Source of the DNA: an uncultured Bacillales bacterium | GTDB taxonomy: Bacteria > Bacillota_I > Bacilli_A > RF39 > UBA660 | NCBI GenBank assembly: GCA_905206805.1 | Contig: CAJLIR010000002.1 | Location: 26,999-90,998, forward strand | Length of the DNA: 64,000 bases | Reading direction: 5' to 3' | Shown here: piece by piece, positions 1 through 64,000 of the stretch | How positions within the stretch are numbered: the first letter of the stretch is position 1 | Layout: each line of letters starts with the position of its first letter | The notes under the pieces: model-generated | The model's input: the letters and a program-made list of their open reading frames with translations, nothing else | Database searches by the model: none | Told to the model about the DNA's origin: nothing | Position numbers and translations under genes: made by a program

Positions 1-1004
1 AATTATCTACATATATTAAGGCTGGTATTCCTCTAGTTGATTCTCTTAAAATATTAAGTAGACAATATAGGCAAAAAAGTTATCAAAGAATTTTTAAATC
101 AATGATGTATGATTTGACTATGGGTGAAAATTTTAGTACTGCTATGGAAAAACAAGGTGTTGCGTTTCCTAAGTTACTTATTAATATGGTTAAGGCGTCC
201 GAAATGACTGGTGAGCTTCCAGAAGCCTTAGATGATATGGAACAGTATTACACTGAAGCAGAAGCTACAAGAAAACAAATGATAACAGCCTTAACTTATC
301 CTTCAATTATTTTTATTATAGCTATAGCTGTTATGACTTTTATTATGGTATTTGTTGTTCCAAAATTTGTTGAAATTTATGATACAATGGATGCTGCTGA
401 AATTCCAAAATTTACAATAGTTGTTATAAAAATAAGTGATTTCTTACAACATAATTTAGTTATGTTATTGGTAATTATCGCTATTGTTATTATTTTGATG
501 AAGTGGCTTTACGATAACGTAAAAGCATTTAGAATGATGATGCAAACATTTGCTATGAGATTACCAATCTTCGGTAATATTATAATTTATAACGAAGTTA
601 CAATGTTTACTAAAACATTTTCATCATTACTAAAACACAATGTATTTATTACAGATAGTATGGAAATTTTAAATAAAATAACAAATAACGAAATATATAA
701 AAATATGATTTTAGATACTATAAATAATTTGGCTAAGGGTGAAAAAATTTCGCTAGCATTTAAGGATCAATGGTCTTTTCCAATTCCGGCTTATGAAATG
801 ATTGTAACTGGTGAAAGAACTGGTCAATTACCTGAAATGATGAGTAAGGTTTCATCTTATTATCAAGAGCAACATAGAAATGCTGTAACACGTATAAAAG
901 CTTTTGTAGAACCGGCTTTAATTATTTTCTTAGCAGTTGGCGTAGGTTTTATAGTGTTATCAATTGTTATTCCAATGTTTAATATGTATAATGAAATTCA
1001 ATAG
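1..1004 (+). CDS. Type II secretion / type IV pilus platform protein, GspF/PilC family (5' end cut by window edge)
   Basis: Frame is open from nt 3 (LSTYIKAGIPLVDSLKILS...) upstream of the first Met. Polytopic membrane protein with a GERTGQLPEMM-type motif typical of T2SSF. A prepilin peptidase gene follows directly. Confidence 0.8.
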   Translation, partial: LSTYIKAGIPLVDSLKILSRQYRQKSYQRIFKSMMYDLTMGENFSTAMEKQGVAFPKLLINMVKASEMTGELPEALDDMEQYYTEAEATRKQMITALTYPSIIFIIAIAVMTFIMVFVVPKFVEIYDTMDAAEIPKFTIVVIKISDFLQHNLVMLLVIIAIVIILMKWLYDNVKAFRMMMQTFAMRLPIFGNIIIYNEVTMFTKTFSSLLKHNVFITDSMEILNKITNNEIYKNMILDTINNLAKGEKISLAFKDQWSFPIPAYEMIVTGERTGQLPEMMSKVSSYYQEQHRNAVTRIKAFVEPALIIFLAVGVGFIVLSIVIPMFNMYNEIQ

Positions 1005-1019
1005 AAAGTAGTGTGTGTG

Positions 1020-1784
1020 ATGGATTTGTATTATTGTGTTGTTATGTTTATTATAGGTTCGGTTTTAGGATCGTTTTATAATGTTGTTGGATATAGAATT
1101 CCCAAAGGTGAATCGATTATATTTCCATCATCACATTGTACTAATTGTGGCCATAAATTAAAGCCATACGAGTTGATACCGATTTTATCGTTTTTATTTC
1201 TTGGTGGTAAATGCAGCAAATGTAAACAAAAAATCTCATGGTTTTATACCATATTTGAACTTCTTACAGCAATTTTATTTGTAATTTGTTATGTAGTTTT
1301 TAAGGAAAATTTTATTAAACTATTAATTGCGCTTACATTTGTTTCAATGATAATTATTATTTTTGTAAGTGACTATCATTATTTAATTATTCCTGATTCA
1401 GTTTTGATTTTTTTCACACTTGTATTTTTAATTGAAATTGCCATCGAAATTGGTATTACCAAAATATATATACCTATATTTTCAGGAATTTTTTCTTTCA
1501 TAAGTATGTATGTTATAAAATTATTAGGTGATTTTTTATTTAAGAAAGAATCAATGGGTGGCGGAGATATAAAACTTCTATTTGTAATTGGTATGGTTTT
1601 AGGTTTTCCAGAAGCATTATTTTCTATCTTTATAGGCTCACTTGTTGGTTTACCAATAGCGTTTATTATTTTGATGAAAAATAAAGATCATGTAATACCT
1701 TTTGGACCATTATTAGGTATCGGATCATTAATTATGTTGTTTACTCAATTTAATGTTATTAATTTTATAAATTCGTTGATTTAA
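1020..1784 (+). CDS. pilD: Prepilin peptidase (A24 family, PilD/ComC-like)
   Basis: N-terminal CxxC...CxxC zinc-finger region (CTNCGH...CSKCKQ). Multi-TM body with GGGDIKL and FGP motifs of type IV prepilin peptidases. ATG at 1020 preferred over GTG at 1011. Confidence 0.85.
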   Translation: MDLYYCVVMFIIGSVLGSFYNVVGYRIPKGESIIFPSSHCTNCGHKLKPYELIPILSFLFLGGKCSKCKQKISWFYTIFELLTAILFVICYVVFKENFIKLLIALTFVSMIIIIFVSDYHYLIIPDSVLIFFTLVFLIEIAIEIGITKIYIPIFSGIFSFISMYVIKLLGDFLFKKESMGGGDIKLLFVIGMVLGFPEALFSIFIGSLVGLPIAFIILMKNKDHVIPFGPLLGIGSLIMLFTQFNVINFINSLI

Positions 1785-1847
1785 ATAATATTTAACAAAA
1801 ATGTTTTTTATTATATTAAATTATTATATAATTAATTTGGTGAAATT

Positions 1848-2657
1848 ATGGAAAGATACCGTGAAATTGAGAAAAGTATAATAAAAAAATATCGCAAAGA
1901 GATATGGAGTAAATTTGTAAAAGCAATTAAAGAATTTGAATTAATTCAGGAAAATGATAAAATTGCAGTTTGTATAAGTGGGGGAAAAGATTCATTTTTA
2001 CTCGCAAAATGTCTAGAAGAATTAAAACGTCATGGTCAATTTAAATTCGATTTAGAATTTATTGTTATGGATCCGGGATATACAAAAGAAACATTGGAAC
2101 AAGTTATTGAAACGGCTAAAATTTTAAATTTGAAAATTAATATTTTCAAGAGTAATATCTTTGAAGTTTCAAAAAAATCTCTAGGAGATAATCCATGTTT
2201 TTTATGTGCTAGGATGAGAAGAGGACATTTATATAGTAAAGCTCGTGAATTGGGTTGTAATAAAATAGCCTTGGGGCATCATTTTAATGATGTTATTGAA
2301 ACCGTAATGTTGAATATGATTTTTAATGGTCAGTTTTCTAGTATGATGCCAAAATTAAAAAGTGAAAATTTTGAAGGGATTGAATTAATTAGACCTTTAT
2401 ATTATGTTTTTGAAAAAGATGTTATTTCGTGGGCTAAAAAGAATGATTTAAATTTTATAGGATGTGCTTGTTCTGTTACCAAAAAAGGAATAGGTAGAAG
2501 AAAACAAATTAAAGAATTGATAGAAGATTTAAAAAAAATAAATCCAAATATTGATTATAATATTTTTAAAGCAACATGTAATGTAAACTTGAATACAATG
2601 ATTTCTTACTATAAAGATTCAAAAATTTATAATTTTTTAGATTATTATGATAATTAA
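1848..2657 (+). CDS. ttcA: PP-loop ATPase, TtcA-family tRNA thiolation enzyme
   Basis: SGGKDS PP-loop motif. Cys motifs (PCFLCARMRRG, GCACS) as in TtcA-like tRNA 2-thiocytidine synthetases. Confidence 0.7.
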   Translation: MERYREIEKSIIKKYRKEIWSKFVKAIKEFELIQENDKIAVCISGGKDSFLLAKCLEELKRHGQFKFDLEFIVMDPGYTKETLEQVIETAKILNLKINIFKSNIFEVSKKSLGDNPCFLCARMRRGHLYSKARELGCNKIALGHHFNDVIETVMLNMIFNGQFSSMMPKLKSENFEGIELIRPLYYVFEKDVISWAKKNDLNFIGCACSVTKKGIGRRKQIKELIEDLKKINPNIDYNIFKATCNVNLNTMISYYKDSKIYNFLDYYDN

Positions 2658-2665
2658 TTTTTCAC

Positions 2666-2695
2666 TTGCATAAATTTTCGTTGTTGTGATATAAT
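2666..2695 (+). promoter_or_regulatory. Sigma-A type promoter for the downstream ncRNA
   Basis: TTGCAT (2666-2671), 18 nt spacer with TG at -15/-14, TATAAT (2690-2695). Predicted +1 near G2702. Confidence 0.5.
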
Positions 2696-2701
2696 ATAAA
2701 T

Positions 2702-2886
2702 GTCTAGAAGATAGGATAAAGCTCAATTAAGAAAAACCTACTAAATTAAACGATACGGGAATCTAATTTGTTAGTGGTGTTGAATACTTGTACATTTTTG
2801 CAAGGATCCTAAAACTAATAATGTGATGCCCACCTGGGAGACTAGGTTTTTATCGTTAGGAGCTCCTACTTCTGGACTTTTTTTTT
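2702..2886 (+). ncRNA. ssrS: 6S RNA (candidate)
   Basis: About 180 nt non-coding gap. The 5' end GTCTAGAAG-ATAGGA-GCTC-AAAAACCTA pairs with the 3' end TAGGTTTTT-GAGC-TCCTA-CTTCTGGAC, giving a long interrupted rod, and a U-run follows. It lies directly upstream of tcdA (yrvM), the position I recall for bsrA/6S-1 in B. subtilis. Confidence 0.55.
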
Positions 2887-2921
2887 GTTTTAATTAATGT
2901 TATAATGTATTTGGTGATAGT

Positions 2922-3602
2922 ATGAATCAGTTTGCACGATTAGAAATTTTAGTTGGTAACGATAATGTTGAAAAAATAAAAAGTACGAGTGTTTTAGTAA
3001 TTGGACTTGGTGGAGTTGGAAGTTTTGCTTTAGAATCTTTAGTAAGGAATGGTGTTGGAAATATAATAATTGTCGATGCCGATACAGTTGATATAACGAA
3101 TTTGAATAGGCAATTAATGACTTGTCACGATAACATTGGATCTTATAAAACTGATGTATGGGAAAAAAGAATTCATGGTATAAACCCAGAATGTAAAGTT
3201 ACAAAAGTTACGGAGTTTATTACATCAGAAAACATTTCTTTATTATTTTCGTGGAAATTTGATTATATTATAGATGCTTGTGATACAATAAGTGTTAAGA
3301 AAGAATTGATTCGAGAATCAAAAAAGAGAGGTATAAAGTTAATTTCTGCAATGGGAACAGGATTTAAGATGGATCCTAGTCGTTTAAAAATAACCGATGT
3401 TTCTAAAACATCTTATGATCCTATTGCGGCTATTATTAGAAAAATGGTTAGAGATGAAAAAATTAAAGGAAAAGTAATGGTTGTTTCCAGTGATGAACAG
3501 CCTATTAAGAGTACTTCTAAAACAATAGGTTCTGCTTGCATTGTTCCTTCAGTTGCTGGTCTTTTGTGTGCAAGTTACGTAATCAATGATATTTTGAGGT
3601 GA
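2922..3602 (+). CDS. tcdA: tRNA threonylcarbamoyladenosine dehydratase, ThiF/MoeB family (YrvM-like)
   Basis: GLGGVGS Rossmann motif, NLNRQ motif, and ThiF-family length. Confidence 0.75.
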   Translation: MNQFARLEILVGNDNVEKIKSTSVLVIGLGGVGSFALESLVRNGVGNIIIVDADTVDITNLNRQLMTCHDNIGSYKTDVWEKRIHGINPECKVTKVTEFITSENISLLFSWKFDYIIDACDTISVKKELIRESKKRGIKLISAMGTGFKMDPSRLKITDVSKTSYDPIAAIIRKMVRDEKIKGKVMVVSSDEQPIKSTSKTIGSACIVPSVAGLLCASYVINDILR

Positions 3603-3606
3603 AAAA

Positions 3607-4140
3607 ATGAAAAATGAATTATTAAAAATTATAAAATCATTTTCTGGAAATGTTTTTACATTGGGTATTACAGATAAAGATATTATAGATAGTATTCAAA
3701 GCAACTCAAATATTGATCATTTTCTTATGTTAAACATTAATAAAAAAATAGAATATGATGAATCTATAAATTATAAGCCAGTTAAGAATGTAAAAATTAA
3801 AAAAATTAAGAAGAAAAATAAAAGAAAAAAAATAGATTTTACTTTATGTGAAATTAGTGATTGCAAGGCACACTTTAAAACATTTATAAATGATACCATT
3901 TATTTTACTAAGAAGAAAGTTTATTATTATGGTAAAACGGATGAATATGATTTAGATGATTTAATAAAAAAGTATCGTAGATATAATGTAATCATTACTA
4001 TAACTAAATATAGTGATGAATTTATATTAGAAATTGATACTAGTTGTGCTAAAACAAATAAAATAAAATCAATTTTTTATAGAATTATTGATTCTATTTC
4101 CAGTTTTTTTGATTTTTTAACAGATTTTTTATTAAGTTAG
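3607..4140 (+). CDS. Hypothetical protein
   Basis: Tightly packed ORF between tcdA and rsmE. No motif recognised. Confidence 0.45.
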   Translation: MKNELLKIIKSFSGNVFTLGITDKDIIDSIQSNSNIDHFLMLNINKKIEYDESINYKPVKNVKIKKIKKKNKRKKIDFTLCEISDCKAHFKTFINDTIYFTKKKVYYYGKTDEYDLDDLIKKYRRYNVIITITKYSDEFILEIDTSCAKTNKIKSIFYRIIDSISSFFDFLTDFLLS

Positions 4141-4149
4141 GTGGTATTT

Positions 4150-4863
4150 ATGCAACGATATTTTGCACGTGAAAAAATTGATAATAAATTTATTTTAAAT
4201 AACGATGATTTATATCATATTCGTACTGTAATGAGAATGAATGAATCAGATAAAATTGAGGTTGTGTATAACCATCAAGTATATATTTGTTCACTTCATA
4301 ATGTTAATAATGATATTATAATTGAGATTTCTGAAATGCAACCGGATATTTTAAAAAATGAAGTTGAAATAGTTTTAGCAATACCTATTTTAAAAGAGCA
4401 AAAAATGGATTATATTTTACAAAAAAGTACGGAACTTGGTGTAAGTAAAATAATACCTTTTATAGCTTCAAGAAGTGTTGTTAAATTAAATAGCGATAAA
4501 GAAGAAAGTAGAATTTTGAGATGGCAAAAAATTTGTAAGGAAGCAAGTGAGCAGTCAAAAAGAGTTGATATTCCTATTGTAACAAGAGTAAAAACAATAA
4601 AAGATTTAAAGAATTTTGAGGGGAGAAAATTTGTTTGCTCTACAAAAAAAGATGTAAATAACATCAAAATGTTTTTGCAAAAACATACTAGTTGTGATAA
4701 ACTGTTATTAGTGATAGGTCCCGAGGGTGGTCTAGCAAATAATGAAGAGGATTATTTGGTTAGTGTTGGATTTATTCCAGTATCCTTAGGGAATAGAATA
4801 ATGCGTGTTGAAACAGCGCCATTATTTATCCTTAGTGTTATTAATTATGAAATGATGGAGTGA
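4150..4863 (+). CDS. rsmE: 16S rRNA (uracil1498-N3)-methyltransferase RsmE
   Basis: Starts MQRYF, as is typical of RsmE. C-terminal GPEGG...E and RILRxETA-like SPOUT motifs (GPEGGLANNEE, RIMRVETAP). Confidence 0.85.
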   Translation: MQRYFAREKIDNKFILNNDDLYHIRTVMRMNESDKIEVVYNHQVYICSLHNVNNDIIIEISEMQPDILKNEVEIVLAIPILKEQKMDYILQKSTELGVSKIIPFIASRSVVKLNSDKEESRILRWQKICKEASEQSKRVDIPIVTRVKTIKDLKNFEGRKFVCSTKKDVNNIKMFLQKHTSCDKLLLVIGPEGGLANNEEDYLVSVGFIPVSLGNRIMRVETAPLFILSVINYEMME

Positions 4864-4867
4864 TATT

Positions 4868-5866
4868 ATGGGTAGTATTATTAATGCAATAATAAGTAAT
4901 GATTTATTGTTTTATGGAATAATAGTTTTTCTAATTGTTGGAGTTATTCTTTTATTTATGTATTTACATCATAAAAAATTTATTGATTTATTAGAAGAAG
5001 AAATTGAGTTTACAAAAGTTGATGATGAAAAAATTAATGAGAGTTTACAAAATTTAGCAGAAGTTAGCAATGTAGAAAAAATTGTTAAAGATGAACCAAA
5101 ATTGGAAGAAATTGATTCTCAAATAGATGGTAAGTCAGCAATAGAAAAAATCATGAATGAAAATATCAGTGAAAAAGAAAAAATCGAAGCAGTAGAAGAT
5201 ACTAAAGTAGAGAATGTAGTAGAACAAAAATCAGAAAATAAAAAATTTGAAAATGTTAATAAAGTTGAAGAAAAAGAACCTGAACAAAAATCTGAATTAG
5301 AATTAATGCTTGAAAAAATGCAACATGATTTAGAAGAACAAAAAGAAAAAGACGCTGTTGCAATATTTGAACAAGAACAAGAAGAAAAATCGATTATTAG
5401 TTATAAAGAATTATTAGAAAGAAAAAGCGAATTAACAAATTCTTTATTATTAAACGATGAAAGATTTGAAAATGAGCCAACTATTGTTGAAGATAATGAT
5501 TCGTATGCTAATTATGCCGATTTAATTGAAGAAAAAGAACCTTCTTTAACTGATAATTATATTAAACTTGTAGATAATGTTAATGATACTATTAGTATAG
5601 ATAAGGCTTTAGATGAAAATGAAAATAAGAAAAATGGTTCTAAAAAATTTGTAACAACTGATTTTATCTCTCCAGTATTTGGCAGAAGAAAAGCAGAATT
5701 TGACTATCCAAAAGTTCCAAATTTTAAAGAAATGATGATGAAGAAGGAAAAAACTAATGAATATGATTTAGAGGCTACTTTAAATTTAGAACCTTTAGCT
5801 GAACAAATGAAAAAAGATGATGCATTTTTAAGTGCTTTGAAAGAATTTAGAAAAAATTTAGAATAG
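4868..5866 (+). CDS. Membrane-anchored E/K-rich protein, function unknown
   Basis: One N-terminal TM helix, a long acidic low-complexity region, and a conserved-looking ISPVFGRR segment near the C-terminus. Confidence 0.5.
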   Translation: MGSIINAIISNDLLFYGIIVFLIVGVILLFMYLHHKKFIDLLEEEIEFTKVDDEKINESLQNLAEVSNVEKIVKDEPKLEEIDSQIDGKSAIEKIMNENISEKEKIEAVEDTKVENVVEQKSENKKFENVNKVEEKEPEQKSELELMLEKMQHDLEEQKEKDAVAIFEQEQEEKSIISYKELLERKSELTNSLLLNDERFENEPTIVEDNDSYANYADLIEEKEPSLTDNYIKLVDNVNDTISIDKALDENENKKNGSKKFVTTDFISPVFGRRKAEFDYPKVPNFKEMMMKKEKTNEYDLEATLNLEPLAEQMKKDDAFLSALKEFRKNLE

Positions 5867-5896
5867 GCCTTTGGTCTATTTTTTTGGAGGTAAAAA

Positions 5897-7186
5897 ATGA
5901 ATTTTTATATTTATACGTTAGGATGTAAGGTAAATACTTATGAATCAAGTGTTATTGCTTCACTTATGAAAAAAAACGGTTTTAATGAAGCCGCTAGTAG
6001 TGATGAAAAATCCGATATATATATAATTAATACTTGTACTGTAACTAATACAGCTGGAAATAAATCATTAAAAATGATAAGACAAGCCTATAGAAAAAAC
6101 AATGACGCTATTATTGTGGTAGTTGGATGTTTGTCACAAGTAGAAAGTAAAATGGTAAGTGAGTTACCAGGAGTTTCTATTGTACTTGGCAATAAAAATA
6201 AAAGTAAAGTTGTTAATTATATAAAAGAATTTATGGAAACAAGAAAGCAAATTATTGATATATATGATTTAGATAAAGTTGATTTTGAATGTATGAAATT
6301 AGACAATTTTGATAAAACTAGGGCTTTTGTTAAAATTCAGGATGGATGCAACAACTTTTGTTCATATTGTATTATTCCTTATACTAGGGGTGACGTAAGA
6401 AGTAAAAAGAGGGAAGATGTTTTATCAGAGATAGAATCATTAGTTTCATTAGGTCATAAAGAAATTGTTTTAACAGGTATTCATACTGGTCATTATGGCA
6501 GTGACTTAGAAAACTATGATTTTGCTGATTTATTATCGGAAATAGTAAAAATTAAATCTTTAGAAAGAGTAAGAATTTCATCTATTGAGATAACTGAAAT
6601 AGACGATAAAGTATTAGATGTAATTAAATCTAGTAAAGTAATAGTTGATCACATTCATATTCCTTTACAATCAGGATGTACTAAAACATTAAAAGATATG
6701 AATCGTAAATATGATATAGAATATTTTAAAAATAAAATAGCAAAAATAAGGAGTATTAGACCAGAAATTTCTATTACGACAGATGTTATTGTTGGTTTTC
6801 CAGGTGAAACAGAAGATGATTTTAAAACTACAGTAGAAAATATAAAAGAAATTAATTTTTCAAAAATTCACGTTTTCCCATATTCTGTAAGAAAAGGTAC
6901 AAAAGCAGAATTTATGGATAATCAAGTTAGTGAAAATGTAAAAAAAGAACGTGTTAAAGTTTTATTAGAATTGTCAAAAGAATTAGAAATAAATTATATG
7001 AATAAATTTTTAAATAGAAAAGTTATTTTTATTCCAGAAGTATTTAAAGATTCTTATTTAATAGGTCATACTGGTAATTATCTTTTAATTAAGGCAAATG
7101 GCAATAAAAACTTATTAAATACCGATACTAGTGCGATTATTAAAAAAATAGATTATCCATATTGTATAGCTGATATTTGTAAATAA
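5897..7186 (+). CDS. mtaB: tRNA methylthiotransferase MtaB (radical SAM, YqeV-like)
   Basis: N-terminal MTTase domain (YTLGCKVN), CNNFCSYC radical SAM cluster motif, and a C-terminal TRAM-like region. Confidence 0.85.
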   Translation: MNFYIYTLGCKVNTYESSVIASLMKKNGFNEAASSDEKSDIYIINTCTVTNTAGNKSLKMIRQAYRKNNDAIIVVVGCLSQVESKMVSELPGVSIVLGNKNKSKVVNYIKEFMETRKQIIDIYDLDKVDFECMKLDNFDKTRAFVKIQDGCNNFCSYCIIPYTRGDVRSKKREDVLSEIESLVSLGHKEIVLTGIHTGHYGSDLENYDFADLLSEIVKIKSLERVRISSIEITEIDDKVLDVIKSSKVIVDHIHIPLQSGCTKTLKDMNRKYDIEYFKNKIAKIRSIRPEISITTDVIVGFPGETEDDFKTTVENIKEINFSKIHVFPYSVRKGTKAEFMDNQVSENVKKERVKVLLELSKELEINYMNKFLNRKVIFIPEVFKDSYLIGHTGNYLLIKANGNKNLLNTDTSAIIKKIDYPYCIADICK

Positions 7187-7198
7187 TAGGGATTTAAA

Positions 7199-9400
7199 AT
7201 GGCAAATTTTATTAAAGGAAACTATAAAAGAACAATTTTTTCAACTGATAAGGGTTATATGGTTGGCCTTTTTAAAATTAAAGAAACAAATGATCACGAT
7301 ATGGAAGATTTTATTGGAAAACAAATAACATTTACAGGTTTTTTTGAACAATTAAATGAAAATGATTTATATGTTTTTTATGGTGAGGTAGTTAATCATC
7401 CTAAATATGGTGTACAATATCAAGTAAAAGAATATGAAAGATTAAAACCAGCTGGAAGGGATGGAATTATTGAATTTTTATCAAGTGATTTATTTCCTGG
7501 AATAGGTTTTAAAATGGCTACAAAAATTGTCGAAAAATTAGGAGAAAATGCCCTTGATTTAATTATTCAAGATGAAAAAACTTTATTACTTGTTAAAGGT
7601 TTAAATGCAGAAAAGAGAAAAATGATTTATGAAACTTTAATAAATTACGAGGATAGTCATAAGACAATTGTTTATTTGACTGAATTAGGATTCTCAATGC
7701 GTGATAGTTTATTAATATATAATAAATATAAAACAAGTACAATAATGCAGATTGAAAATGATATTTATCAAATTATTGATGATATAGATGAAATTTCATT
7801 TTTAAAGGTTGATGAAATTGCTAAAAATATAAATATACCTTTTGATTCTGAAAAGCGAATTAAAGCATCTATAATTTATATTATGAACAATTTAACTTTT
7901 AATAATGGAGATACTTATTTTTTGATAGATGAATTATTTGCAGAATTGTTTTCATTTTTAGGATTTAAAATTTCTATTGAACTATTAAAGCAATATTTAG
8001 AAGAACTACATTATGAAGATAAGATCGTTATAATAAATGAAAAATATTATTTAAAAAGTATTTATGATGCAGAAATAAATATATGTGAAAAACTTAAATA
8101 TTTAAATAAAAAAAGAAAAGTTAAAAATGATAATTTAAGTATAAAATTAGAGGAATTAGAAAAAATTAATAATATAACTTATAATGAAAAACAAAAAGAA
8201 GCGATAATTGAATCATTAGAAAATAATATTACAATTATCACAGGTGGACCTGGAACTGGTAAAACAACAATTATAAAAGCAATAGTAGATTTATATCAAT
8301 TAATAAATAATTATAGTGATACACAAATGATAGATAAAATTTCACTTTTAGCGCCAACCGGAAGGGCAAGTAAAAGATTAAGTGAGTCAACAAATTTTAA
8401 AGCTACTACTATTCATAGATTTTTAAAATGGAATAAAGAAAATAATTCATTTGGAGTTAATGAATATAATAAGGATTATAGTAAACTTATAATTGTTGAT
8501 GAAGTGAGTATGCTTGATATTAATATATTTGATAGCTTATTAAAAGGATTAACTAATGATATTAAATTGATTTTAGTAGGTGATTATAATCAGTTACCGA
8601 GTGTTGGACCAGGACAAGTTTTAAAAGATTTAGTAATGAGTAATGTATTTAAAACTATATATTTAAGTCTTTTGTATCGTCAAAAGGAAAATTCATATAT
8701 AAATACATTAGCGTATGAAATAAAAGAAAATAATTTAACAGATTTTTTAACTACAAAAGACGATTATACATTTTTAAATTGTTCAAGTAAAAGTATAAGA
8801 AAAAATTTACATACATTGTGTGAACAAATTATATCAAAATGTTATGACTCTAAAGATTTTCAAGTTATGGCTCCTATGTATTATGGCGAGGCTGGAATTG
8901 ACGTATTAAATCAAGAATTACAAAGTATTTTTAATCCACCAGATATTTCAAAAAAAGAAATTAAAATTGGTAATATCATTTATAGAGAAAATGATAAAGT
9001 TTTAGAACTTACAAATGTTCCGGATGAAAATATTTATAATGGTGATATTGGATTTATAAAAAAAATTATTGATGCTAGCGAAAGTGAAAGTAAAAAAACT
9101 GAAATTTATATTGATTTTTATGGAAATGTTGTAAAATTTTTACCAAAAGATTTTGCCTTAATAAAACATGGTTATGCAGTTAGTATTCATAAATCTCAAG
9201 GAAGTGAATTTCAAGTAGTAGTAGTTATATTAAGTATGTCACATAAAAGAATGCTTTATAGAAAGCTTATTTATACAGCCGTTACAAGAGCAAAGAAAAA
9301 ATTAATTTTACTTGGTGAAGAAGAAGCATTTAGGTATGCAGTGTGTAATGATAATGAATATATTAGAAAAACAACATTATTAGACAATTTAGTTGAATAA
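7199..9400 (+). CDS. recD2: ATP-dependent RecD2-type DNA helicase (YrrC-like)
   Basis: GGPGTGKTT Walker A, IIVDEVSM Walker B, SIHKSQGSEF, and YTAVTRAKKKL SF1 motifs. Size and N-terminal domain match RecD2. Confidence 0.85.
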   Translation: MANFIKGNYKRTIFSTDKGYMVGLFKIKETNDHDMEDFIGKQITFTGFFEQLNENDLYVFYGEVVNHPKYGVQYQVKEYERLKPAGRDGIIEFLSSDLFPGIGFKMATKIVEKLGENALDLIIQDEKTLLLVKGLNAEKRKMIYETLINYEDSHKTIVYLTELGFSMRDSLLIYNKYKTSTIMQIENDIYQIIDDIDEISFLKVDEIAKNINIPFDSEKRIKASIIYIMNNLTFNNGDTYFLIDELFAELFSFLGFKISIELLKQYLEELHYEDKIVIINEKYYLKSIYDAEINICEKLKYLNKKRKVKNDNLSIKLEELEKINNITYNEKQKEAIIESLENNITIITGGPGTGKTTIIKAIVDLYQLINNYSDTQMIDKISLLAPTGRASKRLSESTNFKATTIHRFLKWNKENNSFGVNEYNKDYSKLIIVDEVSMLDINIFDSLLKGLTNDIKLILVGDYNQLPSVGPGQVLKDLVMSNVFKTIYLSLLYRQKENSYINTLAYEIKENNLTDFLTTKDDYTFLNCSSKSIRKNLHTLCEQIISKCYDSKDFQVMAPMYYGEAGIDVLNQELQSIFNPPDISKKEIKIGNIIYRENDKVLELTNVPDENIYNGDIGFIKKIIDASESESKKTEIYIDFYGNVVKFLPKDFALIKHGYAVSIHKSQGSEFQVVVVILSMSHKRMLYRKLIYTAVTRAKKKLILLGEEEAFRYAVCNDNEYIRKTTLLDNLVE

Positions 9401-9474
9401 TATTTTAAATTTAGTTAATTATATTAATGTGCATATTTGCACAAAGTCATATTATTTAGCTGAGAGGTGATATT

Positions 9475-9627
9475 ATGAAACTAGGTAAGGATATTGCACT
9501 TATGGCTATGGGTGCAGGTGCTGTTTTAGCATATCAAAAATATAGTAAACCTATAATGAAAGCAGTTGATAATACTGCCAAAAAAGCAATCAAAAAAGCA
9601 AATGATAAGCTAGAAGATATGATGTAA
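9475..9627 (+). CDS. Small (50 aa) membrane/amphipathic protein, not in the ORF track
   Basis: GAGAGGTG RBS 5 nt upstream of the ATG. Sequence MKLGKDIALMAMGAGAVLAYQKYSKPIMKAVDNTAKKAIKKANDKLEDMM. A clean intrinsic terminator follows. Confidence 0.45.
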   Translation: MKLGKDIALMAMGAGAVLAYQKYSKPIMKAVDNTAKKAIKKANDKLEDMM

Positions 9628-9632
9628 AGAAT

Positions 9633-9652
9633 AAAAACCCTTAGGGGTTTTT
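9633..9652 (+). terminator. Intrinsic terminator
   Basis: AAAAACCC-TTAG-GGGTTTTT hairpin with a U-run. Confidence 0.6.
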
Positions 9653-9714
9653 ATTGTTTTAGTTTATTTTTTTTTATAAATATGTTAAAATGAATTTAGA
9701 ATTGAGGTAATGAT

Positions 9715-10158
9715 ATGAAAAAAGGATTTACGTTAGCTGAACTTTTAGCTGTTATAGTTATTTTAGGGCTTTTAGCTTTAATTGCTGTACCAGTTGTATT
9801 AAATAAAATTAAATCTACAAAAGAAGATTTATATAATAATCAAATTGAAATGATTAAATCTGGCGCTATTAGTTACGTTACTAGTGAAATTACACATTTA
9901 AAATCTGATTCACCATTTTATACACCTGTTACAAATCATACAAGGGTAACTATTACAAAAACTTTAAGTGAATTACAAAATGATGGGTTTTTAGACGAAA
10001 ATATTTTAAATCCACTTTGTGATGGAAGTGACAAATATTTTTCTCCTTTAGAAACTAAAATTGAAATTATTTATGATGGTAGAGAATTTTCTTATGAAGT
10101 ATCAAGTACTGGTAATTTACGTGAAAGTTGCACTGCGAAAATTGATAGGGGGAATTAA
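9715..10158 (+). CDS. Type IV pilin / pseudopilin with prepilin N-terminal methylation motif
   Basis: MKKG|FTLAELLAVIVILGLLALIAVP class III signal peptide. Two Cys near the C-terminus. Confidence 0.8.
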   Translation: MKKGFTLAELLAVIVILGLLALIAVPVVLNKIKSTKEDLYNNQIEMIKSGAISYVTSEITHLKSDSPFYTPVTNHTRVTITKTLSELQNDGFLDENILNPLCDGSDKYFSPLETKIEIIYDGREFSYEVSSTGNLRESCTAKIDRGN

Positions 10159-10160
10159 AT

Positions 10161-10835
10161 TTGAATAATAAATCAAAAATAATATTAGGTTGTATATTAA
10201 TTATTTTATATATAACTTTAATATTTTATAATAATAATATTGAAGTTTTTAAAAATACTAAGTTAAATGAAACAAATAAAATTGAAAAAATACTAAAAAA
10301 ATTAGATTATGGAAATAATGATTTTTCTTTTGATATTTCTCATAATACCTTGAATATTAAATATAATGTAGAATTGTATAACTATAAAACATTAGAAAAA
10401 AATTCCTCATATTTATTTTATTTAGTTAATGATTTAGAAAACATAAATTTTAATATTGATGAAATTGAATATAGTTTTAATTATAATGATATTTCTTTGA
10501 TATATAACAATTTTAAAAAATTTAAAATTTCCGATATAGAAAAACGTTATAATGATAAGAATTTTAAGAATCTTTATTTAGGAAATATAAATGGTAATGT
10601 TGATTTATTTGATTTATCTGATTTATGTATAGAAGAATATAAAGAATTTTATGAAGACGATAATTATAAATACTATATTACTTGTTCATCTTTAGATGAT
10701 ATAATAGTGATTGTAGATAATGAATCATATAAATTAATAGATGCTTTAAACAATGATGTAATTTCTATAGATGATTTATTTAAAATCAATGTTAAATTGA
10801 AAAAGGAAACAAAAAATAATGAAAATTCTAATTAG
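10161..10835 (+). CDS. Membrane-anchored hypothetical protein (TTG start)
   Basis: N-terminal TM helix. Lies between two pilin genes. No motif recognised. Confidence 0.45.
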   Translation: MNNKSKIILGCILIILYITLIFYNNNIEVFKNTKLNETNKIEKILKKLDYGNNDFSFDISHNTLNIKYNVELYNYKTLEKNSSYLFYLVNDLENINFNIDEIEYSFNYNDISLIYNNFKKFKISDIEKRYNDKNFKNLYLGNINGNVDLFDLSDLCIEEYKEFYEDDNYKYYITCSSLDDIIVIVDNESYKLIDALNNDVISIDDLFKINVKLKKETKNNENSN

Positions 10836-11499
10836 CGATTTTGATCATACTTTTTTTGACGATAATTATTTAAAAAATATTGAACTTGTAAATAAATTTG
10901 TAAGTGAAGGAAACATGTTTGTTATAGCAACAGGTAGAAGTATTAATAATTTAAATATTGATATAATAGATTATAAAATTAATTATAGTTATTTAATTTG
11001 TAGTGATGGAGCATCAATTTATGATAATAAACATAATAATATATATACTTGTAATATAGACGCAAATTTAATTAATCCTATTTGTAATTTATTAGAAAGT
11101 GATTCAAATATTACACTTACATTAATAGAAAATGATAATTTTGTAAGTGGTACTGTTGCTAATTCGATAGCCGGAAAATTTATAGATAAGGTTAAGTGTG
11201 AGAGTTTGGTAAAAAAATTAAACAAATTATTTCCAACAATAAACTCATATTTAAGTGATAATTATATTAATATAAGAAATAAAAAAGTATCAAAGTACGA
11301 AGGTATTAAATTTTTAATTGATAATTATAATTTAGATAGTGAAAAAATTTATACTATTGGTGATAGTATTAATGACAAGGAAATGTGCAAAAATTTTAGT
11401 AGTTTTTCATTTTATAATGCAGACGAAAGTGTAAAAATTGTTAGTAATACTATTTTAGAAAATTTTGAAGAAGCTATAAAATTATTGATGAAAAAATAA
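10819..11499 (+). CDS. HAD-superfamily hydrolase, Cof-like (subfamily IIB)
   Basis: DFDHTFF motif I, ATGR motif II, and GDSINDKEM motif IV. Confidence 0.75.
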   Translation: MKILISDFDHTFFDDNYLKNIELVNKFVSEGNMFVIATGRSINNLNIDIIDYKINYSYLICSDGASIYDNKHNNIYTCNIDANLINPICNLLESDSNITLTLIENDNFVSGTVANSIAGKFIDKVKCESLVKKLNKLFPTINSYLSDNYINIRNKKVSKYEGIKFLIDNYNLDSEKIYTIGDSINDKEMCKNFSSFSFYNADESVKIVSNTILENFEEAIKLLMKK

Positions 11500-11541
11500 T
11501 AGTGGTTTATATTTAGAATGAATAAGAGGAGTTATATAAAA

Positions 11542-13371
11542 ATGAAAGAGAATAAAGGTTTTACATTAATAGAGTTACTCTCAGTAATAGTAATACTAGC
11601 AGTAATTGCTTTAATTGCTATCCCACAAGTAATTAAAATATTAAATAAAGCAAGAATAAGTGCAGCAGAAGATACAACAAGTGGAATCGTAAAATCAGCA
11701 GAAAATTATGTAGCAGATTTTATGTTAAAAAATAAAGGAATAATACCTGCAGGAGATTTAAAATTTGAATGTAGTGATAATTCATGTAGTATGAGTCAGG
11801 AATTATTAGATAGTTTAGTTGAATATAATTTAGATGGATTAGATAAATTAGATATAAAAGGTACTATTCCAAAAAGCGGTATAGTAGTAATAAAAAATAG
11901 TGGAAAACAAATAGTAGTAAGTGATTTAAAAATAAATAATTTCACATGTAATAATATAAATGGAAAATCAAAATGTGATACATTAAATAGATATAAAGAA
12001 GAAGATTTAAATGGAGCAGATCCAGTAATAGATGGAGATTTAGTACCAGTAATTATAGAAAGTGACGGAACAGTAAAAAAAGCCGATTTAGAAAATGCTT
12101 GGTATAATTATACAAATAAAGAATGGGCAAATGCAGTAATACTAAAAACAAATAAAGAATATAAAAATGAAGAAGTAATACCAGAAGAAAATATCAAACA
12201 ATATTATGTATGGATACCAAGATATAAGTATCAATTATGGAATGTAGGAAGTGGAACATTAGATAGTGATTCAAATTATCCAAATGGAACAAGTGAGAGT
12301 CCAATCAATATTGTATTTGAAGGAGTAACAACTGAAGAATCAAAAGGAAATCAAAATGGTGAATGGTTAACACATCCAGCATTTACAAATTTTGGAACAA
12401 ATGGAATCTGGGTAGGAAAATTTGAAACAAGTTATGATGAAGAAACATTTACAAATAAAGATACATTTTTAACAACAAATACAAAATATAACTTAGCTAC
12501 TGATTCAAGTAAAATAATAGTAAAACCGAATGTAAGAAGTTTGACTTCAAGATCAGTAAGTCAGTTTTATACATTAGGTAAAAATACAAACGAAGAATTG
12601 AATTCTCACATGATGACAAATATGGAATGGGGAGCAGCCGCATATTTAACATATTCTGCATATGGAAAATGTAATGAGAATTCATGTGAAGAAGTATATA
12701 TAAATAATGTTAATACAGGTTACTTGAATGATACTCAGAAATTTACTGGTCAATGGTCATACGGAGCGACTATAACAGGATGTAGTGGAGAAACAGCAAG
12801 TGCAGCTGTCATGAGTAACATGGATTCATGTAAAAGTAGAAATACATATATAGAAGCAAAAGCAAGTACAACAGGAAATATAACAGGAATCTACGATATG
12901 AGTGGAGGAAACTGGGAATATGTTATGGGAGTTATAACAATAAATAACAAATTAGTAAGTGGAAAAAATAATTTGTATAATGGTGGATTTAATGGAATAT
13001 ATGGTGCACCTGAAAGCGACGAAAGTGGTGCAACGCAATTAGAAAAAACAAATGGAATAGATTATCCAGATTCACGATATTATAATTTATATCCATATAA
13101 ATACGAATTAAAAACAGATAATTGGTATGATTATACAAGTGGACTGGTAGGAGATGCCACAAAAGAAGTTGCTAACACTAAAACAAATGCATCTAGTGGA
13201 AGCACAGGTTTATGGTTTAGTGATTCAGCCGTTTTTTCTACGGCTACTGCTCCTTGGTTCTACCGTGGCGGTTACTTTGGTGGTGGCTCTCTTGCGGGCG
13301 TGTTTGGTTTCGGTCGTGTCAATGGCAGTACAATTGGCAACTGCGCTTCACGTCTTGTGCTTGCGTACTAA
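11542..13371 (+). CDS. Large type IV pilin with C-terminal FGE-sulfatase/SUMF1-like (C-type lectin fold) domain
   Basis: AAGAGGAG RBS, then MKENKG|FTLIELLSVIVILAVIALIAIP. The C-terminal half has EWGAAAY, GIYDMSGGNWEYV, and WFYRGGYFGG...ASRLVL. These resemble the FGE-sulfatase motifs GLYDMSGNVWEWV and RGGSW...GFR as I recall them. Confidence 0.65.
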   Translation: MKENKGFTLIELLSVIVILAVIALIAIPQVIKILNKARISAAEDTTSGIVKSAENYVADFMLKNKGIIPAGDLKFECSDNSCSMSQELLDSLVEYNLDGLDKLDIKGTIPKSGIVVIKNSGKQIVVSDLKINNFTCNNINGKSKCDTLNRYKEEDLNGADPVIDGDLVPVIIESDGTVKKADLENAWYNYTNKEWANAVILKTNKEYKNEEVIPEENIKQYYVWIPRYKYQLWNVGSGTLDSDSNYPNGTSESPINIVFEGVTTEESKGNQNGEWLTHPAFTNFGTNGIWVGKFETSYDEETFTNKDTFLTTNTKYNLATDSSKIIVKPNVRSLTSRSVSQFYTLGKNTNEELNSHMMTNMEWGAAAYLTYSAYGKCNENSCEEVYINNVNTGYLNDTQKFTGQWSYGATITGCSGETASAAVMSNMDSCKSRNTYIEAKASTTGNITGIYDMSGGNWEYVMGVITINNKLVSGKNNLYNGGFNGIYGAPESDESGATQLEKTNGIDYPDSRYYNLYPYKYELKTDNWYDYTSGLVGDATKEVANTKTNASSGSTGLWFSDSAVFSTATAPWFYRGGYFGGGSLAGVFGFGRVNGSTIGNCASRLVLAY

Positions 13372-13414
13372 TCATGTTAATGATTACTTATGTAATAATT
13401 ATGAATTATTAAAT

Positions 13415-13439
13415 AAAAAAACTACGAAAGTAGTTTTTT
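13415..13439 (+). terminator. Intrinsic terminator after the pilin gene
   Basis: AAAAAACTAC-GAAA-GTAGTTTTTT. Confidence 0.6.
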
Positions 13440-13506
13440 GTTTAAAAGTTTTTGACTTTTGAAATTTTTAAGTGTATTATTATAATAATTAAAAAAGAGG
13501 TGCAAA

Positions 13507-14187
13507 ATGAATTTAATTAAACAAAAAAAACGTGGTTCTTTAATTATAATATCTGGTACAACATGTGCTGGCAAAGGTACTGTTATAAAAGAATTATTAA
13601 AAAGAAATGAAAATTTAGTTTTATCAACGTCATATACATCTAGAAGTATTAGAAAAGGTGATATTGAAGATGTTACTTATTATTTTGTAAGTCGTGAAAA
13701 ATTTGAGGAAAAAATAAAAAATGATGAATTTTTAGAGTATGCTTTAGTTCACGGAAATTATTACGGAACACCAAAAAAAGAAATAGAAAATCTTTTATCT
13801 GATGGAAAAGATGTTATATTAGAGATAGAAGTACAAGGTGCAAAAATTGTTAAAGAAAAATTACCAGAAACTGTTTTAATATTTGTTTTGGCCCCTTCTA
13901 TGGAAGAAGTAAAAAAACGTATTATTGCAAGGGGAAGCGAAACAAAGGAACAAATTATTACACGATTCAAAACTGCTTATCAAGAAATAAATGAAATTCC
14001 AAAATACAATTATGTTGTTATAAATGATATTGTTAGTTCTGCTGTAAAGAAAATAGAATCGATTTTAATTTCAGAAAAATGTCGTGTAGATAGAATAGAA
14101 GAAATTAGTGTTGAAAATAAAGAAGAATTTATGCATGAATTATTGATGGAAAAAAGTTTTGATAATTCTTATAAAGAAATAAAATAA
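13507..14187 (+). CDS. gmk: Guanylate kinase family protein
   Basis: P-loop GTTCAGKGT. STSYTSRSIRKGDIEDVTYYFVS and EYALVHGNYYGTP match the Gmk signature. Confidence 0.75.
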   Translation: MNLIKQKKRGSLIIISGTTCAGKGTVIKELLKRNENLVLSTSYTSRSIRKGDIEDVTYYFVSREKFEEKIKNDEFLEYALVHGNYYGTPKKEIENLLSDGKDVILEIEVQGAKIVKEKLPETVLIFVLAPSMEEVKKRIIARGSETKEQIITRFKTAYQEINEIPKYNYVVINDIVSSAVKKIESILISEKCRVDRIEEISVENKEEFMHELLMEKSFDNSYKEIK

Positions 14188-14206
14188 AAAAGAATATATA
14201 TATATT

Positions 14207-14386
14207 CTAAATTTTTTTTACTAATGTTTTTTGTTTATTGCTATTTTTGTTAAAAACACTTTTATCAATATTTTCTTTTAAAGAAATATCAAGATCAATA
14301 CTTTCTTTTGTTTGATTATTGTGATATAAATCTTTTGTTTTTTCTTTTGTATCAGTTTTTGTATTCATTAAATTTTTTTCAATCAT
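14207..14386 (-). CDS. Small (59 aa) K/D/E/N-rich hypothetical protein, not in the ORF track
   Basis: GGGAGGG RBS 5 nt upstream of the ATG on the minus strand. Convergent with gmk. Low-complexity sequence, so weak. Confidence 0.3.
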   Translation of the reverse strand: MIEKNLMNTKTDTKEKTKDLYHNNQTKESIDLDISLKENIDKSVFNKNSNKQKTLVKKI

Positions 14387-14482
14387 AATAACCCTCCCAA
14401 AATTATTATAACACGTCTATAACAATTTTTAAATGTTTTATATTTGCGGTTATTATGATATAAGTTAAAAAGAGAGGTAGTT

Positions 14483-15358
14483 ATGAGTAAAAAAATAATT
14501 ATTATAAAATCATTTAATCAAATAAAGCAGCTAGTTAATTTATGTGATGGCTATATTGTTGGTATAAAAAATTTAAGTGTAAATTTACCTAATTATTTTT
14601 CTATAGATGAATTAAAAGAAATAGAAAGTTTTTGTGTTAATAATAATAAAAGCCTATTTGTGAGTATAAATAAAAATATTCATAATAGTCAATTAGCAGA
14701 ACTTAGGGAAATATTAATTAAATTATCTAATATGAATATAAGTGGTGTTATTTTTTACGATATTGCGGTTGTAAATTTAAATAATAAATTGAATTTAAAT
14801 CTAAATTTAATATGGAATCAAGAACACATGGTCACAAATTTTAATACAATTAATTATTGGTCCAATAAAGGTATTAGTTGTAGTTATTTATCTAGTGAAT
14901 TAACTAAGGAAGAAGTTTTTAAAATAAGAAGTATGACAAAATGTAAGTTAATGATGAATGTATTTGGATATATACCAATGTTTACATCTAAAAGACCACT
15001 TGTAAAAAATTATTTAGAAAAATTTAATTTATTTGATAATTCAAGTATAAATTATTTGGAAAAAGAAAATAATTTGTATCCTATTGTTAGTTCTGATATA
15101 ACAACAGTTTATTCTAGTAAAATATTAAATTTATCACAAGATATAAAAGAATTAGAAAATGAAAGGATAAATTATTTAGTATTTAATTCCTTTAATATAG
15201 AAGATAATATATTTTTAGAAATAATGAATTTGTTCAATTTATTAACGAATGATAATATAAAAGATATTTTTAATAAAATAAATATGTTGCTTAATTATAA
15301 TATAGATACAGGATTTTTCTATAAAGAAACGGTATATAAGGTGAAGAAAAATGGATAA
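14483..15358 (+). CDS. Peptidase U32 family protein (YrrN-like)
   Basis: Paired and overlapping with the canonical U32 gene downstream, like B. subtilis yrrN-yrrO upstream of greA. This family is implicated in tRNA ho5U34 formation. Confidence 0.65.
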   Translation: MSKKIIIIKSFNQIKQLVNLCDGYIVGIKNLSVNLPNYFSIDELKEIESFCVNNNKSLFVSINKNIHNSQLAELREILIKLSNMNISGVIFYDIAVVNLNNKLNLNLNLIWNQEHMVTNFNTINYWSNKGISCSYLSSELTKEEVFKIRSMTKCKLMMNVFGYIPMFTSKRPLVKNYLEKFNLFDNSSINYLEKENNLYPIVSSDITTVYSSKILNLSQDIKELENERINYLVFNSFNIEDNIFLEIMNLFNLLTNDNIKDIFNKINMLLNYNIDTGFFYKETVYKVKKNG

Positions 15359-16556
15359 CAAAAAAAAGCCAGAATTATTAGCTCCAGCAGGAGATTTAGA
15401 AAGACTTAAAATTGCTCTTTTGTATGGAGCAGACGCAGTATATGTGGGTGGAAATTTATTTAGCCTAAGAGCAAATGCAGTTAATTTTTCCCTAGAGGAA
15501 TTAAGAGAAGCTGTTAAATTTGCTCATAATTTAAGTAAAAAAATTTACGTAACAGTCAATATTGCTTTACATAATACAGAATCTGAAATAATAATTGATT
15601 ATTTAAAAGAATTAGACAAAATAAATGTCGATGCTATTATAGTAAGTGATCCTTATATAATTTCATTAGCACGTATCCATACATCTTTAGAAATTCATTT
15701 GTCAACTCAACAATCAACACTTAACTATGAAGCAATAGAATATTTTAAAAATGAGGGAGTTTCAAGAGTTGTATTAGCGCGTGAATCATCTAGTGATGAT
15801 ATTAAATTGATTAAAAAAAATGTTGATATAGAACTTGAATATTTTATTCACGGGGCAATGTGTGCATCATATAGTGGTAGATGCGTATTATCAAATTTTC
15901 TAACGGCTAGAGATTCTAATCGTGGTGGTTGTAGTCAAATATGTCGCTGGGATTTTAAATTGTTAGATGAAAATTTAGATAATATTCAAGGAGAGAAGGA
16001 TTTTACTTTTTGTACAAAAGATTTATCACTTTTAGGCCATATACCAGAGTTGATAGAAATGGGTGTAGATTCATTCAAAATAGAAGGAAGAATGCGTTCT
16101 TCATATTATATAGCAACAGTTTTAAATATTTATAGGAAGGTAATTGATGAATATATTAATGATCCTGTTAATTATAAATTAAATAGTGATTATGAAAGAA
16201 TATTACGTAACTGCGCTAACAGAGATTCTATTACCCAATTTTATGATGGAAACTATGGAGTAGATTGTCAATATTATAATGGTAGAGTAGAGGTATCTAA
16301 TCAGGATTTTTTAGGTATAATTTTAGATTATTGTGAAAAAGACAAGTTGGCAACAATAGAACAAAGAAATTATTTTAAGAAAGGTGATGTTGTGGAAATA
16401 TTTGGACCTAATATTTCTACTATAACATTAACTATCTCAGAAATATATGACGAAAATAATAATATAATTGATATAGTAAGACATCCAAAACAAATTGTTA
16501 AGATAAAAATTGATGAATTAGTTTATAAGAATGATATGATGCGAATAAAAAGATAA
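15351..16556 (+). CDS. Peptidase U32 family protein (YrrO-like)
   Basis: PELLAPAG start, GADAVYVGG, the Cys-rich MCASYSGRCVLSN...RGGCSQICRW, and FKIEGRMRS are classic U32 motifs. Confidence 0.85.
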   Translation: MDNKKKPELLAPAGDLERLKIALLYGADAVYVGGNLFSLRANAVNFSLEELREAVKFAHNLSKKIYVTVNIALHNTESEIIIDYLKELDKINVDAIIVSDPYIISLARIHTSLEIHLSTQQSTLNYEAIEYFKNEGVSRVVLARESSSDDIKLIKKNVDIELEYFIHGAMCASYSGRCVLSNFLTARDSNRGGCSQICRWDFKLLDENLDNIQGEKDFTFCTKDLSLLGHIPELIEMGVDSFKIEGRMRSSYYIATVLNIYRKVIDEYINDPVNYKLNSDYERILRNCANRDSITQFYDGNYGVDCQYYNGRVEVSNQDFLGIILDYCEKDKLATIEQRNYFKKGDVVEIFGPNISTITLTISEIYDENNNIIDIVRHPKQIVKIKIDELVYKNDMMRIKR

Positions 16557-16621
16557 AAATAATAGGTATTATATTTTGATTTTTGAATATATAATAATAA
16601 ATGTAAATAATTAAAAAATTA

Positions 16622-16650
16622 TTGACAAAAAGTTAAATCTATAGTATTAT
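16622..16650 (+). promoter_or_regulatory. Sigma-A promoter upstream of greA
   Basis: TTGACA, 17 nt spacer, TATTAT. Confidence 0.5.
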
Positions 16651-16695
16651 TTTGTAGATTTGTTAAATTAGTTAAAATAATAATGAGGTGGAAAA

Positions 16696-17172
16696 ATGTC
16701 AAATTCAAATACAAAAGAAATCTATTTAACTGAATCAGGGTTAAATGAAATGAAAAAGGAATTAGAATTTTTAAAATTAGAAAAAAGACCAGAAGTTATA
16801 GCTGCTTTAAAGGATGCTAGAGCTTTAGGAGATTTAAGCGAAAATGCTGAATATGATGCTGCAAGAAATGAACAAGCACAAGTAGAAGGTAGAATTGCAG
16901 AACTTGAAAGAATGTTAGAAAACGCTATTATCATAAAAGATGTTAGTACAGATAAAGTATCAATTGGAACTACTGTAACAATTAAATACATTGATGATAA
17001 TGAAGAAGAAGAATATGCAATTGTTGGTAGTAAAGAAGCAGATCCATTTGAAAATAAGATTTCTAATGAATCACCAATAGCAAAGGCTATCATGGGGTTT
17101 AAAGTAGGAGATAAGGTTACTGTTGATAGTCCAAATGGTCAATATGATGTTGAAATAGTAAAGATTGCATAG
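16696..17172 (+). CDS. greA: Transcription elongation factor GreA
   Basis: DLSENAEYDAAR motif, coiled-coil N-terminus, and C-terminal FKBP-like domain. Confidence 0.9.
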   Translation: MSNSNTKEIYLTESGLNEMKKELEFLKLEKRPEVIAALKDARALGDLSENAEYDAARNEQAQVEGRIAELERMLENAIIIKDVSTDKVSIGTTVTIKYIDDNEEEEYAIVGSKEADPFENKISNESPIAKAIMGFKVGDKVTVDSPNGQYDVEIVKIA

Positions 17173-17191
17173 AGCACATATGTGCTTTTTT
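17173..17191 (+). terminator. Intrinsic terminator after greA
   Basis: AGCACATATGTGCT palindrome followed by TTTTT. Confidence 0.6.
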
Positions 17192-17261
17192 CTGTTAAAA
17201 ACGTTGTAAAAGTAAAAAAAATATTATATACTATAGTAGTATTGATTTGAGGAGGATTTAA

Positions 17262-18512
17262 ATGGCAAATAAAAATGAATTAGAAATTGTAATAAAAATT
17301 GAAGGACAAGAATGGAAAGATGCTTTAGATGCAGCTTATAATAAAGTTAGTAAAAAAGCAAAAATTGATGGTTTTAGACCTGGAAAAGCACCTAAAGAAG
17401 TTTTCTTAAAAAAATATGGTAAGGAATCTTTATATAATGACGCAATGGATATGTGTGTTTCAAAAGCTTATGATAAAATGCTAGAAGAACATAAAGATTT
17501 AGAAATAGTAGCACAACCTATTTTAAGTTTAAATTCAATTGATGAAAATGGAGTTGAATTCAAATTTACTTTAACTTTAAAACCAAGTGTTAAATTAGGA
17601 AAATATAAAGATCTTGGTGTAAAGAAAGAAGAAGTTAAAGTTACAAAAAAAGAAATAGATGAGAACATTAATAATATGCGTAAAAGATATGCAGAAAACG
17701 TTGAAAAAGAAGGTAAACTAGAAAACGGAGATATCGCAATCATTGATTTTGAAGGTTTCAAAGATGGTGTTGCATTTGAAGGTGGAAAAGGAGAAAATTA
17801 TTCATTAACAATTGGTTCAAATACATTTATTCCTGGATTTGAAGAACAATTAATTGGCATGAGTAAAGGTGAAGAAAGAGAAATAAATGTTACATTCCCT
17901 GAAGACTACCATAGTGAAGATTTAAAAGGACAACCTGCTGTTTTCAAAGTAAAAGTTAATGAAATAAAAGAAGTAAAAATTCCAGAAATGAATGAAGATT
18001 TCTTTGCTGATTTAGGTTTAGAAGGTATTAATTCAGTTGAAGCTTTAGAAAAGCAAGTAAAAGAAAATCTTACTGTTCAAAAGGAACAAGCAAGTGAAAA
18101 TAAATATTTCGATGATTTATTAGAAGCTGCAAGTAAGAACGTTGAGGTGGAAATACCTCATGCAATGATTCATGAAGAAATTGATCGTATGTTAAAACAA
18201 TATGAAGAAAATTTAAAAATGCAAGGATTAACTTTAAAACAATTTTATCAATTTACAAATTCTGATGAAAAAGCTTTAAAGGATCAAATGCATGAAGAAG
18301 CAGAAAAACGTGTTTTATATCGTTTAATGTTAGAAGAAATAGCAAAAGCAGAAAAAATTGAAATAGATGATAAACAAGCAAATGAAGAAGCAGAAAAATT
18401 AGCAGAAAAATATCAAATGAAAAAAGATGAATTCTTAAAATTATTTGGTGGTTTAGATATGGTTAAATATGACTTAATGATGCGTGCTGCTATGGAAACA
18501 TTAAAAAAATAG
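17262..18512 (+). CDS. tig: Trigger factor
   Basis: GFRPGKAP ribosome-binding signature, central FKBP domain (DFEGF..G..FEGG), and expected length. Confidence 0.9.
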   Translation: MANKNELEIVIKIEGQEWKDALDAAYNKVSKKAKIDGFRPGKAPKEVFLKKYGKESLYNDAMDMCVSKAYDKMLEEHKDLEIVAQPILSLNSIDENGVEFKFTLTLKPSVKLGKYKDLGVKKEEVKVTKKEIDENINNMRKRYAENVEKEGKLENGDIAIIDFEGFKDGVAFEGGKGENYSLTIGSNTFIPGFEEQLIGMSKGEEREINVTFPEDYHSEDLKGQPAVFKVKVNEIKEVKIPEMNEDFFADLGLEGINSVEALEKQVKENLTVQKEQASENKYFDDLLEAASKNVEVEIPHAMIHEEIDRMLKQYEENLKMQGLTLKQFYQFTNSDEKALKDQMHEEAEKRVLYRLMLEEIAKAEKIEIDDKQANEEAEKLAEKYQMKKDEFLKLFGGLDMVKYDLMMRAAMETLKK

Positions 18513-18555
18513 TTCATTAATATAAAAAATATGATATAATTAATTTGGTGATAAA

Positions 18556-18873
18556 ATGGAAAATTTGTGGCAATACATTATAATTGCTGTTATTCTAGTC
18601 ATAATTGCGCTTGCAATAACAAAATCAAAAAGAAAAGACTTTAAAATTGAGGCAAATAAATTAGTTGAATATTTAGGTGGAAAAGATAATATCATAAATT
18701 ACGAAGTACTAAAATCGCGATTTATTGTAACATTAAAGAATGTTGATATTGTTAATAAAGAAGGTATTCAAAAAATAGGTGCTCAAGGTATTGTCGAAAT
18801 TGATAATCAACTTAAAATTATTTTAGGTGAAGAAGCAAAGCAATTAAAAAAATATATTGATGATTTAAAATAA
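18556..18873 (+). CDS. Membrane-anchored PTS EIIB(Glc)-like domain protein lacking the phospho-Cys
   Basis: A TM helix followed by LVEYLGGKDNI...VLKSRFIVTLKN...GAQGIVE. This matches the LGGxxNI...HCxTRLRF...GV EIIB pattern, but the Cys position is not Cys. Confidence 0.5.
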   Translation: MENLWQYIIIAVILVIIALAITKSKRKDFKIEANKLVEYLGGKDNIINYEVLKSRFIVTLKNVDIVNKEGIQKIGAQGIVEIDNQLKIILGEEAKQLKKYIDDLK

Positions 18874-18901
18874 AATTTCTGAATTTTTTCAGAAATTTTT
18901 C
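18872..18901 (+). terminator. Intrinsic terminator
   Basis: AAAATTTCTGAA-TTTT-TTCAGAAATTTT. Confidence 0.6.
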
Positions 18902-18961
18902 TTTTATATCAAAAAAATGATATAATTAATTTACACGATATTTAAAATAATAGGTGATAAT

Positions 18962-19615
18962 ATGTTAAATAAATTAAAAATAATAATAAAAAATAATTAT
19001 AAATTAATAATTTTCTTTATATGCTTGATTCTTTTTCTTGCACTAGCTGAAGATGTTTTTAATCATGATATAATGAATAGTGATACTATTGGATACAATT
19101 TAATTTCAAAGTATTTAATTAATGATTCTATGACTGTAATTATGAAATTTATTACTTGGTTTGGTGGCGCTATTTGCATTTGTTCACTAACTATAGTATT
19201 ATTTATTTTATTAAGAAATAAAAAAATTGGTATTTTAATTTTTACCAACTTAGTAATTGTAACCATTTTGAACCAATTATTTAAGTTAATTTTAGCCCGT
19301 CCTAGACCTAGCGAATATAGAATTATTAATGAAACTGGTTATAGTTTTCCTTCAGGACATTCAATGGTAAGTATGGCTTTTTATGGATTTTTAATCTATC
19401 TAATTTATAAATATGTAGGAAACAAATATTTAAAATGGACTTCAATGATATTATTATTTTTATTAATTATTTTAATAGGTATTAGTAGAATATATTTAGG
19501 TGTTCACTATACAAGTGATGTAATTGCGGGATTTTTAGTAGCTATTTCTTATTTGATACTATATATAAATATATCTAAAAAGTTAGTATTTAATAAAATT
19601 GATATCGATAAATAG
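18962..19615 (+). CDS. PAP2-family phosphatase (BcrC/undecaprenyl-diphosphatase-like)
   Basis: KxxxxxxRP (LARPRP), PSGHS, and SRIYLGVHYTSD acid phosphatase motifs. Multi-TM. Confidence 0.8.
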   Translation: MLNKLKIIIKNNYKLIIFFICLILFLALAEDVFNHDIMNSDTIGYNLISKYLINDSMTVIMKFITWFGGAICICSLTIVLFILLRNKKIGILIFTNLVIVTILNQLFKLILARPRPSEYRIINETGYSFPSGHSMVSMAFYGFLIYLIYKYVGNKYLKWTSMILLFLLIILIGISRIYLGVHYTSDVIAGFLVAISYLILYINISKKLVFNKIDIDK

Positions 19616-19836
19616 TATATGAAATTTAATAAAAAAATACTAGAATGTTTAATAATAATGAATTTTATAGTGAATTTTTATTATACATCAATTTTTTCAG
19701 TTATATTAGATAATGACTTTTTGAAGATATAAATTTTAAAAATATAAAATTAGAAAATGTAGAATTACTAGACGTAATGTTTAAAAATTGTAGCACAAAA
19801 TATAGTATAATACTATGGAGTTTATGAGGAGGTAGT

Positions 19837-20142
19837 ATGAATAATTCGTATTTTGATGGTAGTTTATTACAATTGGTATGTGTAAAGATATTAGGATTTT
19901 TAGTAACTGTATGTACATTAGGAATTTGTTATCCTTGGGCTTTATGCAAAGTGTATAATTGGGAGATAAAGCATACAGTTATAGAAGGAAAAAGATTAAG
20001 ATTTGATGGAAGCGCTGTTGGATTATTTGCTAATTGGATAAAATGGCTTTTGTTAATTATTATTACATTAGGTATTTATTCATTTTGGGTTGGAATAGCT
20101 TTAAAAAAATGGAAAGCAAAACACACTTTTTTTGAATGCTAG
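19837..20142 (+). CDS. Small membrane protein, DUF898/YjgN-like
   Basis: Two TM hairpin with YFDGSLL...LGICYPW and GIYSFW segments reminiscent of DUF898. Confidence 0.45.
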   Translation: MNNSYFDGSLLQLVCVKILGFLVTVCTLGICYPWALCKVYNWEIKHTVIEGKRLRFDGSAVGLFANWIKWLLLIIITLGIYSFWVGIALKKWKAKHTFFEC

Positions 20143-20279
20143 TAATTAATTTTTATAGGAATTAAATGTTCCTATTTTTATTTTTTAACAAATGTGAAAT
20201 TTTTTTCATATTGTATTGATTTTATAAATAAACTGTGATAGTATTAATATGAAAAAAAATTCATATTAAAGGAGGATTT

Positions 20280-20990
20280 ATGAAAAATTTTATTGAATTT
20301 AAAAATGTCGTTAAAACTTATAATGTTGGTGAAAAAAGTTTTAATGCCTTAGATGGAATGAGTTTTACTATTCCAAAAGGAGAATTTGTAGTAATTTTAG
20401 GACCATCTGGTGCCGGGAAATCTACATTATTAAATTTATTAGGTGGTATGGATAGTGTTACTAGTGGAAGTATTATAATTGATTCAGAAAATATTGAAAA
20501 TTTTGACAAAAATCAAATGACTGAATATAGAGCAGAAAATGTTGGATTTATTTTTCAATTTTACAATATTTTGCCTACATTAACAGTTTTAGAAAATGTT
20601 GAAATAGTAAAAGATATTGTAAAACAACCAAAAAGTGCTAGAAAAATTTTAAAAGAGGTAGGACTTTCTAATCATTTAGATAAATTTCCAAATCAATTAT
20701 CAGGTGGAGAACAACAAAGAGTTTCAATTGCGCGTGCAATAGCTAAAAATCCAAAATTATTATTATGTGATGAACCAACTGGAGCCCTTGATTCAAAAAC
20801 TGGCGTTGAAGTTTTAAAATTGTTAAAAAAATGCTGTGATGCTAATAATGGAGAAAATACAGTTGTAGTTGTTACTCATAATGCTTTAATTGCCGAAATT
20901 GCTGATAGAGTAATTAGAGTTAAAAATGGTAAAGTAGATAGTATTACTGAAAACAAAAAACCTAAAAATATTGATGAGGTGAAGTGGTAA
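20280..20990 (+). CDS. ABC transporter ATP-binding protein (MacB/FtsE-like)
   Basis: GPSGAGKST Walker [15 protein letters not shown] signature, [12 protein letters not shown] Walker B. Confidence 0.9.
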
Positions 20991-23365
20991 TGCTTAACAA
21001 AAAAATGTTTAGAGATATAAAGAAAAATTTATCTCAATTTATTACTATATTTTTAATGGTATTTTTAGGAGTTTTTGTATATGCTGGTGTTCATTCTTAT
21101 ATGGATGGAATGGATGTAAGCGGTAAAAATTATTATGAAGAAAATAATTTGCAAGATTTATGGCTTGTAAAACAAAATTTTACTTTAGATGATTTAAATA
21201 CTATAAAAAGTATTGATAATGTAAAAAATGCTGAAAGACAACTTTCAATTACAACATCTTTAAAAGATTATGATGATGTTACATTAGAAACAATATTTAT
21301 TGAATCTAATGATATTTCAAAAATGTATGTAGTAGAGGGAACTGGTTTTGATAGTGACAAAAAAGGTGTTTGGCTTGATAGTTATTTAGCTCGTTATCTA
21401 AATTTAAAAGTAGGAGATAAAATTACATTAAACTATCAAGGATATGAATTAACTGAAGAAATATTAGGATTAATTAATACACCTGATCACGTTTATTTTG
21501 TAAAGGATTCTACTGAACTTTTTCCAACTCATAAAGACTATGGATATGTCTATCTTTCAATTAATGAATTTCCAACAAGTATAATTGATGATGAATTAAA
21601 AGAAGAAACAGGAATTGATGATATTGATAAAATAAAAGAAAATATAGAAAATTTTGATTATAAAAATTACTATGTTTTTAACAATGTTATAGTTGATGTA
21701 GATAATATAGATGATGTAGATTTTACAAAACTTGAAATTGAAGCAGAAATTAATGATATTATAGCTGCAACAGATAGAAGCGCTAGTCCTTCTTATGAAG
21801 TTTATAATTCAGAAATTGAGGAAGGCACAACTTACTCTAATGTATTTACTGCCTTATTCTTATTTATTGCTATTTTATCTGTGGTAACAACTATGAAACG
21901 TTTTGTAAAAAAACAAAGAATGCAAATAGGTACATTAAAAGCGTTAGGATTCCGTGAAAGCAAAATTGTAAGACACTATATAAGTTATGGATTTTATATT
22001 AGTTTATTTGCTTCTATTATGGGATTGTTATTGGGAAATTTAGTACTTGGTAATTATTTTTTAAATGTTGAAATGTCATATTTTGAAGTTCCAATGTATC
22101 GTACAGTAATTATTGATAAAGTTTATATTTTGGCTATATTAATTGTTGTGATTGTAATACTTGTAACATATTTTTCTTGTAAAAAAGTTTTAAAAGAATC
22201 TGCTAGTGAATCTTTAAGGTTACAATTACCTAAAGTTAAAAATGCTAAATTTAATTTAACAACTAAAGGTATATTTAAAAAATCCTCTTTAACTACAAGA
22301 TGGAATTTAAGGGACATTTTTAGAAATAAAGGAAGAAGTATTATGGCTATAGTAGGCATAGTAGGTTCTTGTATGTTAATAGTATGTGCTTTTGGACTTT
22401 TAGATAGCATGAATGGTTATCTTGATTGGAAATTTAAAAAAATTTCAAAATTTAAATATAAAATAACATTAGATAGTAGTTATACTGACTCTGAATTTTC
22501 TGATTTAACAGAAAAATATGGTAATGCAACTAGTGAAAATATTGGTATAGAAGTTAAAGATAGTGATGGAGTAAAACTAGTTAATACTCTAACTGTTAAT
22601 GATGCTAAAGACTATTTAAAATATACAGATCATAATAAAAATTACATTGATCTAAATAATGATGGAGTGTATATTACTGAAAAATTATCAAAAACTTTAA
22701 ATCTAAAATTAAATGATACAATAAGTTTCCGTATTTTTGGTAGTGATAAATGGTATGATGTAAAAATATCAGGAATTAATAGAGATCCACAATCACAACA
22801 ATTAAATATGACAAAGGAATTTTATGAATCATTAGATTTAGAATATAAACCAGATACTATATATACTAATCTTGATTTAAGTAGTGTTAAAGAATTACCT
22901 GGTGTAAGTCAAATTCAAGGAATAGAAGTATTAAGAAAAAGTATGGAAAGTATGCTAAATACTATGAAGACAATGTTAGTTATCTTAATTTTAGTTTCAT
23001 CTATTTTAAACATTGTTATTATATATAATTTGGGTATTTTATCATTTACTGAAAAAAATTATCAATTTTCTACTTTAAAAGTTTTAGGTTTTAAAGATAA
23101 ACAAATTAGAAAAATATTCGTAAGACAAAATATTTGGTTAACAATAATCGCAATCATAATTGGATTACCATTAGGATTTTTGATGACTGATTATATTTTT
23201 AAATCTGCATTAGGAGAGTCTTATGATTTTAATGCAAGCATAAAACTTATTTCTTATGTTTTTGCGGCATTTGAGACGTTTGTAGTTTCATTTATAGTAA
23301 ATAAAATTCTATCAAAAAAAGTAGATAAAATTGATATGGTAACAAGTTTAAAAGGAAATGAATAA
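20990..23365 (+). CDS. ABC transporter permease, duplicated FtsX-like domains
   Basis: About 790 aa with two TM blocks separated by large extracytoplasmic domains. Translationally coupled to the ATPase. Confidence 0.8.
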   Translation: MLNKKMFRDIKKNLSQFITIFLMVFLGVFVYAGVHSYMDGMDVSGKNYYEENNLQDLWLVKQNFTLDDLNTIKSIDNVKNAERQLSITTSLKDYDDVTLETIFIESNDISKMYVVEGTGFDSDKKGVWLDSYLARYLNLKVGDKITLNYQGYELTEEILGLINTPDHVYFVKDSTELFPTHKDYGYVYLSINEFPTSIIDDELKEETGIDDIDKIKENIENFDYKNYYVFNNVIVDVDNIDDVDFTKLEIEAEINDIIAATDRSASPSYEVYNSEIEEGTTYSNVFTALFLFIAILSVVTTMKRFVKKQRMQIGTLKALGFRESKIVRHYISYGFYISLFASIMGLLLGNLVLGNYFLNVEMSYFEVPMYRTVIIDKVYILAILIVVIVILVTYFSCKKVLKESASESLRLQLPKVKNAKFNLTTKGIFKKSSLTTRWNLRDIFRNKGRSIMAIVGIVGSCMLIVCAFGLLDSMNGYLDWKFKKISKFKYKITLDSSYTDSEFSDLTEKYGNATSENIGIEVKDSDGVKLVNTLTVNDAKDYLKYTDHNKNYIDLNNDGVYITEKLSKTLNLKLNDTISFRIFGSDKWYDVKISGINRDPQSQQLNMTKEFYESLDLEYKPDTIYTNLDLSSVKELPGVSQIQGIEVLRKSMESMLNTMKTMLVILILVSSILNIVIIYNLGILSFTEKNYQFSTLKVLGFKDKQIRKIFVRQNIWLTIIAIIIGLPLGFLMTDYIFKSALGESYDFNASIKLISYVFAAFETFVVSFIVNKILSKKVDKIDMVTSLKGNE

Positions 23366-23398
23366 TTTATTATAATATAAAATATCGAGGAGGCATAT

Positions 23399-24013
23399 AT
23401 GGGTGAAATAAGAGAGCCAATGAAAAAATCATCAATTGAGAAAAAAAATAAAATCATTGAAAAAGGTTTTGAATTAATATGTAATAATGGATATTATAAT
23501 GTTAATTGTTGTGATATAGCAAAATACGCAGGTGTTTCAACAGGAATTATCTATCAATATTTTAAAGATAAAAAAGACATATTTATTTTAGGTGTAAAAA
23601 ATTATGCCAATAATATAATGTTTCCTATGATTGATATTTTAGATAATACTCATATAGATATTGATAATTTAGAAAATATTTTAAATAAAATGCTTGATAG
23701 TTTTATTAAAACACATAAAATCAGTAAAAAAGCTCACGAAGAATTAATGGCTATGAGTCATATTGATAAAGAAATCGGAGAAATTTTTGCTGATGGTGAA
23801 ATCAAAATGGCTAATAAAATTGTAGAGGTCTTAAAATATAATAATTTCAATGAAAAAGACATAAATGAAAATGTTCATATTATTATTGGATTAATTGATA
23901 AATTTTGCCATGAGGTTGTATATCACCAACATAAAAATATAAACTATGATGTAATGAAAAAGAAAATAATTGAAATAACACTTTCTTTAATTAACAAAAA
24001 AACAACTGATTAG
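23399..24013 (+). CDS. TetR/AcrR family transcriptional regulator
   Basis: N-terminal HTH (CCDIAKYAGVSTGIIYQYFKDKKDIF). Confidence 0.85.
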   Translation: MGEIREPMKKSSIEKKNKIIEKGFELICNNGYYNVNCCDIAKYAGVSTGIIYQYFKDKKDIFILGVKNYANNIMFPMIDILDNTHIDIDNLENILNKMLDSFIKTHKISKKAHEELMAMSHIDKEIGEIFADGEIKMANKIVEVLKYNNFNEKDINENVHIIIGLIDKFCHEVVYHQHKNINYDVMKKKIIEITLSLINKKTTD

Positions 24014-24022
24014 TTGCTTTTT

Positions 24023-24478
24023 TTATAAATAAAATTCATCTATTTCTGTGGAAAATAAATCATCATTACGATTTATTTCAAAGATTTGTTTAAATGTATC
24101 TAATAAAATCTCATTATCATATTTTCCTAAAATATCTGATAGTGTTAAAATTCCAGAAATTTTATTGTTATCAGTAACAATTAAACGCTTTACTTTTTTT
24201 AAGGCCATTAAATTTAATGCATTATCAATGGATTTATTTTGCTCAATAGATATAATATTTTTAACAACATATTTATCTATTAAATCATTAAATGAACAAT
24301 TATTACTTATTGCGTTAATAACAATATCTCTATCTGTAATAACTCCAACAAGCTTATTTTTATCCACTATTGGTATAAATCCAATATCATATTTTTTCAT
24401 AAGTTCTGCTATTTCAGATAAAGTATTTGTAGTATTACCTACGATTATTTTTTTACTCATTATGTCATTTATATTCAT
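24023..24478 (-). CDS. CBS domain pair protein
   Basis: Two CBS repeats (IPIVDKNKLVGVITDRDI and LIVTDNNKISGILTLSDI). Confidence 0.8.
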   Translation of the reverse strand: MNINDIMSKKIIVGNTTNTLSEIAELMKKYDIGFIPIVDKNKLVGVITDRDIVINAISNNCSFNDLIDKYVVKNIISIEQNKSIDNALNLMALKKVKRLIVTDNNKISGILTLSDILGKYDNEILLDTFKQIFEINRNDDLFSTEIDEFYL

Positions 24479-24609
24479 TTTATCACCAATTATATTATTA
24501 GAAATATTTTAAAATATATTCAAAAAATTTGTTTATTAGCTATTATTTTTGGTATAATAATAATATCAACATATAATTAAGACTTCTTTAATATTTTTAT
24601 ATTAGGGAA

Positions 24610-25380
24610 GTGGATTTGATGCGATTAAGAATTCATTTAAAGAAAAAAAGGCATAAACTTAGTGTTGGTAATACAATTATAATAATTTTTATTTTAGTAG
24701 TAACAATGACTTATTTTTCGCTTAATTATTTAAATAAAAATGTTGTTCCTGTATTAATGAGTTATGCAACAAGTCAAGTAAGAAAATTTTCTAGTTTAAT
24801 TATAAATAGGGCCATTTCAAAACAAATTGCCGAAGATTTAAGTGTAGAGGATATGTTTATAATAACTAAATCAGAAACAGGTGAAATAAGAACTATTGAT
24901 TTTGATCCAATTGTTGTAAATAAAACCTTAAATAAAATTGTTAATACAATACAGTTAAATTTAAAATCTTTAGAAGAAGGAAAATTAGAATTATTAGAGT
25001 TACCAGATAATGTTTTAATTGATTATAATGAAGAGGAATTATCAAAAGGTGTTATATATGAAATACCTAGTGGTGTAGTTTTCAATAATTCTCTGCTTGC
25101 TAATTTAGGACCAAAAATTCCTGTTAAATTAAGTTTAATTGGTGATATAGTTAGTAATGTAAATACAAAAGTTACCAATTATGGTATTAATAATGCTTTA
25201 ATAGAAGTTAGTATTTATGTTCAAGTTGAATCAAGAGTTATACTACCATTTATAACTGATACAGTAATAGTTGAAACAGAAATTCCTGTTGCTATGAAAT
25301 TAGTTCAGGGAATAGTTCCAGATTATTTGCTAGGAGGATTAACTAATAGTTCAGTTCCAATAAAAGTTCCAAATGAATAA
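24610..25380 (+). CDS. yunB: Sporulation protein YunB
   Basis: N-terminal TM. NNSLLANLGPKIPVKL...YGINNALIEV...VQGIVPDY closely follows my memory of B. subtilis YunB. Confidence 0.75.
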   Translation: MDLMRLRIHLKKKRHKLSVGNTIIIIFILVVTMTYFSLNYLNKNVVPVLMSYATSQVRKFSSLIINRAISKQIAEDLSVEDMFIITKSETGEIRTIDFDPIVVNKTLNKIVNTIQLNLKSLEEGKLELLELPDNVLIDYNEEELSKGVIYEIPSGVVFNNSLLANLGPKIPVKLSLIGDIVSNVNTKVTNYGINNALIEVSIYVQVESRVILPFITDTVIVETEIPVAMKLVQGIVPDYLLGGLTNSSVPIKVPNE

Positions 25381-25400
25381 GTAATAGATTGTGGTGTTTT

Positions 25401-27098
25401 ATGAAAAAAATAGTAAAAGTAATAATATTTGTGATAATTATTTTAGTTTTAGTTGTTGGTTTTTTATTTAAAGACAAAATATTTAAAAAAATAAAACCAG
25501 AAATTATTAATGAAAAAGATATGTATGTATCTAGCATAAGTTTAGAAAGTACCTTATATGATTTAGATTTTAATGAAAAAGGTAAAGTTGTAAGAGGAAC
25601 TAAAGTACATGCTTTTGAAAAAGATTTAAAGAATTCTCAAAATGAATCTGACGAAAATACTTATTTAAAAATTTTATACAATGATGAAGAAGTATTGATG
25701 TTAAAAAATGATTTAGTTTCTAGCTTAGAAGAATGTGTTCTGGAGAAAGAAAAATATGTAAGAACACCAGTATCAATTTATAATGATAGTGAATCAGTAG
25801 ATATAATTGGTCTTATTAATAAGGGTGAAAAAGTAGAAATAATAGGATTTGACAAAATTTTAGAAAATGGTCGTGTTTCAAAATATAAAATAAAATATAA
25901 TGAAACTGGGGGATATATTTATGAAAAGTATTTAGTTGATACTTATGAAGAATCGGTAAAAAATTATGATCAGGATGGAATTTATCAAACTCATTTAGCG
26001 CGAACTGATACACAAGGTGGAGGATCTGCTGGAAACCTAGATTATTATCCTTATGAAAAACCAGTTTTTACTAATAATGTTATGCCAAATGAAGTTAGAA
26101 GTTTGTATTTAAATGGTGGTGTTTTAGGTAATCTTGATGATTATATTAAACTTGCTAAAGAAAAGAATATAAATGCTTTTGTAGTAGATATTAAAGATAG
26201 TGGTTCTCCATCATATGCATCAAAAGTAATGCAAGAATTATCACCAACAAATTATAATAATGCGATTAATTCATTTGAGAGTTATCAGGCTGCAATAAAA
26301 AAAATAAAGGATAATGGTTTTTATGTAATAGGAAGAATTACCGTTTTTAAAGATCACTATTTTGCTCAAGATCATCCCGAATATGCGATAGTAAATAGTT
26401 CTAGTGGAACTTTGTTTTCACATAATGGTTCATATTGGCCAAGTGCCTACCAGAGAAAAGTTTGGGAATTTAATGTTAAATTAGCTCGTGAGGCAGTAGT
26501 AGAAATGGGCTTTAATGAAATACAATTTGATTACGTCCGTTTCCCAGATAGAACATATAGATTAGAAGCTAATGGTGTTATGAATATGCGAAATGATTAT
26601 AATGAAGAAAAGGCCCAAGCAATACAGAGATTTTTAATGTATGCGTGTGATGAGATACATAGTGTTGGTGCTTATGTATCTGCGGATGTCTTTGGAGAGT
26701 CAGCATATACCTATGTTGCTGCGTACGGACAATATTGGCCTAGCATATCTAATATTGTCGATGTTATTAGCGCAATGCCATATCCAGATCACTTTAATAC
26801 TCACGATTTTGGAATTAGTGAAGTAGTTTGGACAGTTCCTTATAAATTAATGTATACTTGGGGTGGATATGCTGCATCTCGTCAAAAAGAAATTCCAACT
26901 CCTGCAATTGTTAGAACTTGGATTCAAGCTTATGATACAATTAAAAGTCCATACATTGTATATGATGCTAGTAAAATCTCAGATCAAATTCAAGGATTAT
27001 ACGATGCTGGATTAAGAGGAGGATATATGACTTGGAATTCTGGTTCAAGTTTGGTAAAATATAATTATATTTCATCAGCATTTCAAAAGGAGTATTAG
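25401..27098 (+). CDS. Putative glycoside hydrolase (DUF4015/GHL TIM-barrel, YngK-like) with N-terminal SH3-like repeats
   Basis: N-terminal signal/TM. EIQFDYVRFP motif typical of the DUF4015 putative glycosyl hydrolase family. Confidence 0.65.
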   Translation: MKKIVKVIIFVIIILVLVVGFLFKDKIFKKIKPEIINEKDMYVSSISLESTLYDLDFNEKGKVVRGTKVHAFEKDLKNSQNESDENTYLKILYNDEEVLMLKNDLVSSLEECVLEKEKYVRTPVSIYNDSESVDIIGLINKGEKVEIIGFDKILENGRVSKYKIKYNETGGYIYEKYLVDTYEESVKNYDQDGIYQTHLARTDTQGGGSAGNLDYYPYEKPVFTNNVMPNEVRSLYLNGGVLGNLDDYIKLAKEKNINAFVVDIKDSGSPSYASKVMQELSPTNYNNAINSFESYQAAIKKIKDNGFYVIGRITVFKDHYFAQDHPEYAIVNSSSGTLFSHNGSYWPSAYQRKVWEFNVKLAREAVVEMGFNEIQFDYVRFPDRTYRLEANGVMNMRNDYNEEKAQAIQRFLMYACDEIHSVGAYVSADVFGESAYTYVAAYGQYWPSISNIVDVISAMPYPDHFNTHDFGISEVVWTVPYKLMYTWGGYAASRQKEIPTPAIVRTWIQAYDTIKSPYIVYDASKISDQIQGLYDAGLRGGYMTWNSGSSLVKYNYISSAFQKEY

Positions 27099-27099
27099 T

Positions 27100-27378
27100 A
27101 TGGATAAATATATATTAGAAGACACAGAATATAAATTAATTGAAAATTATAAAGATGGTTTTAATTTTGAAGAATTAAAAAATAAATATACTGATTATTT
27201 TAAAGATTATGATTATATAGTTGGTGATTGGGCTTATGGTAAACTTAGATTAAAAGGTTTTTGTAACAAAAATAATCCAAATTTAACAAATATAAATGAT
27301 TTTTCAATGTATAAAGATTATATAAAAAATCATTGTGCTTATGAATGTAAGTATTTTGTAATAGAAAAATTAAATTAA
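27100..27378 (+). CDS. yutD: YutD family protein (DUF1027)
   Basis: YDYIVGDWAYGKLRLKGF motif and about 90 aa length. Confidence 0.7.
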   Translation: MDKYILEDTEYKLIENYKDGFNFEELKNKYTDYFKDYDYIVGDWAYGKLRLKGFCNKNNPNLTNINDFSMYKDYIKNHCAYECKYFVIEKLN

Positions 27379-27394
27379 TATATTTATAAAAATG

Positions 27395-27428
27395 AAATTT
27401 AAGTGTAATTAATACTTAAATTTTTTTT
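27395..27428 (+). terminator. Intrinsic terminator
   Basis: AAATTTAAGT-9 nt loop-ACTTAAATTT, then a T-run. Confidence 0.5.
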
Positions 27429-27456
27429 ACTTCATACAATTTTATGAGGTGGTATA

Positions 27457-28700
27457 ATGTTTGTAAAAGATTATCATAGAAGAATTAAAATTGTGTTAGT
27501 AGTAATTATTTTGTTATTTATTTTAATTATAAGTAAAATATTTTATATTCAAGTATTTAGTTATAAAAAACTTAATAATTATGCTAACAGTTTATGGAGT
27601 AGAAACTTACCAATAGAAGCAAATAGAGGAATAATTTATGATAGAAATGGTGTTGTAATTGCCGATAATATTACGACAACATCACTTGTTCTTATTCCAA
27701 ATCAAATTGAAGATAAGGAAGATGTATCAAAAAAATTAGCAGAAATATTAAATGTAAGTTATGAAGAAATGTATGCACATGTTAGTAAAAAAACTTCTAT
27801 AGAAAGGGTTCATCCAGAAGGAAGAAGACTTTCATATGAGGTGGCCGATAAAATTGCGTCATTAAACCTTGATGGTGTCTATTTAGTTAAAGAATCCAAA
27901 CGAAATTATCCTTTTGATACATATTTATCTCACACAATTGGGTTTGTCGGAATAGATAATCAAGGATTAAGTGGACTAGAACTTATGTATAATAATGTTT
28001 TAACTGGTGAATATGGAGCAATAAAATATTTTAGTGATGCTAAAGGTAATAGATTAAGTTTAAATGAAGTTTACGAAAAACCTCAAGATGGAATTAATAT
28101 GACTTTAACTATAAATATGGATATTCAAAGTTCTTTAGAAAGAGAATTAGATAACGCAATGTTAAAATATAATCCTGATCAGGCTCTTGGAATTGTAATG
28201 GATCCAAAAAGTGGCGAAATTTTAGCAATTTCAGCAAGACCTAATTTTTCTCCTAGTAATTATCAAAATTATACAGTTGAAGAAATTAATAGAAATTTAC
28301 CAGTTTGGATGACATATGAACCAGGATCAACTTTCAAAATAATTACACTATCAGCATCATTAGAAGAAAAAATTGTTGATTTGGATAATGATACATTTTT
28401 TGATTCAGGTGCAATTACAGTTGATAATGCAACACTTCATTGTTGGAAACATGGAGGACATGGAGCTCAAACATATTTGCAGGTTGTAGAGAATTCTTGC
28501 AATCCGGGGTTTGTTAATTTAGGATTAAAATTAGGTAAAGAAAAATTGTTTGATTATATAAAAAAATTTGGTTTTGGAACTAAAACGGGAGTTGACCTAA
28601 ACGGTGAAGGTTCTGGAATAATTTTTAATTTGGATAAAGTAGGCAATGTAGAACTTGCAACAACTGCCTTTGGTCAAGGAGTAAGTGTGACACCTATACA
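27457..28700 (+). CDS. spoVD: SpoVD-type class B penicillin-binding protein, 5' segment (interrupted; the as-integrated ORF runs 4 more codons to the stop at 28713)
   Basis: WSRNLP and the PBP dimer domain. SxxK = STFK and SxN = SCN are present. Ends ...ATTAFGQGVSVTPI, then reads HLTV* into foreign DNA. Confidence 0.9.
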
Positions 28701-28720
28701 CCTTACTGTCTAATAAATGA
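28696..28720. repeat. attL: junction repeat ATACA plus element-terminal inverted repeat GTCTAATAAATGA
   Basis: ATACA at 28696-28700. The 13-mer at 28708-28720 is the exact reverse complement of 45549-45561. Confidence 0.8.
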
Positions 28721-28809
28721 TATCACAAAAATCACTAGAGGAATAAGTAGTAAATATACTAAAAAGTATGATGTTAGGTTTAATTATAATTGTTTTGTAG
28801 AAATATAAA

Positions 28810-28859
28810 ATGTTACTTTTAAAATTAAAATACCAAAATAATAATTAGAAAAGTAACAT
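28810..28859. terminator. Hairpin (11 bp perfect stem, 28 nt loop)
   Basis: ATGTTACTTTT ... AAAAGTAACAT. May insulate the cargo from read-through from the spoVD 5' fragment. Confidence 0.3.
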
Positions 28860-28876
28860 AAATATAATAAATTTTA

Positions 28877-28912
28877 TTTTTTTAGGAATTTTAATTAGTT
28901 TTTCCTAAAAAA
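28877..28912. terminator. Bidirectional terminator-like hairpin
   Basis: TTTTTTTAGGAA-13 nt-TTCCTAAAAAA, with A/T runs on both sides. Confidence 0.4.
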
Positions 28913-28956
28913 TAAAAATGATTTGTTTTAATCGCTATAGAAAAATGTATATGTAA

Positions 28957-28985
28957 TTTACAAAGTGATTAAAGTGTGATATATT
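28957..28985 (+). promoter_or_regulatory. Strong sigma-A promoter of the first cargo operon
   Basis: TTTACA (28957-62), 17 nt spacer, extended -10 TGaTATATT (28977-85). Confidence 0.55.
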
Positions 28986-29023
28986 ATAGGTGTAAATTAT
29001 TCAAAGAAAGGAGTGTGATTAAG

Positions 29024-29089
29024 ATGAAAAATTTACAAGTTATAAATAATGCAGAATTAATCACTACTCCTAATTTATTAAACTTTTAG
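29024..29089 (+). CDS. 21-codon leader peptide MKNLQVINNAELITTPNLLNF
   Basis: GGAG RBS 10 nt upstream. Codons 8-13 lie inside the antiterminator arm. A terminator follows. Confidence 0.45.
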   Translation: MKNLQVINNAELITTPNLLNF

Positions 29090-29140
29090 GAATATTCTTT
29101 TAGATTATAAAATTAATTCTGCATTATGCAGAATTTTTTT
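29046..29140 (+). promoter_or_regulatory. Leader-peptide transcription attenuator (mutually exclusive helices)
   Basis: The 16 nt ATAATGCAGAATTAAT (29046-61, inside the leader ORF) is perfectly complementary to 29112-29127. That segment is also the 5' arm of the terminator AATTCTGCA-TTA-TGCAGAATT-TTTTT (29115-29140). Confidence 0.55.
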
Positions 29141-29157
29141 GTTAGGAGGATATTAAA

Positions 29158-29913
29158 ATGATAATGAAATTAAATATTAATGATAGAACAGCACTAGCTA
29201 TCAAAAATAATACTAAAAGAGTAGAGATTAGAGCAAATAAAGAAAATAGTGAGCATGATTATGGCAAGTTAAGACAAAACGATATTATAGAATTTACTAG
29301 TAATAATTTAGGTGTATTTTATGTTAAAGTTAAAGAGATAAATCATTATAATTCATTAGAAGAACTTTTTACTTTAGAAGGTACAAGATATACAACTTCA
29401 TCTACTAATGATAAAGAAGAAGCAATTAGAAATATTAGTAAACTTGATGGATATCAAGATGCTATTAAGAAAAATGGTGTATACGCTATTCATATAGAAT
29501 ACTTATATAGTGAAAATACTGCTTGGGAAGAATTATATGAAAAGGCAAAGAGTGTTAGAAATCCAAGAAATGTATCAGGTATGATTAGTGCAGGACAAGT
29601 TGGCGCAGCAATATTAACTAAAAATCATAATATTTATACTGGAGTATGTATTGATACAGCTTCAACACTTGGTATGTGTGGAGAGCGAAATGCTATTGCC
29701 AATATGATTACAAATGGAGAAAATGAGATTATTAAACTAGTATGCGTTGATTCTAAAGGTAATGTAGGTTCACCGTGTGGGGCATGTAGAGAATATATGA
29801 TGCAACTTTCTAAGAATAGTAAGGATATTGAGATACTAAAAAATATTGATACTAAAGAAATAGTGAGATTAGAAGAATTAATTCCTGATTGGTGGGGTAA
29901 GACACGTGTATAA
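29158..29913 (+). CDS. ASCH domain fused to cytidine/blasticidin-S deaminase-family domain
   Basis: N-terminal PUA-like ASCH pattern (IKNNTKRVEIR). C-terminal MCGERNAI (CxE) and SPCGACREYM (PCxxC) zinc motifs. ELIPDWWG tail as in small tetrameric CDA/BSD enzymes. Confidence 0.7.
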   Translation: MIMKLNINDRTALAIKNNTKRVEIRANKENSEHDYGKLRQNDIIEFTSNNLGVFYVKVKEINHYNSLEELFTLEGTRYTTSSTNDKEEAIRNISKLDGYQDAIKKNGVYAIHIEYLYSENTAWEELYEKAKSVRNPRNVSGMISAGQVGAAILTKNHNIYTGVCIDTASTLGMCGERNAIANMITNGENEIIKLVCVDSKGNVGSPCGACREYMMQLSKNSKDIEILKNIDTKEIVRLEELIPDWWGKTRV

Positions 29914-29925
29914 TAAACTTAAAAG

Positions 29926-30270
29926 ATGACATTTAGGATAGATGCAGATAAATTAGTTGTTCTTGTTTTAAACGGTAAGAAGACAGCAACAACATCTTTG
30001 TATGAATTTGATAGTTTACCTATAGTAGGTGATGTATCTATACTTACTGATTCAAATAATAATGATATGTGTATATTAGAAACAAAAGAAGTTATTGTAA
30101 CTGAATTTAAGAATATTACTTGGGATTTAGCAAAATTAGAAGGAGAAAATAAATCTTTAGAAGAATGGATAAAAGTTCATATAGATTACTTTAGTAAAAT
30201 AAATACTAATTTTAATGATAATACTAAAGTAATATTTGAAATATTTGAAGTAATAGAAAAATTTAAGTAG
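29926..30270 (+). CDS. ASCH domain protein (YqfB-like)
   Basis: VLNGKKTATTS motif and about 114 aa, typical of stand-alone ASCH proteins. Confidence 0.65.
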   Translation: MTFRIDADKLVVLVLNGKKTATTSLYEFDSLPIVGDVSILTDSNNNDMCILETKEVIVTEFKNITWDLAKLEGENKSLEEWIKVHIDYFSKINTNFNDNTKVIFEIFEVIEKFK

Positions 30271-30285
30271 AAAGGAGAGACAAAC

Positions 30286-39219: not shown

Positions 39220-41187
39220 ATGAGATTTGTTAAATTAGATACTAATGATAAAAATTATTTTAACAATATTAACAAAATTTTTTTAGAAGATGAAACAAGT
39301 GTTATTGTCTTATGTAATAATTCTTATATAACTTATCATTCTTATATTGATTCAGTTAAAGTTGGCTATAATCCAATAATAGAAGAAGATAAGTTGCAAC
39401 AAGATATTAAAGAAATAGAAAATGTTTGGAGTAATAATACTTATATAGATAAACATAGATGGAATTATTTATACAAAGATAATGACAAAGTAATTGATTA
39501 TTTAAGAAGTTTAAATCTCAAAAAAATATACATTACTGGTGAATTATCTAATATTTTATATAGTTATATTAATGTATATGGTAACGATTTTGAGGTAGAA
39601 GTAATTGATTATGATTTAGATATAGTAAAAAAATTAATCGATAATAATGAAATAGTATTAGATACTTGTTTAAATGGATTAAAACTCAAAGAAATACTAT
39701 TTAATAAAAATTTAATAAGTTTAACTAAATTATGTGAAAATGTTGAATATTACTATTTTGTTAAAAAATTATCTAAAAAACTTGATATAACAGTATTTGA
39801 ATTTCCTAGTACTGATGACATAACATCTTTTAGTTTAGAAGAAAGAAAGAGATTAGATAGTAAAATAGGATATATATATTATTTAAGTAAATACAATATA
39901 GACGAAGAAATTACTAAATTATTAAATAGTATTTATGGTGAAAGTTTTATGACAAAATTTTGTGGTTTAGAAAATATTTCTCCTGGTACCATAATACAAA
40001 ATGGAATATGTAGATTAGCTGATTCAAATAATGAATTTTGTAGAACTATCAATGGTAAAAGAGTTACAACAGATAAAAATAGAGATTATGCTTTTGATAT
40101 TAATTTTTTAGGTCCTTGTATGGTATATGGAGTTTTAGTAGATGACAAAAACACTATTCCTAGTTGTTTGCAAAGAATAATAAATGAAAATAATAGAGAT
40201 TATTCTGTTAATAATTATGGATTAAGAGCTATGGAATTTTTTGAACAAGTAAGAATAGCTGATAATATCAATAGTAAACTTAATGATAAATTTATATTTA
40301 TAGTATCTAAGAAAGAAAATGAAGTATTAAAAAGTATGGGATATAATAGTGCTATATCACTTCTTGAATTATATAATTCAGGAGTATTAAAAAATTACTT
40401 TATAGATAAACCGGCACATTGTAATAGTGAAGCTAATGACATGATAGCACGTTTTATTTATGAAAAAATTGAAAAAGAATTAAAGACTGTTGATTCTATT
40501 AATCATACTTTAGCAATAGCTATTCCTAATACTAAAAAAAGAAATATATTTGGTAACAATAGATATTTGAATGAATATTTAGAATTTCTTAAGGGTTTAA
40601 ATATTAATACTAGCAATAATGGTGCAATACTTATGAATTGTAATCCATTTACTTATGGTCATTATAAACTGATAGACTATGCTAGAAAAGAAGTTAATAC
40701 TTTAATTGTAATGGTTGTACAAGAAGATAAATCAAAATATTCTTTTAAAGATAGATATGAAATGGTTAAAGAAGGCTGTAAAGACTTTGAAAATGTAGTA
40801 GTAATACCAAGTGGTAAGATATTTGGTTCATCAATGATATTTCCTGAGTATTTTAATAGAAGTGAATCAACTGATGTATCTCTTGATTTATCAATAGATC
40901 AAGAAATATTTACTCAATATATAGCACCAGTCTTAAATATAAAAAAAAGATTTGTTGGTCAAGAACAAAATGACTACATAACTAGAGAATATAATAAAGA
41001 ACTTAAAAGAAATTTACCACTATATGGAATTGAATTAATAGAAATACCTAGATTTAGAAATATAAATGGTGATGAAATAAGCGCTAAGACAGTAAGAAGA
41101 GCAGTTGAAGAAAATGATGATGAATTGCTTGAAATATTAGTTCCTGAATCTACTTTAAGATTGATAAAAACTAGAAAAATGAAATAA
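39220..41187 (+). CDS. Large protein with C-terminal citrate-lyase-ligase (CitC)-like adenylyltransferase domain; N-terminal ~430 aa unknown
   Basis: NCNPFTYGHYKLIDYA (HxGH-type), FTQYIAPVLNIKKRFVGQEQNDYITREYN, and ISAKTVRRAVEEND follow the E. coli CitC C-terminal domain as I recall it. Confidence 0.6.
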   Translation: MRFVKLDTNDKNYFNNINKIFLEDETSVIVLCNNSYITYHSYIDSVKVGYNPIIEEDKLQQDIKEIENVWSNNTYIDKHRWNYLYKDNDKVIDYLRSLNLKKIYITGELSNILYSYINVYGNDFEVEVIDYDLDIVKKLIDNNEIVLDTCLNGLKLKEILFNKNLISLTKLCENVEYYYFVKKLSKKLDITVFEFPSTDDITSFSLEERKRLDSKIGYIYYLSKYNIDEEITKLLNSIYGESFMTKFCGLENISPGTIIQNGICRLADSNNEFCRTINGKRVTTDKNRDYAFDINFLGPCMVYGVLVDDKNTIPSCLQRIINENNRDYSVNNYGLRAMEFFEQVRIADNINSKLNDKFIFIVSKKENEVLKSMGYNSAISLLELYNSGVLKNYFIDKPAHCNSEANDMIARFIYEKIEKELKTVDSINHTLAIAIPNTKKRNIFGNNRYLNEYLEFLKGLNINTSNNGAILMNCNPFTYGHYKLIDYARKEVNTLIVMVVQEDKSKYSFKDRYEMVKEGCKDFENVVVIPSGKIFGSSMIFPEYFNRSESTDVSLDLSIDQEIFTQYIAPVLNIKKRFVGQEQNDYITREYNKELKRNLPLYGIELIEIPRFRNINGDEISAKTVRRAVEENDDELLEILVPESTLRLIKTRKMK

Positions 41188-41345
41188 ATCTCATTTTTGG
41201 CACTTTAATAACTAGTCTTTTTATGTTATATTTATAATGATGATAATAGAGCTTTTTATTTATAGAAATAAAAACAACAAATTTATAATTAACGATGATT
41301 TATTGAAAATATATGATGTAATTAAAAATAAATGGGAGGTTTTGT

Positions 41346-41741
41346 ATGAATACAAAAATTGTTTTGACTGGAATTTTGAAATCTAATGATGAATTTTTGG
41401 TAGTTAAAAGAAGTGAAAATGATGATTTATATCCAGGAGCATGGGAATTTCCTGGAGGCCACCTAGAAAGTGGTGAAACTTTAAAAGAAGGTTTAAAAAG
41501 AGAATTATTTGAGGAAATTGGGTTTAGTTCAGAATTTGAGCCAATTATTACACATTATTATGATGAAGTAAAAAATAAAAATGATGAATTGATTCATGAT
41601 TTAGAAATTGATTTTATTATTAATGTTAATAAATCAGATGTTAATGTTATATTAAGTGATGAACATTGTGATTATAAATGGGTAAAAAAGGATTCTTATT
41701 TGTTGGATGAATATATTAAAGATAAATTATCAAACATATAA
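41346..41741 (+). CDS. NUDIX hydrolase (MutT-like)
   Basis: WEFPGGHLESGETLKEGLKRELFEEIG Nudix box. Confidence 0.85.
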   Translation: MNTKIVLTGILKSNDEFLVVKRSENDDLYPGAWEFPGGHLESGETLKEGLKRELFEEIGFSSEFEPIITHYYDEVKNKNDELIHDLEIDFIINVNKSDVNVILSDEHCDYKWVKKDSYLLDEYIKDKLSNI

Positions 41742-41808
41742 AATTATCAAATTTTTAAAAATGTATCAAAAAAGTCCAAATTCGTACCAAAAACGGACTT
41801 GATTTGAC

Positions 41809-41880
41809 TTGAATATATTTTGTCAAGTGTTATAATATAGTAAAATATGTGAGAATTATGAAGAAAACTTACATATTTTT
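41809..41880 (+). promoter_or_regulatory. Promoter (TTGAAT-16-TGtTATAAT) followed immediately by a terminator hairpin: about 37 nt transcript unit 1
   Basis: -35 at 41809-14 and -10 at 41831-36. Hairpin AATATGTGAG-14 nt-CTTACATATT plus a T-run, 41844-41880. Confidence 0.4.
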
Positions 41881-41928
41881 ATGACACAAATTGTACATGA
41901 TATTACATGAATTGATCATAAAATGAAC

Positions 41929-42009
41929 TTGACTTGTGCTTGTCAATAGTTATAATAGTGTATAATATGAAAAAATTGTGTGGAGAGGAACTATGTTCTT
42001 CTCTTTTTT
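41929..42009 (+). promoter_or_regulatory. Promoter (TTGACT-16-TATAAT) followed by a terminator hairpin: about 47 nt transcript unit 2
   Basis: -35 at 41929-34 and -10 at 41951-56. Hairpin GAGAGGAAC-TAT-GTTCTTCTC plus TTTTTT, 41983-42009. Shares GACTTG...TTGTCAA..GTTATAATA with unit 1. Confidence 0.4.
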
Positions 42010-42075
42010 ATTTAAAGGAGATGGTTTTATAAATTAAAAAGTATAGGAAGCATATATTTTTAATGATTTTGTTAT

Positions 42076-42153
42076 GAGTGGTCACTTTTATTAAAAAGGG
42101 TAGCCACTTTTTTTGTTGGTATTAAAGGAATATTTATATATGAGTAGCCACTT
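42076..42153 (+). repeat. Three direct copies of a 12-mer (GAGTGGTCACTT, GGGTAGCCACTT, GAGTAGCCACTT)
   Basis: Copies at 42076-87, 42098-109, and 42142-53. Operator or iteron candidates upstream of the RHH gene. Confidence 0.55.
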
Positions 42154-42171
42154 ACTACTTAAAAAGTAGTC

Positions 42172-42191
42172 ATTTTTGCAAGTGCAAAAAT
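42172..42191. repeat. Perfect palindrome ATTTTTGCA-AG-TGCAAAAAT
   Basis: 9 bp arms with a 2 nt spacer, lying between the 12-mer copies. Confidence 0.5.
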
Positions 42192-42314
42192 AGTAATGAC
42201 ACCACCATATTTACTTTATTTTATAAGGTAAATATAAGATTATGGTGGCATTCTCCTTATGCCCATTAAAAATATGCAGAATTTATTACTCAAAGAATAG
42301 CTTAAAAATAGTAA

Positions 42315-42326
42315 AAGTGGCTACTC
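42315..42326 (-). repeat. Inverted fourth copy of the 12-mer (AAGTGGCTACTC = reverse complement of GAGTAGCCACTT)
   Basis: Exact reverse complement of copy 3, 30 nt upstream of the RHH start codon. Confidence 0.55.
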
Positions 42327-42355
42327 ATAATTTTAAGAAAGGAAGGAAAATTTTT

Positions 42356-42550
42356 ATGAGATGTACTGAAAGAACCACATTAAGATTAGATGATAATTTA
42401 AAAACTAGAATTAGGCTTTTATCTATTAAAAATAATTTTAGTATGAATAAAATGTTTATCTATTTATTAGAGCTAGGTTATAGATCTTATATAGAAAGAT
42501 ATGAAAAAGATTATGAATTTAAAATGGAAGGAGGAAAAATATTATGGTAA
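42356..42550 (+). CDS. Ribbon-helix-helix (CopG/Arc-like) DNA-binding protein
   Basis: AAGGAAGGA RBS. TTLRLDDNLKTRIRLLSIKNNFSMNKMFIYLLELG has a beta-strand/helix/helix pattern. The longer track ORF starting at 42242 is rejected. Confidence 0.65.
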   Translation: MRCTERTTLRLDDNLKTRIRLLSIKNNFSMNKMFIYLLELGYRSYIERYEKDYEFKMEGGKILW

Positions 42551-42873
42551 TAAGAACAGAAAAACTTACTAATTATACGAAGATTGATAACACTTATTTA
42601 GAAGATAAAAATATATCTTTAAAGGCAAAAGGATTATTAACTTTAATGTTATCTTTACCTGATGTATGGAATTTTAATATTAATGGTTTAAGACTTTTAT
42701 GTAAAGAGAGTAGATTAGCTATTACTAATGCACTAAAAGAATTAGAAGAAAATAGATATTTAATTATTGAAAAAGGACATTCTAAAGATGGTAAATTTTT
42801 ATATAACTATATTGTTTATGAAAAACAATATACCCAAAAAGTACACACTGAACAACCATATATGGATAATTAG
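42544..42873 (+). CDS. Winged-helix/HTH protein of the plasmid/phage replication-initiator N-terminal type (RepA_N/DnaD-like)
   Basis: YTKIDNTYLEDKNISLKAKGLLTLMLSL...ITNALKELEENRYLI pattern. Translationally coupled to the RHH gene. Looks C-terminally short. Confidence 0.45.
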   Translation: MVIRTEKLTNYTKIDNTYLEDKNISLKAKGLLTLMLSLPDVWNFNINGLRLLCKESRLAITNALKELEENRYLIIEKGHSKDGKFLYNYIVYEKQYTQKVHTEQPYMDN

Positions 42874-43127
42874 ATAGTATAAATAACTTAAAGATTAATA
42901 AAGTAAAACAAATATAAAATAGATAAAACAAAAAAATTATTATTATTTTTATAAAAAACTCTTGCAAAATTTATTTTTTTAAGTGATAAATATTAAAACT
43001 AAATTTTAATTTATTGATGCTTAATATAAGAAATAAGAGACTTTAATATTAATCTTAATCAGTTATTAGTATAAAAAATAAAGTCTCTTAAAATGACTTA
43101 AATTGAAAATGAAGGAGTGTGTTTGAT

Positions 43128-43553
43128 ATGTATTTAAAAAATACAAGTAATGAAGAAAAAGAATTAGTTATAAAAATAAATGAACTTGATAGAGATGATA
43201 AACTAAAATTTATTAATTATATTTTTGATTTATGGGATAAAAATCAAATTAATAGTTTGAATGAGGTTAATCCTAATTTACTTGATGATGGTATAGATAT
43301 AGAAATATTTAATCCGAGTAGTATTGATTATCGTTATTTAGTAATTGAGAATAAAGAGTATTGTAACTATACTTTTAATCTTTATCGTCTTTATCCAAAA
43401 GAATATAAAGAATTAATACCAGTGTTTGAAAAATTATCATTTAAAGAAAAGAAAGATACACTTGCAGAATTATTCTTGATATTAGGACATGATGAATTAT
43501 TACCTGATAATATTGATGGCTATGAAATAGCTAGAAAAATTATAAAATATTAA
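43128..43553 (+). CDS. Hypothetical protein
   Basis: GAAGGAG RBS. No motif recognised. Confidence 0.45.
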   Translation: MYLKNTSNEEKELVIKINELDRDDKLKFINYIFDLWDKNQINSLNEVNPNLLDDGIDIEIFNPSSIDYRYLVIENKEYCNYTFNLYRLYPKEYKELIPVFEKLSFKEKKDTLAELFLILGHDELLPDNIDGYEIARKIIKY

Positions 43554-43720
43554 TAATAAAAAACTAAATTGTTATTTGAAAACTTAATTTATTTCAAATG
43601 ATGATTTAGTCTAATTTTGTCCTTTGTGGTATTTAAGTTTTCAAATTTTTTGTAGAACTTAATACCTTAAGTTCTTTTTAAGTTTTTATAAAAATAAACT
43701 TAAAAGAAAGGACAAAGTAT

Positions 43721-43927
43721 ATGGAAAGCATGAATAAAGTTCCATCAAAAATTATTGAAATAGAAACAAGTATTAAATTACTTGAATATTTAAAAAGAAA
43801 TAATACTATTGATGATGGAATGTATAATTTTTGTATTAATAAATTGTTACATAAAATAGAATTTGAAAAGCAAAAACAAGATGATAAATATATAAATGAT
43901 TTAAACAATTATAAACTATTAACTTAG
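43721..43927 (+). CDS. Small (68 aa) protein immediately upstream of the recombinase; recombination directionality factor candidate
   Basis: Position only, 11 nt before the recombinase start. No motif recognised. Confidence 0.35.
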   Translation: MESMNKVPSKIIEIETSIKLLEYLKRNNTIDDGMYNFCINKLLHKIEFEKQKQDDKYINDLNNYKLLT

Positions 43928-43938
43928 GAGGTGTGATT

Positions 43939-45588
43939 ATGGACTTATATATAGTTAGGAATAATATTATGAAAGGTGTTCCGTTACAAGAATTAAATTT
44001 AAGAGTATGTTTTTATGCCAGAGTATCAACTGATAAAGATGAACAATTACATTCTTTACAAAGTCAAATATCTTTCTTTAATGATTATATTAGTAAAGTT
44101 CCTAACTGGGAATTTATAGGTTCATATATTGATGAAGGAATATCAGGTACACAAGTTAAAAAACGTGAAGAATTTTTAAGAATGATAGAAGATGCTAAAA
44201 GGCATAAGTTTGATTTAATCTTAACTAAAGAAATATCAAGATTTTCAAGAAGTACACTAGATAGTATTAAATATACACAAGAATTATTATCAAATGGTGT
44301 TGGTGTATATTTTCTAAATGATAATATTAATACGATATTACCTGATTCTGAACTTAGACTTACAATGATGTCTTCAATTGCTCAAGATGAAGTAAGAAGA
44401 CTTTCTGAAAGAGTTTCATTTGGGATGAAGAGAAGTATTGATAATGGTGTAGTGTTAGGATGTTCTAATATTTATGGTTATGTAAAAGATAAAGGAAAAT
44501 TAGTAATCGTTGAAGAACAAGCAAAAATGATTAAGATAATATTTGATAGATATGCTAATACTACTGATGGATTATCTAAAGTATCAAGATATTTATATAG
44601 TTTAGAATATAAGAGCAAAACTGGTAAACGAATAGATACTACAATCCTTACAAGAATTATAGAAAATCCTAAATATAAAGGATATTATTGTGGACATAAA
44701 TCAAAGGTATTAGACTATCGTACAAAACAAAAGAAAAGATTAAATGAATCTGATTGGATAATATATAAAGATTATGATAATGTTCCACCAATAGTATCTG
44801 AAGAACTATGGGAACGAGCTAATATTAAACTAAAGCAACGACAAGATAGTTTTACAAATCGTGCAGTTAATAAAGCAGTATTTCAAAATAGATATACATA
44901 TTCAGGAAAAATATATTGTGGTTGCCATAATTTAACTTATCATAGATCAAGTGCGGGAAAAAGAAAAAATAATCCTGTATGGGAATGTCAAGTATATCGG
45001 AAAGAAAGTTTAAAAGGGTGTTCAAATCCTAGAGTATTTGAACTGGAACTTGATGAAGTTTTTAAAGATATGTTTAATAAATTATTTAAAAGAAGAAATA
45101 ATATCTTTGATGAGATATTAAATGAATGTAAGAATTATTTAGAAACTAATAATAATGATATTGAAATAAAAAATATTGAATCTAAAATATCAGTTTTAAA
45201 TAATAAAAAAGATAAATTATTAGAACTAGTTATGGAAGAATACCTATCTAAAGAAGATTACAAAAAACAAGTTGATTTAATAAATGAAGATTTAGTTATT
45301 TACCAAAGTAAAATGAACGAATTAAAAAATAATAAGAAAGATAAAAATTATATAGAAAATAAAATTAATGAAATTAAAATTTTATTAGAAAAATGCTTAG
45401 ATGATGATAAATGTTATAGTGATGTATTTAATGAAATAATAGATAGAATAATAGTTTATAAAGAAAGTGAAAAACAAATTAAATTAGATATTTTTATTAA
45501 GACAGGAGAAAGTATAAATACACTTTCTAATAATTTAGGTAAAAAGTTTCATTTATTAGACCTCAATACAACAAATAACTGCTGTTAG
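43939..45588 (+). CDS. Large serine recombinase
   Basis: AGGAGG RBS. RVCFYARVSTDKDEQ..SLQSQ catalytic Ser region, resolvase domain, recombinase domain, Cys-rich zinc ribbon (YCGCHNLTYH...WECQ), and coiled coil. The stop lies 16 nt beyond the crossover, inside spoVD DNA. Confidence 0.9.
   Translation: MDLYIVRNNIMKGVPLQELNLRVCFYARVSTDKDEQLHSLQSQISFFNDYISKVPNWEFIGSYIDEGISGTQVKKREEFLRMIEDAKRHKFDLILTKEISRFSRSTLDSIKYTQELLSNGVGVYFLNDNINTILPDSELRLTMMSSIAQDEVRRLSERVSFGMKRSIDNGVVLGCSNIYGYVKDKGKLVIVEEQAKMIKIIFDRYANTTDGLSKVSRYLYSLEYKSKTGKRIDTTILTRIIENPKYKGYYCGHKSKVLDYRTKQKKRLNESDWIIYKDYDNVPPIVSEELWERANIKLKQRQDSFTNRAVNKAVFQNRYTYSGKIYCGCHNLTYHRSSAGKRKNNPVWECQVYRKESLKGCSNPRVFELELDEVFKDMFNKLFKRRNNIFDEILNECKNYLETNNNDIEIKNIESKISVLNNKKDKLLELVMEEYLSKEDYKKQVDLINEDLVIYQSKMNELKNNKKDKNYIENKINEIKILLEKCLDDDKCYSDVFNEIIDRIIVYKESEKQIKLDIFIKTGESINTLSNNLGKKFHLLDLNTTNNCC
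45549..45570. repeat. attR: element-terminal inverted repeat TCATTTATTAGAC plus junction repeat ATACA
   Basis: The 13-mer at 45549-61 is the reverse complement of 28708-20. ATACA at 45566-70. Confidence 0.8.
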
Positions 45589-46231
45589 CGCTGCAATAAA
45601 TGGTGGATATTTATATAAGCCTTACATTGTTAAAAGTTTAAATGAACCTGAAACTAATACTATTATTAAACAAAACGATAAACAAATTGTAAGAAAAGTT
45701 ATAAGTGAAGAGACAAGTGAAAAGGTTAGATATGCTCTAGAGAGTGTTGTTTCAAACGGTACAGGAAGACCAGCGTATATAGATGGATATAGAGTTGGAG
45801 GAAAAACTGGTACTGCTCAAAAAGTTAAAGATGGAAGATATATGGTAGGTAACTACATTGTGTCATTTATAGGATTTCTTCCTGCTGATGATCCAGAAGT
45901 GATTGTTTATATTGCAGTTGATAATGCTAAAGGTGTTACGCAATATGGAGGAACTATTGCGGCACCAATTGCGAAAACTGTTTTAACTGACGCTATAACA
46001 GCTTTACATATTGATAAAAGAAGTGGCAGTACTGAAAAAAAATACAATTATAATGATAAAAAATATGTTGATGTTGCTAATGTAGTTGGAATGAGTAGAA
46101 ATGAAGCAATTAAAGCACTGAAATCATTTAAAGTTGAATATACGGGTACAGGTGAAAATGTAACTTATCAGTCTCCTGCAGCTGGAGAGCGAATTTTAGA
46201 AGGTGAAACAGTAAGATTATTATTAGAGTAA
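45571..46231 (+). CDS. spoVD: SpoVD-type PBP, 3' segment (no own start; in frame with the 5' segment after excision)
   Basis: (Q)QITAVSAAINGGYLYKPYIVK, GGKTGTAQK (KTG motif), and one C-terminal PASTA domain (VANVVGMSRNEAIKAL...). The frame is open from the junction. Confidence 0.9.
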
Positions 46232-46258
46232 AAAAATATGTATTAACATATTTTTTTT
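46232..46258 (+). terminator. Intrinsic terminator after spoVD
   Basis: AAAATATGT-ATTA-ACATATTTT plus a T-run. Confidence 0.55.
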
Positions 46259-46304
46259 GACAATAAATATAAGTTAAGTGATATATACTAACTTTGGTGA
46301 TTAT

Positions 46305-46478
46305 ATGAAAGTAAAATTATTTGATGAAGCGCACGAAAAAGATTTAGAAAATTCTATAAATGAATTTTTAACGGATTTTGAAGGAGAAATAATAGATATA
46401 AAATATCAAGTTTCAATAGGTGTTTTTTCAGAGGAACAAATTTATTGTTTTTCAGCCATGATTATTTATACAAAGTAA
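46305..46478 (+). CDS. cse60: Sporulation protein Cse60-like
   Basis: MKVKLFDEAHEKDLENSINEFL...IIDIKYQV...YCFSAMIIY matches my memory of the 60 aa B. subtilis Cse60. Start moved to the ATG after GGTGA. Confidence 0.6.
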   Translation: MKVKLFDEAHEKDLENSINEFLTDFEGEIIDIKYQVSIGVFSEEQIYCFSAMIIYTK

Positions 46479-46540
46479 AATTGATTAAAAATAATAATTA
46501 TTATTCATAATAACATAGAATATATAGAGGAGGATAATAT

Positions 46541-48865
46541 ATGTTTGGAAATTTTACGGAAGAAGCTAGAATTATTTTGACACACGCTAAAAAAGAAATG
46601 TATGAACTTAAACATCCGTATATTGGAAGTGAGCATTTATTATTGGCAATATTAAAAGAAAAAAATGATATTTCAAAAAAATTATTAGAATATAATTTAA
46701 ATTATGATAAATTCAAATCAGAAATTGTTAAAGTAGTTGGAAAGGGAACAAAGGAAAGTGAATGGTTCTTATATACTCCCTTATTAAAAAGAATAATCGA
46801 AAATGCTATATTAGATAGTAAAGATAATAATTCTGGTAATGTAACGGTTGAACATCTTTTTTCTAGTATGTTAGAAGAAGGAGAAGGCGTTGCTATTAGA
46901 ATTATGTTAGGAATGAATATTGATTTAGAAGAGTTATATAATGAATTCTCATATAAATTGGTAAGCAAACCTAGAGGTAAAAAAAATAAAAAATTATTGT
47001 TAGAAGAACTAGGTGTAGATTTAACGGAAAAAGCTTTAAAAGGCGAACTTGATCCTGTTATAGGTAGAGATAAGGAAATAAAAAGAGTGTTAGAAATATT
47101 ATCTCGTAGAACAAAAAATAATCCATTATTAATTGGCGAAGCAGGAGTCGGAAAAACTGCAATTGTAGAAGAATTAAGTAAAATGATATCAACCGGTGAT
47201 GTTCCTATGTCACTTAAAAATAAAAGAATTATTAGTTTAGATATGGCAACAACTGTAGCAGGAACAAAATACCGTGGTGAATTTGAGGAAAGAATAAGAA
47301 AAATTTTAAAAGAAATAGAAGAAAATGATGATATAATTCTTTTTATTGATGAAATTCATACATTAGTTGGAGCAGGTGGTGCAGAAGGCGCTATAGATGC
47401 TTCAAATATATTTAAACCTGCACTTGCAAGAGGAAAATTAAGATGTATTGGTGCAACTACAATAGATGAATATAAAAAATTTATTGAGTCAGATGGAGCA
47501 CTAGAAAGACGTTTTCAAAAAGTTTTAGTAGAAATACCAAATAAAAAAGTTGTAAGAGATATTTTGATGAAATTAAAGGGAATATATGAAAAATTTCATT
47601 TAGTTAAAATTAGTGATGAAATAATTGATTTAATTATCGAATTATCAGAAAAATATATTTATGATAGAAATCAACCAGATAAGGCAATAGATCTTTTAGA
47701 TGAAGTTTGCGCTAAAGTAAGTCTAACAGAAAGTAAGGAGTTTAAAAAATATAATTCACTAAATAAAGAACTTAAAGAAGTTTTAAAAAATAAAAATAAA
47801 TCAATTATTGAGGGCAATTTTGATGAAGCTGCCTCATATAAAGAAAAAGAAAATATCCTAATGGATAAAATAAATAAATTAGAATTAACACTTCATAAAA
47901 AGGATAAATACAATATTGTTACAAAAGAAGATGTTGCTAATGTTATAAATATAAAAACAAAAATTCCTGTATATGAACTTTTAAGCGATAATATGTCGGC
48001 TATTGATACTTTAGAAAAAAATTTAAGTGGCCATATTATTGGTCAAGATAAAGTTGTAGAAAGTTTAGTAAAAATTGCTAAAAGAATAAAGTTAGGTTTT
48101 AATGATGAAAATAAATGTTATGCTATGTTATTTTGTGGTTCATCAGGAGTAGGTAAAACTTTATTAGCAAAAACATTTGGAGAAAGTTTAGTTGGAAGGG
48201 AAAATGTTATAAAACTTGATATGGGAGAATATGCAGAAAGTCACTCAATTAGTAAAATTATTGGTGCTCCTCCCGGATATGTAGGATATTCAGATAATAA
48301 AAATATATTAGAATTAATAAGAAATAAACCATATTCTGTATTAATATTAGATGAAATAGAAAAATCTGATCCAAATATAATTAATTTATTCTTTCAAATA
48401 TTAGATGATGGAAAAATAAAAGATTCCTGTGGAAGAGAAGTTAGATTTGATAATGTAACAATTATAATGACTTCAAATATTGGTTTTAATGATATAGAAA
48501 TAGGTTTTAATAAGAAAAATAATGATGTGGTACTTTCAAAATTAAAAGAATATTTTTCACTTCCATTTATAAATAGAATAGATAATACAGTTATTTTTAA
48601 TAAATTAAATTATGATAATATAGAAAAAATTACAAAGAAAAAATTAAGTGAATTAAAATCAAAGTATTTAAAGAAAAATATCAAATTACGCTTTTCAAGT
48701 GATTTGATTAAGGAAATTATTGACGAATCAAATTACGAAGAATTTGGAGCTCGTAAAATAGATAAAGTAATTAAAGAAAGAGTAGAAAATGAAATAATTG
48801 AGAAAGTATTAGATGGAAAAAATAATATTTTGATAAAACCAAATTTAGAAAAAAGTGTTGTTTAG
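46541..48865 (+). CDS. clpC: ATP-dependent Clp protease ATP-binding subunit ClpC-like (class I AAA+)
   Basis: Two Clp_N repeats, two AAA modules (GEAGVGKTA, GSSGVGKT), and a UVR-like linker (FDEAASYKEKE). Confidence 0.85.
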   Translation: MFGNFTEEARIILTHAKKEMYELKHPYIGSEHLLLAILKEKNDISKKLLEYNLNYDKFKSEIVKVVGKGTKESEWFLYTPLLKRIIENAILDSKDNNSGNVTVEHLFSSMLEEGEGVAIRIMLGMNIDLEELYNEFSYKLVSKPRGKKNKKLLLEELGVDLTEKALKGELDPVIGRDKEIKRVLEILSRRTKNNPLLIGEAGVGKTAIVEELSKMISTGDVPMSLKNKRIISLDMATTVAGTKYRGEFEERIRKILKEIEENDDIILFIDEIHTLVGAGGAEGAIDASNIFKPALARGKLRCIGATTIDEYKKFIESDGALERRFQKVLVEIPNKKVVRDILMKLKGIYEKFHLVKISDEIIDLIIELSEKYIYDRNQPDKAIDLLDEVCAKVSLTESKEFKKYNSLNKELKEVLKNKNKSIIEGNFDEAASYKEKENILMDKINKLELTLHKKDKYNIVTKEDVANVINIKTKIPVYELLSDNMSAIDTLEKNLSGHIIGQDKVVESLVKIAKRIKLGFNDENKCYAMLFCGSSGVGKTLLAKTFGESLVGRENVIKLDMGEYAESHSISKIIGAPPGYVGYSDNKNILELIRNKPYSVLILDEIEKSDPNIINLFFQILDDGKIKDSCGREVRFDNVTIIMTSNIGFNDIEIGFNKKNNDVVLSKLKEYFSLPFINRIDNTVIFNKLNYDNIEKITKKKLSELKSKYLKKNIKLRFSSDLIKEIIDESNYEEFGARKIDKVIKERVENEIIEKVLDGKNNILIKPNLEKSVV

Positions 48866-48969
48866 AACATAAAAAGTAAATATTAATAATCTAGTTTGTT
48901 AATTTTAATAAAAGTTCTAGTATTTAGTAATCATAATATTAACTAAAAAATATATGAGATAAATATTGC

Positions 48970-48998
48970 TTGAAAGAAACTATCAGGTATGGTATAAT
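48970..48998 (+). promoter_or_regulatory. Sigma-A promoter
   Basis: TTGAAA, 17 nt spacer, extended -10 TGgTATAAT. Confidence 0.45.
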
Positions 48999-49146
48999 AA
49001 ATATGTAGGGAATAGTTTGATATAAAGTATTAAATTAAGTGGGTGATAATATGTATAGTATTGATCAATAATCATTTTAAAATAAAAAAAGTTTTTTTAG
49101 ACTTTTTTTTTTATTTCTTTTGTGATACAATTACTATGGTGATGGT

Positions 49147-49686
49147 ATGGATATTATGAACCAAGTTAAAGAATCTCTTAATAGAAATAGTAATATTAGT
49201 GATTCTGTTAAAGAAAACTTAATGGAATTAATTAATATTTTCCATGAAAAGTTTCCCAATATTAGTTTAGAAAATTTAAAAAATAGGTTAGAAAGTCTAG
49301 TTATTGAAACTGGAAGCAAATATGTTTATAAAGAAGTTTCAAATTATAATCCAACCTTAAATGTTCTTACTTTAAATATGGAGGAATTGAATAAAAACCA
49401 TGATATAAAACATATTTTAATGTATGAACTTTTACATATAATTACAGCTAAAGATAATTATGTTGGATTTGATTATGATCATAAACTGATTGCTTTAAAT
49501 ACTGGATATACAGAAATTTTGACTAACAATTTAGTTGGTAATGAGAGCGATAATGAATACCATATAGACGAGGTTATAGCAACAAATTTAATCGCAAATA
49601 TGATTGGTAATGATATTATGCTTAAAGCATATTTTACAAATGATTTTAATTTAATTAATAATACTTTAGAAAATGCGGGGTTGTAA
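49147..49686 (+). CDS. Hypothetical protein
   Basis: ORF with a GGTGATGG RBS-like sequence. YELLH is not a true HExxH motif. Confidence 0.45.
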   Translation: MDIMNQVKESLNRNSNISDSVKENLMELINIFHEKFPNISLENLKNRLESLVIETGSKYVYKEVSNYNPTLNVLTLNMEELNKNHDIKHILMYELLHIITAKDNYVGFDYDHKLIALNTGYTEILTNNLVGNESDNEYHIDEVIATNLIANMIGNDIMLKAYFTNDFNLINNTLENAGL

Positions 49687-49687
49687 A

Positions 49688-49972
49688 ATGGGAAAAATAA
49701 TTGCAGGAATGAATTTTAATTATTATAATAAAGAAGCTAGCAATTTAGCCGAAACACTTTTAGAATTATATAAAGTAAGTATTAGTAATGGTTCATATTT
49801 AAAAATGCACGAAATTTTTAAAAGAGAAATTCCATCTAGTAATTGCTTTAATGATTCTAAACATAAAGAAATGGATAATTTGATAAATTTTTGTACAGTT
49901 ATGGATAGAACAATTAATGCAAGTATGATGGAAGAAAATTTTTATGAAAATGTTCATGGTAAATCTTTATAA
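49688..49972 (+). CDS. Hypothetical protein
   Basis: Adjacent to or overlapping the previous ORF. No motif recognised. Confidence 0.4.
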   Translation: MGKIIAGMNFNYYNKEASNLAETLLELYKVSISNGSYLKMHEIFKREIPSSNCFNDSKHKEMDNLINFCTVMDRTINASMMEENFYENVHGKSL

Positions 49973-50011
49973 ATAATCAAAAAATTAAATTTTGATTATT
50001 TTTTTTTATTT

Positions 50012-50031
50012 TAAGCAGGAATTCCTACTTA
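50012..50031. promoter_or_regulatory. Near-perfect 20 bp palindrome upstream of the bacteriocin exporter (operator candidate)
   Basis: TAAGCAGGAATTCCTACTTA, with one mismatch between the arms. Confidence 0.3.
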
Positions 50032-50062
50032 AAAATTTGTATGTTAATAGTAGGGAGGTGAA

Positions 50063-52150
50063 ATGATGATAAAAAAATATCCATTTGTAAGTCAAACTGG
50101 AATAAAGGATTGCGGTGTCGCTTGTTTAAAGATGATTATAAAATATTATGACGGATATATTGGAACAGTTCAATTACAAGGAATGACCAAAACTGATAAA
50201 TCCGGAACAACAGCTTATCACTTAATAGAAGCTTTAAAACAAATTGGATTTGAAGCTTATGGAGTAAAAGCTAGTATATCTGATATTAATGAAAAAAATA
50301 TGATATTACCGTGTATTGCAAATGTTACAATAGATAATACATATAATCATTACATTGTAATTTATGAAATAAATTATAAAAAACAGACACTTCTAATTGC
50401 TGATCCAGCAAAAAAAATATACAAGATTTCTTTTACTGAATTTGAAAAAATATGGAATAACGTGTTTTTATTCATGTACCCTATAAAAAAAATTCCCTTA
50501 TATACAAATGAACATAGTCAATTAAAATTCTTATTAAATATTTTATCTATAAATAAAAAAATACTTATTAATACCGTCTTGATATCTATTTTATATTCCA
50601 TATATTCAGTAATAGGATCTTATTATTTTAAATTTGTTGGAGATGCATTAATCATAAATAATTCTACTAATTTTCTTGTTACAATATTTATTATATTTTT
50701 TGTTATGTTGTTATTTAAACTTTTGTCAAACTATTTTCGAAATCAATTGTTGTTGTACTTAAATGAGAAAATAGAAGCTTCCTTAACAAATGGTATATAT
50801 AAAAAAATCATTTTTCTTCCTTATAATTATTATCGGAATCATACAACTGGAGAAATTGTTTCAAGATTAAACGATTTAAGTAAAATAAGGGAAATGATAA
50901 ATAAAATAATAGTTTTTCTATTTATTGATTTGCCGCTATCTATTGTTTCTTTTATAATACTTTATCTTATAAGCAAAGAACTCTTTATAGTTTCATTAGT
51001 TATAATTATTTTATATATTTTAACTACATTAATTTTAATACCAATATTAAAGCATCATATAGAAATTTGTGAGCAAAAAAAAGTAGAACAGAATTCATAT
51101 ATGACAGAAACTATTAATGGATTTGAAAGTATAAAAGGTATTGGAATTGAAAATTTAGTTATAAAAAAGTTTAATAATAAACTTATAAATTTCTTAAATA
51201 AATTATTTAATTTCGAAACATCTTTTAATAAACAATATTTATTAAAAGAGGCAATTTGTGATATAGGATTAATTTTAATAATTTTTATTGGTAGTTTATT
51301 AATTGTGGAGGAGAAATTAACTATTGGAGGATTATTGTTATTTAATTCATTATTTTCATATTTTATATTGCCGTTTAAAAATACGTTAGAACTAGGAATT
51401 TTAATTATGGAAAGTAAAGTAACACTAAAACGTATCTTAGAAATTACTGAATATAAAATTGATGATGGGTTTTTAGAAAAAGATATGGTAGGAAATATTA
51501 TGGTTCAAAACTTGAAATATAGTTATGATAGTATAAATCCTATTTTAGAAAATATAAACTTAAATATTAACATAGGTGAAAAAATTATGGTTGTTGGAAA
51601 AAGTGGTAGTGGAAAAAGCACTTTATTTAAATTAATTATGAAATATTATAATTTAGATAGAAATCAAATTAAAATAGATAATATTGACATAAATGATTAT
51701 AAAGATATTTGCATTAAAAACAATATAGTGTATATATCCCAAAATGAAACGCTTTTTACTGATACATTATATAATAATATAAATTTAAACAATGGATCAA
51801 ATGAAAAATTTTTAGAAATTGCTAATATGTGTTATATTGACGAAATAATTAAAAATAAAAATACAGGATTTTATACTTTAGTAGAAGAAAATGGTTTTAA
51901 TTTTTCCGGTGGTGAGAGACAAAGAATTGTTTTAGCTAGAAGTTTAATGAAAGATTTTAAAATTTTGATAATTGATGAAGGCTTAAATCAAGTTGACATT
52001 GATTTGGAGAGGAGAATTTTAAAAAATATTTTAACTAAATATAAAGATAAAACAATAATTGTAGTATCACATAGAATGGATAATATAGATTTGTTTGATA
52101 GAGTAATAGAATTTTCTAATCATAAAATAATAAAGGATGAATGTAAATGA
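50063..52150 (+). CDS. Bacteriocin ABC exporter with N-terminal C39 double-glycine peptidase domain
   Basis: QTGIKDCGVACLKMI (C39 Cys) and a later His region. Six-TM domain. GKSGSGKST, FSGGERQRIVLAR, and ILIIDEG motifs. Confidence 0.9.
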   Translation: MMIKKYPFVSQTGIKDCGVACLKMIIKYYDGYIGTVQLQGMTKTDKSGTTAYHLIEALKQIGFEAYGVKASISDINEKNMILPCIANVTIDNTYNHYIVIYEINYKKQTLLIADPAKKIYKISFTEFEKIWNNVFLFMYPIKKIPLYTNEHSQLKFLLNILSINKKILINTVLISILYSIYSVIGSYYFKFVGDALIINNSTNFLVTIFIIFFVMLLFKLLSNYFRNQLLLYLNEKIEASLTNGIYKKIIFLPYNYYRNHTTGEIVSRLNDLSKIREMINKIIVFLFIDLPLSIVSFIILYLISKELFIVSLVIIILYILTTLILIPILKHHIEICEQKKVEQNSYMTETINGFESIKGIGIENLVIKKFNNKLINFLNKLFNFETSFNKQYLLKEAICDIGLILIIFIGSLLIVEEKLTIGGLLLFNSLFSYFILPFKNTLELGILIMESKVTLKRILEITEYKIDDGFLEKDMVGNIMVQNLKYSYDSINPILENINLNINIGEKIMVVGKSGSGKSTLFKLIMKYYNLDRNQIKIDNIDINDYKDICIKNNIVYISQNETLFTDTLYNNINLNNGSNEKFLEIANMCYIDEIIKNKNTGFYTLVEENGFNFSGGERQRIVLARSLMKDFKILIIDEGLNQVDIDLERRILKNILTKYKDKTIIVVSHRMDNIDLFDRVIEFSNHKIIKDECK

Positions 52151-52590
52151 GTGACATAAACGACATAGAAAAGATAGAGTTTATTTTAAGAAGAGAACCT
52201 AAAAAAATATATTCTATTAATATATTACTCATATTAACAATTATTATCTTCTTAATTATTTGTTATTTTGTTAAATATCCTAAAGAAAAAATTTATATTG
52301 CTAGTGTTATTTTAGAAAAAGATTATATATATTTGACAACTAATATAACTAAAGAGAGTATGGAAAATTTAGAAACTAGTAAATTGTTTATTGATAAAAA
52401 TAGTTATGATTTTAATCTTGTACAATTTGAACAAGGAAATGATAATAATTATACTGTAACTATACAAATAGATGAGTTACAAATTAAAGAAAACCAAGAA
52501 TATGTTGTTATTTATTTGAAAGAAAAAGATACAACCTTATTTGAAGAATTAAAAAAGAAATTAAAGGAGGTATTCAATGAGGAAACTTGA
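52147..52590 (+). CDS. Short (147 aa) membrane-anchored bacteriocin export accessory-like protein
   Basis: Coupled to the exporter (ATGA overlap). One TM helix. Much shorter than HlyD-type accessory proteins. Confidence 0.5.
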   Translation: MSDINDIEKIEFILRREPKKIYSINILLILTIIIFLIICYFVKYPKEKIYIASVILEKDYIYLTTNITKESMENLETSKLFIDKNSYDFNLVQFEQGNDNNYTVTIQIDELQIKENQEYVVIYLKEKDTTLFEELKKKLKEVFNEET

Positions 52591-52714
52591 TAATATGGAA
52601 CTAGAACAAGTAACAGGTGGTGGAATTGGTACTTGGTTATTAATAGGTGGAGGGGTAGTATTTATAATTGGAGTAATAGACGGCTACGTTAGACCACTTG
52701 CTTGCAATTTTTAA
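52577..52714 (+). CDS. Double-glycine leader bacteriocin precursor A (45 aa), not in the ORF track
   Basis: AAAGGAGG RBS. MRKLDNMELEQVTGG|GIGTWLLIGGGVVFIIGVIDGYVRPLACNF. Gly-rich hydrophobic mature peptide with one Cys. Confidence 0.75.
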   Translation: MRKLDNMELEQVTGGGIGTWLLIGGGVVFIIGVIDGYVRPLACNF

Positions 52715-52732
52715 AAATGAAAGGATGATTTT

Positions 52733-52891
52733 ATGATACAATTAGAAAAGAAAGAATTACTAAATATTAATGGAGGAAGCATTTCAGGAACAATGATAAA
52801 TGCGTTTTCTAAAGCATTAAATTCACTACTTGATTTAGGTAGAAGCCTAGGAACCGCTATTCGTAGAATTTCATCTGGTAATTTATGCTAG
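52733..52891 (+). CDS. Double-glycine leader peptide precursor B (52 aa), not in the ORF track
   Basis: MIQLEKKELLNINGG|SISGTMINAFSKALNSLLDLGRSLGTAIRRISSGNLC. Amphipathic cationic mature peptide with one terminal Cys. Confidence 0.7.
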   Translation: MIQLEKKELLNINGGSISGTMINAFSKALNSLLDLGRSLGTAIRRISSGNLC

Positions 52892-53055
52892 ATAAAATAA
52901 AAACAAATAAACAAATAAAAATAATCACCGTCCTAATTTTCTCCATTATTTTTTGTTTATTTTGTTTACCATTATTTCATATATTGATTGAAATAACAGT
53001 TAATGCTGGTAGAATAGTTGGATCATTTATTAGAAATTACTGTAAAGTTTTTTAA
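52885..53055 (+). CDS. Small (56 aa) membrane protein, immunity-protein candidate
   Basis: Overlaps the end of peptide B. MLDKIKTNKQIKIITVLIFSIIFCLFCLPLFHILIEI... A terminator-like hairpin follows. Confidence 0.45.
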   Translation: MLDKIKTNKQIKIITVLIFSIIFCLFCLPLFHILIEITVNAGRIVGSFIRNYCKVF

Positions 53056-53164
53056 AAAAAGAGAAAAAATCTCTTTTTTTTATAATCTTTGTAAAAAATT
53101 TGTTGAAAAATAAGTACTTAGGTGATATAATAACACTAGTTTTAGAAGAAGGGAGGGATACTAA

Positions 53165-53368
53165 ATGACAAAAGTTGTTGTCCATGACGGAAATGTTGAT
53201 GGTGCTATTCGTGTACTAAAACAAAGAAATGCAAAAAGTGGCCTCCAAAAAGAAATTAGAGAAAGACAAGAAGGATTTCTAAAACCAGGAGTTAAGCGTA
53301 GAAAAGCAAAAGAAGAAGCTATTAAAAATAGTCGTAAAAAAAATAGAGAATATAATAGAGCCGCATAA
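53165..53368 (+). CDS. rpsU: 30S ribosomal protein S21
   Basis: ALRxFKR-like N-terminus (AIRVLKQ), then FLKPGVKRRKAKEEA basic tail. GGGAGGG RBS. Confidence 0.85.
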   Translation: MTKVVVHDGNVDGAIRVLKQRNAKSGLQKEIRERQEGFLKPGVKRRKAKEEAIKNSRKKNREYNRAA

Positions 53369-53397
53369 TGTGGCTTTTTATTAAAGAAAGGATTTTT

Positions 53398-53841
53398 ATG
53401 CGTAATAAAATATTAGAAGATTTAAAAGCTGCCATGAAAGCACAAGAAAAGGAAAAATTATCAGTAATCAGGATGATTAAAGGTGCTATTCAAATGGAAG
53501 AATTAAATAAAAAACACGAATTATCAGATGATGAAGTAATTGCTATAATTTCAAAACAAATTAAATCAAGAAAAGAATCAATTGTTGAATTTGAAAAAGC
53601 TAATCGTACTGATTTAGTTGAACAAAATAAACGCGAAATTGAAATTTTAAATACATATATGCCTGAACAACTAAGTGAAGAAGAGGTAAATAAAGTTATA
53701 GATGATGCTTTTAATAAACTAAATCCAACAGGAATGTCTGATATGGGAAAAATTATTGGTTCTATATCACCAATTTTAAAAGGAAAAACAGATATGGGAT
53801 TAGTAAGTAAAATTGTAAAGGAAAAATTAAATAATTTATAA
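53398..53841 (+). CDS. yqeY: GatB/YqeY domain protein
   Basis: LKAAMKAQEKEKLSVIRMIKGAIQ and YMPEQLSEEE are typical YqeY motifs. Start moved to the ATG after the AAAGGA RBS. Confidence 0.8.
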   Translation: MRNKILEDLKAAMKAQEKEKLSVIRMIKGAIQMEELNKKHELSDDEVIAIISKQIKSRKESIVEFEKANRTDLVEQNKREIEILNTYMPEQLSEEEVNKVIDDAFNKLNPTGMSDMGKIIGSISPILKGKTDMGLVSKIVKEKLNNL

Positions 53842-53898
53842 TATTCGAGGAATGTTTGAAATAAAACATCCTTTTTATTTAATTTTTTTTGTATCGTA

Positions 53899-53927
53899 TT
53901 GACAAGTGTATAATAAACACTTATAAT
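53899..53927 (+). promoter_or_regulatory. Sigma-A promoter with an embedded inverted repeat (candidate NrtR operator)
   Basis: TTGACA, 17 nt spacer, TATAAT. The spacer is AGTGT-ATAATAA-ACACT. Confidence 0.45.
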
Positions 53928-53944
53928 AAAAATTGTGATGATAG

Positions 53945-54619
53945 ATGGATATAAAAAATAGTTGTTATAAGAATCAAGGAATACATGTTATAACTGCGAT
54001 TTTCACAGTTGAAAAAGGAATTCCTAAAGTATTATTAATTAAAAGAAAAAATGAACCATTTTATGGTGAGTGGTGTCTAACTGGTGGCGCATTACAAAAT
54101 AATGAAGATTTAATTGATGGAGCTAAAAGAGAAATTTATGAAAAATCTGGAATAGATAATATTGATATATATGAATTTAAAGCTTTTGGAAAATTAAATA
54201 GGTCACCAGTTATGAGAATGGTAGCTATAGGATATATTGGGGTTATAGATTTGAATAGGGTTAATATTTTAAAGGAAACTACAAAAACATCTAATGCTGA
54301 TTGGTTTTCGTTTGATAAAATACCATCTCTAGCTTATGATCATGAAGAAATATTAAGGTATGCTATAGAATTTTTAAAGCAAAAAATAACTGAATCAAAT
54401 ATCTTATCATCATTGTTTCCTAACAATTTTACTATGCCAGAATTACAAAAAGTATATGAAGCAATTTTAAACAAAAAATTTGATAGAAGAAATTTTAGAA
54501 AAAAAATATTAAGTTTAAATATAGTAGAAGATACAAATTTAACAACTAAATTTGAGGGCAAGAAACCTGCTAAATTATATAAGTTTAAAAAAAATATAGA
54601 AAATAAAAGTGTATTTTAA
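53945..54619 (+). CDS. nrtR: NrtR-like protein (Nudix domain + C-terminal winged helix)
   Basis: Nudix box GGALQNNEDLIDGAKREIYEKSG, plus a C-terminal LQKVYEAILNKKFDRRNFRKK region typical of NrtR. Confidence 0.65.
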   Translation: MDIKNSCYKNQGIHVITAIFTVEKGIPKVLLIKRKNEPFYGEWCLTGGALQNNEDLIDGAKREIYEKSGIDNIDIYEFKAFGKLNRSPVMRMVAIGYIGVIDLNRVNILKETTKTSNADWFSFDKIPSLAYDHEEILRYAIEFLKQKITESNILSSLFPNNFTMPELQKVYEAILNKKFDRRNFRKKILSLNIVEDTNLTTKFEGKKPAKLYKFKKNIENKSVF

Positions 54620-54671
54620 TACATTTTTATTAAATATACTAATGTGTAATTTAAACACTTATGGAGGAGTT

Positions 54672-55271
54672 ATGTCAAAATTATATTTTAGATATGGAGC
54701 TATGAATGCTGGTAAAAGTGCTGCCTTATTGCAAACAGCGTACAATTATAAGGAAAAGAATAAAAAGGTTATTTTAATTAAACCTAGATTAGATACAAAA
54801 GGTGGTAATAAAATAACATCTAGAATAGGAATTAGCTCTGATGTTGATATTTTATTAGGTTTTGGTGAAAGTTTAAATAAGTTAAAATACAAAAAAATTA
54901 TCAAAAATTCTGATTGTATTTTGGTTGATGAAAGTCAATTTTTAAGCGAGAAACAAGTTGAAGAATTGTGGCTAATAACTAAAAAATGTGATATTCCAGT
55001 AATATGTTATGGAATAAAAACAAATTTTCAAAGTAAATTGTTTGAAGGTAGTAAACGTTTACTAGAATTATCTGATGAATTAGAAGAATTAGCAACTATC
55101 TGTTCTTGTGGACAAAAGGCAAGATTTAATTCAAGAATTATTAACGGTAAATATGTTACTGTTGGTGATAATATAGAAATCGATAATAATGAAAAAATAA
55201 AATATGAATCACTTTGTGGAAATTGTTATATAAAAAAAGTTATAGAGGAGGCAAATGAAGATGTTATATAA
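54672..55271 (+). CDS. tdk: Thymidine kinase
   Basis: YGAMNAGKS P-loop, VDESQF, and Zn ribbon CSCG...CGNC. Start moved to the ATG after GGAGGAG. Confidence 0.9.
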   Translation: MSKLYFRYGAMNAGKSAALLQTAYNYKEKNKKVILIKPRLDTKGGNKITSRIGISSDVDILLGFGESLNKLKYKKIIKNSDCILVDESQFLSEKQVEELWLITKKCDIPVICYGIKTNFQSKLFEGSKRLLELSDELEELATICSCGQKARFNSRIINGKYVTVGDNIEIDNNEKIKYESLCGNCYIKKVIEEANEDVI

Positions 55272-55959
55272 ATATGAAGGTGAATTTTTATTATCATTTG
55301 ATGTTGATATTAATTATGATAAATTAAAAAAAATAAGGGAAGACATTATAGAAAATTGTAGTGTAATAAAAAAATGTGAAGGTGTATTTTCTGATGAGTA
55401 CTTTTACAAAAAAAATAAACAAAATAGAAAAAATTTTTTTAAAAAAGAATTAGATCATGTAGAAAAAAATCATTGGTGTCCAGATATATATTATTATAAA
55501 TATGAATATGATGAATATTGCCTTCCTGAAATAATAAATGTGATTGATGATATTTTAAAGGGTAATTATGAAAGAATTAATGATCTATTTTCTACAGAGG
55601 ATATAAAAATTGATATTAATGACTATAGAGACAATAAAGCTTTATATGATGTTATAAATTTAATTAATGATTATAAAATAACAAATAATGAAATTAGTAT
55701 AAATAGAGCAAAATATATATTAAGAAATTTTAATCATATAAAACTTGAAGATAAACAAAAAAGTGTTAAAGATTACTATCCTGAACTAATTAAATGTTTT
55801 TCCTTTACAAAAAAATCATCTATAAGTAATTTAGAGTTTGAAAAATTAAAAAGTTTTTTAGGTGATGAATGGATTGAAAAAATGACTAATTTTTTTGATT
55901 ATCAGGAAAATTCAGAAAAATTAGTTACTAATCAATATGTTAAAAAATTAATGAAATAA
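55255..55959 (+). CDS. Hypothetical protein
   Basis: ORF coupled to tdk. No motif recognised. Confidence 0.45.
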   Translation: MKMLYKYEGEFLLSFDVDINYDKLKKIREDIIENCSVIKKCEGVFSDEYFYKKNKQNRKNFFKKELDHVEKNHWCPDIYYYKYEYDEYCLPEIINVIDDILKGNYERINDLFSTEDIKIDINDYRDNKALYDVINLINDYKITNNEISINRAKYILRNFNHIKLEDKQKSVKDYYPELIKCFSFTKKSSISNLEFEKLKSFLGDEWIEKMTNFFDYQENSEKLVTNQYVKKLMK

Positions 55960-56032
55960 AGGCTATCTATGCCTTTTTGTTGTTTTATAAAAATATATAG
56001 AGTATAATTATATTAACGGCGGGAGGAATTTT

Positions 56033-64000: not shown

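Follow-up and report, generated by a model that had tools for sequence, protein, structure and literature searches.

The window analyzed here, meaning the whole 64-kb stretch of DNA, comes from an uncultured small-genome gut bacterium near the RF39 family CAG-822, and not from Clostridium or Bacillus. In it spoVD, which encodes the class B penicillin-binding protein of spore-cortex synthesis, lies in two pieces with an element between them (Table 1). A preliminary description of this DNA named yunB, yutD and cse60 as neighbors, and the TIGR02832, YutD-like and Spore_Cse60 assignments agree; all of its coordinates and motifs were found to be correct. The 5′ ORF (27457-28713, 418 aa) has STFK at residues 291-294 and SCN at 347-349 and ends in GQGVSVTPI followed by HLTV, read from four codons of the element, before a stop, and the translation of 45569-46231, beginning QQITAVSAAINGGYLYKPYIVK, contains GKTGTAQ and a single PASTA domain, so that the catalytic motifs are divided between the pieces as first described. 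The Pfam Transpeptidase profile is split exactly, the N piece covering positions 4-167 and the C piece positions 166-298 out of 299, and because the insertion parts SxxK and SxN from KTG, neither piece should be an active enzyme on its own. The joined gene encodes a SpoVD-type protein. Joining 28700 to 45571 produces an ORF of 634 aa, the length that had been anticipated, which exceeds the TIGR02214 spoVD_pbp cutoff (739.9 bits vs 688), has C. difficile SpoVD 7RCZ as its top solved-structure match (409 bits; runner-up 251), and differs from the intact conspecific protein P0121 at 2/634 residues. Between split and intact conspecific alleles there were 18-20 synonymous and 2 conservative non-synonymous changes, and both halves are free of frameshifts and internal stops. 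Truncated N-fragment alleles were exactly 418 aa in six of six (the window's own, P0122, P0123, P0153, P0157 and P0230), with a seventh, P0152 (386 aa), having a later called start and an unchanged C-terminal end; the identical 418-aa product occurred on 11 contigs from independent samples. The C-fragment was open at 43/46 loci, with truncated forms at L126, L140 and L168.

Table 1. Features of the split spoVD locus and its intervening element (window coordinates)
Feature	Position	Strand	Remarks
yunB	24610-25380	+	Upstream; TIGR02832 above cutoff; Pfam Spore_YunB precomputed for conspecific loci
DUF4015 protein	25389-27098	+	Upstream; Pfam in conspecific loci
yutD-like gene	27100-27378	+	Upstream; Pfam YutD-like in conspecific loci
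CATA-type -10-like box	27433-27440	+	CATACAAT; upstream of spoVD
spoVD 5′ fragment	27457-28700	+	Codons 1-414 plus 2 nt; PBP dimerisation domain, first half of transpeptidase
Core ATACA in attL	28696-28700	+	Probable crossover dinucleotide CA at 28699-28700
Intervening element	28701-45570	+	16,870 bp; excised locus colinear with empty sites
Left-end segment	28701-28808	+	In the circular form, last 35 recombinase codons and stop, PYCLINDITKITRGISSKYTKKYDVRFNYNCFVEI
Left terminal inverted repeat	28708-28720	+	GTCTAATAAATGA; attP right arm; kept in left ends of related elements
Cargo, 16 ORFs	29158-41741	+ except one	Pfam: deaminase-domain protein, ASCH, two metallophosphoesterases, two GNAT acetyltransferases, GT2 glycosyltransferase, radical-SAM protein, nucleotidyltransferase, two NUDIX proteins, alpha/beta hydrolase, citrate-lyase-ligase-like protein
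P-loop kinase-like protein (cargo)	37098-37577	-	Sole minus-strand cargo ORF
Conserved non-coding control region	41809-42330	+	Conserved in L081, L083, L088
Two near-consensus sigma-70-type promoters	41809-41836, 41929-41956	+	Sigma-A-like; in control region
Terminator-like hairpin	41982-42004	+	In control region
Repeated GT(A/G)G(C/T)CAC motifs	42078, 42100, 42144; inverted at 42317		In control region
64-aa ribbon-helix-helix (Arc-like) protein	42356-42550	+	Repressor candidate; phrog_582, E = 2e-4
109-aa winged-helix protein	42544-42873	+	phrog_4707, E = 8e-21
Conserved 144-aa module protein	43119-43553	+	134-144-aa gene call in L081-L090
68-aa ORF	43721-43927	+	Directly upstream of recombinase; 68-aa gene call at same place in L081-L091
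Large serine recombinase	43933-45588	+	Pfam Resolvase, Recombinase, Zn_ribbon_recom; likely start ATG 43939
Right terminal inverted repeat	45549-45561	+	TCATTTATTAGAC; attP left arm; kept in at least 50 related attR sites
Core ATACA in attR	45566-45570	+	Seen in sequence
spoVD 3′ fragment	45571-46231	+	Second half of transpeptidase with KTG, one PASTA domain
cse60-like gene	46278-46478	+	Downstream; Pfam Spore_Cse60 in L101, L102
ClpC/ClpB-type ATPase	46541-48865	+	Downstream; NCBIfam Clp matches

The data support interruption of spoVD by a large-serine-recombinase element with precise, in-frame and reversible junctions. Insertion into the conserved codon stretch, between GVSVTPI and QQ, is exact. 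The ATACA reported at both junctions is present there, and the core reduces to TACA once related elements are compared. The 13 bp terminal inverted repeat is perfect, as had been claimed, one arm being the reverse complement of the other, and the deduced attP reproduces the described geometry, with arms 16 nt apart and CA at the center. Exact 13-mer inverted pairs as such were not in excess in this AT-rich 17 kb (46 observed vs 47 ± 10 simulated); the probability of one such pair lying in register and at equal distance from the two junctions is about 5e-6. Three conspecific empty-site loci (L100-L102) contain the predicted attB 40-mer without mismatch, and the window, excised in silico, was colinear with them over 10.5 kb at 98.3-98.4% identity and with a gapless junction. 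The empty site thus exists in conspecific strains. A check of relatives for uninterrupted spoVD, suggested in the preliminary description, found the gene continuous across the junction in 80/80 related species as well as in these three loci. Within the window's species 11 contigs were occupied and 9 empty, so spoVD is dispensable for growth. The attP pattern was not found in JGI metagenomes or IMG/VR.

The large serine recombinase was placed correctly at the right end of the element, in the orientation of spoVD. It matched the phrog_95 integrase (E = 3e-109) and has over 120 homologues that are 89-96% identical to it; its nearest NCBIfam models, CcrB, CcrC and XisF, all fell far under their cutoffs, and with a Ccr score of 104.8 against a cutoff of 900, membership in that family was rejected. 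The ORF runs past the crossover, its last 5 codons (TNNCC) being host-encoded and followed by a stop. Among 10 distinct left ends, the frame that would continue the recombinase was open with a constant stop position, the other two frames had 3-9 stops, and variable sites fell 15/14/26 by codon position; left-end identity of 78-82% dropped to about 40% past the tail stop. P0036 (579 aa) and P0026 (565 aa) are gene calls of the long form. The recombinase gene therefore spans attP; integration swaps its last 35 codons for a short host-encoded tail, and the circular form encodes a protein with 35 residues more than that of the integrated form.

Related recombinases (58-99% identical), wherever downstream sequence was available, lay directly upstream of a SpoVD C-fragment beginning at residue 412-415, and about 25 host alleles were occupied at spoVD, with related attR junctions on more than 50 contigs. 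Junctions of attP type with the predicted geometry were assembled in L088-L092 and L141; at least that of L092 reflects a tandem array rather than a circle, and that of L088 is compatible with either. Tandem arrays occur in the family and some relatives carry defence genes. Recombinase and host divergence were weakly correlated (Mantel r = 0.32), and recombinases 99.8% identical occurred in hosts whose SpoVD C-fragments differed by 32%. Cargo differed among elements sharing one recombinase or one host allele. These comparisons point to a large family that always uses the spoVD site and is highly mobile between divergent hosts with variable non-phage cargo. Two further large-serine-recombinase elements were aimed at the SxxK and SxN motifs of spoVD.

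Upstream of the recombinase both DNA-binding proteins are kept across related elements, and the winged-helix protein shows similarity to the N-terminal domain found in phage replication initiators. Neither the 144-aa protein nor the 68-aa ORF matched a family in NCBIfam or PHROGs. The 68-aa ORF, which is preceded by a highly conserved leader, is a candidate recombination directionality factor by its size, position and conservation. The conserved region ahead of the 68-aa/recombinase operon contained no CATA-type promoter; the promoters conserved in the element are vegetative in appearance and sigma-A-like, and the layout resembles an ordinary mobile-element switch. No phage structural genes were matched in the cargo with PHROGs or Pfam, and a prophage remnant was rejected as a reading for this reason. 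PADLOC gave no convincing match to a defence system in the window's element.

Taken alone, the insertion, the SpoVD identity, the empty site, the site-dedicated family and the attP-spanning recombinase can be accepted with near certainty. We lean, with modest confidence, toward a whole account in which insertion is followed by developmental excision that restores spoVD in the mother cell, excision being its uncertain part. The recombinase would insert a non-phage genomic island into spoVD by attP x attB recombination. During sporulation, in the mother cell, which is terminally differentiated, it would join attL to attR, probably with help from a small directionality factor, the best candidate being the 68-aa ORF. 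A 16.87 kb circle would be freed and the rebuilt spoVD transcribed from a CATA-type (sigma-E/K-like) promoter, and the integrated copy would stay in the forespore, so that the island is inherited. Indirect support comes from the intact halves, the synonymous-dominated divergence and the CATA box, found at -27 to -21 from the start codon in 76/79 orthologous loci against a background of 14% per 43-nt window; we take this box, by the B. subtilis consensus, to be the type used by mother-cell sigma factors E and K. Spores probably require removal of the element. RF39 being uncultured, sporulation itself is predicted (PMC10868615).

It is possible, though we judge it unlikely, that the element is an ordinary integrative island using spoVD as a reliable landing site with no developmental role; insertion would then abolish cortex synthesis, carriers would be asporogenous or have defective spores, and excision would be occasional and serve to begin horizontal transfer. 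The sigma-70-like promoters, the repressor-like gene and the lack of a CATA box ahead of the 68-aa/recombinase operon are what such an island would have, as are tandem accretion and defence-type cargo, and the three decayed C-fragments and a gene-content survey with reduced spoVD presence in RF39 (PMC10868615) agree. Spread has also been very recent, and given near-identical recombinases in such divergent hosts, intact spoVD halves could mean recent arrival. However, the related species all have an intact, conserved spoVD, and synonymous-dominated substitutions with a conserved promoter box indicate that it is under selection. Mother-cell excision has precedents in large-serine-recombinase elements of sigK, spsM, spoVFB, spoVR and gerE, and every characterized element of this kind within a mother-cell sporulation gene leaves it during sporulation (PMC4191935, PMC5595907). 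A costly knock-out is also hard to square with occupation of about half of the species' contigs and with convergence of three recombinase lineages on spoVD.

The element could also be a reversible switch lacking cell-type specificity, analogous to "active lysogeny", in which rare or stress-induced vegetative excision makes sporulation a population-level, phase-variable trait of a subpopulation with intact spoVD, whose lineages lose or regain the element. We consider this improbable. Presence/absence polymorphism in one species with nearly identical flanks, a control region of repressor type, and varied cargo behind one N-fragment allele, which suggests repeated turnover at the site, would all be expected, but among occupied and empty contigs of the species no sample yielded attB together with attL/attR from a single strain. 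Excision in the germ line would moreover eliminate the element, at odds with the high prevalence of the family, and the choice of a gene with a mother-cell-type promoter by three recombinase lineages would be left unexplained. Artefact through misassembly or chimeric binning, or a dead paralogue decaying beside a working spoVD elsewhere, is very improbable. The organism is uncultured and inspection for a second copy covered 64 kb, but one attL junction was recovered 11 times, on contigs built from independent samples by independent assemblers, related attR junctions are still more numerous, the flanks keep the gene order of empty-site loci, no second PBP was present in the window, and the halves are undamaged.

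The preliminary description knew of no characterized spoVD-splitting element, and literature searches likewise found none, nor any description of this site-dedicated family. It had likened the design to skin and SPbeta; the co-oriented recombinase at the right edge is as in skin, but phage genes are absent, which places the element nearer to gin, and it was rated within the skin/SPbeta/gin class. Gin, in gerE of Bacillus cereus ATCC 10987, is likewise non-phage, splits a mother-cell sporulation gene, and pairs a large serine recombinase with a very small conserved partner (GirC and the 42-aa directionality factor GirX); sporulation-specific excision is demonstrated for gin and inferred here (PMC5595907). 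In both, a short common core lies between inverted repeats and excision would restore the frame. They differ in target and host, and gin has three recombinases against a single one here, whose gene spans attP; the spoVD family, unlike gin, occurs widely, varies in its cargo and forms tandem arrays. Skin elements, with SpoIVCA in B. subtilis, CD1231/CD1234 in C. difficile, and others in C. tetani and C. perfringens, similarly share essentially only the recombinase among hosts (PMC5025042, bioRxiv 10.1101/2022.02.25.481979). Their size range, a few kb up to tens of kb, is also alike, but skin is prophage-derived and in a sigma-factor gene, and the spoVD element has no phage genes and is in an enzyme gene. 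SPbeta differs as an active phage, of 134 kb, although horizontal movement is possible for both. Its mother-cell excision rebuilds a spore-envelope gene, spsM, as would that of the spoVD element, and its SprA recombinase acts with a small directionality factor, SprB, matched here by a candidate; sprB has a documented mother-cell promoter, and none was found in the spoVD element (PMC4191935, PMC5499854). Staphylococcal SCC (CcrA/B/C) are also serine-recombinase islands free of phage or conjugation genes; they vary in cargo and accrete in tandem at a single chromosomal site, and Ccr models are the best NCBIfam matches of the recombinase. The insertion site of SCC is the 3′ end of rlmH, a gene that is not destroyed by it. 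A targeted literature search found no description of an integration-dependent tail swap for serine integrases. In mycobacteriophage integration-dependent immunity and the SSV1 split integrase, attP lies inside element coding sequence and integration alters the C-terminus; both use tyrosine integrases, and the protein affected in the mycobacteriophage is a repressor. In the spoVD element attP likewise lies inside coding sequence, and the protein whose tail is swapped is the large serine recombinase.

The structural finding, a spoVD gene split by a precisely inserted island, is real and robust, and it is much broader than the preliminary description could have seen. The N-side ORF reads ...GQGVSVTPI up to the break and then picks up four foreign codons (HLTV) before its stop, and reading from 45569 gives QQITAVSAAINGGYLYKPYIVK..., next GKTGTAQ and then one PASTA domain, ending at 46231. 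The catalytic motifs had been claimed to be divided between the two pieces, and indeed STFK and SCN are found in the N piece and GKTGTAQ in the C piece; when 28700 is joined to 45571, KTG falls at residue 493 and the PBP_dimer, Transpeptidase, and PASTA domains are all present. The Pfam Transpeptidase profile is cut cleanly, with the N piece covering 4-167 of 299 and the C piece 166-298 of 299. ATACA at both junctions and perfect 13-bp inverted arms, also claimed, are present at the positions in the table, which together delimit an element of 16,870 bp (28701-45570) and a joined ORF of 634 aa, the length that had been estimated. In the attP dyad each perfect 13-bp arm lies 7 nt from CA, with matching geometry in natural attP-type junctions (element right end joined to left end; L088-L092), and the crossover dinucleotide is probably this CA. 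The terminal repeat was rejected as stand-alone evidence because perfect 13-mer inverted pairs occur at chance level in DNA of 24% G+C (46 observed, 47 +/- 10 simulated); only its placement relative to the junctions is significant, the chance of such a pair lying in register and equidistant from both junctions being approximately 5e-6.

Coordinates in the window and descriptions of features of the split gene and the element
Feature	Coordinates	Position	Description
spoVD N-side ORF	27457-28713		418 aa; STFK at 291, SCN at 347
ATACA copies	28696-28700 and 45566-45570	both junctions
13-bp arms	28708-28720 and 45549-45561		perfect reverse complements
Control region	41809-42330		conserved across elements; two near-consensus sigma-70-type promoters, terminator-like hairpin
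64-aa ribbon-helix-helix protein		conserved module
109-aa winged-helix protein		conserved module	likeness to N-terminal domain of phage replication initiators
144-aa ORF		conserved module
68-aa ORF	43721-43927	directly 5' of recombinase	conserved
Large serine recombinase	43933-45588	right edge, overlaps attR	Resolvase, Recombinase, Zn_ribbon_recom
Cargo products (Pfam)			deaminase, ASCH, two metallophosphoesterases, two GNAT acetyltransferases, GT2 glycosyltransferase, radical-SAM protein, nucleotidyltransferase, two NUDIX, kinase-like protein, alpha/beta hydrolase, citrate-lyase-ligase-like protein

The joined ORF scored 739.9 bits against the NCBI equivalog for SpoVD (TIGR02214, cutoff 688) and fell far below the cutoffs of every other PBP model, and the closest solved structure was that of C. 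difficile SpoVD (7RCZ; E = 2e-121, 409 bits, with the runner-up at 251 bits). A search with the N fragment recovered an intact 634-aa protein (cluster P0121) on 9 contigs, differing from the joined ORF only by Y433F and R591K; with the equivalog score above cutoff and 2 of 634 residues different, the two fragments are parts of one PBP, as had been proposed. In the suggested search for an uninterrupted spoVD in relatives, the best 80 loci in one-genome-per-species contigs were all intact, with ...TPIQQ... continuous across the site, and three conspecific loci of P0121 (L100-L102) were colinear empty sites. These three share the gene order of the window (FtsX-like, TetR, CBS, YunB, DUF4015, YutD-like, SpoVD, Cse60, ClpC), are 98.3-98.4% identical to the window across a 10.5-kb alignment once the element is removed in silico, without a gap at the junction, and match the predicted attB 40-mer exactly. 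No second PBP or second recombinase was found in the 64-kb window.

The nearest intact orthologues occur in gut MAGs named as uncultured Bacilli or Tenericutes, with hosts including Acholeplasma sp. CAG:878, Firmicutes bacterium CAG:822, and Candidatus Coprosoma, and complete chromosomes among these genomes measure 1.26-1.54 Mb. CAG-822 and CAG-878 are genera of the order RF39, family CAG-822 (PMC8035907). A Clostridium origin, which the 24% G+C content might suggest, was rejected on this evidence. RF39 is uncultured; spore formation is predicted from its gene content, as is an ancestral loss of most PBPs, and in a gene-content survey spoVD presence was reduced or absent in this clade (PMC10868615); split spoVD genes may be contributing to that low count. 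The window also carries a 6S RNA gene at 2698-2882 (RF00013, 53.9 bits; gathering score, 46.4), its sole Rfam match, and there was no Rfam match inside the element. Genes of type IV pilus or competence type are present at 102-1004 (GspF/PilC/ComGB-like) and 9715-10158 (pseudopilin) in a genome of approximately 1.3-1.5 Mb, and one might speculate that natural transformation is a route by which islands without conjugation genes spread.

That a large serine recombinase occupies the right end was borne out, with PF00239, PF07508, and PF13408 each above cutoff in an ORF overlapping attR and a match to the phrog_95 integrase at E = 3e-109; the coiled coil embedded in its zinc-ribbon domain is a by-eye judgement from sequence alone. 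On its 5' side lies a conserved module consisting of promoters, a hairpin, and GT(A/G)G(C/T)CAC repeats, then four ORFs. Within the control region the hairpin stands approximately 30 nt after the second promoter, a possible transcript thus being approximately 50 nt, and the repeats, four in number, look like iterons or operators for the adjoining ribbon-helix-helix and winged-helix proteins. A sigma-70 promoter scan returned no more sites than in shuffled sequence. The 68-aa ORF had no family match and no recognisable sporulation promoter, and it is a candidate recombination directionality factor; directionality factors of serine integrases are not known to have a fold in common. Its leader (43554-43720) is more conserved than the coding sequence and has within it an inverted repeat, TTGAAA...TTTCAA, as well as a hairpin resembling a terminator, GAACTTAATACCTTAAGTTC, with a T-run behind it, so that to judge from these motifs it could be an attenuator of the 68-aa/recombinase operon. 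Cargo makes up the remaining 12.6 kb, and PADLOC gave no convincing defence match in it. A prophage or prophage remnant was rejected because phage structural, packaging, and lysis genes are absent by Pfam and PHROGs; among INPHARED phages and PLSDB plasmids no recombinase exceeded 44% identity, the value of the best phage-record recombinase.

The element belongs to a large family at this one site. Relatives of the recombinase at 89-96% identity form more than 120 database clusters, and in the contigs looked up and 78 metagenome loci every recombinase at least 58% identical for which downstream sequence was available directly preceded a SpoVD C-fragment starting at residue 412-415. Host C-fragments ranged from 100% down to 44% identity with that of the window, representing approximately 25 distinct host alleles, and element sizes ran from approximately 6 kb to at least 17 kb. 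One identical recombinase (P0111) was associated with two different cargo sets, and the exact 418-aa N-fragment of the window was followed by at least three different cargos across samples (L093-L096): that of the window, one with a 536-aa gene after the deaminase (L095), and one with Pkinase, LysR, and NUDIX (L096). Such diversity behind a single N-fragment allele implies that the site turns over rapidly or that cargo is exchanged there. Truncated N-fragments of exactly 418 aa were also found in host lineages 99, 96, 89, 86, and 82% identical to that of the window, with intact alleles alongside. Long-term vertical residence with co-divergence of element and host was rejected, given that recombinase and host SpoVD distances were only weakly correlated (Mantel r = 0.32) and many near-identical recombinases occurred in divergent hosts, in one instance 99.8% identical with host C-fragments 32% different. 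Rather, these patterns imply that the family is moving horizontally now.

Integration also rearranges the recombinase gene itself. In the integrated state its ORF runs across the crossover at attR and stops after five host-encoded codons (45571-45588), and a continuation of this frame into the element's left end (28701-28808) would supply 35 more residues, PYCLINDITKITRGISSKYTKKYDVRFNYNCFVEI. This frame is open in ten distinct left ends with a constant stop position, the other two frames containing 3-9 stops; variable sites by codon position number 15/14/26, highest at the third; nucleotide identity of approximately 80% drops to approximately 40% directly past the stop; and long-form genes have been called in databases (P0036, 579 aa, 5 contigs; P0026, 565 aa). 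Together these observations indicate that the extension is coding. The gene therefore spans attP, integration swaps its C-terminus, and the integrated and circular states encode different isoforms. An integration-swapped C-terminus was not found described for serine integrases in one targeted search of the literature, and a role of the swap in directionality is speculation.

Assembled attP-type junctions are tandem arrays or are ambiguous between circle and array. Locus L092 (4174-13392) contains two recombinases and two attP-type junctions and, having no end overlap, is a tandem array; L088 runs on into an L096-like element; and L141 (1-18383) joins an island with type I restriction-modification and a KAP NTPase to one with SMODS and AbiE. 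Cargo in the arrays L092 and L141 also includes AbiEi/AbiEii and AAA_14/DUF4143, and coverage of the L141 contig was approximately 158x, compared with approximately 13x for another carrier contig of the same sample. An IUPAC pattern for the attP-type junction had no matches in JGI metagenome contigs or in IMG/VR. Positions 30-70 of L141 show a left end of the usual type (GTCTAATAAATGA...) abutting a flank (...GGCAGTCAAACACA|ACAAGTT) that resembles neither spoVD nor an element right end; this may be a further attachment site or a junction that has been rearranged.

The TPI|QQ site is not the only target in the gene. In two loci, L137 (566-5668) and L156 (3179-6421), a second element, whose recombinase shares 41-43% identity with that of the window, interrupts the SxxK motif (EPGSTF|K), and L110 (2205-6136) and L104 (1-1400) have another insertion at SxN (SCN|PGF); the L110 recombinase is approximately 40% identical to that of the window and none was detected in the L104 sequence examined. 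In these four loci spoVD is consequently in three pieces. Separately, L081 (14231-21078) contains a second island approximately 2.5 kb downstream of spoVD-mraY-ftsW/spoVE, ending in another serine recombinase and carrying genes for an APH kinase, a FolE2-type GTP cyclohydrolase, a methyltransferase, a kinase, and queuosine salvage.

Whether the element is excised during development, as skin is, was weighed against simple recent insertion by a mobile family. Several patterns are consistent with excision. Among 79 orthologues (L001-L080), 76 have a CATA(T/C/A)A(N)T box at -27 to -21 relative to the start codon (background 14%), which in the window is at 27433-27440. The box resembles a -10 element of sigma-E/K type and is conserved across this RF39 lineage; a CATA-type -10 is the hallmark of mother-cell sigma E/K promoters. 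The insertion is present in roughly half of the contigs of the species, and spoVD is therefore probably not needed for growth. C-fragments were intact at 43 of the 46 loci, the split and the intact allele within the species differed by 18-20 synonymous and only 2 conservative non-synonymous changes, and spoVD is an insertion hotspot on which three recombinase lineages have converged. Moreover, sporulation brings about the excision of every characterised large-serine-recombinase element inside a mother-cell sporulation gene (PMC4191935, PMC5595907). On the other hand, the attP pattern had no match in the JGI metagenome contigs or IMG/VR, the assembled attP-type junctions are arrays or ambiguous, recent horizontal spread means that intact halves could simply reflect young insertions, there is no CATA box before the 68-aa/recombinase operon, and the conserved module, as far as its motifs can tell, looks like a generic repressor-controlled switch. 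Three C-fragments (L126, L140, and L168) were shortened, at 154, 34, and 174 codons; this could be sequencing error or real decay, all three being on short or low-coverage contigs and each host allele having an intact counterpart in another sample. On balance we find developmental excision slightly better supported than its absence.

A further-reaching reading, which we consider rather unlikely, is that spoVD in uncultured RF39 serves as a multi-site landing pad (SxxK, SxN, and TPI|QQ) in which several recombinase lineages park mobile cargo islands, some with defence genes, since no cell but the mother cell, which is disposable, requires the gene. The circle would then encode the long isoform, with 35 additional C-terminal residues, and the integrated element the short isoform with a host tail, and the swap would be part of a directionality switch, possibly with the 68-aa protein, that biases the circle towards integration and the chromosomal copy towards excision.

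If developmental excision is true, spoVD, encoding a cortex-synthesis enzyme, joins a short list of sporulation genes under DNA-excision control, and the phenomenon reaches RF39, a prevalent and uncultured human-gut clade of reduced genome size, in which sporulation is only a prediction. Surveys of sporulation genes in MAGs can overlook a split spoVD, and orthology-based annotation could miss the gene and so bias predictions. Abundant in publicly available gut metagenomes, the family carries variable cargo including restriction-modification, SMODS, and AbiE and crosses divergent hosts, and thus could be used to test whether mother-cell genes offer mobile DNA a safe harbour. For the recombinase, natural attB, attP, attL, and attR sites are well defined and the C-terminus varies with integration state; both features bear on directionality control of serine integrases and on their use in genome engineering.

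The author of the preliminary description knew of no characterised element splitting spoVD, and our literature search likewise found no prior report. One paper mentioning both spoVD and attB reportedly concerns secondary insertion sites of ICEBs1. It was the only co-mention in that search, a paper on attachment-site specificity of integrative and conjugative elements (PMC3715440). Compared with SCC, the recombinase scored 104.8 bits for CcrB and 100.9 for CcrC against a cutoff of 900, which places it outside the Ccr group. Like skin, SPbeta, vfbin, vrin, and gin, the element breaks a sporulation gene within its coding sequence, and removing it in silico gives back an intact ORF; gin is likewise non-phage, encodes a 42-aa directionality factor, and is excised during sporulation (PMC4191935, PMC5595907). 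Among the sporulation gene-intervening elements, the present one is best regarded as a non-phage variant, new in its target, spoVD, and in its host clade, uncultured RF39, and belonging to a family characterised by variable cargo, tandem arrays, several insertion sites per gene, and a recombinase gene that is itself rearranged on integration.

Follow-up and report, generated by a model that had tools for sequence, protein, structure and literature searches.

A conserved leader ahead of an ASCH-deaminase operon in uncultured gut Bacilli, probably a ribosome-dependent transcription attenuator with a translational layer

Among the antibiotic-responsive leader-peptide attenuators of Firmicutes are those of bmrB-bmrCD and of Listeria lmo0919, the Tn916 tet(M) leader (orf12) is a leader-peptide attenuator whose read-through drives downstream genes of the element, and ermC and cat are translational attenuators. 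Further leaders of the antibiotic-responsive kind are those of Listeria hflXr and of msrD (PMC6310831; bioRxiv 10.1101/2021.11.29.470318). All four place a short translated leader before an intrinsic terminator, which is also the layout of the locus described here. In bmrB-bmrCD, lmo0919, hflXr and msrD alike, a stalled ribosome brings about the antiterminator and the downstream gene helps against the drug. Closest to our locus is the vmlR leader of B. subtilis, which combines an anti-antiterminator (AAT) hairpin holding the uORF, an antiterminator (AT), a terminator and an SD-sequestering hairpin (PMC9226507) and which is induced by antibiotics arresting initiating ribosomes, lincomycin for instance (PMC9226507). 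The leader at positions 28957-29157 of the window, by which we mean the whole stretch of 64,000 nucleotides that was analysed, has the same parts list as vmlR, including a main-SD hairpin that opens in the induced fold, but shows no sequence similarity to it; the bmrB, lmo0919, hflXr and msrD leaders are likewise unrelated in sequence and differ in peptide length and stall site. The leader is real, conserved and undescribed, and it belongs to a class, the ribosome-sensing transcription attenuators, that is already known.

Transcription would start from the best-scoring promoter of the intergenic region (28957-28985, plus strand; 10/12 plus an extended TG), in which a -35 TTTACA (28957-28962) and an extended -10 TGaTATATT (28977-28985) are separated by 17 nt. 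Relatives keep this promoter in position as TTTACA or TTGACA, N17 and TATATT or TATAAT, always 6-8 nt ahead of GTAAAT, and judging from the promoter the transcript is predicted to begin at about 28991-28993. The SD of the leader ORF (SD1, AAAGGAG, 29007-29013, plus strand) lies in a region where GGAG and GTGATTA are invariant among 37 sequences. Together with the GUGAU that follows it, SD1 is complementary over a long stretch to the canonical 16S 3' end, that is to the textbook sequence and not the host's, which was looked for in this MAG and not found. Behind it, a plus-strand ORF of 21 codons plus TAG (MKNLQVINNAELITTPNLLNF; ATG 29024, TAG 29089) holds, at codons 8-13, segment A (29046-29061), the 5' strand of the antiterminator. 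Segment A is perfectly complementary (16/16 pairs) to segment B (29112-29127), which contains the 5' arm and the loop of an intrinsic terminator, and none of 300 ORF shuffles matched the observed complementarity to the terminator arm. The terminator itself (29115-29140) is built from a 9-bp stem (29115-29123 / 29127-29135; AATTCTGCA-TTA-TGCAGAATT, 29115-29135) with a UUA loop and a U-tract reaching to 29140; it stands 25 nt behind the leader stop codon (14-45 nt family-wide), is preceded by a U-rich spacer and is the sole plus-strand terminator-like site from the promoter to 41982. In the region we counted two terminator-like sites, the same hairpin on both strands, against 0.1 expected in shuffles. 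There follow the SD of the main gene (SD2, AGGAGGA, 29144-29150, plus strand) and its ATG at 29158, 18 nt past the end of the T-run. Checked against the sequence, the promoter, the 21-codon ORF, the 16-nt complementarity, the terminator and the 18-nt distance all lie where the first-pass annotation of this DNA had put them.

Two further helices (P1, P0), the masking of the main SD and the mobile-element context had escaped that annotation. P1 joins GGAGUGUGAUUAA (29010-29022), an anti-antiterminator strand that includes SD1, to UUAAUCACUACUCC (29057-29070), an anti-SD mimic within the ORF (codons 12-16) whose sequence is overlapped by the last 5 nt of A. P0 joins the very 5' end of the transcript (UGUAAAUUAUUCA, 28991-29003) to UGAAAAAUUUACA (29025-29037), which comprises the UG of the start codon and codons 2-5, the 13 nt of the 5' arm being 92% complementary to the 3' arm. 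A further strand, anti-SD2 (AAUAUUCUUU, 29091-29100), pairs with 29145-29154 in the OFF fold. Folding of the leader RNA, which the first-pass annotation had called for, gave an MFE structure with z = -4.3 in which P1 is paired. The OFF fold, P1 plus terminator (-29.0 kcal/mol), and the ON fold, P0 plus antiterminator A:B (-28.8 kcal/mol), are isoenergetic, and the leader is thermodynamically bistable. In silico, SD2 is 1% unpaired with the terminator fold and 75% unpaired with the antiterminator enforced. The leader departs from vmlR, whose uORF has 3 codons, compared with 18-26 in terminator-bearing members of our family (14-18 in terminator-less variants), and whose SD is single-stranded ahead of SL-1. 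Here, by contrast, the SD forms one strand of the anti-antiterminator, the 5' strand of the antiterminator lies inside the ORF and the ON fold includes an additional 5' helix, P0.

The following sequence of events may be envisaged. A transcript beginning near 28992 could take either of the two equally stable folds, and where the ribosome stands on the 21-codon leader would select between them. In the OFF state, P1 would lock the leader SD region against codons 12-16 and so act as an anti-antiterminator, the terminator (29115-29135) would form and a basal helix would mask the SD of the main gene; in the ON state, P0 would join the 5' end to codons 1-5, and the 16-bp A:B helix would destroy the terminator and free the main SD. 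A ribosome that stays over the SD and the start codon (P-site codons 1-3) would block P1 and leave A untouched, so that A could pair with B before the terminator 3' arm exists and RNA polymerase would enter the ASCH-deaminase operon. One elongating over codons 5-15 would cover A and transcription would terminate, and naked RNA at equilibrium would mostly be found as P1 plus terminator.

In support of this scheme, our footprint model, which is an equilibrium and pseudoknot-free one, gives pAT = 1.0 for the window leader with P-site codons 1-3, pT = 1.0 with P-site codons 5-15 and pT = 0.85 without any ribosome. The early ON window, with the P-site on the first one to four codons, appears in 17 of the 21 diverse members modelled and was not seen in the other four. 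Consistent with this, A always begins at +19 or later from the AUG, just past the toeprint of an initiating ribosome at +16 (PMC9226507). That terminator and antiterminator exclude each other and that ribosome position decides between them, as first proposed from the window alone, is now strongly supported by the comparative data given below. As to the inducing ribosome state, which had been held undecidable from sequence, the modelling now favours arrest on the first codons; vmlR is induced by a ribosome arrested on the uORF start, and for the window leader we propose the same on the strength of the model. On balance, we lean towards a ribosome-dependent transcription attenuator with a translational layer in which early-codon arrest leads to read-through.

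P1 and an A:B helix of 11 bp could form together as a pseudoknot, and P0 is the first helix formed during transcription. With this pseudoknot possible and P0 forming first, the kinetic default could be read-through rather than termination.

The same attenuator might respond to late pausing instead, with the P-site on codons 16-20, where a ribosome would cover the distal P1 3' strand and leave A free; slow elongation or termination, a release-inhibiting drug or stalling at a Pro codon could be the cause. These codons do give a second ON window in the window sequence (pAT 0.7-1.0), which recurs in about 9 of the 21 members modelled, and since anti-SD2 begins 2 nt past the leader stop codon, a ribosome close to the stop would unmask SD2 as well. 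However, this late window was not seen in about 12 of the 21 (L062, L064, L069, L131, L133, L135 and L136 among them), the ORF tail past the P1 3' strand is variable in length (2-8 codons) and sequence, and once the stop codon is in the A site the model goes back to the terminator. So to our minds, late pausing is an unlikely inducing state, and arrest on the first codons is the one we carry forward.

The leader is present in about 60 loci of small-genome gut Bacilli, with an intact ORF in some 40 of 47 homologous loci, and a covariance-model search across the order detected it in 42 of 401 genomes. Weak covariance-model hits (E 1e-3 to 1e-2) were inspected individually, which left L159, L160, L161 and L165 as real members and exposed L151-L157 and L162-L164 as false positives, namely ordinary gene starts or coding sequence. 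In a second clade, found in two other families, the architecture is the same and the sequence different. All helices are kept across the family with compensatory changes, so the conservation in homologous loci on which the first-pass annotation had made its reading hinge is indeed there. A:B is 92.5% paired in 37 sequences versus 27-46% in slid controls, with 10-19 nt of complementarity in each clade and the same pairing formed from differing sequences in three clades. For P1, 94% of cells are paired among 49 distinct sequences (slid controls, 28-52%); double changes occur at five pairs, and on four of five measures the observed value was reached by none of 500 shuffles. The terminator (96% paired in relatives) and the anti-SD2 helix (86%) have three pairs with double changes each, and P1, terminator and anti-SD helix taken together are 93% paired versus 38-51% in slid controls, with 8 double-change pairs. 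Compensation can even be three-way, involving A and both the 5' and 3' arms of the terminator (L064, L134/L136, L135), and the second clade has UAAAUUAGAAGU together with ACUUCUAAUUUA. As for P0, no covariation was found among close relatives, where both arms are simply conserved and where horizontal transfer of the element inflates conservation; its support comes from distant subclades only, between which it is compensated as GUAAUU/AAUUAC, GUAAUUAA/UUAAUUAC, GUAAUAUU/AAUAUUAC and GUGUAAC/GUUACAU. A DNA inverted repeat around the promoter (TAATTTACA / TGTAAATTA) is not kept in TTGACA relatives and was treated as a by-product of P0.

Two isoenergetic four-helix folds, conservation of the RNA rather than the peptide, and an SD and start codon placed within helices as in many riboswitch expression platforms would also fit a ligand- or protein-binding RNA switch (P0 plus AT versus P1 plus T) to which the ORF is incidental or modulatory. 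Against such a switch, a search of 28600-29300 in Rfam 15 with E up to 10 returned no family match (the two chance-level hits, mir-384 and DUF805b, have E about 6), nothing resembling a conserved, unpaired ligand pocket was seen, and the heterogeneous downstream genes argue against a single metabolite. The behaviour of the ORF speaks against it as well. With its SD and start codon it is kept in every member, and the distances from AUG to UUAAUC fall into classes of 30, 33, 36, 39, 42 and 51, plus one of 40 that represents a single subclade reading the other open frame; the frame that reads UAA inside UUAAUC is used by no member. Indels in the untranslated spacer, unlike these in-frame ones, are unconstrained (distinct lengths split 7/6/3 modulo 3). 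We thus give little credence to a ligand or protein switch and infer, on sequence grounds, that the leader ORF is translated.

Outside the close clade there is no conservation of the peptide, since members read the same RNA word in two frames, as LIT in one and as NH in the other, and what is kept is therefore ribosome passage rather than peptide identity. This differs from several of the bmrB, lmo0919, hflXr and msrD leaders, in which the peptide matters for drug-specific arrest. It also bears on whether the promoter, SD, ORF and terminator, complete as they are, merely make up an independent mini-gene for a small protein, the operon being expressed by leaky read-through or from another promoter. 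A peptide that is unconserved and read in two frames is hard to reconcile with this, as is an ORF that embeds the complement of its own terminator and covaries with it; besides, the 18 nt from the U-tract to the main ATG leave no room for a promoter. A separate mini-gene strikes us as extremely improbable.

With the trpL, hisL, ilvL and pyrBI leaders the window leader shares a leader ORF, alternative hairpins and an intrinsic terminator. Since its first enzyme makes uridine from cytidine and the spacer ahead of the terminator is U-rich, pyrBI/pyrE-like UTP sensing, or else a classical amino-acid attenuator, deserves consideration. Unlike in those leaders, though, tandem regulatory codons are lacking (across members, no leader ORF showed a run of any one codon at a constant position), the ORF stops short of the terminator and the targets are not biosynthetic. 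Because 14-45 nt separate the stop codon from the terminator stem, a ribosome that has reached the stop cannot cover the terminator as one does in pyrBI, and we rejected the pyrBI/pyrE reading because the ORF ends before the terminator hairpin. The amino-acid (trpL/hisL) reading was rejected for want of a conserved codon run and of biosynthetic genes downstream, where a deaminase, ASCH and GNATs are found instead; the variable C-terminal tail does not fit it either. Moreover, GNAT, kinase and exporter genes stand under the control of the same leader, and the NusG-type pause motif TTNTTT is not enriched between stop codon and terminator (28 of 48 distinct spacers versus 21.8 expected). Nucleotide or amino-acid sensing seems to us highly improbable.

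Although the window leader, unlike ermC and cat, carries a terminator, some relatives come closer to those systems. The terminator-less L140, L141, L159 and L165 have four segments: the P1 3' strand can pair with either the SD1 strand or a near-copy of that strand further downstream, and the near-copy pairs in turn with the main RBS region. Computed SD2 accessibility is unchanged by ribosome position in the terminator-less L137, L140, L141 and L159 because SD2 sits in a hairpin loop, and in L165 the fold swaps hairpins while the number returned by this simple accessibility calculation changes little.

Where vmlR controls an ABC-F factor, the window leader stands before genes for small-molecule-modifying enzymes. 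The first (29158-29913, plus strand) encodes 251 aa with an N-terminal ASCH-like and a C-terminal tetrameric cytidine-deaminase-family domain. A second ATG at 29164 offers an alternative start and may be the conserved one, because relatives L003 and L060 lack the first. The ASCH domain scores 19.6 bits, below its cut-off of 21.2, in an alignment spanning the full domain length; the C-terminal domain matches Pfam dCMP_cyt_deam_1, and the protein reaches 81.7 bits with NCBIfam PRK05578 (cut-off 74). The cytidine/blasticidin-S-deaminase label given at first pass is too loose in its blasticidin-S part, the C-terminal domain matching PDB 1jtk, a tetrameric cytidine deaminase, better (1e-12) than BSD (3oj6, 3.5e-5). 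A separate Cdd-like gene exists on another contig of the genome, and the operon deaminase is therefore an accessory paralogue. The rest of the operon (29926-37118, plus strand) is tightly packed: gaps or overlaps between neighbouring genes do not exceed some 100 nt, and a search inside it found no terminator-like site. In order, it holds ASCH, Metallophos_2, two GNATs, an unknown protein, GT2, a weak radical-SAM hit, an NTP transferase, NUDIX and another unknown protein, so that GNATs do follow the deaminase, as had been said, albeit only after ASCH and the metallophosphoesterase. Elsewhere, the genes behind variants of the leader encode GNATs, small P-loop proteins, an APH-type kinase, an ABC exporter and stand-alone CDA-like deaminases. 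A relationship between the P-loop protein after L134/L137 and the P-loop gene at 37098-37577 was rejected, the Walker motif being all they have in common.

What would the trigger be? By its proposed mechanism the element would report arrest of early translation, for which a translation inhibitor is the most probable natural trigger, and an antibiotic is a plausible inducer. Indirect support for antibiotic sensing comes from the GNAT, APH-type kinase, P-loop and ABC-exporter genes behind leader variants and from the architectural parallel with the lincomycin-induced vmlR leader. On the other side, no regulated protein scores above a curated cut-off for resistance genes. The pairing of ASCH with CDA also fits N4-acylcytidine salvage (PMC6972931, PMC9897663), a role that requires no antibiotic. 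A bolder, joint reading holds that the SD, being itself one anti-antiterminator strand, makes the leader a 'parked-ribosome' sensor which any start-holding agent would induce, and that the operon is a module against nucleoside inhibitors; taken together, we doubt that both parts will hold. If true, a mobile ASCH-amidohydrolase/cytidine-deaminase fusion would, with the GNATs, inactivate cytosine-type nucleoside inhibitors of the peptidyl-transferase centre (the group of blasticidin S, amicetin and gougerotin), and uncultured gut Bacilli would possess a module of inducible resistance that has so far gone unrecognised.

The whole operon is carried as cargo by a serine-recombinase element of 16.9 kb, whose insertion has split a PBP gene. 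Like the tet(M) leader of Tn916, the window leader thus stands at the head of mobile-element cargo, the element here being a serine-recombinase insertion in a PBP gene. The recombinase gene lies 14 kb downstream of the leader, and in between are one antisense gene and the terminator-like site at 41982. Read-through as far as the serine recombinase, if it occurs, might couple excision of the element, and repair of the interrupted PBP gene, to drug exposure.

To our knowledge, almost no regulation has been described for uncultured small-genome gut Bacilli, in which we now see a well-supported regulatory RNA family absent from Rfam. Since its SD would double as an anti-antiterminator strand and its two folds are equally stable, the leader offers a compact example of how ribosome binding may be read out. 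Being small and self-contained, it is testable in laboratory hosts and could possibly serve as a reporter for substrates of the enzymes. The leader family marks a set of accessory genes, including the ASCH-deaminase fusion, GNATs, P-loop proteins, APH-type kinases and an ABC exporter. Resistance catalogues built on homology do not pick these genes out. If our modelling is a guide, their expression is probably confined to times of disturbed translation, which makes them candidates for inducible drug-modifying or detoxifying functions.

The leader in front of the gene for a 251-aa ASCH-like/cytidine-deaminase-family protein (29158..29913) is built, on the plus strand, from the parts that the first-pass annotation had proposed. 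Its promoter (TTTACA at 28957-62, a 17-nt spacer and TGaTATATT at 28977-85), found in 28700-29400, is the top promoter-like site of the intergenic region and matches at 10/12 positions plus the TG. A leader SD (SD1, AAAGGAG, 29007-13) lies 10 nt ahead of the ATG at 29024, from which an ORF with the product MKNLQVINNAELITTPNLLNF runs to the TAG at 29087-89. Within this ORF, segment A (AUAAUGCAGAAUUAAU, 29046-61) is perfectly complementary to segment B (29112-27), which contains the 5' arm of the terminator (29115-35, 9-bp stem, T-run up to 29140), one of only two terminator-like sites on this strand in 19.5 kb. The main ATG (29158) follows 18 nt past the end of the T-run. Since two relatives' loci (L003, GCGATAATG; L060, TTAATG) lack this first ATG and keep the next one in frame at 29164, the true or conserved start may be 29164.

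Folding of the RNA from 28990 to 29160 (-38.5 kcal/mol, z = -4.3) brought out two helices that had not been listed, again on the plus strand. In the MFE fold, P1 pairs GGAGUGUGAUUAA (29010-22), which is the leader's own SD plus adjoining 3' bases, with UUAAUCAC-U-ACUCC (29057-70), which is codons 12-16; because the latter strand shares 5 nt with segment A, P1 is an anti-antiterminator. A basal anti-SD helix joins AAUAUUCUUU (29091-100), starting 2 nt past the leader stop, to GGAGGAUAUU (29145-54), the SD of the main gene. Another helix on this strand, P0, came from a repeat finder and pairs 28991-29003 with 29025-37 (13 nt, 92%), with SD1 as part of its loop and the start codon within its stem. 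Constrained folding of 28992-29136 yields two isoenergetic states, one with P1 and the terminator (-29.0 kcal/mol) and one in which P0 is combined with the 16-bp antiterminator A:B (-28.8 kcal/mol). For the longer RNA, the unpaired fraction of the main SD is 1% in the terminator fold versus 75% with the antiterminator enforced. Two folds of equal stability that differ so strongly in SD exposure suggest a two-state switch acting on transcription as well as translation.

Full-length homologues of the 251-aa protein occur in many gut Bacilli MAGs, including CAG:822, CAG:710, CAG:914, Candidatus Onthocola and Candidatus Faecimonas (Bacilli incertae sedis in NCBI taxonomy), and the same leader is kept at about 40 of 47 homologous loci, its ORF intact at 18-24 codons. 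Among 37 distinct sequences, P1, the terminator and the anti-SD helix are 93% paired (38-51% in slid controls) with double-sided changes at 8 pairs, and A:B is 92.5% paired (slid controls, 27-46%), in keeping with the mutually exclusive helices claimed for a leader-peptide attenuator. A covariance model (R1) built on the segment from SD1 to P1, run on 401 genomes from the order, has matches in 42, which all fall in one family; it also retrieves a second leader clade, spread over two further families of the same class. On 49 distinct sequences, whose alignment was fitted to the covariance model and is biased towards structure, the pairing of P1 is 94%, 5 of its pairs are compensated and, on four of five measures, 0/500 shuffles reach the observed value.

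The reference form of A, terminator 5' arm and 3' arm (GCAGAAUU / AAUUCUGC / GCAGAAUU) is changed in a compensated manner to GUAGGAUU / AAUCCUGC / GCAGGAUU in L064 and to GCAAGAUU / AAUCUUGC / GCAAGAUU in L134 and L136, and A and the terminator are also compensated in L135 (GAAUCAAU / AUUGAUUC) and in clade 2 (UAAAUUAGAAGU with ACUUCUAAUUUA). P1 is compensated in L057 (GGGU/ACCC), L133 (GUGAUGGAU/AUCUAUCAC), L135 (GGAGAAUGAU/AUCAUUUCUCC) and L159 plus L165 (GUGAUCAAA/UUUGAUCAC). P0 does not vary among close relatives and is compensated between subclades instead, its forms being GUAAAUU/AAUUUAC, UUGUAAUU/AAUUACAA (L137, L140, L141), GUAAUUAA/UUAAUUAC (L159), GUAAUAUU/AAUAUUAC (L161) and GUGUAAC/GUUACAU (L165). 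A natural deletion at L045 (2099-2170) joins leader AUGCAGAAUU (ATGCAGAATT) to the identical repeat in the terminator 3' arm, taking out the remaining ORF, the spacer and the terminator 5' arm; it lends support to the repeat structure of the leader, and the resulting arrangement is presumably constitutive.

The second clade (L142-L150, from families f18 and f10 within the class) has the same architecture in different sequence, with the leader motif ..KLEVI.., UAAAUUAGAAGU as A and often a second mini-ORF past the terminator (e.g. MKQITLKRKEVSYY); behind it lie genes for XRE-like or GNAT-like proteins or for a 460-aa protein of no assigned family. Two loci, L139 (1501-1600) and L158, have a leader-like mini-ORF with an SD (..NNYFT..NQ..) and, behind it, ACATGGGGGGGGGG(G)TAGAAA. 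This G10-11 run amid very AT-rich DNA is internal in L139, and in L158 about 25 nt separate it from the contig end; either phase variation or an assembly error may account for it.

The comparative signal that the leader ORF is translated appears clear. The distance from AUG to UUAAUC is 30, 33, 36, 39, 42 or 51 nt, or 40 nt in one subclade using the other open frame; the third frame, with its UAA inside UUAAUC, is used in no member, and at L067 -1 and +1 changes 10 nt apart restore the frame. The spacer between stop and terminator takes 16 different lengths (residues modulo 3, 7/6/3). The peptide itself is not conserved: one RNA word is read in two frames, giving L-I-T for the majority of members and N-H, S-H or D-H for L134, L136, L137, L140, L141 and L159. 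What selection appears to maintain is the path of the ribosome from SD1 over A and the P1 3' strand, and no particular peptide. As no particular peptide is selected and none of the leader ORFs has a run of one codon, a classical amino-acid attenuator is excluded, and so is the pyrBI design, since across the family the ORF stops 14-45 nt short of the terminator stem.

The inducing ribosome state had been called undecidable from sequence. We modelled it by blocking a ribosome-sized RNA stretch codon by codon and computing pairing probabilities, at equilibrium and with pseudoknots not representable. For the leader in the window, the terminator has a probability of 0.85 with the ribosome absent and 1.0 with P-site codons 5-15, and forms again with the A site on the stop codon; the antiterminator reaches 1.0 at P-site codons 1-3 and 0.7-1.0 at codons 16-20. 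Among 21 diverse members, the early window recurs in 17, the late one in about 9, and the ribosome-free state is mostly terminator in 17-18. Segment A never starts nearer than +19 from the AUG, just beyond the +16 toeprint reported for the initiating ribosome on the uORF of vmlR, our B. subtilis comparison system (PMC9226507). Given the modelled windows and this spacing, early arrest is the best-supported logic. A ribosome parked on SD1 and AUG would keep P1 open and leave A free to pair with B ahead of terminator 3' arm synthesis, and an elongating ribosome over A would let the terminator form. P1 and an 11-bp A:B helix could also coexist, and because P0 is the first helix formed during transcription, untranslated RNA might read through as well. 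Either way the sign of regulation would be the same, with impaired early leader translation giving expression and smooth elongation giving termination.

As for the regulated enzyme, assigned at first to the cytidine/blasticidin-S-deaminase family, its C-terminal half belongs with the tetrameric cytidine deaminases as a family (1jtk, 1e-12; PRK05578, 81.7 bits vs cut-off 74), whereas BSD structures match at 3.5e-5 or weaker. The N-terminal half resembles ASCH (19.6 bits vs cut-off 21.2, aligned end to end). YqfB, an ASCH protein, hydrolyses N4-acylcytosines (PMC6972931) and tetrameric CDAs convert N4-substituted cytidines (PMC9897663). The fusion may act in the salvage of modified cytidines or, just as well, in inactivating cytosine-type nucleoside antibiotics; the regulatory design would favour the antibiotic reading.

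Leaders that score lower but are clearly homologous stand in front of other genes: GNATs (L128, L133, L135) that share 69-79% identity with the pair in the window's operon, a 160-aa P-loop protein (L134, L137) whose top NCBIfam match, the Gar/GrdA gentamicin-resistance ATP-binding family, is at 33 bits far under cut-off, an MsbA-like ABC exporter (L136), an APH-family kinase (L138) and stand-alone tetrameric-CDA-like genes (L140, L141, L159, L165). None of the leader-controlled proteins reaches a curated resistance cut-off, and to us the set looks like small-molecule modification plus export. The CDA-only variants are without a terminator and carry, behind the ORF, a second, almost identical version of the P1 5' strand, which pairs with the main RBS region; at L165, a ribosome on the leader AUG is predicted to replace this hairpin by one between the P1 3' strand and the copy, the accessibility numbers for such variants being unconvincing. 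One recurrent domain of no assigned family (..YGW.D.N...H......F...Y......E......G.GTCIEQ..), always downstream of a leader variant, makes up the C-terminal half of the APH-like protein at L138 and is also encoded by a 426-aa ORF at L125 and by the ORF that comes first at L160. It is fused to an APH-type kinase or GNAT, or stands alone.

A 16.9-kb insert (about 28714-45571), which opens with the leader and its operon, divides a class B PBP of SpoVD/PBP2B-like type into an N-terminal part with Transpeptidase and PBP_dimer domains (27457-28713) and a continuation, QITAVSAAINGG...GKTGTAQ... (45572-46231); a large serine recombinase (43933-45588) lies at the insert end. Since the same PBP fragment immediately precedes the leader in at least 20 further species, where host PBPs are 64-96% and cargo proteins 90-100% identical, the element appears mobile and site-specific. 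Mobility would explain the near-identical leader in the closest relatives, and conservation there therefore weighs less than that in divergent members. The cargo (29926-41741) is rich in nucleoside/nucleotide enzymes (ASCH, two metallophosphoesterases, two NUDIX proteins, an NTP transferase, an opposite-strand dNK-like P-loop kinase and a 655-aa citrate-lyase-ligase/cytidylyltransferase-like protein) and includes a GT2, a weak radical-SAM match and an alpha/beta hydrolase. The sole other plus-strand terminator-like hairpin of the element, GGAGAGGAAC-TAT-GTTCTTCTCT plus Ts (41982-42004), lies 3' of the second NUDIX gene and may end a long transcription unit.

The closest known system, the vmlR leader, has four functional parts in common with ours, and its inducers are drugs that trap ribosomes at initiation (PMC9226507). 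The present family is unrelated to it in sequence and differs in its much longer ORF, in having the SD within the anti-antiterminator and in the additional P0; it has no Rfam match, and we found no published description in the literature searched. The leader is a real, well conserved feature, and its family is an additional example of an already known kind of attenuator.
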